Under the pieces are notes generated by a model. It ran no database searches. It saw nothing but the letters and a program-made list of their open reading frames with translations, and had not been told where the DNA came from. The position numbers and the translations under genes are program-made. 64,000 nucleotides of DNA, taken from positions 269,491 to 333,490 of the forward strand of contig NIVC01000048.1 in the NCBI GenBank assembly GCA_002269645.1, given 5' to 3'. Positions within the stretch are counted from its first letter, which is position 1, and every line of letters starts with the position of its first letter. Positions 1 to 64,000 of this stretch are shown piece after piece. The stretch comes from Macrostomum lignano. Its lineage: Eukaryota.

Positions 1-2043
1 TGGTGGCAGCGCTACTTTACTACTGAGAGTAACACAACTAGCAATTCTCGACGAATTACGAGTTTACGGTGTCTGAGGACCCATTCTGAACGACTCGGGC
101 CGCTACTAGACCGCTCGACTACGATTACGACTACCCTCCCCCCGGAATTGAGGACCCGGCAGACGGAGTATCCAAGGAGGAGAATCAACGCATCAATTGC
201 ACAATTTTCCGGCTTTACGTGCCGACGACAAACCCAAATTTTATTCTCCCAATTTCAAATTTTCTTATTATTTTCTTCACCACCCCCACCTCAAATGATG
301 ATGGAGTTTGCAAAAAGATGGCCTAGGCCTATCTGTACAGTACTGGGTTATGTACGAAGTTGCGAACAAGAGGTCAGTACAGATACAGCCTTAGATGTAA
401 TTTAGCCGGCACCCATATAGACGGCCATGCCCATAGCCAACCAATAGCCATTATGATTATGACAAACGATCGAATTCATTTATTCATTATTCCACTACTA
501 TTGCAACTACTACTACTAGCCATTACATTATTAGGCCTAGCCGCCTACTGCCTTCCCGCCTACTAGGTTTATGGCTAATTTACACGGTAGTGCATTGTAT
601 TGTAGTACTGAGTTGTACTGTATTGTAGCAGTGCAAGTGTGCAACTCAAGAGTGACTAACTAGGGCTACTAACCAACTGTAACTGTCTATTTAGAAGGAA
701 TCATTTTTGCTATTTTTGCTATTTTTGCTATAGCCAGTGTCTGCAATTTATTTTTCTTTATGTATCTGTAGGCCTAGTAGATAATTCTGAATTGTTAGAA
801 CAAAAGTGGTTTCTTATCTGGGGGAAACAAAGCAAACCTAGGCCTAAAAAGTAAATAATTAGGCATTGGAATTTTGTTAAACTTTCACATTTGCAAAACA
901 AAGATGAAAGATTTTTTAAGTAAAAAAAAATAGGTTGTTTATATTATAAAAAATAATATAATGACTTTTATATATTTTTTGTTGTTAACAAAACCTAATC
1001 TTTTGTGAATTTTGTGATCTATATATGATATTGATAGGCATTGAATAAACATAGTTAAATGATTTAATTGTCAACTATAAGTTACTAAAATAAAATAAAA
1101 TTGCAATGCTATTCTTAACATTTTTGGCCTATAGTAACTGAAATATTCTTATAAATGATAGTCTTAACCATAACTATAGACAATTCCATAGTTTATACAA
1201 GTATTATAATAGTGATATAAGCAGCCCAAAAACTTGGAATTTTGTTAAAATTTCACATTTGCAAAACAAAAAAGTTAGCTAAGTTAAAAATGGCCTATAT
1301 AAAGCACTTTACAAGGATAAAAAGATAATATTTGTATATATTATGCAATTGTCTCTGGTTAAAACTTGTTTAAGACTTTCAATTACTGTGGGTGAAAAAT
1401 ATTTTTAGAGTAGCATTGAAATTTATTTTTATTTTAGTAATTTATATTATATTTGATAATTAAATTATTAAACTGTGTTGATTTAATGATAGGCTAGCAA
1501 GAGCATTTTTTGGGTTGCTTATGAATTATTCATAAACCTATTAATTATCAACTTTATATCTTTAACTACTAATAATCAATTTATTAATTTAAAAAGTTAT
1601 AAATGGTTTGTAGGATGGCTAAAATTCCAATTATGGGCAGCTTATCATCTATATATTATTAGTTATATATTCTATTTAAAGCCTTAAGCTTATATTATAT
1701 AAAATGCATAAAATCTTTTTTTTGGATTCTGATTCCAGTTTTGCTAAGATCCTAGGCCTACATATATAAGATTTTAGTATATTGAGTCATTTTGCCACAA
1801 CTCATTTAGTTCAAATGAATATGCTATACACAGGTGTGCAGAGTAGGAATGCTTGGTTACTGGGGTGGAGCACAGGTGTGCCCAGGGTAGGAATGCTTGG
1901 TTACTGGGGTGTAGCACAAGTGTGCTGCAATAGGCAGGGGACATGCATGGCTGACTTGATGGTCCATGACAAGCAAATCCCTAATCATGTGTCAAATTTC
2001 AGCAACTAAAAACATCCTGCAAACTGAAACACTCAGAGTCGCC

Positions 2044-3815
2044 ATGCCTCAAGCGCACCAGCAACAGCGCCGCCGCTCGCACCAGCAGCAGCAGCAGCGT
2101 CACCAGGGCGCCTCAATGACAGCTAATCAGTTTTTCCAATCAGAGCATCAGCGCTCAGCCACCAATCCCGGATATGCTGCCGACGATCTTGACAATAATA
2201 GTTCCAGCGATGATTCAGGACCAGGTGGAAACTGCGCTGCTGAAGCCGCCGCCAGCGGTGGTGGCGCATCGTCCAGTCACCGGTGCAGTCACGCGCACTC
2301 ACATTCACACGGAGGCGGCAATGGCAATCCTCAGTTGCCAACCCAGCAGCAGGTGTCTCTGATGGGTGTAGCTTATCAGTTATTACCTTTGGCGCCGTGT
2401 CTGATATTGGTTGTGCTCAAACTGCTGCAGTTTCACAGCACCGGTCTCATGATGTTCTGCGGCCTGTATGTCACCTATTTCTATGCTAATTCTCATCTGG
2501 TCACCTTGGTAACTGCTGGTAGACGCGAGGCTCGGACTATTGTTAACCGAATTGGCGCTGCTTGGCTAGCGGTTGCTATGACAACCTGCGTTGCCGGGGT
2601 GTTGTATTACTATCGAGGTATGTCGCTGTGGCGATGCCTCTGCTGCCTGCCGCCTCTGATGCCTTCGGGCGGGCCAATCGACTTGTGGACTTTGACCTTT
2701 GTGCTCACCAGCACCGACCTGCTGCTCAAGATGGGACTCATCGGCGTGAAGGTGCAAATGGCAGGGTCTCATTGAGGGTGGGCAAGAGGGTAGCAACGGG
2801 TATCTAAGGCTACGGAAGAGGGTAGCAACGGGTATCTAAGGCTACGGAAGAATGTAGCAACGGGTATCTAAGGCTACGGAAAAGGGTAGCAACGGGTATC
2901 TAAGCTAAAAAGGAGGGTAGCCATGGGTATCTGAGGCTAGGATGGAGGGTAGCAACGGGTATCTAAGGCTTGGGAAGGAGGGTAGCAACGGGTATCTAAA
3001 GCTAAGGAGGAGGGTAGCAACGGGTATCTAAGGCTTGGAAGGAGGGTAGCAACGGGTATCTAAGGCTAAGGAGGAGAGTAGTAACGGGTATCTAAGGCTT
3101 GGTAGGAGGGTAGCAACGTGCCTCTGAGGATGTGGAGAGTAGGAACCAGGTAATTATCCCTTACTTAGTTGCTCCCATATACAATTTTGTATAAAAAAAT
3201 CCCCCTCAGGCCGCAGTTGTCATGGCAACCACGGGCCCAGGCGTGTCCCGGCTTGGCCGCTGTCGGGTACTCATAGCCCTGGAGCGATTCTACCATCTCT
3301 ACCGCATGCTGCCTCCGGTGCTGCCGTGGCTCACTGTGCTGACTGACGGCTTTGCTGACAGCAGATTCTACTGCACCCTGCTGACTGTGCTGTACACCCT
3401 GTGCAAGCTCTGGCACTCCTGGCGGGTGCTGTCAGTCAGCCTGCCGCCGCTAAGGCTGGCTCTGTTCTCTAGGGATCTTGGCGTTATTGGAGGCCGAGTG
3501 AGTCAGCAGCAACAGCAGCAGCAGACTCTGTCGGGTTCCTCGCAGCAGCTGGAAGGCTGCCCACTGTGCCACGAGTCACCGATGGAGCAGCCGGTGAGGC
3601 TGGCCTGCTGCACCCACGTGTTCTGCGAGGACTGCGTGCTGCGGTGGCTGAGCTGCGCCGGCACCGCCCGGGTTTGCCCTCTGTGCAGGGTCGGCTTCGC
3701 CACTCTGCCAGCCATGGCCGCCGCCGCCGCCGCCGCTGCCACCAACGGCGACTCCGAGGCTGACCCGTTGAAGTACATGAACGGCAACACCTGCTTCGGG
3801 TTGCAGATGTACTGA
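2044..3815 (+). CDS. RNFT1: RING finger and transmembrane domain protein (RNFT1/RNFT2-like E3 ligase), 2 exons: 2044-2751 and 3210-3815
   Basis: Hydrophobic TM helices in exon 1. Donor AAG|GTGCAA at 2751/2752 and acceptor ccctcag|GCC at 3209/3210 join in phase 0 (GVK-AAVVM). Exon 2 has LERFYHLYRMLPPVLPWL and a C-terminal C3HC4 RING (CPLCHE..CCTHVFCEDC..CPLC), the RNFT family layout. Paralog assignment and start codon are uncertain. Confidence 0.82.
2776..3120. repeat. ~32-bp minisatellite (gggtagcaacgggtatctaaggct...) in the RNFT intron
   Basis: About 10 visible tandem copies. Confidence 0.9.
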
Positions 3816-3899
3816 TAGCTCTCTAGTAATTTATTTGCTGCGTTTTTTATTGTCTTGTCTTTCCGTTATTCAATATCTCTGCGTGTCTGTGCGAAGAAG

Positions 3900-4490
3900 C
3901 TCATTCTCTACTCTCATCCCCTCTCATCCCCTCTAATCCCCTCTCATTCCCTTTCATCCCCTCACATCTCCTCTCATCCCCTCTCATCCCTCACATCCCC
4001 TCTCTTGCCCTCACATTCCCTCTCATCCCTCCCATCCCCTCCCATCCCCTCTCACCCCCCTCATCCCCTCACATCCCCTCATCCCCTCTAATCCCTCATC
4101 CCCTCACATTCCATTCCATCCCCTCTCATCCCCTCTAATCCCCTCATCCCCTCATCCCCTCACATCCCCTCATCCCCTCTAATCCCTCATCCCCTCACAT
4201 TCCATTCCATCCCCTCTCATCCCCTCTAATCCCCTCTAATCTCCTCATCCCCTCTAATCCCCTCATCCCCTCTCATCCCCTCTCATCCCCTCTAATCTCC
4301 TAATCCCCTCATCCCCTCACATCCCCTCATCCCCTCTAATCCCTCATCCCCTCACATTCCATTCCATCCCCTCTAATCCCCTCATCCCCTCTAATCTCCT
4401 CATCCCCTATAATCCCCTCATCCCCTCTCATCCCCTCTCATCCCCTCTAATCTCCTAATCCCCTCATCCCCTCTCATCCCCTCTTATCCG
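3900..4490. repeat. C/T-rich low-complexity repeat (atcccctctc-type units)
   Basis: Directly visible. Confidence 0.9.
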
Positions 4491-5274
4491 CCAGTTCTGT
4501 CCCCCTGTCTCGTTGTTGCTGATCAGCAGTCTGAACGCATACAGAAAACGAATTTTAGTTCCTATATATAAAAAACTCCAACACTGCTCATTCCCGCTTT
4601 GAAAAGTTATTTACGCTACATATCGGCATACTGTTTTAGTCCAGGCCACGCGCGCCAGTGCCTTGTGTGTGAATTTATTGTTCTAGGGTGTCACACAGAT
4701 AGGGCCTTGATGTTCTTTTCCTGTCTCTGATGCCCATTGTTTTACCCATATGCCTTGCACTTTAATTTGTGTAAATGATAATATTCAATTGCTGCTGTAT
4801 GTTTTGTTTTTCGTTTTCAAAACTCCTTGGATCAGCTACTGACGCTGCCTCTACTAAGTAGTTGGTTGCGCTGATTGTGCAAAATTTTATTTTGAAAACA
4901 TAACTTGGAATGAATTAAAAGTAAAAAAATATAATATATTTCAGTTTTGAGAATCTGGCTGTCAATGATATAAAAAATTTGCTAAAGTCGGTTTAGTTTA
5001 TTTTTTGTCGTATTTTCTAGAAGAGATTTTTAGCGTTAACAAGATTGTTGAAAGTACGAATTTTTATTTAGTAGCACTACTGCAAGTAGTTTAATATCTG
5101 GAAAAATCTACAATTTTTATTTGTAGATTTGGGCAGAATTGCCGTCAACGCTAGGGTTGAGGGACGAAGGCGACTACTACTATGAGTAGTTTAAATTTCT
5201 TTTTAATTCAAAACTTGATCTTTTAGCCCTACTATAAGTAGTTAAATATCACTATATATTTCCTGCTAATTTAA

Positions 5275-8200
5275 ATGCTACCTCTAAAGTACTCGATTCT
5301 CGTGGCGGCTCTGGCATTCGGTCTGGCTTACTGGCTCAACTACCGGCACCAGTTGCTAGGGGAGCAGTCCGCCCAGCATCTGGAGCACATGCGCCTAGTT
5401 GCGAGGCAGATGGCGGTGGCTGAGAACTATTCTTTGTCAGCCTTGCGTCGGCCTAGGATTGCCGTTGGATTAGGCGCGTGCGTTGATATTGTTATCTCGG
5501 CTAACGATTTCTGGTCGATATTCGATTCGAAAAAATTGGCCGAACAGGCGCCAAAAGAGGGATTCGATAATTATCCAGAGCACTTGAGGAGCATGGCCGA
5601 GTTTAGGCAAATGTTTGGCTTCTTTTTCAAGCAGGTGAGGCGAGTTGCTTTTTAATTAGCGTAAACGTTTGTTAGCTATTTAGAATTTTATCCCTATGGA
5701 TCTGTATGCCGAGTTTTTTGCTTCAGTCAAACTCTTTAGTGCCATTTAACATCCTTGTCCGAATTTCATTGTGGGACTTAATTGCTACTGTCTTTTATAG
5801 TGTAAGTCTTGGATGAATTGCCATTGTCCATGGCCTTGAGTCCGGAATATAATTCTTTTGTCTAATGCCATCGAGTCCTGAATAAATTGCAACTGTCTAT
5901 GGCCGTCAGTCTGGAATAAATTGCAATTGTCTATGGCTTGAAGTCCAGAATGAATCGCAAATGTCTATGGCCTTCAGTTTAGGATGATTTTCGATTGTCT
6001 ATGGCCTTAAGTCCAAAATTTATTGTAATTGTATGTCTATGGCCTGAAGTCCAGAATGAATCGCAAATGTCTATGGCCTTCAGTTTAGGATGACATACAT
6101 TGTAATTGTATGTCTATGGCCTTAAATCTAAAATGGATTGCAATTGTCTATGGCCTCAAATCTAAAATAGATTGCAATTGTCTATGGCCTTAAATATAAA
6201 ATAGATGCAATTGTCTATGGCCTTCAGTCTGGAATAAATTGCAATTCTCTATGGCCTGAAGTCCAGAATGAATCGCAAATGTCTATTTCCTTAAGTTTAG
6301 GATGATTTGCGATTGTCTATGGCCTTAAGTTTAGGATAATCTGCGATTGTCTATGGCCTTAAGTTTAGGATAATCTGCGATTGTCTATGGCCTTAAGTTT
6401 ATGATGATTTGCGATTGTCTATGGCCTTAAGTTTAGGATAATTTGCGATTGTCTATGGCCTTAAGTTTAGGATAATTTGCGATTGTCTATGGCCTTAAGT
6501 TTAGGATGATTTGCGATTGCCTATGGCCTTAAGTTTAGGATGATTTGTGATTGCCTATGGCCTTAAGTTCGGGATAATTTGCGATTGTCTATGGCCTTAA
6601 GTTCAAATGGATTGCTTTTTTCTATGGTTTTAAGTCTAGAGTTAATTACTATTGTCTATGGCTTTAAGTCCAGAATGAATTGCAGCTGTCTTATGACAAC
6701 ATATATCGGATAAATCTTTACAATAATTTTAGGGTGCAGCGGCTGAGCGCTACCTTGAAAACCAGGCAGTTTTCTCCGACATCATAGCCAGATTAAAATC
6801 GGCCTCGAATAGCGTTGCCAGGCGATTCTCTCTGGGTGGCAACGCGCCCACTATGGCAAATAGACTGGCTGGGGACGGGGCAGACGTGTTGCTAGGGGCG
6901 ACTCTGACGCCCGAGTATCGGGCCGCCCTCCACCGCAGGGTGATCCTTACTGGCATGGACGAATCGGTGGATTATCACGTTAGCGTCGAGTACGAAGTTG
7001 GCGACGAATGGTCCGGGGTTCGAGCCCCTCGTGCTAATCGATTCATATTCCACAGAGATCAAGGGAATTCGCGTCTAACTAGCCTGCCAGACTTCCGGTC
7101 CAGCCTCACAGCCTTCCGCCCAGATGTTCTGGTGATCGGCGGCCTGCAGCTCATGGACGGCATCCCTTACGCCAACTCCAGTGAGCCAGAGGCGCTGCTC
7201 TCCAATCTGGGCGGCTTCCTGTCTGAGCAGACTCAACCGTTGATTCACTTTGAGATGGCATCGTTTGCGGATGCGGACATGCTTAAGCTGGTGATTAGGC
7301 ACGTGCTTAGCAATGCAGACTCTGTCGGACTTAACGAGCAGGAGTTGCCAAATCTAGTTAGTGTACTGGAGACTGGCAAGCCTATTGTGCTGTCCGCTGC
7401 TTATCCCCGGGTGGCAACTATGCTGGACTTGATGCGACGACTGTACGCTGCGCTCAGAGACCTGCCTGGTAAGGAATATTTACTTTTGACGGGAGGAGGG
7501 GGTTGGTGCAGAATGGCTAGGGAAGGGCAGTTAGTGGAGACGGCTAGGGTAGGAGGGTTGGTGCAGACGGCTGGGGGAGGGGGGTTGGTGCAGACGGCTG
7601 GGGGAGGGGGGTTGGTGCATACGGCTAAGGAAAGGGGTTGGTGCACACGGCTGGGAATAGGGATTGGTGCAGACGGCTGGGGAAGGGGGTTGGTGCACAC
7701 GGCTGGGAATAGGGATTGGTGCAGACGGCTGGGGAAGGGGGTTGGTGCAGACGGCTGGGGAAGGGGGTTGGTGCATTCGGCTGGGAATAGGAGTTGGTGC
7801 AGACGACTATGGAGGGGCGTTGGTGCATACGGCTGGAAAAGGGGGATTGGTGCAGAATGGCTGGGGGAGGGGTTGGTGCAGACGACTGGAGAGGGGCGTT
7901 GGTACATACGGCTGGGGAAGGGGTTGGTGCAGACGACTGGGGAGGGGGTTGGTGCAGACGACTGGGGAGGGGGTTGGTGCAGACGGCTGAGGAGGGGTTG
8001 GTGCAGACGACTGGGGAGGGGTTGGTGCAGACGGCTGGGGAGGGGTTGGTGCAGACGGCTGGGGAGGGGTTGGTGCACACGACTGGAGAGGGGTTGGTGC
8101 AGACGGCTGGGGAGGGGTTGGTGCACACGGCTGGGGAGGGGTTGGTGCAGACGACGGGAGGGGTTGGTGCAGACGGCTGGGGAGGGGTTGGTGCAGACGG

Positions 8201-9172
8201 CTGGGGAGGGGTTGGTGCACACGGCTGGGGAGGGGTTGGTGGAGACGGCTGGGGAGGGGTTGGTGCAGACGACTGGGGAGGGGTTGGTGCAGACGACTGG
8301 GGAGGAGTTGGTGCAGACGACTGGGGAGGGGGGTTGGTGCAGACGACTGGGGAGGGGTTGGTGCAGACGACTGGGGAGGGGTTGGTGCAGACGACTGGGG
8401 AGGGGTTGGTGCAGACGACTGGGGAGGGGGTTGGTGCAGACGACGGGAGGGGGTTGGTGCAGACGACTGGGGAGGGTTTTGGTGCAGAATGGCTGGAGGA
8501 GGGGAGTTGGTGCAGAATGGCTGGAGGAGGGGGGTTGGTGCATAATCGCTGGAGGGGGGAGGGGGTTGGTGCATAATGGCTGGAGGAGGGGGGGGTTGGT
8601 GCATAATGGCTGGAGGAGGGGGGAGGGGGTTGGTGCAGACGACTGGGGCAGGGGTTCAGACGGACAGACGGACACAAACACAGTTTTGTTTTTATAGGTA
8701 TGGACAATTTTGAACTGGTACTCATCGATGCCTGCTCGTATTCCCTGCAGGTGGTCGCCACGTGAGTCGTATCCACCTGCACACGCTGGGCTTCCAGGCC
8801 ATTCTCACTCGATCCAATTCCCGCTGGGTGAATTCTCGCTCAGCGGCAGCCAGGGCTGCCCTGGTTGCTCACCGGTTCACCTGTTCCGTGCCCGACGTTG
8901 ACGTTGACCGAGCCAAGCTGCTCATGGATGACAGCTTCGCTATCAGCGAAATGCCCGGCGCTTTTCGGCGAACTTTCAACGCCAGCGAGCCGGTCAGCTG
9001 CTGGACGGAGCCGGTAGCGCCTGGAGCCGATGGTCGCAGCCAGTCCAGCGAGACGCTGGCTCTGTGCGTGGCTCCCGGCCTGGTGTGCACCCGGGTGCGC
9101 CAAACCGGCGGCGCTGGGGACAACATCTCGGCTGCCGGCCTGTCGCCGCAGGTGGACCCGACTGGGGAGTGA
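5275..9172 (+). CDS. ADPGK: ADP-dependent glucokinase, 3 exons: 5275-5634, 6733-7468, 8751-9172
   Basis: N-terminal signal anchor; motifs IAVGLGACVD, GAAAERY, GGNAPTMA, HFEMASF, DSVGLNEQEL, RIHLHTLGFQA, TGGAGDNISAAGL (ribokinase-fold GxGD). Junctions CAG|GTGAGG / ttag|GGT (phase 0) and CTG|GTAAGG / ccctgcag|GT (phase 1) keep frame. Confidence 0.92.
5785..6695. repeat. ~34-bp minisatellite (ttgtctatggccttaagtttaggataatttgcga) in ADPGK intron 1
   Basis: More than 20 degenerate tandem copies visible. Confidence 0.88.
7493..8655. repeat. G-rich ~24-bp minisatellite (ggggttggtgcagacggctgggga) in ADPGK intron 2
   Basis: Directly visible; it generates spurious long ORFs in several frames. Confidence 0.92.
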
Positions 9173-9197
9173 TGGGGACACTTGCTTTGTGTCTAGA

Positions 9198-9198
9198 A

Positions 9199-9257
<59 letters not shown>

Positions 9258-9280
9258 GCCTGTCTGCCTGTCTGTCTGCC

Positions 9281-9325
<45 letters not shown>

Positions 9326-9468
9326 TTCTGTCTGTGTGTCTGTGTCCGAAGGTTTGTCTGTCTGTCGGTCTGCCTGTCTGTCTGTGTGTCTGTGTGTCTG
9401 TCTGTCTGTCTGTCTTTCTGTCTGTCTGTCTGTCTCTGTCTGCCTGTCTGTCTGTCTGTCTGTCTGCC

Positions 9469-9517
<49 letters not shown>

Positions 9518-9530
9518 GCCTGTCTGTCTG
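9198..9530. repeat. (TCTG)n microsatellite
   Basis: Directly visible just after the ADPGK stop. Confidence 0.97.
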
Positions 9531-9929
9531 TAGTTCAATATCTCTATCCTTTCGATATCCTTGGTTGTTGGAATTTAGAGCCAAAATAATAAACACGCGA
9601 CGAGGTTGGGCCGTGCTAATTATTCTTCTTCAACTTGCTCACCTGTTAGTGTCTGCCGAAAGCCCCCTTAGGCTCTTGTTTGGCATCTGTCTGTATTCAC
9701 AAATTTTTTCAAATAATGTGATTTTGGGCGATTTTAATTACTTACTTTATTGGCTTTGCCAATTGTTTTTATTATTTTTATTCCGATCTCTTAATGCACT
9801 TCTTACAATTTATAATGGCATTTTCCTTTCTATGCAATGTCCTAAATACAATATAGACATAATTGTAATCGATTTAGCAAAAATAGTTGGTTCCTTTACT
9901 TTTATGCCTCCATTCCAATACACACCTCT

Positions 9930-10380
9930 TTGTACGCATCTTTCAGAGCCACCTTTACTTTCCTCGCCCCTTCGTACGCTTTCTCTAGACCCACCCCTCC
10001 ATTCCTCACCCATTTGTACGCTTTCTCCAGACCCACCCCTCCATTCCTCACCCATTTGTACGCTTTCTCCAGACCCACCCCTCCCATCCTCATCCCTTTG
10101 TACGCTTTCTCCAGACCCACCCCTCCATTCCTCACCCCTTTGTACGCTTTCTTCAGACCCACCCCTCCATTCCTCACCCCTTTGTACGCTTTCTCCAGAC
10201 CCACCCCTCCATTCCTCACCCCTTTGTACGCTTTCTCCAGACCCACCCCTCCATTCCTCACCCCTTTGTACGCTTTCTTCAGACCCACCCCTCCATTCCT
10301 CACCCCTTTGTACGCTTTCTCCAGACCCACCCCTCCATTCCTCACCCCTTTATACGCTTTCTTCAGACCCACCCCACTCC
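9930..10380. repeat. 42-bp minisatellite (ctttgtacgctttctccagacccacccctccattcctcaccc)
   Basis: About 10 tandem copies. Confidence 0.92.
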
Positions 10381-11134
10381 CAGGAGTCATTAAGCACTTA
10401 GTTTTACGGTATAAGTTTGTATTTATTTAATAGTATAATCTAGTAGGTATCAAAACTATGGAATAAGGCTTTGATTAGGTTTTGAATTATTGATTTTTAA
10501 TACTAGGACTGCTTTAATTAGTCTTAATCTACTCAGTCTAATCTGCATTAGTGTCTTAAATTTTGCTATTTAACATTGAAATTGTTCCTAAGAGTGCTGA
10601 ATTAAAACTCTGCCTTCTTAGTTCTTTTGATATACATTTTAGAAGACATTGTTGCACAGATCTGTTGAACTTTTGTCCGCACTGTTTACTTAGAATGCTG
10701 TAGTAGTATAAGTAGCTAAATGTCATATTTAGTGAAAAATTGACTGAAATTGTCTAAAATTTATTTGTCTTTTCTCTGGTGAAATCTTGACTTACCTGCC
10801 TTGGTAATTGGTAGCAGATTGTGCTTTGATTTTTTGCAATGCGTTTGACAATTGGACAGAACAGATTTTTTTATTAAATGTACTTTTGACTGTGGTTAAA
10901 GCGTTGTCGTTGTAGTAGATTAGCTAATTTTATTTCCTGATTAAATTAGTTTGTCTTATTATTTTAACATGGTATGCTGGAATAAACACCTTTGCAATCT
11001 GTTTTTAAAGAACTGTGTTTCTGCCAATTAGTTGTTGATCCCATTTGTTTCTTTCTGAAGTTTAAAATTTCATTTTGAAATTGTTGGACAGACTTCGGGC
11101 TTGATTTGAATCTGATTAAATTCTACAAATCTCT

Positions 11135-11690
11135 GCAGCTGGCGCCCCCTCCCTCTGTAGCTGGCGCCCCCTCCCACTGTAGCTGGCGCCCCCTCCCTCT
11201 GTAGCTGGCGCCCCTCTTTCCTTCTGTAGCTGGCGCCCCCTCCCTCTGTAGCTGGCGCCCCCTCCCTCTGTAGCTGGCGCCCCCTCCCTCTGTAGCTGGC
11301 GCCCCCTCCCTCTGTAGCTGGCGCCCCCTCCCTCTGTAGCTGGCGCCCCCTCCCTCTGTAGCTGGCGCCCCCTCCTTCTGTAGCTGGCGCCCCCTCCCTC
11401 TGTAGCTGGCGCCCCCTCCCTCTGTAGCTGGCGCCCCCTCCCTCTGTAGCTGGCGCCCCCTCCCTCTGTAGCTGGCGCCTCCTCCTTCTGTAGCTGGCGC
11501 CCCCTCCCTCTGTAGCTGGCGCCTCCTCCTTCTGTAGCTGGCGCCCCTCCCTCTGTAGCTGGCGCCCCCTCCCTCTGTAGCTGGCGCCCCTCCCTCTGTA
11601 GCTGGCGCCCCCTCCCTCTGTAGCTGGCGCCTCCTCCTTCTGTAGCTGGCGCCCCCTCCCTCTGTAGCTGGCGCCCCCTCCCTCTGTACA
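11135..11690. repeat. 21-22-bp minisatellite (gctggcgccccctccctctgta)
   Basis: About 25 tandem copies. Confidence 0.93.
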
Positions 11691-12414
11691 TTTTATAAAC
11701 CCAGAAAAGAAATTGATGGCAATGCAAATCAAATGGTATTTAAGAAATCTTTGCATATAAATTGATACAATTGACGTACTTGTAACTCAGCGGCAACGTG
11801 CGCAACTTTGAATCTCACTGATGGAAACTTCGTACGCATTTGAGTACAGATTCAGTGAATCGAAGCATTCAGTGCCTTAATTTTGCGTGCGGAATTATAG
11901 CTGATGCATGAGGCTAAGAAGCTGTGTTGCTTCTCTCAAAACTCATTCGGGCCACCCGCAAACAATGAACCGGTAGTTGACTGCACCGACTTCCTGCTTG
12001 AAGATTTCCGTTACCAAGCCACTCTGGTAGAACTTGCTTCCTTAACAGCACAACAGAATGAAAGCTTAAGACAAAGACAGTTCCTATTTACTGCACCGGA
12101 ACTGCTAGCAAAGTCGCAGTAGCAAGCCCTTCTTTCTGGTTAAGCTCCAGGGACACAGTTCCTTCCTTTGACGGAATTTTTTTTTTATTTGTAGCTATTA
12201 TTCTGGCATGTGAAATCGATAAAATTGCTGTGAGCCCCGTGTGGAAAACTTGTCAGTTTTAGCTACTTATTATGAGACTGTGGGCGTTTACTTAACTCTA
12301 GTAAGTTGCTTGAGCAGGCCTTGGGAGGTAAGATTTTACTGCTTTGGATGGTATCCTATCCTCAGGGTAAAATGATGTTTCGATGAAGTTTATTGTGAAG
12401 TTTCAAAGGACAAA

Positions 12415-13470
12415 TGGGTTAGTGCAGACCGCTGGGGAAGGGTTTGGTGCAGACGGCTGGGGATTGGTTTGGTGCAGAATGGCTGGGGAGGGGTTTGGTG
12501 CAGAATGGCTGGGGAGGGGTTTGGTGAAGACCGCTGGGGAGGGGTTTGGTGCAGACGGCTGGGGAAGGGTTTGGTGAAGACCGCTGGGGAGGGGTTTGGT
12601 GCAGAATGGCTGGGGAGGGGTTTGGTGCAGACAGCTGGGAAGGGGTTTGGTAAAGACCGCTGGGGAGGGGTTTGGTGCAGAATGGCTGGGGAGGGGTTTG
12701 GTGCAGACGGCTGGGGAGGGGTTTGGTGAAGACCGCTAGGGGAGGTGTTTGGTAAAGACGGCTGGGGAAGGGGGGTTGGTGCAGAATGGCTGGGGAAGGG
12801 GGTTGGTGTAGAATGACTGGGGAAGGGGGTTGGTGCAGAATGGCTGGGGAAGGGGGTTGGTTGGTGCAGAATGGCTGGGGAAGGGGGTTGGTGCAGAATG
12901 GCTGGGGAAGGGGGTTGGTGTAGAATGACTGGGGAAGGGGGTTGGTGCAGAATGGCTGGGGAAGGGGGTTGGTTGGTGCAGAATGGCTGGGGAAGGGGGT
13001 TGGTTGGTGCAGAATGGCTGGGGAAGGGGTTGGTGCAGAATGGCTGGGGAAAGGGGTTGGCGTAAAATGACTGGGGAAGGGGGTTGGTGCAGAATGGCTG
13101 GGGAAGGGGGTTGGTTGGTGCAGAATGGCTGGGGAGGGGAGTTGGTGCAGAATGGCTGGGGAAGGGGGTTGGTGCAGAATGACTGGGGAAGGGGATTGGT
13201 TGGTGCAGAATGGCTGGGGAAGAGGGTTGGTGCAGAATGGCTGGGGAAAGGGGTTGGTGCAGAATGGCTGGGAAAGGGGGTTGGTTGGTGCAGAATGGCT
13301 GGGGAAGGGGGTTGGTTGGTGCAGAATGGCTGGGGAAGGGGGTTGGTGCAGAATGGCTGGGGAAGGGGGTTGGTGCAGAATGGCTGGGGAAGGGGGTTGG
13401 TGCAGAATGGCTGGGGAAGGGGTTTGGTGCAGAATGGCTGGGAAAGGAGGTTGGTTCAGCCGGCTGGGAG
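12415..13470. repeat. G-rich minisatellite (ggggttggtgcagaatggctgggga), same family as in ADPGK intron 2
   Basis: Shares the core ggttggtgcaga..gctgggga with 7493-8655. Confidence 0.92.
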
Positions 13471-14084
13471 AGGGGTTGCCGTAAACAAAAGTTTCTTTAA
13501 TTTTTCCCTCAATTTAATTCCTTTAATTTTTGCAAAATTTGGTTTCATTTGGTTGAGCGGTTTGGCAGTTTATAGCGAAAAAATAAATACATTTAAATCT
13601 GTTTAAGCGAATCAAATGAAATTACTTACAGTGATGTTTTATGTAATTCTTTACTTTTTTATTGAAACGAGCCAGGAAATTTTGTATTTGTTCAAAGCTG
13701 TTATCATAACAGACTGTAATCATGTAGCAGCTTTCAATAGACTCATCGACCGGTCATATTCAGCTTGTGCAACTCAATAAAAATAATATGAGTAGCTAGC
13801 TAGATGTAAATGTATAATAAAAAATTTAGAGGCCATCTTGAAATAATAATTAAGGCTATTCGCTAAAAAGTACGGTCGAATATTATATAACAGGTTTGCT
13901 AATAAAAAGAATAGAAGTAAATGTTGCCAAGAAGATTTCATATACACTATCAGATAAGGATTAAATATTCTAAAGCATACCGTAGCTAAATTTTGGTTCT
14001 TTTGCAAAGCAGAACGCATTTTCCACGTCAGTAATCCACAGATGATGCAGTTTCTGAAATTCACGGTTTTGTTGTATCTCAGAA

Positions 14085-14828
14085 TCAAGCGAAAGGTGAC
14101 AGGCACTCGCACAGAACATTGGAAACTTCATTGTATGCGTCCCAGATATCCGTGAGACCCTTTAAATTGAGATATTTTCCAATTGCATTGTCACCACCAC
14201 CGTAGTCATTAGGCTCGCCAGGGGCCCAGAAGCTGCCAACGCTGGTGTTGCAGCCGACCCAGTACCAGCCGCCCAGAGGCTCCGCACTGCCTGCTGACTG
14301 GCGGCCTCCGAGCCAGATCGATTGTCCAGAGCTGTAGGTTGAGTAGATCGAGTCCACGTGCCTCATCTCCTGGGCGCTGGTCACGTCGGCCATGATGACC
14401 AGACCGCTCTCTGACTCGCACTTCTGTCTGCTCGGCCACCACGTCCCGATACCAGAGTACAGCCTATACTTCACTCCGCACAGGTCCATGCCGTAGCCAG
14501 ACGGACACAGCGCGCCCGCCTCGAGTCCCGGCCGCTGCTTGACGAACACCCGGCCTCTCCTGGAGCAGCCGCAGCTCCTCACCGACTTGCTGCACTTGTC
14601 GAACACGAACAGCTGGCACGGACCGTCAGCCAGGCTGAACGCCTGACAGCGCTGGTTTTGGGCGCACAGAGCGGCGCACCCGACTTTGAGTGCGCTTGAG
14701 TAGGTCTCAACAAACTCGCCGTTGATGCAGAGATATCCGTTGATGAGAACATACAGTTGCTGGTTGTCACTGCCGAGCGTGAGGCCCAGAGCCAAAAACA
14801 TCGTCAGGAGATTGATGCTCATCGTCAA
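14085..14828 (-). CDS. Secreted PAN/apple-like + C-type lectin domain protein (EPN type), single exon, 247 aa
   Basis: Signal peptide MTMSINLLTMFLALGLTLG; PAN-like CAALC..CQAFS..CQLF; CTLD hallmarks CPSGY, CGVKYRLY, W..SRQKCES, IWLGG, WYWVG, WAPGEPN, terminal VLCE. Confidence 0.85.
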   Translation of the reverse strand: MTMSINLLTMFLALGLTLGSDNQQLYVLINGYLCINGEFVETYSSALKVGCAALCAQNQRCQAFSLADGPCQLFVFDKCSKSVRSCGCSRRGRVFVKQRPGLEAGALCPSGYGMDLCGVKYRLYSGIGTWWPSRQKCESESGLVIMADVTSAQEMRHVDSIYSTYSSGQSIWLGGRQSAGSAEPLGGWYWVGCNTSVGSFWAPGEPNDYGGGDNAIGKYLNLKGLTDIWDAYNEVSNVLCECLSPFA

Positions 14829-15926
14829 TGCTTAAGAAACTACGGTGCTAAAATTCACAGAGGCAGCTGCTGTTATGCGAGTTGCAGCTCAAAATTTATG
14901 GCTTTCTTGAGTGCGTTTTTTACCTGGAGCGCTTTTTTAGTTTCTTTTCTGAGTATCTCCCTGCCTTGATTAGCTCTGAACAATGAAATCGTTGTTAGTT
15001 GTTGGCAACAGCTGCTCACAGCTTTAGCGATGCCAGCAGGTTTTTTTCAGCTGCAGGGCATCCATTTAGAAATTATTGACGTATACTGCAGTTGTCAGCT
15101 TTCGCCATTCTTTTCCAACCACCTCAAGTCTCAGAAAGCAGATGTCCGTTCTCTCAGACAATGGCTTAGGACTTAGGAAGCAAAGCATATATATTATTTA
15201 AGCATTTTATTTTCAGTTAAGACACTTCAGACATTTGTCTTTTGCCAATCATTTTGCAAAAGTCTTCTAACTTAACCAACCTGTGGGGGGAAATCGAACA
15301 GGAGATATTTAACTCGGTAGATAACATATTACTCAAGAAAAAAATTGTCTGCATAAAGTATGAAGTGTAAGAGAGTGAGGGAGACGTGGGAGCGCAGCAC
15401 ACAAACAGCAATGCCAACAATGAAGTATTTTCAAGACTGATACAAAGTTGCCATTGCAAGGCAGGAATTAAAAAGGGTAGTTATTCACAACATATCCCTC
15501 GGTACCCAACCCGGTAGACGACCGGTTAACAATAGACTTACACTGTATGCATCGACTCTTCTGCTCCTCCGGAGCGTCGCAACCGGAGACAACAGGAGGG
15601 CCCCTTCCCTGAGATCCTCTGAAACCCATGGACGAACAGCGACCACCAAGTGGAGATCCATAGTTTGGCCGTCCGCGGCCGTTACTATGCGGACATTCTG
15701 AAGGAAGTCCAAGCTGACCGTTGGTCTGAGGGCAGCTGTAACAGGGGTTCCGATGTGAACCAGATCTCCGAAGTCCATCGCGCGCTCCTGCTCCACTTGC
15801 TGCTCTTGGCGCCGCTGCATTCTGTCCGCCAGCGTCAGCATTTGACCTCGTGAGATAAAAAAACTGGACAAATTTATATGTATGATCCTTCGTGACGAAA
15901 GAAACGATACCAAGAAGATGTAGCGG

Positions 15927-16949
15927 ATGCGATTGCGCGTGGGAAACTTCGCAGAGGTGAACTGCGAGTTGATGTTGCTGACGGCTGCCAGCGGAGCCGC
16001 GGACGCGACCGGCTGTCCCAGCAGCTCCCGGCAGTCGCTGCAGCCCCTGCATAGCGAAGCCTGCGTGCCGGATTCGGATCGGCAGCGCCAGATTCGACTG
16101 CCGAACGCGCAGCTCATCAACGGCGTCGCCGACCTGCAGTCTTGCGCCCAGGACTGCGCTCTCCGACCGACCGTCTGCGCGGTCACTCAGTTCCGGTTCG
16201 CTGCCCGTCTGTGTCACGTGACCCCAGAGCTGCCGCAACCCGCCAGCGAGACCGAGGCTGCTGTGACGGCGACTTGAGGTGACTGCGTGGCGTCGCTGCT
16301 GAGACGCAACGCATCCGGAGCCTCGGGCTGGCCATTTGCTGCTCGAATGTCCGCTTTCTTCGACTTCCGCGTCTCCGACCGGAACCTCGGCGGCAGCGTC
16401 GGAGACGGCTTCTCGACGTCGGCACCGGTGCAGTTCGTCGGCGCCGCCGCGCGCAACTTGTCAGGATTTCAAGCTTTTGTCCCTCTTAGCAAAGAGTACT
16501 CAGTTTTCTTTAGCATCGACAGATCGCCAAGAGTTCCTTCCGAAATGATCTATCTGTGGCGGGTGGTGACGTCTGGGGGAGGCAACACGCCGTTCTGCGC
16601 GTTCGCCTACTTCTCGGGCAGGAAAGTGAAATTCGCCAACTTGTTTGCCCGTCTGACTGGGTTCCTCACGGATGCTTCATTGCCTCTGGTGCCTTTGAAG
16701 AAGTTCTACATAGGCCTGAGCTACAGCAGTGCTTCTGGAGCTCACACCGTTGTCCACAATGGCACAGCCTTTTCTGTTTCAACGCAAACCAACTACGAGC
16801 TGAATATTGATGCTGAGTACACTGAGATCTGGCTGGGATCGCCGAGCACTGATGATTCTGTCGCCTTTGAGGGAAGAATTATCTGCTTTGCCTTTGCTCC
16901 CGTGTCAATGACAGTTGAGGACTTTCAAGCCTTGGGTTCAGCTTGCTGA
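15927..16949 (+). CDS. PAN/apple-like + concanavalin A/LamG-like domain protein interrupted by one in-frame TGA at 16275-16277 (possible pseudogene)
   Basis: ORFs 15927-16277 and 16287-16949 are in the same frame (ACT TGA GGT GAC TGC GTG). Cys pattern SCAQDC..C..QF....LC, then a beta-rich domain ending IWLGS..FEGRIICFAF. The domain call is by pattern only and the start codon is uncertain. Confidence 0.5.
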
Positions 16950-17717
16950 GCTGTTCGTCACGAGTTCAACGATTGAACTGACAACACCGCTGTTTAACTA
17001 ACTGTTGAACTAAAATCGAATTCAACCCAACAACCGACTCTACTGCGAAGAAAAGTTTTAAAAACACCCATGCTGTTGTTACTTTTATTTGATTCATTGC
17101 TTGTCTTTTGTTCCACCTATCAAAAAATTGTGTAGCTATCTATTTTAATAATACTGACCTGTCCTGTTGCCGAAAGGCCCTTAATATTTTAATACTACGA
17201 GGGTAAATATACGAAACTTACGAAATCTGGCAGTTATAGCTGTTCGAGCAATTCAATTTTGCGTCTTCTGATAATTAATTAATAATTATGATTATGATTA
17301 GCTGTGATAATTATGACTGGCTCACGCTATCACGCGGCACTAAAGTTAAGCAATGTCTTTAATGCCAGTTTACGAGCTAACGTCGTTAGGAAGCACAAGC
17401 ATGCAAAAGTGCCGTCATTGGCGGCGTCCTGATCACCAGCCGATTGATGAACCCTTGGAACTGTTAGTTTTAAGAAGTCCCAGACAATTTCGATGGGGTC
17501 GAGCAGCAAAAGTGTTCTACGCCTGTCTGCCTGCAGTCACAGTTTGTAGACACTGGACTAGTATTAAAAAAAGCAGTTCTTGCATTGACTTACGATCTCA
17601 TTGGTTATTCTGCTTTACACTGATATCGACTCTCATAATTCGTGTGAGTCGCCTTCTTTTTTCTTGCTTTAGAAATGAATGTTAACCCGGAAATTTGCGA
17701 AAAGTTTACAAAGTTTA

Positions 17718-17942
17718 CTGGCCTCCGAGACAGATCGACTGTTCAGAGCTGTAGGTTGAGTAGATGGAGTCCACGTGGCTCATCTCCTGGGCGCTGGTCA
17801 CGTCGGCCATGATGACCAGACCGCAATCTGACTCACACTTCTGCCTGCTCGGCCACCACGTCCCGATACCAGAGTACAGCCTGTACTTCACTCCGCACAG
17901 GTGCATGCCGTAGCCAGACGGACACAGCGCCTCTCCTGGAGC
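17718..17942 (-). pseudogene. C-type lectin gene fragment with internal deletion
   Basis: Near-identical to the CPSGY..IWLGG part of 14085-14828. It lacks the ~40 bp between cagcgc and ctctcc and is truncated at both ends. Confidence 0.85.
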
Positions 17943-18409
17943 GTATAACATCCGATTCTCAGGTTTTTGCTGCAGCAAAAAATCCCTCCCCCTGTTTCAT
18001 TCCTTCGAGATTAAGGTCATAATTCTTTCTCTGTCTTTCTCAGACTCTGGAAATTCTGTCTTTATTTAAAGTCTTTATTTTATTTATTCTGTCATTATTT
18101 AAACATAATGGTTGTTGGATTTCTTATCTGACAGGGTTAATTTGGTATCCATTTTTGCCTAAGGGCTATTGGATTGCACACATTTGTGAGTCGTTTCTAT
18201 TTTGGGAAAAAAACAAAAGCATTATAAGATAATTTGTATTCATAAAGCTGGATTTGGGAGAAGTAAAGGAGATTTGAGCTCTGCTAAGGTTTGAAAGGCG
18301 ACAACAGATGTGGCTCAAACATGAGCTGCAGCTGCATGTAGACGAAAAATCGATGCAAGTTAGAATTTACAAACGACTTTTACTATTCTGTTTCTTGTCA
18401 ATCCTATCC

Positions 18410-18731
18410 CAATAATAATAATAATACTAATTGATAACACCATCTCTAATGGCCAGATGTGCAATCGAAAGCTCAGCCGCAGCTATGTGCGGAGCATCTG
18501 AAGGCTGCGTACGGCTGTTCAGTCCAAGGACTGGGGGGGGGGGGGTATCGCCACACACAACACCCTCAATTACCTCAGCTAATGCTGGCACCCATTTTAC
18601 AGCTTGGTGAACGGAAGCAATGCAGAGTGAAGTGTCTTGCTCAAGGACACAAATTGTTCCCAAATGAATCGAGAATCGAACCCCCGACCTTCAAGTCGTG
18701 AGTCCGACGCTCTGACCACACTAGACTATAC
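18410..18731 (-). mobile_element. tRNA-derived SINE with MIR/CORE-like central domain and (TTA)n tail
   Basis: The reverse complement starts gtatagtctagtgtggtcagagcgtc..ggttcgattc (A/B boxes), then tgtgtccttgagcaagacacttcac..ctgtaaaatggg. It is homologous to 28848-29166 and interrupts the conserved lectin upstream region. Confidence 0.8.
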
Positions 18732-18869
18732 AATCTCAAGCAAAGTACATTTGCCATGGCTATTAGAGTAAAGTGCGTATGCAGTCACTCATTTGATGAC
18801 AAGTGAAGCCTTCGCCAGAATGATGGCTTTAAACTAAAGAATTTATTTATTTTTTGAATTTCACCTTTT

Positions 18870-19267
18870 CCAGTACCAGTACCTTGCAATCACATTCTCC
18901 GAAGCAGCATTTGGTTGATGAGCATTCCACAGAGTTGGGTCAATGATGGTGTTGCAGCCGACCCAGTACCAGCCGCCCAGAGGCTCCGCACTGCCTGCTG
19001 ACTGGAAGCCTCCGAGCCAGATCGACTGTCCAGAGCTGTAGGTAGACTAGATGGAGTCCACGTGGCTCATCTCTTGCTCGCTGGTCACGTCGGCCATGAT
19101 GACCAGACCGCTCTCTGACTCGCACTTCTGCCTGCTCGGCCACCACGTCCCGATGCCAGAGTACAGCCTGTACTTCACTCCGCACAGGTCCATGCCGTAG
19201 CCAGACGAACACAGCGCGCCCGCCTCGAGTCCCAGCCGCTGCTTGACGAACACCCGGCCTCTCCTGG
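18870..19267 (-). pseudogene. C-type lectin pseudogene (QPN variant), N-terminal half deleted, premature stop
   Basis: Reads RGRVFVKQR..WNAHQPNAASENVIARYWYWKR*. It is joined directly to sequence (gagattctgtcttaaaat..) that lies ~170 bp upstream of the ATG in the 24991 copy. Confidence 0.85.
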
Positions 19268-19659
19268 AAGGAGATTCTGTCTTAAAATTGCCTAAGAAGG
19301 CTGCGATTTTTTTTACTTAACAGACATCTTCAAGCAAAATGTGTTGCTTTGATTTCACATCTGACAACAAGCGTCAATTTGATATCGGCTTTTTACTTAG
19401 GATTACTGGATTGCACACACTCACAAACAACTGAAAGTCTTCACATTCTTGCAAATCTCTGGAAAGTTTGAAATGCGACAGAAGTCGCTCAAACATGAGC
19501 TGCAGCTGTTGGTAGATGATAAATCGACTTATAGTCGCTGGTATTACAGTAAAACTCATGACAACTACATAGATACTTCACTTTAGATTGATGTGACAAG
19601 AAACAGAGTAAAGCGCGTATGCATCTCTAATGCATGCATATTGAGCTGTTGTTGTTAAA

Positions 19660-20231
19660 CGGGGGTGGAGAGCTAAGCTCGCCTCGGATCAGCCCAAGGT
19701 AAGGCTCTACCGCGGGATATGGTCAGGCGATTCCGCCAATGGCATAAAGCCAGCGTCGCCACGATTGGGGCTAGGAATCTGGCCCTAGCATCAAAGCTGC
19801 AAGACCCAAGCCTATGGGGACACCGAGGACCCAACAATGGAACACGGGTACAAGGACTGCCCCCCAGACCATGCCCACTAACGACATAACAGGAGTGTGC
19901 GCACGCAAAAAACGATTGGAGCGAAACATTTTGGAAAGCAGGTCCGAGAGCGCCCAAGGCCCCGAGTCAATGGAAAAGGCTTTCAGATTGGAGCAAGTCT
20001 GGGCAGCCTACTTCACCAAGGGCGAGTCTCCTATCAGGTCGGCCCCATGCCTCATAGCCTCCTGTAGGGCTGCAAGCCACAAGGCTTATGTCACCACCCA
20101 GCTCTAAATTAGCCCAAGCCAAGGGATCGGAGAGGAGCACCACAGAGCAAGAGGAAACCAGACTCAGCCGGTTTTCCCCGATTCGGTACGAACACGATCC
20201 CCCAGGACTCCAATCCACAGTCAGTGATGAT
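19660..20231. mobile_element. Unclassified GC-richer interspersed element ending in the (TAG)n tract; possibly a non-autonomous retroposon
   Basis: Abrupt composition change, no credible ORF, and the 3' end merges into a microsatellite tail. Inference only. Confidence 0.3.
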
Positions 20232-20666
<435 letters not shown>

Positions 20667-20826
20667 GAAGAGAGAAGTCTCTCTATCCGGCCCTCGGGTC
20701 CTTCGAAACTTCACAATAGCAATCCGGCTTAGCAGACTCAAGATTTGTGTCTCTTTTCAGCACTTTCTTTTCTCTTTTCTCGTCTCATCCCTCTTTTCTC
20801 CCCCATCTCTTCTCTTCTCTGGCTGT

Positions 20827-23350
20827 AGAAAAAATACTAAACTAAAGACTAGAGAGTTACTTGGAGTTAAATTGAATCTAAGATAAGCCAGTAAGTGGGC
20901 GCAGGGCCCAAACAAGTATATTTATACCAGACATTAACTTAGGGGGTTTGAATTGCAGATAATAAAGAGAGGGGTGGAGTGCGCGACTAAAAAGAGAGGC
21001 GAGAATGGAGAACCAATCAGAACGCAGCAAGGGAGAGAGAGATAAGAATAACAAGATTGAGCTAGACAGAGAGAGAGAAAACGGAGTAAACAGAGACAAG
21101 TGAAGGTGAACTAAGAAATGACTAGGAAAGTCGCGACACTCCCCCCAAAAAATGGAACATTTTTTGAATTTTCGAGTACCAATAGAATTATGAATTAGAG
21201 TTCAAGAAACAACTTTAAAGCAAATTTAACAATGGTGTACGAGCTACAAATACGACTAAGAATTTCAATACAAAAAACTGTAGAGACTAGAGTGAATGCA
21301 AAATTGACCAAGAAATTTCACGTGTGCGATTTTAATGAATAAATTGTTACAACCAAATGAAAACTGACTACATTTACCCTCCCCCCTAAAAAATTAATTT
21401 AATTTTTTACATTGTGACTACATGGTGAAAGAAAAAATTGAACGACGAATTAACGAGGCGATCTGGCAGGCGATGAGCGAAGAGACGATCCGGCAGGCGA
21501 TGAGCGAAGAGACGATCCGGCAGGCGAGCCCCGAGGCGCCCCGGCCGAGAATTTGAAACCGAGAGAGACCGAGGACACCGCAGGACGCACCCCTGGCAGA
21601 CGATGAGCGAAGAGAGTCGAGACGATCCGGCAGGCGAGCCCAGAGGCGCCCCGGCCGAGAATTTGAAACCGAGAGAGACCGAGGACACCGCAGGACGCAC
21701 CCCCGGCAGACGATGAGTGAAGAGAGTCGAGACGATCCGGCAGGCGAGCCCAGAGGCGCCCCGGCCGAGAATTTGAAACCGAGAGAGACCGAGGACACCG
21801 CAGGACGCACCCCCGGCAGACGATGAGTGAAGAGAGTCGAGACGATCCGGCAGGCGAGCCCAGAGGCGCCCCGGCCGAGAATTTGAACCGAGAGAGACCG
21901 AGGACACCGCAGGACGCACCCCCGGCAGACGATGAGCGACGACTACATGTAGATGAAGGAGCACCGGCAGACAGTCGAGACGAGATGAGATGGGATGAGA
22001 CTGCTCCGGCCGACAGTTGACGAGATGGGAGTGCGCAGTCGACGAACGATGAGACGAGGAGACTGGTGGAGGGCTACGAAGATGGCATGGCCTTTGCCAG
22101 CCTAACTGAATTGACCTATATTGACTAAATTATTTTACATTGGGCGCCATGTAGAAAAATAGACTAAATAACTAGAAGTTGAACTGGATGTTGAATACTG
22201 TTGAAAATTGAATACTAAGATAAGCATTTCGTATTCATTTCGTAGTCGCAGTAAATTGCTTTGTTTAATTTACTTAAAAATAGTATTTGAACTATAATTC
22301 ATAATTTCTGTTGGTACTCGAATCGAAAGTTCAAAAAATGTTTCATTTCGCGACTTTCCTCGGGGCTCGCCTGCCGGATCGTCTCTTCGCTCATCGCCTG
22401 CCGGGGGTGCGTCCTGCGGTGTCCTCGGTCTCTCTCGGTTTCAAATTCTCGGCCGGGGCGCCTCTGGGCTCGCCTGCCGGATCGTCTCGACTCTCTTCAC
22501 TCATCGTCTGCCGGGGGTGCGTCCTGCGGTGTCCTCGGTCTCTCTCGGTTTCAAATTCTCGGCCGGGGCGCCTCTGGGCTCGCCTGCCGGATCGTCTCGA
22601 CTCTCTTCACTCATCGTCTGCCGGGGGTGCGTCCTGCGGTGTCCTCGGTCTCTCTCGGTTCAAATTCTCGGCCGGGGCGCCTCGGGGCTCGCCTGCCGGT
22701 TCGTCTCTTCGCTCATCGCCTGCCAGATCGCCTCGTTAATTCGTCGTTCATTTTTTTCTTTCACCATGTAGTCACAATGTAAAAAATTAAATTAATTTTT
22801 TAGGGGGGAGGGTAGATGTAGTCAGTTTTCATTTGGTTGTAACAATTTATTCATTAAAATCGCACACGTGAAATTTCTTGGTCAAATTTGCATTCACTCT
22901 AGTCTCTACAGTTTTTTGTATTGAAATTCTTAGTCGTATTTGTGCACCATTGTTAAATTTGCTTTTAAAGTTGTTTCTTGAACTCTAATTCATAATTCTA
23001 TTGGTACTCGAAAATTCAAAAAATGTTCCATTTTTTGGGGGGAGTGTCGCGACTTTCCTAGTCATTTCTTAGTTCACCTTCACTTGTCTCTGTTTACTCT
23101 GTTTTCTCTCTCTCTCTCTCTGTCTAGCTCAATCTTGTTATTCTTATCTCTCTCCCCCTTGTTGCGTTCTGATTGGCTCTCCGTTCTCTCCTCTTTCCTC
23201 AGTCGCGCACTCCACCCCCTCTCTTTATTATTCTGGGCTCAACCCCCCAAAGTTAAATTTTCTATAAATATATCGGTTTGGGCCCTGCGCCCACTTACTG
23301 CTCATTCTGCTCCTTCAATTTAACTCCAATTAAATAGTCTGTAGTTTTCT
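20827..23350. mobile_element. ~2.5-kb foldback/palindromic element: long inverted arms carrying 110-bp internal tandem repeats, flanked by an exact 80-bp direct repeat
   Basis: 21080-21560 is the near-perfect reverse complement of 22680-23090, while the outer arms are more diverged. The 110-bp period is seen at 21619/21729/21839. Direct repeats are 20744-20823 = 23362-23441. Confidence 0.75.
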
Positions 23351-23535
23351 CTTAGTGTCTCTTTGTGTCTCTTTTCAGCACTTTCTTTTCTCTTTTCTCG
23401 TCTCATCCCTCTTTTCTCCCCCATCTCTTCTCTTCTCTGGCATTTCCTATATTCCCTCTCATCTCTCATCCCTCCCCTCTACCCTCTCCTTTCTCCATTT
23501 TCTCCCCTCCTCTCTTTTTCTCTCCCCTCTCCTCT

Positions 23536-23539
<4 letters not shown>

Positions 23540-23612
<73 letters not shown>
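23540..23612. repeat. (TC)n microsatellite within a CT-rich tract
   Basis: Directly visible. Confidence 0.95.
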
Positions 23613-23617
<5 letters not shown>

Positions 23618-24311
23618 CTCTCCCCTTTTCTATTGCCTCTCCTCTCGCCCTCTCCTCTCCTCTTATCTGCCATATTTTCTGTCATCCCATCTCTCACCTC
23701 TTCTCCCTTCCCTCATCTCTCATCTTCTATCTGATATTCCTATTTTTCCACTCTCATAATGGCCCGCAGCCGTTAGCTGGATTCTTTATCCAGCTCTTGA
23801 AGTTAGGAGTTTTCCAACCCCTGTCGTAAGGGATTTTTGGGTCTCTAAGTCCTCATGTTTCGCAGGCCAGTTCATGGTTCGCTACTCTAAACTGAGACAG
23901 GGGGCGCTTGGAGTTCTGCATTAAAAATACTATGACTCTTCTGTTGAGTAGGAGCGGTTCGATACTAAATTTGAGCGCTCTGACTGATTTTATTTTAGCT
24001 GCACTGCTTATCTCACGATAATCTGCTTCACAGGAAAAAGTAGTATATAAAGCGCATCCGAGAGAACGTTTTTCAACGAATATCAAACATTTTTTCTAAA
24101 AGTCACTTCTCATAATGAGATTGAATACGAGGTTACAATAAAATAGAGGTTTGTAATAGACCCAATAAAATATTCTATAATTTCTGCTTTTACAAAATGA
24201 AATACACACAGGTAAGGCAAAGTTACAGAGTGATAAGACAGTGCCATGCTGTCCAATAAAGTACGTGAGGCTTTCGTCATGTCGAAGTTTCAGCGACTTT
24301 AAAGTCTAGCG

Positions 24312-24707
24312 CAGGGGTCGGCAAACTTCGGTCCGCGTGCCACATGCGGCCCGCAAAGCCTCTCTATCCGGTCCTCGGGTGCTTTGAAACTCCACAACAG
24401 CAATCCGGCCAGATCAAGGTTATATTGTCTCTTCTCAGCTCTCTTTCTCTTCTATCTTCTCGCACCTCTCTTTTCTCACCACCTCTCCTCTCATCTCCTC
24501 TCCCTTCCCTTCTCTATCCTTTCCTTCTCTTCTCTACTCTCATCTCTCCTCTCCTATTTGATCTCTACTCTCCTCTCGTCTCCTCTCTTCTCCTTTATTC
24601 TTTCGACTTTGCTTTCCACTATTTTTCTCCTCTCTCCCCTACTCTGTCCCGCAGCCATGCGCTAGGTTCTCTAGGTTCTCTTGAGGTAAAAAATTTGCCG
24701 ACCTCTG
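24312..24707. mobile_element. hAT (Charlie-like) MITE
   Basis: TIRs CAGGGGTCGGCAAAC / TTTGCCGACCTCTG. Flanks GTCTAGCG and GTCTAGAT (6/8 TSD match, fitting the nTCTAGAn Charlie target). A related copy begins near 20678 and ends in gttttccaacccctg at 23823. Confidence 0.75.
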
Positions 24708-24990
24708 GTCTAGATCAAGAAACTCCACACTTATTTTCGAATCCAAAGGCTCTGAAGAAAACGCATAGAATAAAGATGCTTAGCAGACTATTTGTCACAT
24801 TCGTGTTCGAGAACAAACGAAAAATTTACCTGCAGACAATAAAAAACTGGAGATGCCGGTTAAAAACGAATAAAACATTGAAGTCTTTTGGCAAAGTCCA
24901 CTGCATGTTTCTTTCTCAAGTAAACCTCATTGCTGTTGTTAAAAGCTTATAACATCCAGAAGCCTCTTCGGACTGACTCAGGAGATGATG

Positions 24991-25743
24991 TCAGTCAAAC
25001 GGAGACACGCATTCGCACAGCACTCGATCCGTGGCATACGTTTCAAAAAGGTCTGAGAGTCCATTCGCATAGCTATACCTTGCGATAACGTTCTCATTAC
25101 CGATTAGGTCTGGCTGTCCAGTGGCCCAGAAGTTTCCAACGCTGATATTGCAGCCGACCCAGTACCAGCCGCCCAGAGGCTCCGCAATGCCTGCTGGCTG
25201 GAGGCCTCCGAGCCAGATCGATTGTCCAGAGCTGTAGGTTGAGTAGATCGAGTCCACGTGCCTTATCTCCTCAGCGCTGGTCACGTCGGCCATGATGACC
25301 AGACCGCTCTCCGACTCGCACTTCTGCCTGCTCGGCCACCACGTCCCGATGCCAGAGTACAGCCTGTACTTCACTCCGCACAGGTCCATGCCGTAGCCAG
25401 ACGGACACAGCGCGCCCGCCTCGAGTCCCGGCCGCTGCTTGACGAACACCCGGCCTCTCCTGGAGCAGCCGCAGCTCCTCACCGACTTGCTGCACTTGTC
25501 GAACACGAACAGCTGGCACGGACCGTCAGCCAGGCTGAACGCCTGACAGCGCAGCTTCCGGGAGCACAGAGCGGCGCAGGCCAGCTTTCTGACCACGGCT
25601 GGGTGGGACTCGACGAACTCGGCATTGATGCAGAGGCTGCCGTCAATGAGGCTGTACTGCTGCTCGTTGGCATTGGTGAGTTCGAGTTCGTGACTCATCA
25701 CAACCATGAGAACGATAGTGAAGACAATTTTCAGCTGGCTCAT
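24991..25743 (-). CDS. Secreted PAN/apple-like + C-type lectin domain protein (QPD type), single exon, 250 aa
   Basis: Signal peptide MSQLKIVFTIVLMVVMSH; same architecture as 14085-14828; WATGQPD motif. Confidence 0.85.
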   Translation of the reverse strand: MSQLKIVFTIVLMVVMSHELELTNANEQQYSLIDGSLCINAEFVESHPAVVRKLACAALCSRKLRCQAFSLADGPCQLFVFDKCSKSVRSCGCSRRGRVFVKQRPGLEAGALCPSGYGMDLCGVKYRLYSGIGTWWPSRQKCESESGLVIMADVTSAEEIRHVDSIYSTYSSGQSIWLGGLQPAGIAEPLGGWYWVGCNISVGNFWATGQPDLIGNENVIARYSYANGLSDLFETYATDRVLCECVSPFD

Positions 25744-26804
25744 TGTTTCTTTAACTGCCTTGAAGCAGCAATTGAGTTTTAGATTACAGGCTCTGCTTTG
25801 GTAAAGAATGCGTGAGGTTATAATAGCAACAGATTTTTATATCTTCGCAAGGACCTAAAAGCCCTCTTTAAATACGTTGAGTTACAGCTATAAAAGCTTT
25901 TTCTTTCTAGGGAGATTCTGTCTTAAAATGGCCTAAGAAGGCTGCGATTTGTTTACTTGACAGACACCTTTAAGCAAAATGCGTTGGTTTGATTTCACAT
26001 CTGACAGCTAGCGTCAATTTGATATCGGATTTTTACTGAGGATTACTGGATTGCACACACAACTGAGTCTGTAAATTCATGCAGATCTCGCCTAAGTGCC
26101 TAAGTTTGAATTGCGACGATAGAAGTCGCTCAAACATGAGCTGCATTTACTTTTTGTAGGCGAAAAACCGATGCAATTTGACTCATATAGCAGTTCTTAT
26201 TCTGTTTCCTGTCAATCCTGTATAAAGTAACTGAAGTAATGTTAGTTGCCATGGGCTTCAAAGTAAAGCGTGCATGCAACTAATGAATACACTAGTCTAA
26301 CTGGTTTGATACCAAGATCCAGCCATAATGATAGCCTACATCCAAAATTTTGATTTCCTGTTTATTTTCATTCACTTTTTTGTAGGACTAACTTCTATGA
26401 ATACCAGATGTAGAACCTTTATAGGGCTAGTGCAGCAGCTGCATGCGTTCTGTGCATTTCTGAGACTGTACGTGTCATTCATCCGGTGGGCAGAGCAGAG
26501 CAGAGCAGCCCTTGCAGGGTTACACGCGTTACAGTTTTTTCTCGACTTCATGTTTTCCTAAAATTTAAAGGAATTAAGAATACCATTTTAACAATTTAAG
26601 TTTTTCAAATTCGAAAGAGCAAATAACCGTATATATTGTTGACTATCCAGCTTTATTACAGCTAAATTGGGAAATTCGACTCAAAATTTGTTCTTTACTA
26701 TGTTGCAGAGATGAAACAAAGAATGGAAAGTAGAGAAGCAAAGAAGTAAAAAAATTAAGTTTTGCATTTTTGAACGCTTCGAAGGAATATCAATTCAGTC
26801 CTGA

Positions 26805-27256
26805 AGCCAATTGCATTGCATTGGTAATAACAAGTGCTGCACTGTCTCGCTTGCAAATTATTCGTGCAGGTCAGACAGACTGGCATCTTCCATTACCTTG
26901 CAATCACATTATCCGAAGCAGCATCCGGCTGATGAGCATTCCACAGAGTTGGGTCAATGCTGATGTTGCAGCCGACCCAGTACCAGCTGCCCAGAGACTC
27001 CGCACTGCCTGCTGGCTGGAGGCCTCTGAGCCAGATCGACTGTCCAGAGCTGTAGTTCGAGTAGATGGAGTCCACGTGGCTCATCTCCTGCTCGCTGGTC
27101 ACGTCGGCCATGATGACCAGACCGCTCTCTGACTCGCACTTCTGCCTGCTCGGCCACCACGTCCCGATGCCAGAGTACAGCCTGTACTTCACTCCGCACA
27201 GGTCCATGCCGTAGCCAGACGGACACATTTGACTAACACCTGGCCTCTTCTGGTGC
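26805..27256 (-). pseudogene. C-type lectin pseudogene (QPD variant)
   Basis: CPSGYGMDLCGVKY..WNAHQPDAASDNVIAR* followed by a frameshifted SLSDLHE* remnant; the 5' part is deleted or degraded. Confidence 0.85.
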
Positions 27257-27888
27257 ATTGCTTTTAAAGACTGAATGGCAGCTGTATATCTTACAAATCT
27301 GCAAAAAGTTCCTTGTGATAAGCGATAAATTTTTATTCAATCAACTTTCAAACCACGCGTTTGTCAAGGGAGTTACTGCAAGAGCAACGTGTGGTCAATC
27401 CCCATCGTCACAGCGATCAGGTTCCCTGCACTTTTCCCTACGACGCACGAGACCTTCAATTCATAGTTGCACCGCAACTAAGGAAAAATGGACCTGAGAG
27501 ACCAGGATTCAGTGTGGAAGGCAATTGCCACCTGCATCAATGTTTCGGTGTTTCAGATATTGTCGTGTCTCTAAATAAACAAAATTACTGACCGAACACA
27601 ACTTTCTGAATTGCAATTGTTATAAAAAGTAGAATGTTTTATATTTTGTTGCCAGTTTATTGTTTACCTGTGGTGGGCTGTCATTTTAGGGCGCAGTCAG
27701 GGTTCGCGGATATTGTTAACAAAAGCTTTGTGTTAAATACGGTTAGGTTCCGTGCTTAACAATACTTCAGTGTGCATCGTACTTTGTTGTACATGTAGGT
27801 AACTTTTATGAGTTCGAATTTGAGTTCATAACCACACAAGAAAAATCCGATGCTGTTTGAATTCCACTGTCACCTTCAGTCTGAGGGT

Positions 27889-30880
27889 TCAATCAAGCTT
27901 TGAAGCTGGAGTGGCTTTCTGGACTCCAGCAGCTGACGCGCTATCACTGGCAGATGCAGCTTGATGGAGCGGATCTTTGCCAGTTGATTCGGTCCCAGGT
28001 ACCTCGCTGCTGCTCTGCTTCTTTCCATGCGGAGACTGCTGCTCTGCGGCTCTCGGGCCATCCAACGAGTCACCCTGACCGCGGCCTCCCGTGTGTACAG
28101 GCTCCGGCTTGCACCTGGCAAAGGGGCCATTGGGGTGCTCTCTTACGTTAGTGAGTGGACGACAAGAATGAAAAAAATACAATGTGAGCATGCAGTTTCG
28201 CTCTCCCGCCGCGACCTCTGGTTTGATTCCGCATTTATTTGAGGCTTCTGCTCGATAATTCACAGCCATGAGGACCAACCCCCAAAGGCACAGAAAGTGT
28301 ACATGACTGACGATGAGACGGCGAGGAAGCAAGCCTTGAACCAGTGAACCAGCACAGAACACAAACTCGAACAAAATAACATACTTGAACTCAACGTGAT
28401 GCTCTTTCCGTTTCCGCTGACAGACGGGCCTGTTGCACCACAGCACCGGGGTCGGGCAGGTGCAAAACACGTAGTGCTTCCCTGGCAGCCTTGATCCCAC
28501 ATTGAGCGGCCAGTAGCAGACGCTGCAGCGGAAGCAGCTGCTGTCACAGACAGCGCTACTCGCTGGAACAACGCGCGGCTTGGTGCCGCTGGCCTGCACC
28601 CGACAGCTTGGGCGGTTCATTCGATTTGCGGCATCCCGCTGAAGCGGCAGGATGCGCCGCTTTGGTCGAGGGTGGCCGCGGCAGCGCAGCACTCGGCGCC
28701 GGTCAGGACTGCGACGGATTTGGCACAGAACATTTAGAAGTACTTCGGACAGGGAACTAATATACCATATTATGCATTGCAAAATTCAAATGTTCACTAG
28801 GACACTATGTTCATTCAATGTTCATTAAATGTTCACTAGGACACAAAGGTTGTAGCCTAGTGGTTAGAGAGACTATACTCACGACTTGAAGGTGGAGGGT
28901 TCGATTCCCGATCCCACTGAAACAATTTGTGTCCTTGAGCAAGACACTCAACTCTGCTTTGCTTCAGTTTACCCAGCTATAATTGGTGCCAGCATTAGCT
29001 GGGGTAATTGAGGGTGTGTGTGGCGACCCCCCAGTCTTTGGACTGAACAGCCGTACGCAGCCTTCAGATGCGCCGCGCAATACATGTACATGTAGCTGCC
29101 GGCTGAGCTTTCGGCTGCACATTTGGCTAATTGGGGCAGGAGTAATCAATTATTAACTACTAATTAGTAGTGTTATGTCACCTCAAACCTGTTGAATTTA
29201 CTCGTCATTTTAAGTACGTCCTCATTTTTTAAACCTAGTGTCAACTTAGGGCCGTGTCACCTAAAACTAGGTTCGAACTTTGATTGTGATTTCTATTACG
29301 TTCTGTCGCCTAAATGTAGCTAATTTTAAAATGCGTCCATTGCCTGAAATCTGATTTCAAATCGTGTCCCGTCACCCGTTACCCTACGAAAGGGTGTCCA
29401 GAAAGCGTTTGACCCTGGGGCTCATACTGTAAAGCTAATTTAATGCTGCATCATTGGCACCCACAATGCGATACATGTTCAGCCATAAATTTTGACCTGA
29501 GTGTCAAATGAAAGCTGAATTGTGTACCACTTTAAGGTGGAACCATAGGATGTAGCACTAGTTTTCCGAAGTGTCAATACTTTCTGGACACCTATCGTGA
29601 ATTTTGACACGTTAAATAACCTGCCACTCACGTTATCCGTCTGTCAACATTTATCGCGATATTGTGACCATCAGTCGTGGCCCGGCGACCGTCGCCTTCG
29701 GCACTCGTATTTCTTTGCGTAAGCCATCGAGCCCTCCGCTTGCCCAAATTCTCGACCACCTTGGGTCGCCAGGCTTTGCCGCGCGGCTCTCCGTAGTGCT
29801 GGATGCACAGGTAGCACAGAACGTAGCCGCCGATGCACACCAGTCGTTTGTTAGCGGCTTGGCCCGTCAGGCCGCACCGGGAGCAGCTGGAGCAGCCGCC
29901 GCACACCACTGTGCCGTCACAGATCTCGGTGTGCCAGTCCTCGCCGAGGTGGATTGGTTCGCCGCACCAGCAGGACAGCAGGCGGCGCGGGACAGCATCG
30001 GGGTTGTCGGTGAAATAGTTCACCGAGTTGTAGCTGCGGAATTGGTTTGGGAGCTGTCGTGTTTGACAAGGTTTCTTTGTTCCGTCTCAAAAAGTTGGTT
30101 TTATTTTCATATCAATTAATGTGGACACCCTGGGAAGCGCGGTAGCCCAGTGGTCCAGCGTGGCGCTTTGATGGCGCCAGCGGCCCAGGCTCGATTCCAA
30201 TTGCCAGTCACATTGATTTGAGGCTGAATTGAAATCTCGGCTTGACTCTGCTCGTGCAATTTATGGCCTTGAGGGCCAACCCCCAAGTGGCACAGTGAAG
30301 TGTACATGCCTAACCATAAATACTAAGTAAAGTAGGGGCCTGTGTGAGTGTGTGCCTGTGCGTATGACTGCCCAGGGGAGCCAGCGAAATGTCTCGAGTA
30401 AGTCCTCTCGCGGTTGTGTGTGACAATGTCGATTAAAATGCGCCGTAATTAAACCCCCTTCCGGAAAAAAGTACAACTTTGATACAGAAAATGGAATGAA
30501 AACCCAGTTTTTAGTCTTGGAAAAAGATTAATTGTCAGCAATACCATGATGCACATTTTCTCGCAATATGAACTGTATGTATGTCTTTTGGATAGGCTAT
30601 TTACGGCTTACTAATCCACCTAATGCGAAGCTAAACTAACTTAAAATTCTTTACAAGTCAAATTGCAGACTCACCAGATCTGACTTGATGCGCCATCAGG
30701 CTGCTCCAGCTGAGGCGCAGGGGCTGGACAGTAAGTTGCCACATTTCGCTGCTGCAACGCACTCTGCGGCAGATGATGCTGCTGGTGCTTTGTTGAGCTG
30801 CCACTCTCTAGTGGGTACAGCGGCAAAGGCGGCTGCTCGTCTAGAATCTTCACCATTGGTCGATTCGAGCCCTTGACCAT
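27889..30880 (-). CDS. Uncharacterised ~410-aa protein with two degenerate LIM-like zinc-finger regions; 4 exons: 30880-30675, 30033-29632, 28756-28385, 28141-27889
   Basis: gccATGG start. Donors GTGAGT, GTGAGT and GTATGT; acceptors ccgcag, tattag and cgtaag (with an actaac branch-like site). All junctions are phase 2 and the total of 1233 nt is open. Motifs CWCGEPI..WHTEIC..CGGC..CSRC..CYLC and CFRCSVCYWPL..YVFC. Confidence 0.62.
28848..29166 (+). mobile_element. tRNA-derived SINE with MIR/CORE-like domain (second copy)
   Basis: A box TAGCCTAGTGG, B box GGTTCGATTCC, core tgtgtccttgagcaagacactcaac; colinear with 18410-18731. Confidence 0.82.
29385..29600. mobile_element. Tc1/mariner-like MITE
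   Basis: Inverted termini tacgaaagggtgtccagaaag / ctttctggacacctatcgtg. Confidence 0.55.
30132..30312 (+). mobile_element. Second, degenerate tRNA-derived SINE family (related copy ~28150-28320)
   Basis: A box TAGCCCAGTGG, hairpin TGGCGC/GCGCCA and B-box-like GCTCGATTCC. The downstream block gagg.ccaacccccaa..gcacag..aagtgtacatg is shared with 28270-28310. Confidence 0.5.
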
Positions 30881-31135
30881 GGCGATGCGATGGACTGTGC
30901 AGCAGGCAGCGGTCTCAACGAAAGAAGTTGATTTATGCTCAACTAGCTACGTATGTACGTTTCAGTATCGTTTTGAAATTGATGGCTTTTAGTGTTCTCT
31001 ACTATAGCTTAGACTAAATATAGTAGACCATAGACAAAATGAAGACCAAATCCAGACTGGCTTATCCAAAAGTCATTTCGCTTAGTCTGTGTGCTTTGCA
31101 GTTCCTTGATAATCTATCTTGTCTCTTTCTCCCTT

Positions 31136-31690
31136 GAGAATCTGCCTCTCCGTCACTTCAGTCCTTGAGAATCTGCCTCTCCGTTACTTCAGTCCTTGAG
31201 AATCTGCCTCTCCGTTACTTCAGTCCTTGAGAATCTGCCTCTCCGTCACTTCAGTCCTTGAGAATCTGCCTCTCCGTTACTTCAGTCCTTGAGAATCTGC
31301 CTCTCCGTCACTTCAGTCCTTGAGAATCTGCCTCTCCGTCACTTCAGTCCTTGAGAATCTGCCTCTCCGTTACTTCAGTCCTTGAGAATTTGCCTCTCCG
31401 TTACTTCAGTCCTTGAGAATCTGCCTCTCCGTTACTTCAGTCCTTGAGAATCTGCCTCTCCGTCACTTCAGTCCTTGAGAATCTGCCTCTCCGTCACTTC
31501 AGTCCTTGAGAATCTGCCTCTCCGTTACTTCAGTCCTTGAGAATTTGCCTCTCCGTTACTTCAGTCCTTGAGAATCTGCCTCTCCGTTACTTCAGTCCTT
31601 GAGAATCTGCCTCTCCGTTACTTCAGTCCTTGAGAATCTGCCTCTCCGCTACTTCAGTCCTTGAGAATCTGCCTCTCCGTTATTTCAGTC
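31136..31690. repeat. 31-bp minisatellite (gagaatctgcctctccgttacttcagtcctt)
   Basis: About 18 near-identical copies. Confidence 0.95.
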
Positions 31691-32324
31691 CTTCGGAATC
31701 ACCGGAATCTGCCTCTACTCCATCAGTTCCTGATTAAGCAATTTTATAAAAAACAGTAAAAGTATCAAAGAATTGGAATTTTAAATTTTCTTATGAAAAT
31801 TTAGCAAGACACAACAGAAGCCGTAGTAAGTAATGCTGTTATCGCAATTTTATATTGAGTAAACTTTTGTTATTAAAATAGTTTTAAAAAGTTAGAAAAA
31901 TAGTACACGTGGGTTTTCTGACATGAAATGTTTTTTTATGAAAACAGACTATAAAAATATTGAACAAACCAACTAAAAATGTCGCGTCTCGATCTTATTG
32001 CAAACAAGACGGCTATTGCAATGAAATGCTGCAAGTTTAAAAATAATTTCATCAGAACAAAAAACAAAAAATGCACAGCTAAACTTCAAGGATTATTGCG
32101 GTTTTGCGGAAGAGTTCAAATTCGTTAGGTATGCACAGGTGTGTTATAGTGTTAGAGAAGCTATTAGTGTCTAGAGAAAAATGACAAAAGACAAAATGTG
32201 AGTGAAAATTATAGTTAAAGTTATAATAATTATAATTAATTATTTATGACTACCGGGCATTTCCACTCCGGCGTTTATCTTGGAAAGCGGAACCAACTTT
32301 TCTATGCAAGTTGTTTGATTATGC

Positions 32325-32625
32325 TCCCGGGAACGCCGGAGGGGAAATGCCGAAGGGGAAATGCCGGAGGGGTAACGCCGGGGGGTAACGCCAGAGGGGA
32401 ATGCCAGAGGGGAAATGCCGGAGGGGAATTGCCGAAGGGGGAACACCGGAGGGGGAACATCGGAGGGGAAATGCAGGAGGGTAAATGCCAGAGGGGGAAC
32501 ACCGGAGGGGAAATTCCGGAGGGGAACACCGGAAGGAGAAAATCGGAGGGGAAATGCCGGAGGGGAAACACCGGAGGGGAAATGCCGGAGGGGGAACACC
32601 AGAGGGGAAATGTCGGAGGGGGAAT
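32325..32625. repeat. G-rich ~15-bp repeat (aaatgccggagggg)
   Basis: Directly visible degenerate array. Confidence 0.85.
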
Positions 32626-32895
32626 AACCGTAAGCCATTATTTAGTTATAATTACTTTAATTAACCTACTAAATATTAATGAAAACATTTTCAATTGAAC
32701 TTTTAAACAATCATTTAGTAACGCTTATATACTACTTGAAAAGGTAAATAAAACGGTAATTATAATGCGTCAAGACTAATTAATTGATACTTGATAATAC
32801 AATAACCGGGTATAAAAAAGCGAGTTAACGAAAAAGTCGTGAGTCAGTCAGTCAGAGCTGATGAGAAAATCACAGCTCCCCCCCCCCACCGTGAA

Positions 32896-36130
<3,235 letters not shown>

Positions 36131-36297
36131 TTAAGTGGACATTCTGTTAATTCTGTTCTGTTCTGTTTTTCTAATAAAGTCTACTGTCTGTTAACTTCTA
36201 TCAAAAAGTTGCTTCGGCTATTAATAGATCAACGCCATATAATCCTATCAATTATTAACAATATTTTTGATGTACTCTTAACCAACTTGGAACAATT

Positions 36298-36415
36298 TTT
36301 GTCCTTAAGCAAGACATTAAACTCTTGCATTGCTTCAGTTCACACAGCTGTAAAATGGGGAAAATGGGGTTATAGCAGCAGCTGTAGTAATTGACGGTGT
36401 GTATAGTGACCCCCT
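36298..36415 (+). mobile_element. Truncated CORE-like SINE remnant upstream of TYMS
   Basis: gtccttaagcaagacattaaactcttgcattgcttcagttcacacagctgtaaaatgggg matches the core of 28848-29166. Confidence 0.6.
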
Positions 36416-36534
36416 AATATTTGGACTAAATAGCCATTAGATAAATACCATAGTCAGGAAGAAGGATGTACACCAGAAATTTCTGAGGTATAGTCAAGAA
36501 ATTTGGCATAAATGTTGGATCATTTTGCCTGGCA

Positions 36535-39500
36535 AACAAAATGATCCGAGACCAGCTAGCCCAGAAGACCAACAGCACCCGAATTTGCGAGCGTCTTCTG
36601 ATGGAGGACGCCGCCAGGCTGACGCTAGAGCAAGCAGTTGTCATCGCGACTACAATTGAGGATGCAGTGGAGGCTAAAAGCTCCTGCACCCGATGCAGTC
36701 GGAGCCACGAGGCTAAGGCAAAGTGTCCCCCGCACGGCAGGAAATGCAACAGTTGCAGGAAATTGAACCACTTCAGTCGATGCTGCCGCAGCAAAGCACT
36801 CCAAGTCAGCGCAGACGAGACGGTCATGATCTCTGCCGTGCATGGCAGCGACGAGATCCGAGTCGAGCTTCAGCTGGGCAACTGCTCGAAGACTGTCAGC
36901 CTGATGGTCGACTGCGGCGCCAAAGTTTCTCTGCTCAACGAGGCTACGGCAGACATCGATCATCGATCTGAAGCCATCGGCAGTGCAGCTATGAGCTTAT
37001 GGCGGGAAGAAGATCGCCGTCGCGGGGCTTTCAACAGTCGGCGTCAAGTACCACGGCCAAGTGCAACACGACTTTCACGTCACTAGGTCGGGCGAAAATA
37101 TTGTCGGCCGCGATCTGATGCAGAAGCTGGGTATCCAAGTGCGACTCCAGCCTCACGATGCTAACATCGGAATTGCCAACGTGGACATCGCCCAGCGGTC
37201 TTCGACGGATCAATCGGTCTCTGCAGAGGTGCACCAACCGAGGATCAACACGGTCGTGCCACCAGTGCAGCAGCCGCTGCGCCGCCTGCCACTCGCCAAT
37301 CAGCAATAGGTCGGCGAGGAGCTCGACCGTCTGGAGGCAGCAGGCATCATCCAGCGGGTCAACTCAAGCCCATGGATTTCTAATCTGGTCGTGGCGAACA
37401 AGAAGAATGGCAGCATTCGAGTGTGCATCGACGTGCGCAAACTAAATAAGTCGCTGATCATCGACCGACACCCAATGCCGCAGTTGGACGAGATCTCTGC
37501 AAAGATCAAGGCGGCCAGCAGCCACATGTTCTCCAAGATCGACCTCAAGGTGGGCTACATTCAGATGCAGCTACACGAGTCATCACGTGACCTGACGACC
37601 TTCATTACGCACCAGGGCTTGTACCGTTACTGCCGGGTGCCGTTTGACCTAGCGTCTGCTCCGGCGGCCTTCCAGAGGATGCTGGACAACCTGGTGGCTC
37701 ATCTGCCAGGAGTGGAGCACATCTTGGATGACTTCATCGTCTTCGGAGCAACTGAGGACGAACATGACTCGAGGCTGCAAGCTCTGCTGAAGCGACTGGA
37801 GGACGCCGGCCTCACCTCCAACAAGGACAAGTGCGAGCTACGGAAGACCGAGATAGTTTTTCGGCTTCGTCTTCTTGGCGGAGGGCATCCGGTCGTCCAA
37901 GTCTCAGACCAAGGCTTTCAACGAGCTGCGCGCGCCGACGAGCAAAGAGCTGCAGGTGTTCCTTGGATCGGCAAACTATCTGATGTGGTTCGTGCCCCAC
38001 TTTACCGAGGACACGACGCTGCTGAGGTCTCTGCTCAAGGGCGATGCCGAGTTCAAATGGACAGCTCAATGCGAGCGAGCCTTCCAGGCGCTGAAAACGG
38101 CAATCTGCAATCCGCCGGTCCTGACGCACTTCGACCCCGATGCCGGAACAATCGTCACCAGCGACGCCAGCGCCGAGTCCCTGGGCGCACAGCCGATCGA
38201 ATTCGCGGCACGCGCGCTGATAGAGATCAAGAAACGTTACTCTGCGAACGAGCGAGAGGCGCTGGCGAGCCTGTGGGCCATGGAAAAGCGGCACTACTAC
38301 CTGTTTGGGCGCCATTTCGAGCTGCGAACGGATCACCAGGCCCTGCGACAGCTGCTGCTGGGACCCAGCGACACCGGACATCGGCCGCTGCGCATTCACC
38401 GGTGGTGTGACCGATTTAAGCAGTACGACTTTTATGTGCGCTACCATACATGCGCAACTGCTGGCCGACCTGGCCACCGTAAATTGTGGTGGACCAGGGG
38501 TAAGTCGCAAAAATGCACACCCCAAAGAATACAGACGTAGTACTAATTAGATGACAAGGCATTTAGCCCTTATAAGACAGTCATAGTTACTCTTGCCGTT
38601 TACCCAAAATTGCGTTACTGTTGCTCTAGGGTTTCTTTCACAGGTAAGTCGCATTTTTGGTCAAAAAGTAAGTCGCATGGCCAGTGTAAATTAGGGGGGG
38701 GGGTTGCGCATGTATGTGCGCTACCTCCCGGGAGTCGCAACTTGTTGGCCGACATGCTGTCCAGGTGGAGCTGCAGGTCGGACATGAACGTCGTCCAATA
38801 GCCGGACACCGCGATGCCTCGACTCCGAATCATCACGCCACAGCGGCTAGCGACGGGCACAGCAGAGGACACGATACTGCGCGAAGTCATTCAGCGAGTT
38901 ACCACCGGCAACTGGAGTTCGGCCAAGGACACCAAGTTGCAGCCGTACGTAAAAGTCCGAGAGCATCTCAGAATCTGGCAAGACGGCCCCTGCCTGGCCT
39001 TCCAAGACCGCGCCATCATCCCACAGGACCTGCGCGGTGAGCTTTTGGAGTTCGCGTATGCGGGACACCCGGGGGTGGTGCGTACCAAGCAGCAGCTTCG
39101 TGAGTTTGCCTGGTGGCCGAGGATGGAAGCCGACGTCGAGACGTTTGTCAGAGACTGCGAGACTGCGGAGAAGCTTTCAAGCTGCGACCGGCTCTGCTGC
39201 AGCCCCTGCCATGGCCAGACTCGCCGTGGACAGAGATCGCCATCGACATCGTGGGTGAACTGCAGGCAGCGCCAGCATCGTTATAATTCCTACTGGTCAT
39301 CACGGATTTGCACAGTAAGTGGCCGGAGGTCTTCGCGACTTCAAGCATTACCACCGACACTGTCTGTAAGGTGCTACGCAGGCTGTCTGCGAGAAGGTCC
39401 TCACTGACAATGGACCCCAGTTCGGTGACGCCTTCACCGGTTTCCTGCGAGAGCATCCAACACCTGAAGACTTGTCCATATCGTCCAGTACAGAGCACCA

Positions 39501-40293
39501 ATGGCCAAACCAAGCGGCTCAACCGGTTCCTGATGGACAGCATTTGAGCGTCTAGAGACGACAATGTGCCGATGCAGAATGCGCTGCTGCAATTTCTCGA
39601 GAGCTACCGCAGCACGCTGCACGCCCTGACTGGCAAGAGCCCGGACGAACTGATGTTGGGTCGCCACTGGTGCACGTCCATGTTGCTACTTGCTCCAGTC
39701 AAGAACGGCACTGCTGCGAAATCTAATATCGCAAAACGCATTCAGCAGCGTCAACAGGAGACGGCAGAGTACACCAACCAACGGCGTGGAGCCCAGAAGC
39801 CAACACGACCTGGCAAGCTCGGCAGCTGGCACTCTGCGGTGCTGCAGATCGTCAAGGCAATAGGAGCAGCCTGTTGACTGGCGGACGGCAGCACCTGGAA
39901 CCAGCAACCGCTAGTGCCGACATCTCTGTGATAAAACTATGAGGCATCTGCGGCTGGCGAGTTTGATCCCCAAGAGTCCAAGAGCATGCAATACAAGATG
40001 GAGGAGGAGAGGTTCGACCATTGACTCCTGGTCCAGCCAAAGGACCACTGGCTCCGGCTTTGTGACGGTTCACTCGTCTGCGACGTCCTCTGCAGTGCTA
40101 AGGCTGGTGATCTCAATTGGAGAGGGGGAAGATATTGTTGTAACTTGACAGGTCAACTTAATAACAATATTGTTACGCTGGTATTTCTACTATAAGTATG
40201 GTATAATGTAAATGCTAACTATATTAATATTATTCTTGTCTTGTACTTATATTGCCACTTTCAGTAGAGTAGTTGATAAATTATCTGTATAAC
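36535..40293 (+). mobile_element. Decayed, 5'-truncated Ty3/gypsy (Mag-like) LTR retrotransposon
   Basis: gag IRDQL..ERLL..LTLEQAV with two CCHC knuckles; protease LMVDCGA; RT (FSKIDL, ASAPAAFQ, LDDFIV); RNase H (SDAS, EREALA, TDHQAL); integrase zinc finger (HPGVVRTK). Many frameshifts. PPT ggagagggggaaga at ~40120 is followed by a putative LTR from tgttgta (40137). Confidence 0.85.
38445..38716. mobile_element. 272-bp hAT MITE inserted in the gypsy RNase H region
   Basis: Same TIRs as 33446-35263, with an 8-bp TSD TGCGCTAC (38437-38444, 38717-38724). Removing it restores FYVRYLPGSRNLLADMLSR. Confidence 0.93.
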
Positions 40294-41270
40294 ATATTAT
40301 TGATCATGTGACATATCTAGCTCTTTAATTTATCGATCATGCATTTTTTCTAGTGTGACTAAAATATAAATAAAGCAACTGTGTGCACCTGGCACTTTAA
40401 CTTTCAACTACAACTGGAAACCTCAAGTCTTGGCTACACAACAGAAATAAATGAATGTTGCCATTTTTTAAGTGAGGGGAACTCTTTAAGTCACTGGAAC
40501 TTAGGACTCAAGCATCAACATAAATTGTCAATGCCATCTCCATGGTTGGATGATAGGGACTAAGTGAGGATGAATATTTTTACATTCCAAGGGGAGCTCT
40601 TCAACAACACATTTTTACACCAAATACACATTGAGGTTAGGATAGTGGGGGCTTAAGTTAAGAAGGCTTATTGGAAAGAAATGATAAGTAGGCCATTGCC
40701 TTTGCAGAAGATCTTGGCAAGAATTGGAGATTTTGTTACTTTAGTTACTTAAACAATATAAGAAAAAGAGAAGGGAAATAAAAGAGAGAAGGAGAAATAG
40801 AGAATGGGAAAAAAGAGAAAGGGGAGGTGGGAGGAAAGAAAAGGGCAGAAAAAAAGAATGGAAAGAAGAGAGGAAAAGGAAGAGGCTTGTCAGGAAGGTG
40901 TTTATGTGTCCAGTGTAAACCACGGGTTTTTTGCAAAATTTTAGGTATATCTTAAATATGCCAAAAATTGGAAACATAAATTACGAGAGTAATGTACACT
41001 AAAATCTCAAAATGATACAATTTTACTTTTTGAGCTGCAATAAAATTAAAGACATTTTTACATTGCAACAATCAATGACCTTTTTTTCTATTGTTATGTT
41101 TGATATTATTGTCATATACATTATAACAAAAAAAGTATTGTCTATTACACTTTTATAACAACTTGCAATTATATTACACAAAGCTTTTAGTACTTAAATT
41201 CTTTAAAATAGCACTATCACATTCAAATACTACTTTTATTTTTTTCATTTGCACTCTTATTACCTCTTAA

Positions 41271-41581
41271 CTAGGGGCATAGCCAGAGGGGGGCAAGGGA
41301 GGCCGTGGCCCCCCCTCCCCAATCACCAACTCTGGCCTTGGCACCCCCCCCCCTAAAAGAAACTGGCGCCTCCCCCCCTAAAAGAAACTGGCGCACCCCC
41401 CCCCCCCCCCTATAAGAAACTGGTGCCCCCCCCCCCCCCTAAAAGAACTGGTGCCCTCTCCCCCTTTTAAGAAACTGGCACCCCCCCCCCCTAAAAGAAA
41501 CTGGCACCCCTTCCCCTATAAGAAGCTGGCACCCCCTAACTCACGCCCCCCCCCAATCAAAATTCCTGGCTACGCCCCCAC
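41271..41581. mobile_element. MITE with TIRs ctaggggcatagccag / ctggctacgccccca and internal C-rich ~25-bp repeats
   Basis: Inverted termini are visible; the TSD was not resolved and the superfamily is uncertain. Confidence 0.65.
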
Positions 41582-42703
41582 TATCTTTTTCTTTGAAATG
41601 TTTTACCTTTTGTTATAGAAATTAGAAGATACTTGCATTTATTTTTAAATAGCTTTATATACTCTTTTTTGTATACTAAATAAAACTTTTTAGATTCAAA
41701 CATGCTAATGAACTTTAAAAGGCTAATGCATTCCAGAAAATTCTGGCATATAGGAAACTTTACTGACAATGGGCCATATATGCAATGTTTAACTATCTCT
41801 TTAAAGTGTCCACTAGGGTCAATATCTTGGCATTTTATAACACTAACAGTTATAAAAGTTTTTTTAGCTATGGATATGGATATAAATACAAATAAGCTAC
41901 AAGAAAAATTTTTGAGATATGGCTTTAGGAAAAATTCAGTTATGGCTCAACTCCATTAAAGATACTCATGATATCATAATATTAATGTTTTACTTTTGAT
42001 ACAATTTTTAAAATATAAAGCCTATGAAACATAAATCTTAACAAAAAAACTACAAACTGATATTATGAAGTGCCTCCTGTCACTAAAATGACCAACTTAC
42101 TAAATCTTTTATTTCCACCAAAGGTGAAACATGTCTGTCACAGAAGCAACATGTAGTCTAACCAAAATGATTAGGCCTAGTACTATTTGTACAATTGTAC
42201 CCAAGGCATGTATACAGTGTAGGGCCGGCCTAGCTATGCCTATATTGGCATAAACAAAAAATGTAGCTCATTTTTCCAGGTTACATACAGACTAGCTACA
42301 TTGTTCCAGACTATGGTCCATGGATTAGATATGCTATGCCTATGGCTGAGTAGTTTATGCTTGCAAATCTGCAATAAGGGCAGGTATAATAAATGAGTAT
42401 TAATATATCATTATATCTTATATTATACTATTACATGTTATTAATATATATTTATGTTTATACTCATTAAAACTAAAAAAGCTATTTTCTAAGGTCTTAC
42501 ACTAGTCAGGCTATAGTAGGCCTAGTCGTCTGTAGGTTGATCCCAGTTTTTCTTTTTGAGCTAGTAAGACATTGAGATCAGGCTTAATTGCTTGGCAAAG
42601 CAGACGAAATTTTCGAGGACAAAAAACAAAAATAACTACATTATGGGCTGTTAATCGGCGCTGTATAGGCCTAGGAATATTGCCAGGATTTATTAAATCA
42701 TGA

Positions 42704-43329
42704 GAAATAATTGATGGATGCCCGTCAAAACGGCCACACGCGGAACGGCCACACGACAAAACGGCCACACCGTCAAAACAGCCACACGACAAAACGGCCA
42801 CATAAAACAAAAAGGGTTGCAGATCGACTATTTGTTATGTTAATGAAGCTTCGTTATGTTAATTATTTTTATCAAATCAATTTATCAAAATGCAAAAGAA
42901 GTGAATGCATTGAGATATTGTGAAATTTATGTAGGCCGAAAAGGATCCGAAAAGGAAGCACCACTGTCGTCCATTGTTAAAAATGAAAAATGAAATGAAA
43001 AATTTCGCATCAGAGATAACTACTAACTGCCATAAGATATTTTGCGCTGTTGTTAAATTGTTATTTGAGTATGAGTGCGCCTGCACTTGCTCCTCTCTCT
43101 GCAACCATCCACCTTTATTCTTAATTGACCAGTGCCTCGGCCCCCATGTACGCCACCCCCCCGATCGTTCATCATTTATCTTTCTACTTAAATGTACAAT
43201 CAACCCTCCACTTCTCTTATCTCTTATTATTACAAATTATTACATCGTGTGGCCGTTTTGACGGTGTGGCCGCGTTTTGTCGTGTGGCCGTTCCGCATGT
43301 GGCCGTTTTGACGGCACCCCAAAATTATT
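42704..43329. mobile_element. MULE-like MITE with long TIRs built of aaaacggccacac subrepeats
   Basis: 42715-42800 is the inverted complement of 43245-43320. Confidence 0.7.
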
Positions 43330-45110
43330 TGATTAACTTTGTAAAATTTAAACCGCCGCTAAATTTGGGTGCAGAAAGAAGTTAATTTAAACAAACCTTT
43401 TATGAATAAGAGTGTAGCACTGGGCGCGCTACTACTTTTTTGCATAATTTTCTTTAGCACTTTTTCTTCGACTACGTTTTTTCAGCGCCAGTAAGGCGAT
43501 CAGCGTTGGTGTAGTGTTACGTCCATTAATGCGTCCAGTGAAACCTATAGACGCGCCCCTTCGAGTCACAGTCCTTTGTACAGTTGCGTTACCCACAACC
43601 GTCTAAACTTCACGCAGCTCTGTTGAACACCTGAGGTCCCCATCTTGATCCTGAAGATTCCACCAATTCCCACCAGCTATAGCCTAATACATAGCGTGTT
43701 TCACGCGGTAGTTATTTGTATGCAAGCAAACTCATTTGAAGTGTTCATTGCGGAAGTTTTTCTTGATAATACCGAAAGAGAAGGTTTCTAAAAAATAAGG
43801 CAGCATACAGGTACATGTATTCATTCAAGGACCACAAAAGATATATACACATACATACATGCAGAATTTTACTTATAATAATTTGTCCATGCACTTTGTA
43901 TCATTGGCAATTTTCTGAAAATCCATATACTAAAAATTAATCTAATTTGTCTAGATCTACATGTGATCTAATTTAGAGGTGCCTGCTACACAGGGGCGTC
44001 GCCATGGATTTTACGGTGAGGAGGACAAAGCCAAGAATTCTACCGGGTCCATGAAATTGCTCGCGAGAATTGTTTGCTTGCTGCACATAGGCTTGCCGAC
44101 GTTTGCGTGCAGAAATTTTGCTTGCCGAGATTTGCCAGCCAAAGTTTTGTTGCGGGACCTTAAATAACCTATTTTTAAGCTCTTGTATTTCTAATTTTCA
44201 TTTTCTAAATATTAGTGGAAGTGGAAGTCGCCTTATAATAGTGTTAAGATTTTGTATAAGGATATGGCGGATTTGTAAAGCCCTAACACAGAAATGGAAT
44301 AATTTAGTTTTTTTACTGGGAATATATTTTCAACAAAATTGGACACAATTTCTAACTATAATACACATATCGAATGATTCAGGCAGCGAAATGTACAAAA
44401 TAGATTTTTTGCAAATGAATGTACCACCGATCTGTGAATTGCTACATTTCATGACTCGTTAGGATACCCAACGCTCTGCTTTATAATTACAAACTAATAG
44501 TGACAGTAACCAAGTAATTAAAAGTGTTAACTTAGTCCTTGTGTGCCTAAACTTGTGCCATATGTAGCAAATCTCATCATTGAATTTCGTATGGATGCAT
44601 TTTTGTTTAGTTGGGGGTTAGGACTGTTATTGTATATTATCGATAATGTATTTTGTTGTAATTTCCGACAGTGCGCCCCAATTTAAAAAGCGCTCTCGCA
44701 TCAGACCATGTTGGTACTGTAAGCGGGGAAGTGACTCGGCACCTCGAAATATAAAGTCAGAATTGCGTTTGAATCGCGTTTGATTGACGTCTCGACAAAG
44801 TGCAAGTCTTACATTGGCGACCACGCCAGGACCGAAGTCGTTGGAGCGAGATTGAGCATGTGGAGGCAAGACTTTCTGCAACTTCGTGGCTGAGATGTAC
44901 TAAGGCCTATACCTACTACAGCCATACACGGCGCCGCAGCAGCAGCTGCAGCTGCCGGTCGTCCAGAGCAGGACCGAGTAAAACAGAGTTACCACGATCT
45001 CCATGAATCTGACACAATTGAAACGCTCGACGATGCGATCAACAGTGCTGAGACATGCCCAGTAAGGAGACACAGACACAGGTACTATGATCATTTAGCT
45101 TCTGCTGATT

Positions 45111-46265
45111 ATGCCGAGCACCGAGTGCAAGTGCAACAACGTACAGTGTGAAGCTGCAAGCTCGCCAGATCCACTACAGTCAGAGAGGCAACCTCAACCT
45201 ACGACAGCATTCCCGCTGCAAGGAGGAGCAACCAACAGCAGTAACACCAGGCCGTGCACAGGTATGCCTCACCTGTACCATGGGCAACAGGCAGCACCAA
45301 CACCAGGGACTCGACTGACACCAATCTATGCAGAGGCAGTGCATGCTCCAGTGCAGCATCAATTCAGTCAGCCTCCCTTATCACCAGTGCCCAAGCCTGC
45401 ACCATTCAATAGCTGAGAGAATTTTGACGACTTCCTAAGCCGAATGTCAGCATTCATGAGTCGGTTCCCAGGATTGGGTGAGCACGGCAAAATTGCAACT
45501 TTAATTGCTTATCTAGGACCTGCATTTGCCACGTACGCAGCTTGGTTCGACCAGCAGTGCGTCCTGCATGGGTTGCCAGTTGGTTCAAACCTGGAGCACC
45601 TCCCTGGAGCACGGTATGACTCACTGCTACAGTTTCTGCGAGCGCGGTACGGAGGAGCAAAGAGTACAGCCTTGCTTCGGCTTGAGCTTCGAAGTCGATA
45701 CCGAGGAAAAGATGAAACCTTCGAACAGTTTCTCACTGCATTGCAACGCCTGGCTGTCAAAGCATTTCCTGATGCAGGTGCTCACGAGTTCCTTCAACAG
45801 GCTGTCTTGGACCAGTTAATCCAGGGCCTAAACAACAGCTATGTGTCAGAGCGTCTTCTTAATATGCCAATGGCAGTGACAACAACAGAGCAAGCGCTCC
45901 GATGGGCTCAGCAGATCCGCGAGACTCAGCAATTCCTGGAAGGCCAAGGACATAATCAGCAGCATCAACGCGGCACGGCGACGTCGGCACCCGTGGTGGG
46001 ATCAGCAGCTCCGCCAATGCATGGACAACGACCTGGTGGTGAGCACCAGAGTGACCCAACAACATCGTGGAAGCCACTGAATCGACAGCCGCATGCGACC
46101 CCAAGACCACCTCAGCAACAGGCCCAAGCTCAAGCTGGCCATCATCCGTCGCACCGACCAATGCCAGTGTGTTACAGCTGTAATCTGCCAGGTCACATTC
46201 GAAGGAACTGCCCAAACGCCAGGGGGGCTGGTCCACAGGGCCAGTACCGGCCCTCTCGGCACTGA
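45111..46265 (+). pseudogene. gag: gag of the gypsy element, in-frame TGA at 45414-45416
   Basis: PAPFNS*ENFDDFLSRM is colinear and in frame; C-terminal CYSCNLPGHIRRNC knuckle. Confidence 0.8.
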
Positions 46266-46299
46266 GCAAATCGGCCCCGCCCTCACGCCCCAGCTGCCA

Positions 46300-49200
46300 G
46301 CCCGGTCAAGCGCGTTTCGTCACCGCGCGCATCTGCAGACGTCGTCGGCCCTGCTTGATCGACACAGGTGCCGAAGTTTCCTGCATCAGTCTCAACATCG
46401 CGCGATCAATCAGGCGGCAGTTCAAACCCAGCAAAAAAACCATCTATGGCGTGAGTGGCAATCCGGCGAGCGTGCTGGGTGAGATTCATTTGTACTTCTC
46501 TCTCGGATCTGTCCAGTTTCAACACACCTTTCTGGTGGTGACAGACTTAAATGTACCTATAATTCTGGGATGTGACTTTCTTGACAAGCAAGACTGCTTA
46601 ATTCATCTCGGTTCGGGCTGTCTCGTTTTCAATGGCCTTGGAGCAACAGTGCCGCTGCGGAAGTCGAAGCAGGCAGCGCAGTCCAGCAAACTGGTGGCGG
46701 CAGCAGCAGTTCAGTTACAGCCTGGTGAAGGTTGGACCCGTTCCAGTCCGACCGTTGCACGTGACCGCGTGGACAAGTTCGGAGGCACCCGGCATCGTCA
46801 ACGGTAGCAGGTCATCGAAGGTCTTGATTGCTCGCTGTGTAGCCAAAATATCGAACAATGGCATGGGCGTCGCAATCATCAACGCTAGCGATGCACCGGT
46901 GGCTGTCAGAGAAGGCGACACCATCGGATGGTTCACGCCACTCAGCAGCCAAGGCGGGACGCGGCTCCAGTTTACCAGCATGGCAACAGCGACAACCTCA
47001 ATAGATGGCAATGCACCATGGCTTCGAGAAGTGCACATTGCCGACGAAATTTCAGCGAGTGAACAGCAGCAGATCAGAGACCTCCTTCTGGAATTCAACG
47101 ACGTGTTTGCATCACCTGGCAACCAGGGCTGCACCCGTCTGCTGAGCCATACCATCGACACCGGTGATGCGAGACCGATCCGGCAAGGTATACGCCGTGC
47201 AGCTCCTACGGCAATCGTGCAGCAAAAAGAGCTGGTCGAAGACATGCTGAGCAGAGGTGTCATTCAGCCATCATCTTCTCAGTGGGCGTCGCCGATTGTC
47301 CTGGTTCGAAAAAAAGACGGCTCGGCACGTTTTTGCCTCGACTACCGGCAGCTCAACTCGGTGACCAAGCCCGATGCATTTCCAATGCCTCGCGTTTACG
47401 ACACGCTGGATGCGCTGGAGGGCAACAGTTTTTTCTCCGCACTCGACCTGGAAAGCGGATATTGGCAAGTTGAAATGAATGAGAAAGACAAAGAAAAAAC
47501 GGCATTCGTCTGCCACGAAGGCATTTTTGAGTTCAACGTAATGCCATTCGGCCTCCGCAATGCACCAGCTACATTCCAGCGCTTGATGCAATTAGTGCTC
47601 GGGGACTCACGTGACAAGCGTGCCTTGTCTTCATAGATGATGTTATCGTCATGGGCCGGACGATGGCCGAACACAACAATCGGCTAAGAGCGGTGCTAGA
47701 GCGTCTTCGCGAAGCCAACTTGCGTCTTAAGCCGTCCAAATGTCGTTTCGCCAATTCCAGCATCATCGTTCTGGGTCACCGAGTCTCCAGGACTGGCATC
47801 GCAGTCGACGAGTCGAAGACAGCAGCAGTGCGCGACTGGCCAAAACCGCACTCGCCAAGGACGTCAAAAGTTTCCTTGGCATGACATCGTACTACAGGAG
47901 ATTTGTTCGCGACTACGCCAAGATTGCAGAACCGCTAAGGCGACTGACTCTGACAACCGGCTTTAAATGGACACCAGCCGCCGAAGTGGCCTTCAACCAG
48001 TTGAAGCAAGTGCTTACATCCGCGCCGATCCTGGCCTTTCCGGACACCAGCGACACTGGCGGTGAGTACATCTTGGACACCGACGCCAGTGATTGCGCAG
48101 TTGGTGCTGTTTTGTCGCAAATTCAGGCTGGTGAAGAGCGAGTCGTGGCGTATGCAAGTCGCACGCTGTCTCGGGCTGAACGCAATTACTGCGTGACACG
48201 GCGCGAGCTACTGGCAGTTGTCGAATTTGTAAAGAAATTTCGAAGTTATCTGCTGGCACGGCCATTCACGATCAGAGTCGATCATCAAGCCCTGACGTAC
48301 CTGCTGAACTTCAAGGAACCGGAGGGTCAATTAGCGAGATGGTTGCAAATCCTCGACGAGTTTGACTTCGAGATAGTGTTCCGTCCTGGACGTCAGCACT
48401 CGAATGCCGATGCACTTTCACGCCGGACATCGAAATGCACGATTCAGTGCCGGGTTTGTCGGCCAGAATCGGCAGCTGAACTACGGAAGCCGTCAGCTAC
48501 GGTAGCTTGTCAAACGGAGCCAATTGCGGAGACAGCGAGGCCGGTTGCGAACGTAGCTTGCCAAGCAGAAAAATTCGCTGAAACACCAGTGCAAACGGCA
48601 TCAACACCCTGTCAAGTGGAAGCTGGTGGTACTAAACTCGCGCTGGTCAACGAGGCGACGACAGACCCTGCGCCTTCAGCAGCCGACCCTCAGAACGACC
48701 CTAGGACTGCTGGCCGCGCTCCATCTAGACGGAAGCAGCAGCTGCAGCCGAGGCCAAGCGAAAGCGAGGAGTCCAGCGATAGTGATGACCAGGATGATGA
48801 TGGCGACAATGAGACCGGCCAGGCGAGAGCAATGCAGTCGAACGAGTCTCTGACGCTGCGTGAGCGGCAGCTCAAAGACGCTGACATCGGACCAGTATTT
48901 CGTCTTCTCGCCAAAGGCAAGACAAGACTCAGCGACCAGCAACGAGCCCGACTACCACCAGGGAGCCTGATCCTGGCGCAGAAGATCAAAGAACTATGTT
49001 TCGTTGATGGAGCCCTGCACAGACTGGTGGAGTCGAAGCAGCTGATCGATGAGATTCACGAAGTTGGTCATCTGGGCGAAGCGAAGACACTGGCAGCCCT
49101 CAAGTCGAGGTGTTACTGGCCGAAAATGTCCGAGAGCATCAGAGTTGCAGTCAGAGCATGTCAGGTGTGCCAGCGCGCCAAAACCAGCGGCCATTAGCGG

Positions 49201-50173
49201 GCACCACTTCGATCGATAGAGAGCAGTTTCCCGATGCAGCGCATAGGCATCGATGTGGTTAAGATCGGCGTGTCTCGGCATGGAAATGATCGTCTGTTGA
49301 CGATCATGGACTACTTCACGAAGTGGGTGGAGCTGGTGCCTACGCCGGATGAGAAAGCAGCAACAATTGCCAGGGCGCTGTTTGACAATTGGGTGTCGCG
49401 GTGGGGCGCACCGCACATCCTCCACTCCGACCGTGGCAAGGCCGTTGACGGGAAAATAATCCGGAGCCTCTGCAGACTGCTCGACGGTACAGAAGACGCG
49501 GACGTCTGGTTACCATCCGCAGTGTGACGGTCTGGTAGAACGGTTCCATCGCATACTCCACCAGATGCTCCGCTGCCACCTTCAGACCGTCCAGTTCGAC
49601 GAGTGGGAGGAGGTGTTGCCGCACTGTCTCCTTGCTTACCGCAGTAGTGTCAACGCAACCTCCGGTTTCACGCCGCACTTTCTGATGACGGGCCGAGAGG
49701 TGACCTTGCCGCTGGACATTGTCTACCGACTGCCGGAGCCACCGAGAACTACAGGAAAATTCGCCGCGGACAACCGGGATCGACTGCTCAGCGCCTTCGA
49801 ATCCGTGAGGCTGGCGACAGCAGCGGCACAAAGACGGCAGCGGCGCTACTACGACCAGAAGGCGGCGCGGCGCCGTTTTCGAGCAGGCGACCTGGTGTGG
49901 CTCTTTGTGCCGCCGTCGGCCCTGTCGCGGACGAGTGGCCTGCCACGGAAGCATCAGGCACCGTGGACCGGACCGTTTCGAGTTCTGCGGCGTACATCGC
50001 CTGTCAATTACCTGGTCCGCCCCGTTGAGTACAAGGACGGCGATGCTGGCCGGGTGGTCCACGTCAACAAACTGAAGCGAGCGCATCAGCCACGGCCCCT
50101 GGATCAGCCTCGGAGCGGAGCGGCCAGTGACGACAGCAGTGAGGTGCTTGACGCTGACTGGGTCGTCATTTGA
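46300..50173 (+). pseudogene. pol: pol (PR-RT-RH-IN) of the gypsy element, fragmented by frameshifts and a TAG at 49195-49197
   Basis: ORF pieces 46355-46807, 46632-47636, 47740-49197, 49234-49527 and 49565-50173 carry successive PR, RT, RH and IN motifs. Confidence 0.88.
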
Positions 50174-51888
50174 TAGAGTGTGAGGATATGGACTGTGCTG
50201 AGGTTCCTTGGACTTAAATTGCAGAGTGCACAAATTTTCCCTAATTGAAGTTCAGCATGTACAATGTTGTAAGTTTTAATCGCAATTTTGTTCGCGTTTT
50301 GGCTGCCCCATCTGTCTAGAGTCCTCTTTTGTGTGGCGGTGGTCGATGCTTGGCGGGTTTTGGACTGTGGGGATTAGTATTGTTCAGTTTGGCCCTTGTT
50401 GGCGCAGCCGTGCCGCTGTACTGCATACCCTTTAGAATTCTGTTGGAATTTACGGTCGTGTTTTTATTATTGATCTAATTGTGCTGCCCTATTTCAGCTG
50501 CTTTAATGCACTTCGCGAAATACTTCAGTGTTACTTATTATTTTCATGCCTTCTGTGTAAATATTTCTTTCGCTTTTATCGCTCAATATTTCAATATCAA
50601 AATAATCGCACTATTTTATTAAAAAAATTCTTTTATTGCTTCTTATTAAGGCATAACCTATCGATCCAACAATTCGTTCATTTAATCGAAATCGTACCTT
50701 TAAATCCCCGATTGCTGTTCCTGGTCCCAATGAAATCGCACAATTCAATGTATTCAACTGTCAAGCAAGTTGGCATGTCACAAGTCCCATTTGGGCTGTT
50801 TTCATGTGTTTCTAACCCTGTATTGTGCATTTCTGTGGGGAATCAAGCATCCGAAATGTTATGGAAGCATTGGTTGCCCGTTTCTTTTGCGATGCATCTT
50901 GGCTGCTCACAGTGCGGTGCTTCGCCTCTTTTGCCGATCTGTAGCATTAAGCCGAGTACTGATGTGCTCACTACTTATATGCATATACCGTGAATTTTGT
51001 GTGACTGTAAAATTGTGGTAAACTACATGTAACTTTCTCCTTGTGTAATGCAGTTTTTTTGCCAATGAGGACATTGTCAATTTCCGTTGGGGGGGATAAT
51101 GTAGCAAATCTCATCATTGAATTTCGTATGGATGCATTTTTGTTTAGTTGGGGGTTAGGACTGTTAATGTATAATATCGATAATGTATTTTGTTGTAATT
51201 TCCGACAGTGCGCCCCAATTTAAAAAGCGCTCTCGCATCAGACCATGTTGGTACTGTAAGCGGGGAAGTGACTCGGCACCTCGAAATATAAAGTCAAAAT
51301 TGCGTTTGAATCGCGTTTGATTGACGTCTCGACAAAGTGCAAGTCTTACACATAAATTAATTGAAAACAATGATTAATAATTTTTCACTCTTAAAGCAAA
51401 CACGCTTGAAGATATTAAACCGATGTAAATTGTAAATGAGGCCCGGTTTCAGTCAATTTATTAGAGTGAACAATATTTGAATTCACTTTTGTTATACAAA
51501 CGTTGCGAAAATTAGACAAATCGATTTGAAACGGGGTGAACGTGAAAGTTCCTGCAAGCAAACTTCGGCAAGTAAACTTCCCTGTCACTCACCCTGTCCC
51601 TGTCATTCCTGTCACTCTCACCCCTGTCCCTCCTGTCACACAGCCTGTCAACCCTGTAAACCCTGTCACCCCTGTCACCAAAGAACACGAACTTAATGAA
51701 CATATAAGTATATTTGCTTTTAACCATGATCCATGCATTTGTAGCAGCCGATCATTCAATTATCAGTATATTTTAATGCATATTGCTGACAATATTGCTG
51801 GAACACAGACTGTCAGTCTTGAATAAATCTGTTTACATGACGCCAGTTTTTATTGCCGTTAATTTTGTTTGCTTATTAATCATCAGCC

Positions 51889-52062
51889 ACTCATAATTGC
51901 AGGGGACTCAGCATCAGCTACTCATAATTGCAGGGGACTCAGCATCAGCTACTCATAATTGCAGGGGACTCAGCATCAGCTACTCATAATTGCAGGGGAC
52001 TCAGCATCAGCTACTCATAATTGCAGGGGACTCAGCATCAGCTACTCATAATTGCAGGGGAC
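51889..52062. repeat. 31-bp minisatellite (actcataattgcaggggactcagcatcagct)
   Basis: About 5.5 copies. Confidence 0.92.
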
Positions 52063-52134
52063 ACGGTAGACTCTCGCGTTGTAGAAACCCGTTCGCGGCC
52101 ATTTTAAAAGGGTCAAACAGAAAGACATCTACAA

Positions 52135-52752
52135 AGTCTAAGGTGTCAGATGGGGTGCCAATCTAGAGTCTCAGATGGGCGCCAATCTAGGTGTCAGATG
52201 GGCGCCAATCTAAGTGTCAGATGAGGTGCCAATCTAAGGTGTCAGATGGGGTGCCAATCTAAGGTGTCAAATGGGGTGCCAATCTAAGGTGTCAGATGAG
52301 GTGCCAATCTAAGGTGTCAGATGGGGTGCCAATCTAAGGTGTCAAATGGGGTGCCAATCTAAGGTGTCAGATGGGGTGCCAATCTAAGGTGTCAGATGAG
52401 GTGCCAATCTAAGGTGTCAGATGGGGTGCCAATCTAAGGTGTCAAATGGGGTGCCAATCTAAGGTGTCAGATGAGGTGCCAATCTAAGGTGTCAGATGGG
52501 GTGCCAATCTAAGGTGTCAAATGGGGTGCCAATCTAAGGTGTCAGATGGGGTGCCAATCTAAGGTGTCAGATGAGGTGCCAATCTAAGGTGTCAGATGGG
52601 GTGCCAATCTAAGGTGTCAAATGGGGTGCCAATCTAAGGTGTCAGATGGGGTGCCAATCTAAGGTGTCAGATGGGGTGCCAATCTAAGGGTGTCAGATGG
52701 TGCCAAGTCAATGTGAGATGGGGTGCCAATCTAGAGTGTCAGATGGGCGCCA
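52135..52752. repeat. 25-bp minisatellite (aatctaaggtgtcagatggggtgcc)
   Basis: About 24 copies. Confidence 0.95.
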
Positions 52753-53135
52753 ATATAGGGCTTCCTATTGTCAAATGACTTCAATCTCAAGTTTTCGATA
52801 CTGCAATCGCTGACACCAAAGCCAACCCAGGAAGAAACGGGTGCTTCCAGTTGGCAGCCGGTAACAACAGCTCCGTCGCCGTCTCGCCTCGCCACAGTCG
52901 TCCACAGCTCGCAGTCTGGTCGAGTGCACCACTGAATGCCAGACAGCAGCCAGCTGTGAAATTCCCCCGAAATCTGAAGCTCTGCCGTCAACGGAGGTCA
53001 ATGGAGATCTCGGTAACTCAGTGGCTAAGTGGTCATTGTCCGCGGCTAAGTGGATCGCGACTATCGCCAACATTGAAAATTTGACTCACGCTGCAACAGT
53101 GAGCAAAGACTTTGACTGTGGGGATTGTTACTTTA

Positions 53136-53281
53136 GGCATGGTGACTGTAGGCATGGTGACTGTAGGCATGGTGACTGTAGGCATGGTGACTGTAGGCAT
53201 GGTGACTGTAGGCATGGTGACTGTAGGCATGGTGACTGTAGCATGGTGACTGTAGGCATGGTGACTGTAGGCATGGTGACA
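53136..53281. repeat. 15-bp minisatellite (ggcatggtgactgta)
   Basis: About 9 copies. Confidence 0.92.
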
Positions 53282-54221
53282 CGTGCACTGAATCAAGAGT
53301 GGCAGGATTTCAGCTGGCCGGGATGACTCAGAGGTTGAATAATTGAATTCCTAGGCCGATTACCAGGTAGATAGACAGCTTATTCAATGTAGAGAGTTCC
53401 AGACGTGTCCCAATGGCTTAGTGACCAAGACTTTAACAAGGACTGCAAGGCGATCTCAATAAATAGTACTGTGCTACCCGGCCAAATATGAATAAAGATT
53501 TATATTTCAATTGATTCCATCGTCACTGCAGGTTTCTGTCTGCCCCTGTAAGCCAATTTTTGCCACAATGGCCGTTTGCCATCTGTTTACAATATCAAAC
53601 AGAGGGGCGCCAGTGATGAGAAGCTTCTTTAGAAAAGCAAAAGAATGTTAATTATTGCTGCTAAAATGCACTCGCCATATTCAACCCAGCAGAGTCTCAG
53701 CTGGCTCGAATGCACACGAGACGAACAGGCGAAAGCATTCGGAGAGACGGGGAGAGCCAACCCCCTGTTACTTGGCAACCGATCGTCTGCAACTGCTGCA
53801 ATTGGGAAGGCCAGCGGGCAGGGTGAAAGAGAAGCCTGACCAAGTTTAACAATGCATTTTTCTTGCACATTTGAACGCCTTCTCAAACCTGATGCACTGA
53901 GGGACTGAGAAGCATTTTACACTGCTCAGTAGGCCATGAAAAGCGTTCGCAGACCTCACACTGCACAATGGGTCAGCTCAGCCTCATCAAGTACAGCTTG
54001 GGGTGGCCGCTGCAGCCGCAGCCTCTCCGTTGCCATGCTGGGTGCACAGAGGCGAAGGCGGCGGACTCAGCGCTCATGCACGGGTGAGAAGATTCGGCTG
54101 CAAAGGCCAGGGGTGGTCGGCGCTCGCCAGAGGCTGCAAAAAGGTGGGCAGCTGAGAGATGAGGCGGTAAAATCTTTCTGGCAACCGGCTGCACAAACCT
54201 TTGAAACATCTGTCGCTCTGA

Positions 54222-54410
54222 GTGCAGCCGTGACTGACATCTGCCACTCTGACAGCAGCCGTGACTGACATCTGCCGCTCTGACAGCAGCCGTGACTGAC
54301 ATCTGCCACTCTGACAGCAGCCGTGACTGACATCTGCCGCTCTGACAGCAGCCGTGACTGACATCTGGCACTCTGACAGCAGCCGTGACTGACATCTGCC
54401 ACTCTAACAG
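54222..54410. repeat. 31-bp minisatellite (gccgtgactgacatctgccactctgacagca) upstream of the ankyrin gene
   Basis: About 6 copies. Confidence 0.9.
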
Positions 54411-54537
54411 CAGACAATAATCACAGACAGTAAAAGTTGATTAAAGAAGTAGAGTGATAAAAAAACTACAAATCGTTCGTGACAAGCAATTAAGAATATT
54501 CTTTCTAGATCAAACAATCTCTGCTGAACCAAGGAAA

Positions 54538-57500
54538 ATGCAGGTTGATCACGAGATCAGTGCTGATGAGGCTGCCAGCACAGGAAATATCCAAGCACTC
54601 AGACATCATCTCGACCGTCAGATAGGAGAAAAGAACACATATTTTTTTTGCAAAAGGTATTTACCTGATGCTGCATCCCATGGTCACTTAGAACTGGTCA
54701 AGTTTCTCGTGCCGACAGTCGCTGACCAAAAACAAAGAGATTATTGCTGCATCAAAGCTGCCGAATCTGCTGCAGTGAAGGGCCACATTGAAATCGTCAA
54801 GTTTCTCGTGCCGACAGTCGCTGACCAAACAAAAAGAGATGATTGCTGCATCAAAGCTGCCGAATATGCTGCAGTGAAGGGCCACATTGAAATCGTCAAG
54901 TTTCTCGTGCCGACAGTCGCTGCGCAAACAATAAGAGATGATTGCTGCATCAAAGCTGCCGGATCTGCTGGCAGATATGGCCACATTGAAATCGTCAAGT
55001 TTCTCGTGCCGACAGTCGCTGACCAAACAAAAAGAGATGATTGCTGCATCAAAGCTGCCGGATCTGCTGGCAGATATGGCCACATTGAAATCGTCAAGTT
55101 TCTCGTGCCGACAGTCGCTGACCAAACAAAAAGAGATGATTGCTGCATCAAAGCTGCCGAATATGCTGCAGTGAAGGGCCACATTGAAATCGTCAAGTTT
55201 CTCGTGCCGACAGTCGCTGACCAAACAATAAGAGATGATTGCTGCATCAAAGCTGCCGGATCTGCTGGCAGATATGGCCACATTGAAATCGTCAAGTTTC
55301 TCGTGCCGACAGTCGCTGACCAAACAAAAAGAGATGATTGCTGCATCAAAGCTGCCGAATATGCTGCAATCAAGGGCCACATTGAAATCGTCAAGTTTCT
55401 CGTGCCGACAGTCGCTGACCAAACAAAAAGAGATGATTGCTGCATCAAAGCTGCCGGATCTGCTGGCAGATATGGCCACATTGAAATCGTCAAGTTTCTC
55501 GTGCCGACAGTCGCTGACCAAACAAAAAGAGATGATTGCTGCATCAAAGCTGCCGAATCTGCTGGCAGAGATGGCCACATTGAAATCGTCAAGTTTCTCT
55601 TGCCGACAGTCGCTGACCAAACAATAAGAGATGATTGCTGCATCAAAGCTGCCGGATCTGCTGGCAGATATGGCCACATTGAAATCGTCAAGTTTCTCGT
55701 GCCGACAGTCGCTGACCAAACAAAAAGAGATGATTGCTGCATCAAAGCTGCCGGATCTGCTGGCAGATATGGCCACATTGAAATCGTCAAGTTTCTCGTG
55801 CCGACAGTCGCTGACCAAACAAAAAGAGATGATTGCTGCATCAAAGCTGCCGAATCTGCTGGCAGAGATGGCCACATTGAAATCGTCAAGTTTCTCGTGC
55901 CGACAGTCGCTGACCAAACAAAAAGAGATGATTGCTGCATCAAAGCTGCCGAATCTGCTGGCAGAAATGGCCACATTGAAATCGTCAAGTTTCTCGTGCC
56001 GACAGTCGCTGACCAAACAAAAAGAGATGATTGCTGCATCAAAGCTGCCAAATCTGCTGCAGACGAGGGCCACATTGAAATCGTCAAGTTTCTCGTGCCG
56101 ACAGTCGCGGACCAAACAAAAAGAGATGATTGCTGCATCAAAGCTGCCAAATCTGCTGCAGACGAGGGCCACATTGAAATCGTCAAGTTTCTCGTGCCGA
56201 CAGTCGCGGACCAAACAAAAAGAGATGATTGCTGCATCAAAGCTGCCAAATCTGCTGCAGACGAGGGCCACATTGAAATCGTCAAGTTTCTCGTGCCGAC
56301 AGTCGCTGACCAAACAAAAAGAGATGATTGCCGCATCAAAGCTGCCGAATATGCTGCAGTGAAGGGCCACATTGAAATCGTCAAGTTTCTCGTGCCGACA
56401 GTCGCTGACCAAACAAAAAGAGATGATTGCTGCATCAAAGCTGCCGCATCTGCTGCATTCAATGGCCACATTGAAATCGTCAAGTTTCTCGTGCCGACAG
56501 TCGCGGACCAAACAAAAAGAGATGATTGCCGCATCAAAGCTGCCGAATCTGCTGGCAGAAATGGTCACTTTGAAATCGTCAAGTTTCTCGTGCCGACAGT
56601 CGCTGACCAAACAAAAAGAGATGATTGCTGCATCAAAGCTGCCAAATCTGCTGCAGACGAGGGCCACATTGAAATCGTCAAGTTTCTCGTGCCGACAGTC
56701 GCGGACCAAACAAAAAGAGATGATTGCCGCATCAAAGCTGCCGAATCTGCTGGCAGAAATGGTCACTTTGAAATCGTCAAGTTTCTCGTGCTGACAGTCG
56801 CGGACCAAACAAAAAGAGATGATTGCTGCATCAAAGCTGCCGCATCTGCTGCATTCAATGGCCACATTGAAATCGTCAAGTTTCTCGTGCCGACAGTCGC
56901 TGACCAAACAAAAAGAGATGATTGCTGCATCAAAGCTGCCGAATATGCTGCAGTGAAGGGCCACATGGAAATCGTCAAGTTTCTCGTGCCGACAGTCGCG
57001 GACCAAACAAAAAGAGATGATTGCTGCATCAAAGCTGCCAAATCTGCTGCAGACGAGGGCCACATTGAAATCGTCAAGTTTCTCGTGCCGACAGTCGCTG
57101 ACCAAACAAAAAGAGATGATTGCTGCATCAAAGCTGCCGAATATGCTGCAATCAAGGGCCACATTGAAATCGTCAAGTTTCTCGTGCCGACAGTCGCTGA
57201 CCAAACAAAAAGAGATGATTGCTGCATCAAAGCTGCCGAATCTGCTGCAGTGAAGGGCCACATTGAAATCGTCAAGTTTCTCGTGCCGACAGTCGCTGAC
57301 CAAACAAAAAGAGATGATTGCTGCATCAAAGCTGCCGAATATGCTGCAGTGAAGGGCCACATTGAAATCGTCAAGTTTCTCGTGCCGACAGTCGCTGACC
57401 AAACAATAAGAGATGATTGCTGCATCAAAGCTGCCGGATCTGCTGGCAGATATGGCCACATTGAAATCGTCAAGTTTCTCGTGCCGACAGTCGCTGACCA

Positions 57501-59981
57501 AACAAAAAGAGATGATTGCTGCATCAAAGCTGCCAAATCTGCTGCAGACGAGGGCCACATTGAAATCGTCAAGTTTCTCGTGCCGACAGTCGCGGACCAA
57601 ACAAAAAGAGATGATTGCTGCATCAAAGCTGCCAAATCTGCTGCAGACGAGGGCCACATTGAAATCGTCAAGTTTCTCGTGCCGACAGTCGCTGACCAAA
57701 CAAAAAGAGATGATTGCCGCATCAAAGCTGCCGAATATGCTGCAGTGAAGGGCCACATTGAAATCGTCAAGTTTCTCGTGCCGACAGTCGCTGACCAAAC
57801 AAAAAGAGATGATTGCTGCATCAAAGCTGCCGCATCTGCTGCATTCAATGGCCACATTGAAATCGTCAAGTTTCTCGTGCCGACAGTCGCGGACCAAACA
57901 AAAAGAGATGATTGCCGCATCAAAGCTGCCGAATCTGCTGGCAGAAATGGTCACTTTGAAATCGTCAAGTTTCTCGTGCCGACAGTCGCTGACCAAACAA
58001 AAAGAGATGATTGCTGCATCAAAGCTGCCAAATCTGCTGCAGACGAGGGCCACATTGAAATCGTCAAGTTTCTCGTGCCGACAGTCGCGGACCAAACAAA
58101 AAGAGATGATTGCCGCATCAAAGCTGCCGAATCTGCTGGCAGAAATGGTCACTTTGAAATCGTCAAGTTTCTCGTGCTGACAGTCGCGGACCAAACAAAA
58201 AGAGATGATTGCTGCATCAAAGCTGCCGCATCTGCTGCATTCAATGGCCACATTGAAATCGTCAAGTTTCTCGTGCCGACAGTCGCTGACCAAACAAAAA
58301 GAGATGATTGCTGCATCAAAGCTGCCGAATATGCTGCAGTGAAGGGCCACATGGAAATCGTCAAGTTTCTCGTGCCGACAGTCGCGGACCAAACAAAAAG
58401 AGATGATTGCTGCATCAAAGCTGCCAAATCTGCTGCAGACGAGGGCCACATTGAAATCGTCAAGTTTCTCGTGCCGACAGTCGCTGACCAAACAAAAAGA
58501 GATGATTGCCGCATCAAAGCTGCCGAATATGCTGGCAGATATGGCCACATTGAAATCGTCAAGTTTCTCGTGCCGACAGTCGCTGACCAAACAAAAAGAG
58601 ATGATTGCTGCATCAAAGCTGCCGCATCTGCTGCATTCAATGGCCACATTGAAATCGTCAAGTTTCTCGTGCCGACAGTCGCGGACCAAACAAAAAGAGA
58701 TGATTGCCGCATCAAAGCTGCCGAATCTGCTGGCAGAAATGGTCACTTTGAAATCGTCAAGTTTCTCGTGCCGACAGTCGCTGACCAAACAAAAAGAGAT
58801 GATTGCTGCATCAAAGCTGCCGGATCTGCTGGCAGATATGGCCACATTGAAATCGTCAAGTTTCTCGTGCCGACAGTCGCGGACCAAACAAAAAGAGATG
58901 ATTGCCGCATCAAAGCTGCCGAATCTGCTGGCAGAAATGGTCACTTTGAAATCGTCAAGTTTCTCGTGCTGACAGTCGCGGACCAAACAAAAAGAGATGA
59001 TTGCTGCATCAAAGCTGCCGAATCTGCTTACAGTAATGGTCACTTTGAAATCGTCAAGTTTCTCGTGCCGACAGTCGCTGACCAAACAAAAAGAGATGAT
59101 TGCTGCATCAAAGCTGCCGAATATGCTGCAGTGAAGGGCCACATGGAAATCGTCAAGTTTCTCGTGCCGACAGTCGCGGACCAAACAAAAAGAGATGATT
59201 GCTGCATCAAAGCTGCCGCATCTGCTGGCAGATATGGCCACATGGAAATCGTCAAGTTTCTTGTGCCGACAGTCGCCGACCAAACAAAAAGAGATGATTG
59301 GTGCATCAAAGCTGCCGAATCTGCTGCAAGCAATGGTCTGCAGGATGTCGTCGAGTTTCTTATCTCGTTTCTCTCAAGTCCCGATCAGAGAGCGAATCTC
59401 CGTTTCCAATGCGCAGTCGCGACTTGCTCTCGTCTTCACGAAGATGTCGCTGCCTTCCTTGGCCTAGAGCCCGACTGGCTCTTCCAATCCAGCACCATCC
59501 TCAGCTTCACTGCAGCAATGGCCATCGAAGGCAGGAACTCTGTTCTCACCGACACCCTATCTCGAATGCAGCCACCTCACATCACACAGCTGCTCCGTCT
59601 CTCCATCTCTCAAAGACACGTCGCTCTTGCTGTCACAATTGCTGTCACACTGATCAATGATGAGCGAGTCAGCACACAGCATGTCGATCTCCCAGAAGAC
59701 AGCACTGGAGCCACTGCTCTCATGCTGGCAGCTGATGCAGGTCATCATGAGCTCATTGAGAAACTCATCGATCTCGGTGCGTCAGTGCGTGCTGAAGACA
59801 GTCAGGGTCGGACTGCTCTGTCACGAGCGTGCGAAGCCGGTCATGTGCGAGCAGCCAAGGCTCTGATGGACAGAGGAGCGGATGCGAGTCATCGAGACGG
59901 TCGGGGTCAGACGTGTGCGCAGGTGGCACAGCGATTTGAGCAGCAGCAGGTGCTGCGGCTGCTTCATCCCAGTGAAGCGGG
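54538..59981 (+). CDS. Giant ankyrin-repeat exon (~1815 aa): N-cap, 47 x 33-aa ankyrin-like repeats, spacer, ~3 canonical ankyrin repeats
   Basis: Single open frame. Repeat unit GHIEIVKFLVPTVADQTKRDDCCIKAA+6 variable aa; C-terminal GATALMLAA..GRTALSRAC..GQTCAQVA. It ends at the donor GG|GTGAGT (59981/59982), and a candidate upstream acceptor ctttctag lies at 54508. Confidence 0.88.
54763..59334 (+). repeat. Coding tandem array of 99-bp units (47 variable cassettes)
   Basis: The first and last cassettes are 4554 bp = 46 x 99 apart. Confidence 0.97.
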
Positions 59982-60240
59982 GTGAGTGAGGCAATGTTAT
60001 TGCTTGTAAAAATTCTTGCAATAGAAAATGCAATTGGCAGAAGTAGAAAACAAAGGGAACAAGAAAAGAGGTGAGCCAGAAAAATGGGAGAAAAAGAGAA
60101 AACAGAAAAAAGACGCAACAAGAACGCCCCCATCCGCTTTTTGAATTTTTTCTACTTCGAGAGAAACTTCTGGTGCATGACAATCTCCGACTCAACTGCT
60201 GTGAGAAGTGAGAACCCTTACTTTCCTTCCTGCATTGCAG

Positions 60241-60294
60241 TAGCCCAGAGGCCCGGCAGGCAGCCGCTCACCGCTTGGAGTCGGGCCGCCATCG
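60241..60294 (+). CDS. Putative 54-nt linker exon between the ankyrin and Mab-21 exons
   Basis: Strong acceptor ctttccttcctgcattgcag and donor GTGAGT; open in phase 2 (SPEARQAAAHRLESGRH). Confidence 0.45.
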
Positions 60295-60402
60295 GTGAGT
60301 CTGACCGGTTCGGCTTTCACTGCCTCATTGCACCTTCCAACAGGCTGGCAGCTTGGGGCAGAAATTGCAGCGAAACTCGGCAGGGATGAGATTGGGTTGG
60401 AC

Positions 60403-60841
60403 TGAGTGCTGCAGCAGCTGCACTCTCAGCTCTCCTGCTTGAGATGCCAGTCTGAGTGCTGCAGCAGCTGCACTCTCAGCTCTCCTGCTTGAGATGCCAG
60501 TCTGAGTGCTGCAGCAGCTGCACTCTCAGCTCTCCTGCTTGAGATGCCAGTCTGAGTGCTGCAGCAGCTGCACTCTCAGCTCTCCTGCTTGAGATGCCAG
60601 TCTGAGTGCTGCAGCAGCTGCACTCTCAGCTCTCCTGCTTGAGATGCCAGTCTGAGTGCTGCAGCAGCTGCACTCTCAGCTCTCCTGCTTGAGATGCCAG
60701 TCTGAGTGCTGCAGCAGCTGCACTCTCAGCTCTCCTGCTTGAGATGCCAGTCTGAGTGCTGCAGCAGCTGCACTCTCAGCTCTCCTGCTTGAGATGCCAG
60801 TCTGAGTGCTGCAGCAGCTGCACTCTCAGCTCTCCTGCTTG
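60403..60841. repeat. 50-bp tandem array (8 full + 1 partial), each unit containing ctgcactctcag|ctctcctgctt
   Basis: Identical units start at 60403, 60453, ... 60803. Confidence 0.95.
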
Positions 60842-63677
60842 TTCCGTCCATCCAACTCTGAGCAAATCTCTCACACGCATCTCGAATCGTTCCAGGCTCT
60901 CAGATGACTCTCAGCAAGACAGGCGTCTGAGTGAGGAGCTGCATCGACTGCTCAGCGAGGCGGGATTCACCGAGGAGAGAGCAAAGTGTCAGCAGAGACT
61001 GGCTGACTGGCTGGAAGAAGTCGCTCAAGTCCTCACACAGGATGACAGGCAGATGACGGGCAGCTACGCAGAGGGCTGGGCCAACAGTCTGGTGCAAGTG
61101 AACGGCAGGACAGCTGCAGACTCGGACATTGACTGGACTGTGCTGGTTGCTGGGCAAGAGTTCCATCTGGAAGGTGGCTGCGACAGAGAGGGATATCGTT
61201 CCTGCCGAGACGCCACTCGGCTGCAGGTCATGGAGGGCCACGCACAGGTGGCAGTGGGAGCAGGTGAGTGAGGCTGGGTTCATCATCAGAATGCTGAGAT
61301 CCGCATGCAACTGGAGGCCCATTAACTTTGCTCAACTTTAAATTTTGCAACCGAGTGGCGCATAGTCTCCAGCAGTTTCTGTGACTGCGAATGTCGGCTT
61401 GGGTGCTGAAATAAGCGGCAGGCGAAATTGAAAAGAAAACTTTGATGCCAACTGGCTGAGCCGGGCCATTGGGTTTTGAATTCACAGGCTCCGATTGCAG
61501 CAGAGTGGATGCAGCGGTGCTTGGGTGACCCACGGTAGGCGGCATGGCTCTGCTGAGGTGCTGCTGCTCTCACTTGGGAAATTTCAAACAAAATAAACCG
61601 AAGCCGCCCTGACTGCCTGATTGGTGCCTTGCTGCGGGGCACTGAGTTCTGATGATGCTTGAGCAGCTGTGCTGAGCTGCAACCTGATGAAGCCAGAGCA
61701 CCTGAAGCTGAAGCTGGGTGAACTCAGTGGGTGCAGAGGCTCATGCCTCACAGGTGCACTTATTTGGCTCTTCAAGAAGCGTCGAAATTCTGTGACGTCT
61801 CACCGAGCAGCTTGTGCTGTACACTGGGCCAGACGGAGAGCATTGCAACCCTCGCCACACAGCGAGAGGCGCCCCCCACTCTCACTGGAGTCTCTAACGC
61901 CTTTGCAGGCTAGGCAACGCCGCCCACAATGTACACATTTTTTATTGATATTAAATAAAAATAGCTCGTGTGTATTGATTAGTAAATGAAAATGGAGTTG
62001 CAAAAGCAAAATTCCCAACCGGCCAGGAGCAAATCTGCAGTTTCAAACCAACCCATTTTTTTCACTCGCCACAAAGCCACTCTCCGCTCACTGCGCTTTG
62101 CAGGCAGCCAACCTGCAGTGACAGCCACGGCGTGCGGTGTGCGGCCTGCACAGGACACGTGCCATGCAATCGAGTGCTGCAGCAGTTTCTGTGAGGACAG
62201 AAGTAGAAAACCGGTTCTATTCAATAACAGAGTTCACCTCGTGCGGGCGACCAGACCGAGCTCGACCAACGAGCTCAGAGTGAGCTTCAGCTTCCAAGAG
62301 AAATACATCATGGGACGGCTGAGCACAGTCCAGGGCCAGCTGTTCACACTCATCAAGTTCATCTTCAAGAGACACTTGCCGCTCACTCTGGACACACCTG
62401 GACTCAAGACCTACCATGCAAAGACACTGCTCTTTACAATGCTGGAGAAGCATGGCACAGATACCGAAACTGACGCTTGGAAGCTCCACAATCTGATCGC
62501 TCTGCTCAAGGAGTCTCTCGACTTGATGCTGAGCTTCATCGACTCGAGCAGCTCGCCCGATGAGTGCATGCCGCACTTCTTCATGCCCGACGCTCCGCTC
62601 TACTTCAAGAACGCTGGAATCGGCGGCGACTTCGACAATACGAAGGCGAGGGTTCGAGACGGACTTTTTGAGCTGAGAAGCGACATCGGTGGAGTGGTCG
62701 AGCAGCTGAGGAGACTCGTGAGACCTCTGCAGTCAGAGAAGTTCTACTTTCACCCGTTCACTCTGCTGCCTCTGACAGCGCCGCCTGCTGTCACTGAGAT
62801 CAGGGAAGGAAGTGGCTACACAGAAATGTACTACAATTTCGCAGACGTGTACAGTATGGTGCACCAGTGTGTGAGCGAGCTGCAGTCGGAATCAAGCAAA
62901 AGATACACCCTGATGAGGCAGCTCAGTCTCCTGCATGAGCTGCAGTGGTGCAAGTGCGCCGCCCTGTGCATGACCGCAATGGCGCATTTGAAGTTCAGAG
63001 AATCTGAGGAGGCTGAGAGACTCGCGATGGAGCTGCAGAGACATCAGGTTCAGTCAGGGTTAAAGCCACAGGGTATTCGAATTTATGAATTGCCAGCAGA
63101 CTCAGACTGGGCGTGGAGGTTCTGCCTCCCCTGCGACTCTCCGCCTCGCTTCCCATTCCTTCCCGAGTTCACGCAGACTCTGTTCACAGCCAGACTGTCG
63201 CAGCCTCTCTCCTCCCACCTGTACGTGAACTTTCGCTGCCTGAGCTGGAGTCTCCAAGCTGAGCTGCTCTGCAATCGCGCACCTGCAATTAAACTGGACG
63301 ATTGGAAGCGAGAGCTGGAAGAAGACCCGGACTTGGAGGAGCTGCTCACTCTGGCTCACTACAGCGACTGCCGCGAGCACGTGGAGCTCAGCTTGCAGCA
63401 GATGGAGATGATCGAGAAAGAGAGACGCGTCGTCATGGAGACGCAGGACGAGGAGAAGATCGGCTGGGTCAGGCAGAAGCGGTGGCGAGTTTCGAACCGC
63501 AGCGGCAGCGACAGCGGCGCTCACCGCAGCAGGGAAGATGAGGAGCGGAGGCTGTGGGCGAGGGCGAGGCTGCGGCGAGACGGGGTCGACTTGGGTCGCT
63601 TCGTTGCCATGGAAACAGCAGCGGAGCAGAGAGACAGCTGGACTCACGTCAAGCTTATTCGAATGAGACTGCAGTGA
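60830..63677 (+). CDS. Mab-21/cGAS-like (cGLR-type) nucleotidyltransferase domain, exons ~60830-61263 and 62104-63677
   Basis: NTase signature TGSYAEG..DSDIDWTV and third acidic site QDTCHAIEC. Mab-21 C-lobe RVSFSFQEKYIM..QGQLFTLIKFIFK..LKTYHAKTLLF..CMPHFF. The phase-1 junction CAG|GTGAGT / ctttgcag|GC keeps frame. The 5' boundary of the first exon is uncertain. Confidence 0.8.
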
Positions 63678-63883
63678 CCTGAGGACTTCGTTACTCAGAT
63701 TTTTTAATTTTTCTGGACTCGAATTTCAGAACCCATAATAATGTACTTTTACCGTTTGGCTTCCTTGACTTTCTTCTGTTAAATTCAGTTGAGTCCGTAA
63801 GTTTTAGAATTTGTATTTCAACTATTTTTGCTAATTTTCTGTGAATTATCTTTAATATCATAATATGCAATGGTTATGAATAT

Positions 63884-64000
63884 TGTCTGCACATGCTGTT
63901 GGATTGTCTGCACATGCTGTTGGATTGTCTGCACATGCTGTTGGATTGACCGCACATGCTGTTGGCTTGTCTGCACATGCTGTTGGATTGACTGCACATG
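63884..64000. repeat. 21-bp minisatellite (ttgtctgcacatgctgttgga), runs off the window end
   Basis: About 5.5 copies visible. Confidence 0.9.

Follow-up and report, generated by a model that had tools for sequence, protein, structure and literature searches.

A giant array of near-identical ankyrin units joined to a predicted cGAS-like nucleotidyltransferase in a single gene of Macrostomum lignano

The 64,000-nucleotide stretch of Macrostomum lignano contig NIVC01000048.1 analysed here (the window) contains a single intact four-exon gene at 54538-63677 on the forward strand (Table 1). Its spliced coding sequence of 7,440 nt has no internal stops and predicts a 2,479-residue protein of 274 kDa, in which no signal peptide was seen by eye. 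The N-terminal 1,800 residues are an ankyrin-type solenoid, comprising 47 near-identical units and approximately six older repeats common to all paralogues, and exons 3 and 4 encode what structural modeling and alignment identify as a cGAS/Mab-21-fold nucleotidyltransferase, i.e. a predicted cGAS-like receptor (cGLR). On balance, the best explanation of the locus as a whole is an intact ankyrin-cGLR gene with a recently grown array and an enzyme that its solenoid would control.

Table 1. Features of the ankyrin-cGLR gene, in window coordinates
Feature	Position	Strand	Description
Exon 1	54538-59981	+	5,444 nt, 1,814 codons + 2 nt; open reading frame, ATG aligned to paralogue N-termini, GTGAGT donor
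Ankyrin array	54697-59349	+	47 exact 99-bp / 33-aa ankyrin-type units, consensus VKFLVPTVADQTKRDDCCIKAAESAARNGHIEI
Post-array ankyrin region	59350-59981	+	kept in all paralogues; canonical ankyrin pair at ~59707-59898
Intron 1	59982-60240	+	GT-AG
Exon 2	60241-60294	+	54 nt; linker (G)SPEARQAAAHRLESGRH; cag acceptor, gtgagt donor
Intron 2 tandem repeat	60402-60841	+	perfect 50-bp repeat x 8.8
Exon 3	60896-61263	+	368 nt; spine helices and N-lobe of the nucleotidyltransferase
Catalytic residues, exon 3	61059-61064; 61125-61127; 61131-61133	+	G56-S57; D78; D80, placed by hhalign
Intron 3	61264-62103	+	GT-AG; junction reproduced by transcript-based model P0014 (100% identity)
Exon 4	62104-63677	+	1,574 nt including stop
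Third catalytic Asp, exon 4	62154-62156		D141
Nucleotide-binding motifs, exon 4			RVSFS and KTYHAK
Mab-21_C lobe, exon 4	~62388-62600
Helical C-terminal domain, exon 4	from ~62724		conserved, ~260 aa; followed by a basic tail

The ankyrin exon lies in an open reading frame at 54454-59985 (+; 1,843 codons), whose first ATG, at 54538, aligns with the N-termini of paralogue proteins. It encodes an N-terminal cap, the 47-unit array and the older ankyrin repeats, in that order, and ends at a GG/GTGAGT donor (59981/59982). The first-pass annotation had described an ankyrin exon of about 1815 codons with a canonical donor, less than 1 kb upstream of a same-strand Mab-21/cGAS-like domain, in a four-exon path with phases 2, 2, 1 and a product of about 2500 residues. 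The exon length, the donor and the phases are all borne out, as are the coordinates of three of the four exons; the enzyme-coding exon 3 begins 915 bp downstream of the ankyrin exon on the same strand, and all introns are GT-AG. Exon 3 itself had been started at 60830, an acceptor within the tandem repeat of intron 2, the use of which would lengthen the protein by 22 residues found in no paralogue. The acceptor at 60896 (ttccag/G) instead gives the paralogue junction sequence ...HRLSDDSQQDRR, and with it the spliced product is 2,479 residues. The 50-bp repeat of intron 2 is also present in L001 and in the paralogue locus L003. The translation of exon 2 matches residues 150-168 of the paralogue model P0002, and exon 3 aligns by tblastn to P0002, P0007 and P0008 at 80-85% identity and to P0014 at 100%.

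GenBank annotates this locus as two separate partial models, namely a partial enzyme and a spurious 79-residue model within the array. Retention of intron 1 would moreover bring an immediate stop (TGA, 59983-59985) and so yield an ankyrin-only product, as might be expected if the ankyrin frame and the enzyme exons were separate units. However, M. lignano gene models are RNA-seq-guided (PMC5730564), and more than ten such paralogue models carry ankyrin and enzyme in one ORF over the same junctions, which upholds the proposal that the two parts form one gene. The exon phases fit, and P0014, a partial model at the window's own locus, is 100% identical over the exon 3/4 junction. The length of the array might alternatively be misassembled; the unit count of 47 rests on a single assembly, and the contig of the other assembly, Mlig_3_7, is interrupted within the array, where its sequence is noisy. 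Assemblers nonetheless usually collapse repeat arrays rather than expand them, and the unit types here are ordered and non-random, with a perfect reading frame throughout. We give very little credence to either separate genes or an assembly artefact.

Tandem-repeat detection on exon 1 returned a 99-bp period in 46.8 copies with a 93% match, and Pfam Ank_2 matches the ankyrin ORF with E = 4e-232. The AF2 model of the array (pLDDT 91.5) consists, by DSSP, of helix pairs with a 17-residue inner helix and 3-residue loops; it contains no beta strands, and no beta-hairpin or loop finger between repeats was found in it. The TPLH motif is absent from the 47 units, which read ...DDCCIKAA.... The array nevertheless has the 33-residue period and the antiparallel helix pair, stacked as a solenoid, by which ankyrin repeats are recognized, and its best Foldseek matches are DARPins, ankyrin-R (TM 0.59) and AnkB (TM 0.55), which share its period and helix-turn-helix stacking but differ in the TPLH motif and the hairpin finger. 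The protein has approximately 53 repeats, about double the number in ankyrin-R/B (24). Taken alone, the single-repeat Pfam Ank model reaches its threshold only for the two canonical repeats of the post-array region. This region, matched by Pfam Ank at ORF residues 1752-1815 and 62-90% identical to paralogues by tblastn, is modeled as a continuous solenoid.

The 47 units have a mean DNA identity of 92% and fall into 21 distinct sequences at the DNA level and 15 at the protein level. Within the array, 14 units (1,386 bp) have recently been duplicated with 99% identity, as seen when the 11 units 14-24 are compared with units 28-38, one 14-unit period away. The array is therefore very young, and need not have passed selection. 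Nor does its open frame by itself indicate selection: the antisense strand, too, runs for 1,531 codons without a stop, so that openness comes with the repeated unit itself. Moreover, three close paralogue loci contain only 0-3 units of the array type, and tandem repeats, abundant in the window, make up 15% of the M. lignano genome (PMC5730564). These data could be explained by a recent neutral or harmful coding-minisatellite expansion in one paralogue of a real gene family, with no role in recognition, which we consider unlikely but take seriously. Such an expansion would not readily account for where the units differ. Within codons 23-28 of the unit, 10 of 18 nucleotide sites vary, compared with 7 of 81 elsewhere (Fisher p = 3e-5), a confinement to one six-codon patch rather than the spread of neutral decay; the distinct variant codons across the array number 31 non-synonymous and 4 synonymous. 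The patch types, about five of which predominate, are each several nucleotide differences apart beside 81 flanking bases that are almost identical, and the same codons also differ among the units of paralogues, e.g. P0020.

The variable positions 23, 24, 27 and 28 are spaced i, i+1, i+4, i+5, which is compatible with a single helix face. Alignment and helix periodicity suggest that the patch is surface-exposed, probably where the inner helix ends, immediately ahead of the GH turn, and positions 27 and 28 are the two positions preceding GH that are randomised in DARPins. The variation is located at positions used for binding in ankyrin scaffolds. LRR receptors such as NLRs and lamprey VLRs, the analogy drawn in the first-pass annotation, join a repeat solenoid with variation on one face to a signaling module, as the window protein may do, but their repeat fold is different. 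The variability here is also limited, with some five main types of patch and 15 types of unit altogether, and is unlike the combinatorial diversity of VLRs. A bolder reading is that the array is a fast-evolving recognition module, in which unequal crossing-over and gene conversion would shuffle a few patch cassettes over a homogenised ankyrin framework to generate strain-specific arrays that directly bind pathogen proteins or polymers and activate the attached cGLR. We regard this as a long shot; if true, it would represent a germline-diversified ankyrin counterpart of LRR receptors.

Structure prediction, proposed earlier as a check on the enzyme, gave the bilobed cGAS/Mab-21 nucleotidyltransferase fold (AF2; pLDDT 80.6, pTM 0.82). 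In the PDB, cGAS structures take the first 42 places among the Foldseek matches of this model (best E = 5e-6, target TM 0.50-0.56), with MAB21L1 (5eom) first appearing at rank 43, and the family profile matches cGAS with E = 3e-5 and cGLR1 (8gjy) with E = 0.002. When aligned to human cGAS by hhalign, G56/S57 correspond to G212/S213, D78 to E225, D80 to D227, D141 to D319, and R182/S184/S186 to R376/S378/S380. By this alignment the enzyme retains the complete catalytic site (G-S, D78-I-D80 and D141), the residues of which probably cluster in space. The catalytic G-S, [D/E]-x-D and Asp are shared with human and mouse cGAS, as are the RxSxS and YHxK nucleotide-contact motifs, at an overall identity of only ~14%. 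Unlike cGAS, the enzyme lacks the zinc-thumb insertion (an alignment gap), has an acidic core (pI 5.8) in place of a basic DNA-binding surface, and is accompanied by the ankyrin solenoid and, after the nucleotidyltransferase, a family-specific helical domain of ~260 residues. The Pfam search, successful for the ankyrin part, was less so here: the Mab-21 N-terminal model PF03281 was not detected in the enzyme, and Mab-21_C (PF20266) scored 22.7-23 bits, under its 24.1 cut-off. This is a limit of sensitivity and does not contradict the fold; paralogues pass PF20266 at 25-32 bits, and more distant relatives, recovered with the family profile, score above the cut-off for both models. Weak by Pfam alone, the Mab-21/cGAS-like identity is confirmed when folds and profiles are compared.

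The same Pfam scores would also suit a pseudoenzyme that makes no nucleotide signal, leaving the protein as an ankyrin scaffold or adaptor. The fold is shared by MAB21L1, which is suspected of making no such signal, and by other Mab-21 proteins whose active site is not functional. The window enzyme differs from MAB21L1 in possessing the catalytic residues, and these are conserved in its family: the full set aligned to cGAS, with the nucleotide-contact columns, is 85-99% conserved across ~135 diverged relatives, a degree of conservation that would scarcely be expected unless catalysis were under selection. Li et al. screened 140 proteins and list 15 active enzymes, none of them from a flatworm and hence none an M. 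lignano construct, which would fit a pseudoenzyme; but the M. lignano constructs in that screen lacked the ankyrin part and were offered nucleic-acid ligands only (Li et al. 2023; PMC9980059). Loss of catalysis is, in our view, distinctly unlikely.

Ankyrin-fused cGLRs are already a listed category in the work of Li et al., who catalogued PAA93208.1 and PAA68676.1, close paralogues of the window gene, with Ank_2 domains; the five enzyme domains of M. lignano that they cloned for their biochemical screen include those of these two paralogues (PMC9980059). The novelty first ascribed to the ankyrin-cGLR fusion was thus overstated. The two catalogued proteins fall into one subfamily with paralogues that are 78-87% identical to the enzyme exon of the window, and have the same order, in which ankyrin repeats precede a cGLR nucleotidyltransferase whose active site is complete. 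What is new is the giant near-identical array with its variable patch; the architecture itself is known. The catalogued proteins have a few ankyrin repeats, and an array of this kind has not previously been described. Li et al. describe the phylum of M. lignano as mostly without immune-type cGLRs (PMC9980059). The family comprises 204 cluster representatives at E < 1e-10, and all 19 of the named representatives looked up are from M. lignano. Two family members bear an additional C-terminal caspase domain.

A fusion of ankyrin repeats to an effector is also found in RNase L, within the OAS nucleotide second-messenger pathway, where the repeats receive the 2-5A signal and the effector is a nuclease. 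In the window protein the ankyrin repeats are instead fused to the enzyme predicted to make the signal, not to its receiver. We propose that unequal crossing-over has recently enlarged the array from a starting point like the 0-12 units of paralogues, and that its framework would be kept homogeneous while some five main alternatives persist at the six-codon patch. The solenoid would then bind a non-nucleic-acid ligand, for example a protein or repetitive polymer, or keep the enzyme inactive; its engagement would cause the enzyme to make a nucleotide second messenger, which would act on a downstream receptor. Such a protein may serve as an immune receptor, with ligand recognition by the array and gating of the enzyme.

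cGLRs are now viewed as one of the major families of innate immune sensors in animals. Their ligands known so far are nucleic acids only, and a minority carry appended repeat domains. Those cGLRs that sense nucleic acids have a pI above 8.5 (Li et al. 2023; PMC9980059). M. lignano possesses a very large ankyrin-cGLR family with acidic cores, and its ankyrin-less constructs do not figure among the enzymes published as active; the missing ligand sensor of these proteins may be the ankyrin solenoid. Were the array only a young coding minisatellite, it would still be a clean case of a repeat domain ballooning in an expressed gene family. Should the solenoid be the sensor, the variable patch marks where to look for ligand contact, and the amenability of M. 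lignano to RNAi and transgenesis makes the idea testable.

The DNA at this locus holds a single open frame of 1,843 codons at window positions 54454-59985 (+), followed by a second ORF at 61986-63677 (+). Proteins of paralogous genes align by tblastn with 59026-59982, 60894-61265 and 62100-63674 of the window. The resulting four-exon gene has GTGAGT at every donor and CAG at every acceptor, and its spliced coding sequence of 7,440 nt encodes 2,479 aa with no internal stops; the exon 2 and exon 3 junctions give the paralogue sequence GSPEARQAAAHRL...HRLSDDSQQDRR. The first-pass annotation had started exon 3 at 60830. This acceptor is in phase, but it lies inside a perfect intronic repeat and would insert 22 residues absent from all paralogues; 60896, which reproduces the paralogue junction, is preferred. 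With that one boundary corrected, the gene proposed from the DNA alone is confirmed, its coding sequence being uninterrupted and its junctions matching those of paralogues.

Features of the window, with the evidence for each
Feature	Position	Strand	Evidence or remark
RING-finger ORF	3222-3815	+	zf-RING_2, E = 1.6e-6
ADP-dependent glucokinase/phosphofructokinase exon	6853-8697	+	Pfam E = 6e-51
Paralogous ~250-aa ORFs (two)	14085-14828 and 24991-25743	-	no Pfam match for either
Thymidylate synthase, two exons	32896-33573 and 35468-36100	-	Pfam E = 2e-69 and 2e-39
Retrotransposon remnant, upstream of gene	36541-39407	+	Pfam reverse transcriptase
Retrotransposon remnant, upstream of gene	45444-50233	+	Pfam reverse transcriptase, RNase H, integrase zinc domain
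gag-like ORF of second remnant	45444-46265		by eye only
Aspartic-protease-like ORF of second remnant	46355-46807		by eye only
31-bp tandem repeat	54206-54413		~125 bp upstream of start codon
Exon 1	54538-59981	+	paralogue tblastn and DNA reading
99-bp tandem unit, 46.8 copies	54697-59328		Tandem Repeats Finder, 93% matches
47 protein units	54697-59349		spacing exactly 33 residues
Exon 2	60241-60294	+	paralogue tblastn and DNA reading
50-bp tandem repeat, intron 2	60402-60841		perfect, 8.8 copies
Exon 3	60896-61263	+	paralogue tblastn and DNA reading
Cys/His-rich insertion	61180-61263 and 62104-62200		conserved; GGC...C...GH...CHAIECCSSFC
Exon 4	62104-63677	+	paralogue tblastn and DNA reading
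C-terminal helical domain	62724-63500		~260 aa, conserved

The 50-bp repeat, whose unit holds a short hairpin recognized by eye (GAGTGC...GCACTC), is also present in contig NIVC01003220.1 (3069-3507) and, at 6.8 copies, in the corresponding intron of one paralogue (locus L003, 10815-11154). Arrays with a period equal to that of the 31-bp repeat lie just upstream of two paralogues (locus L002, 9123-9484; L003, 9522-9793), and could represent a common promoter-proximal element.

The domain identities were assessed by Pfam, structural modeling and profile comparison. Of the two Pfam identities expected, the ankyrin one is borne out on the exon 1 frame (Ank_2, E = 4e-232), whereas Mab-21_C on the second ORF falls below threshold (23 bits vs a cut-off of 24.1). 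Searching PDB sequences with the enzyme as a single sequence returned chance matches only, so a family profile was needed to find its relatives; this profile matches cGAS (E = 3e-5) and the cGAS-like receptor (cGLR) cGLR1 (8gjy, E = 0.002), pairing RVSFSxxEK...KTYHAKT with RLSFSHTEK...SYHVKT. The 647-aa C-terminal module was modeled with AF2 from 16 family sequences (pLDDT 80.6, pTM 0.82). When the PDB is searched with this model, cGAS takes all of the first 42 Foldseek ranks (best E = 5e-6, target TM 0.50-0.56, identity ~14%), and MAB21L1 stands no higher than rank 43. Together with the paralogue junctions, these data support an ankyrin array fused to a cGAS-like enzyme, as first proposed.

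The catalytic site was located by hhalign against human cGAS 157-522, which is identical to PDB 4lew_B. The local alignment begins exactly at D141, opposite human D319, and the extended alignment equates G56-S57 with G212-S213, D78 and D80 with E225 and D227, and R182/S184/S186 with R376/S378/S380. Across about 135 family sequences, conservation is 134/136 for G56, 129/135 for S57, 126/137 for D78, 124/137 for D80, 107/126 for D141 and 134/140 for R182. H168, a nearly invariant His in VHLVRATRP, had been suspected as a stand-in for the third catalytic Asp; this idea was rejected because hhalign places its strand on cGAS FYLVPK and D141 on D319. The enzyme core is acidic (pI 5.8) and, unlike human cGAS, has a gap at the place of the zinc thumb in the extended alignment. 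Its N-lobe carries a Cys/His-rich insertion that cGAS lacks (module residues about 92-152); the insertion is modeled with low confidence (pLDDT 52-67) and could be a metal site. The helical domain following the enzyme is confidently modeled and contains the motifs FYFHPFTLLPL, DWAWRFC and FLPEFT, with no match in Pfam or PADLOC; the enzyme core likewise had no match among PADLOC models of bacterial defence proteins. Some paralogues (P0012 and P0019) end in a hydrophobic, tail-anchor-like segment, whereas the C-terminal tail of the window protein is basic (pI 11).

The array units are unusual for ankyrins, and just two canonical repeats, close to the 3' end of exon 1, pass the single-repeat Pfam Ank model on their own. 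Within an AF2 model of units 42-47 and the post-array region (pLDDT 91.5), each unit folds into a helix of 17 residues (unit positions 11-28) that leads through a GH turn into a second one of 10 residues; a loop of 3 residues follows, and the modeled units lack a beta-hairpin. The top Foldseek matches are all ankyrin proteins, including DARPin fusions (E ~1e-10), ankyrin-R D34 (TM 0.59) and AnkB R13-24 (TM 0.55). These ankyrin-only matches, and helix pairs lacking a beta-hairpin, identify an atypical ankyrin solenoid that is continuous with the canonical repeats.

The 47 units share a mean pairwise DNA identity of 92%, and their differences are concentrated in one patch: 10/18 nucleotide sites vary in codons 23-28 vs 7/81 elsewhere (Fisher p = 3e-5). 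Codons 23, 24, 26, 27 and 28 show 4, 2, 3, 6 and 5 amino-acid states respectively, the remaining codons are for the most part invariant, and distinct variant codons number 31 non-synonymous and 4 synonymous. The main patch types number about five (AVK, GRY, GRN/GRD, ADE, AFN). The spacing of positions 23, 24, 27 and 28 would fit one helix face, and positions 27 and 28 are the pair before the GH turn that is randomized in DARPin libraries. The array could also be a young expansion without function, a reading we consider unlikely. Its 15 unit types run in the order ABCCBCDCECCEFGGGHIJGJIKGDABCGGHIJGJIKGLIJCJMKNO, in which units 14-24 and 28-38, an 11-unit block one 14-unit period apart, are 99% identical. 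The antisense strand is also open across the array (1,531 codons), so the open frame is a property of the repeated unit rather than a sign of selection.

Among the paralogues compared, no other array reaches this length. Three close paralogue loci (L002, L003 and L004) carry 0-3 units each; the family proteins P0020 and P0021 have ~8 and ~12 units, diverged along their entire length, and the unit type is absent from other long family proteins. Among 5.8 billion proteins, a query of six units plus cap found nothing more than 51% identical over most of its length, apart from one 145-aa M. lignano fragment with 63% identity over 43% of the query; the array is thus without an annotated counterpart. 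We considered contig NIVC01003220.1 as an independent second allele confirming the array, and rejected it. It begins within the array and shows only at least ~20 units ahead of the same downstream exons, with 0 substitutions outside the array and 41 substitutions plus 60 indels in 2 kb inside it. It is therefore the same locus at a broken, noisy contig end, and the count of 47 units rests on one assembly.

The downstream ORF matches ~30 M. lignano proteins (44-100% identity), most of which are 650-950 aa with ankyrin repeats followed by Mab-21_C; P0014 (BOX15_Mlig001355g1), a partial model at this locus, is 100% identical to the window. BOX15 models are ORFs called on RNA-seq-guided transcript assemblies, and transcripts overlapping annotated repeats were taken out before GenBank submission (PMC5730564). 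A profile search matched 938 cluster representatives at E < 1e-3, of which 204 fell below 1e-10 and 91 below 1e-30; all named representatives looked up (19/19) are from M. lignano, and the remoter matches, which both Pfam models recognize, are ordinary Mab-21 proteins. In P0037 (BOX15_Mlig012150g1) and P0307 (BOX15_Mlig018330g1), two M. lignano family members from outside the window, a single ORF joins the cGLR module and ankyrin repeats to a caspase domain at the C-terminus (Peptidase_C14, E = 2.7e-25). These members tie the family to cell-death machinery, though their gene models may be chimeric.

Elsewhere in the window, the reading frame of the glucokinase/phosphofructokinase exon carries on into a G/W-rich tandem repeat, in which several frames are open on both strands. 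The two paralogous ~250-aa ORFs have hydrophobic N-termini and nearly identical cysteine-rich C-terminal halves.

Li et al. (2023) described cGLRs as a family of >3,000 animal sensors, 87% of them stand-alone and some bearing TPR or ankyrin modules, and reported that most platyhelminths have Mab21-like proteins only (PMC9980059). Their 15 active enzymes came from insects, anemones, molluscs, hydras and corals (PMC9980059). Five M. lignano enzyme-domain constructs (#89-93) are listed in their Table S3, and Table S2 gives Ank_2 for at least three of them, PAA68676.1, PAA86972.1 and PAA45980.1 (PMC9980059); the window gene has close paralogues in #92 (PAA93208.1) and #93 (PAA68676.1). Our literature search on Macrostomum with cGLR or cGAS found nothing specific, these supplementary tables being the link to M. 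lignano, and no later paper on ankyrin-cGLR function was found. The ankyrin-cGLR architecture is thus already published, and the new element is the giant array with its variable patch. The immune-receptor mechanism proposed for the gene is a plausible hypothesis, and we lean slightly towards a functional ankyrin-gated cGLR.
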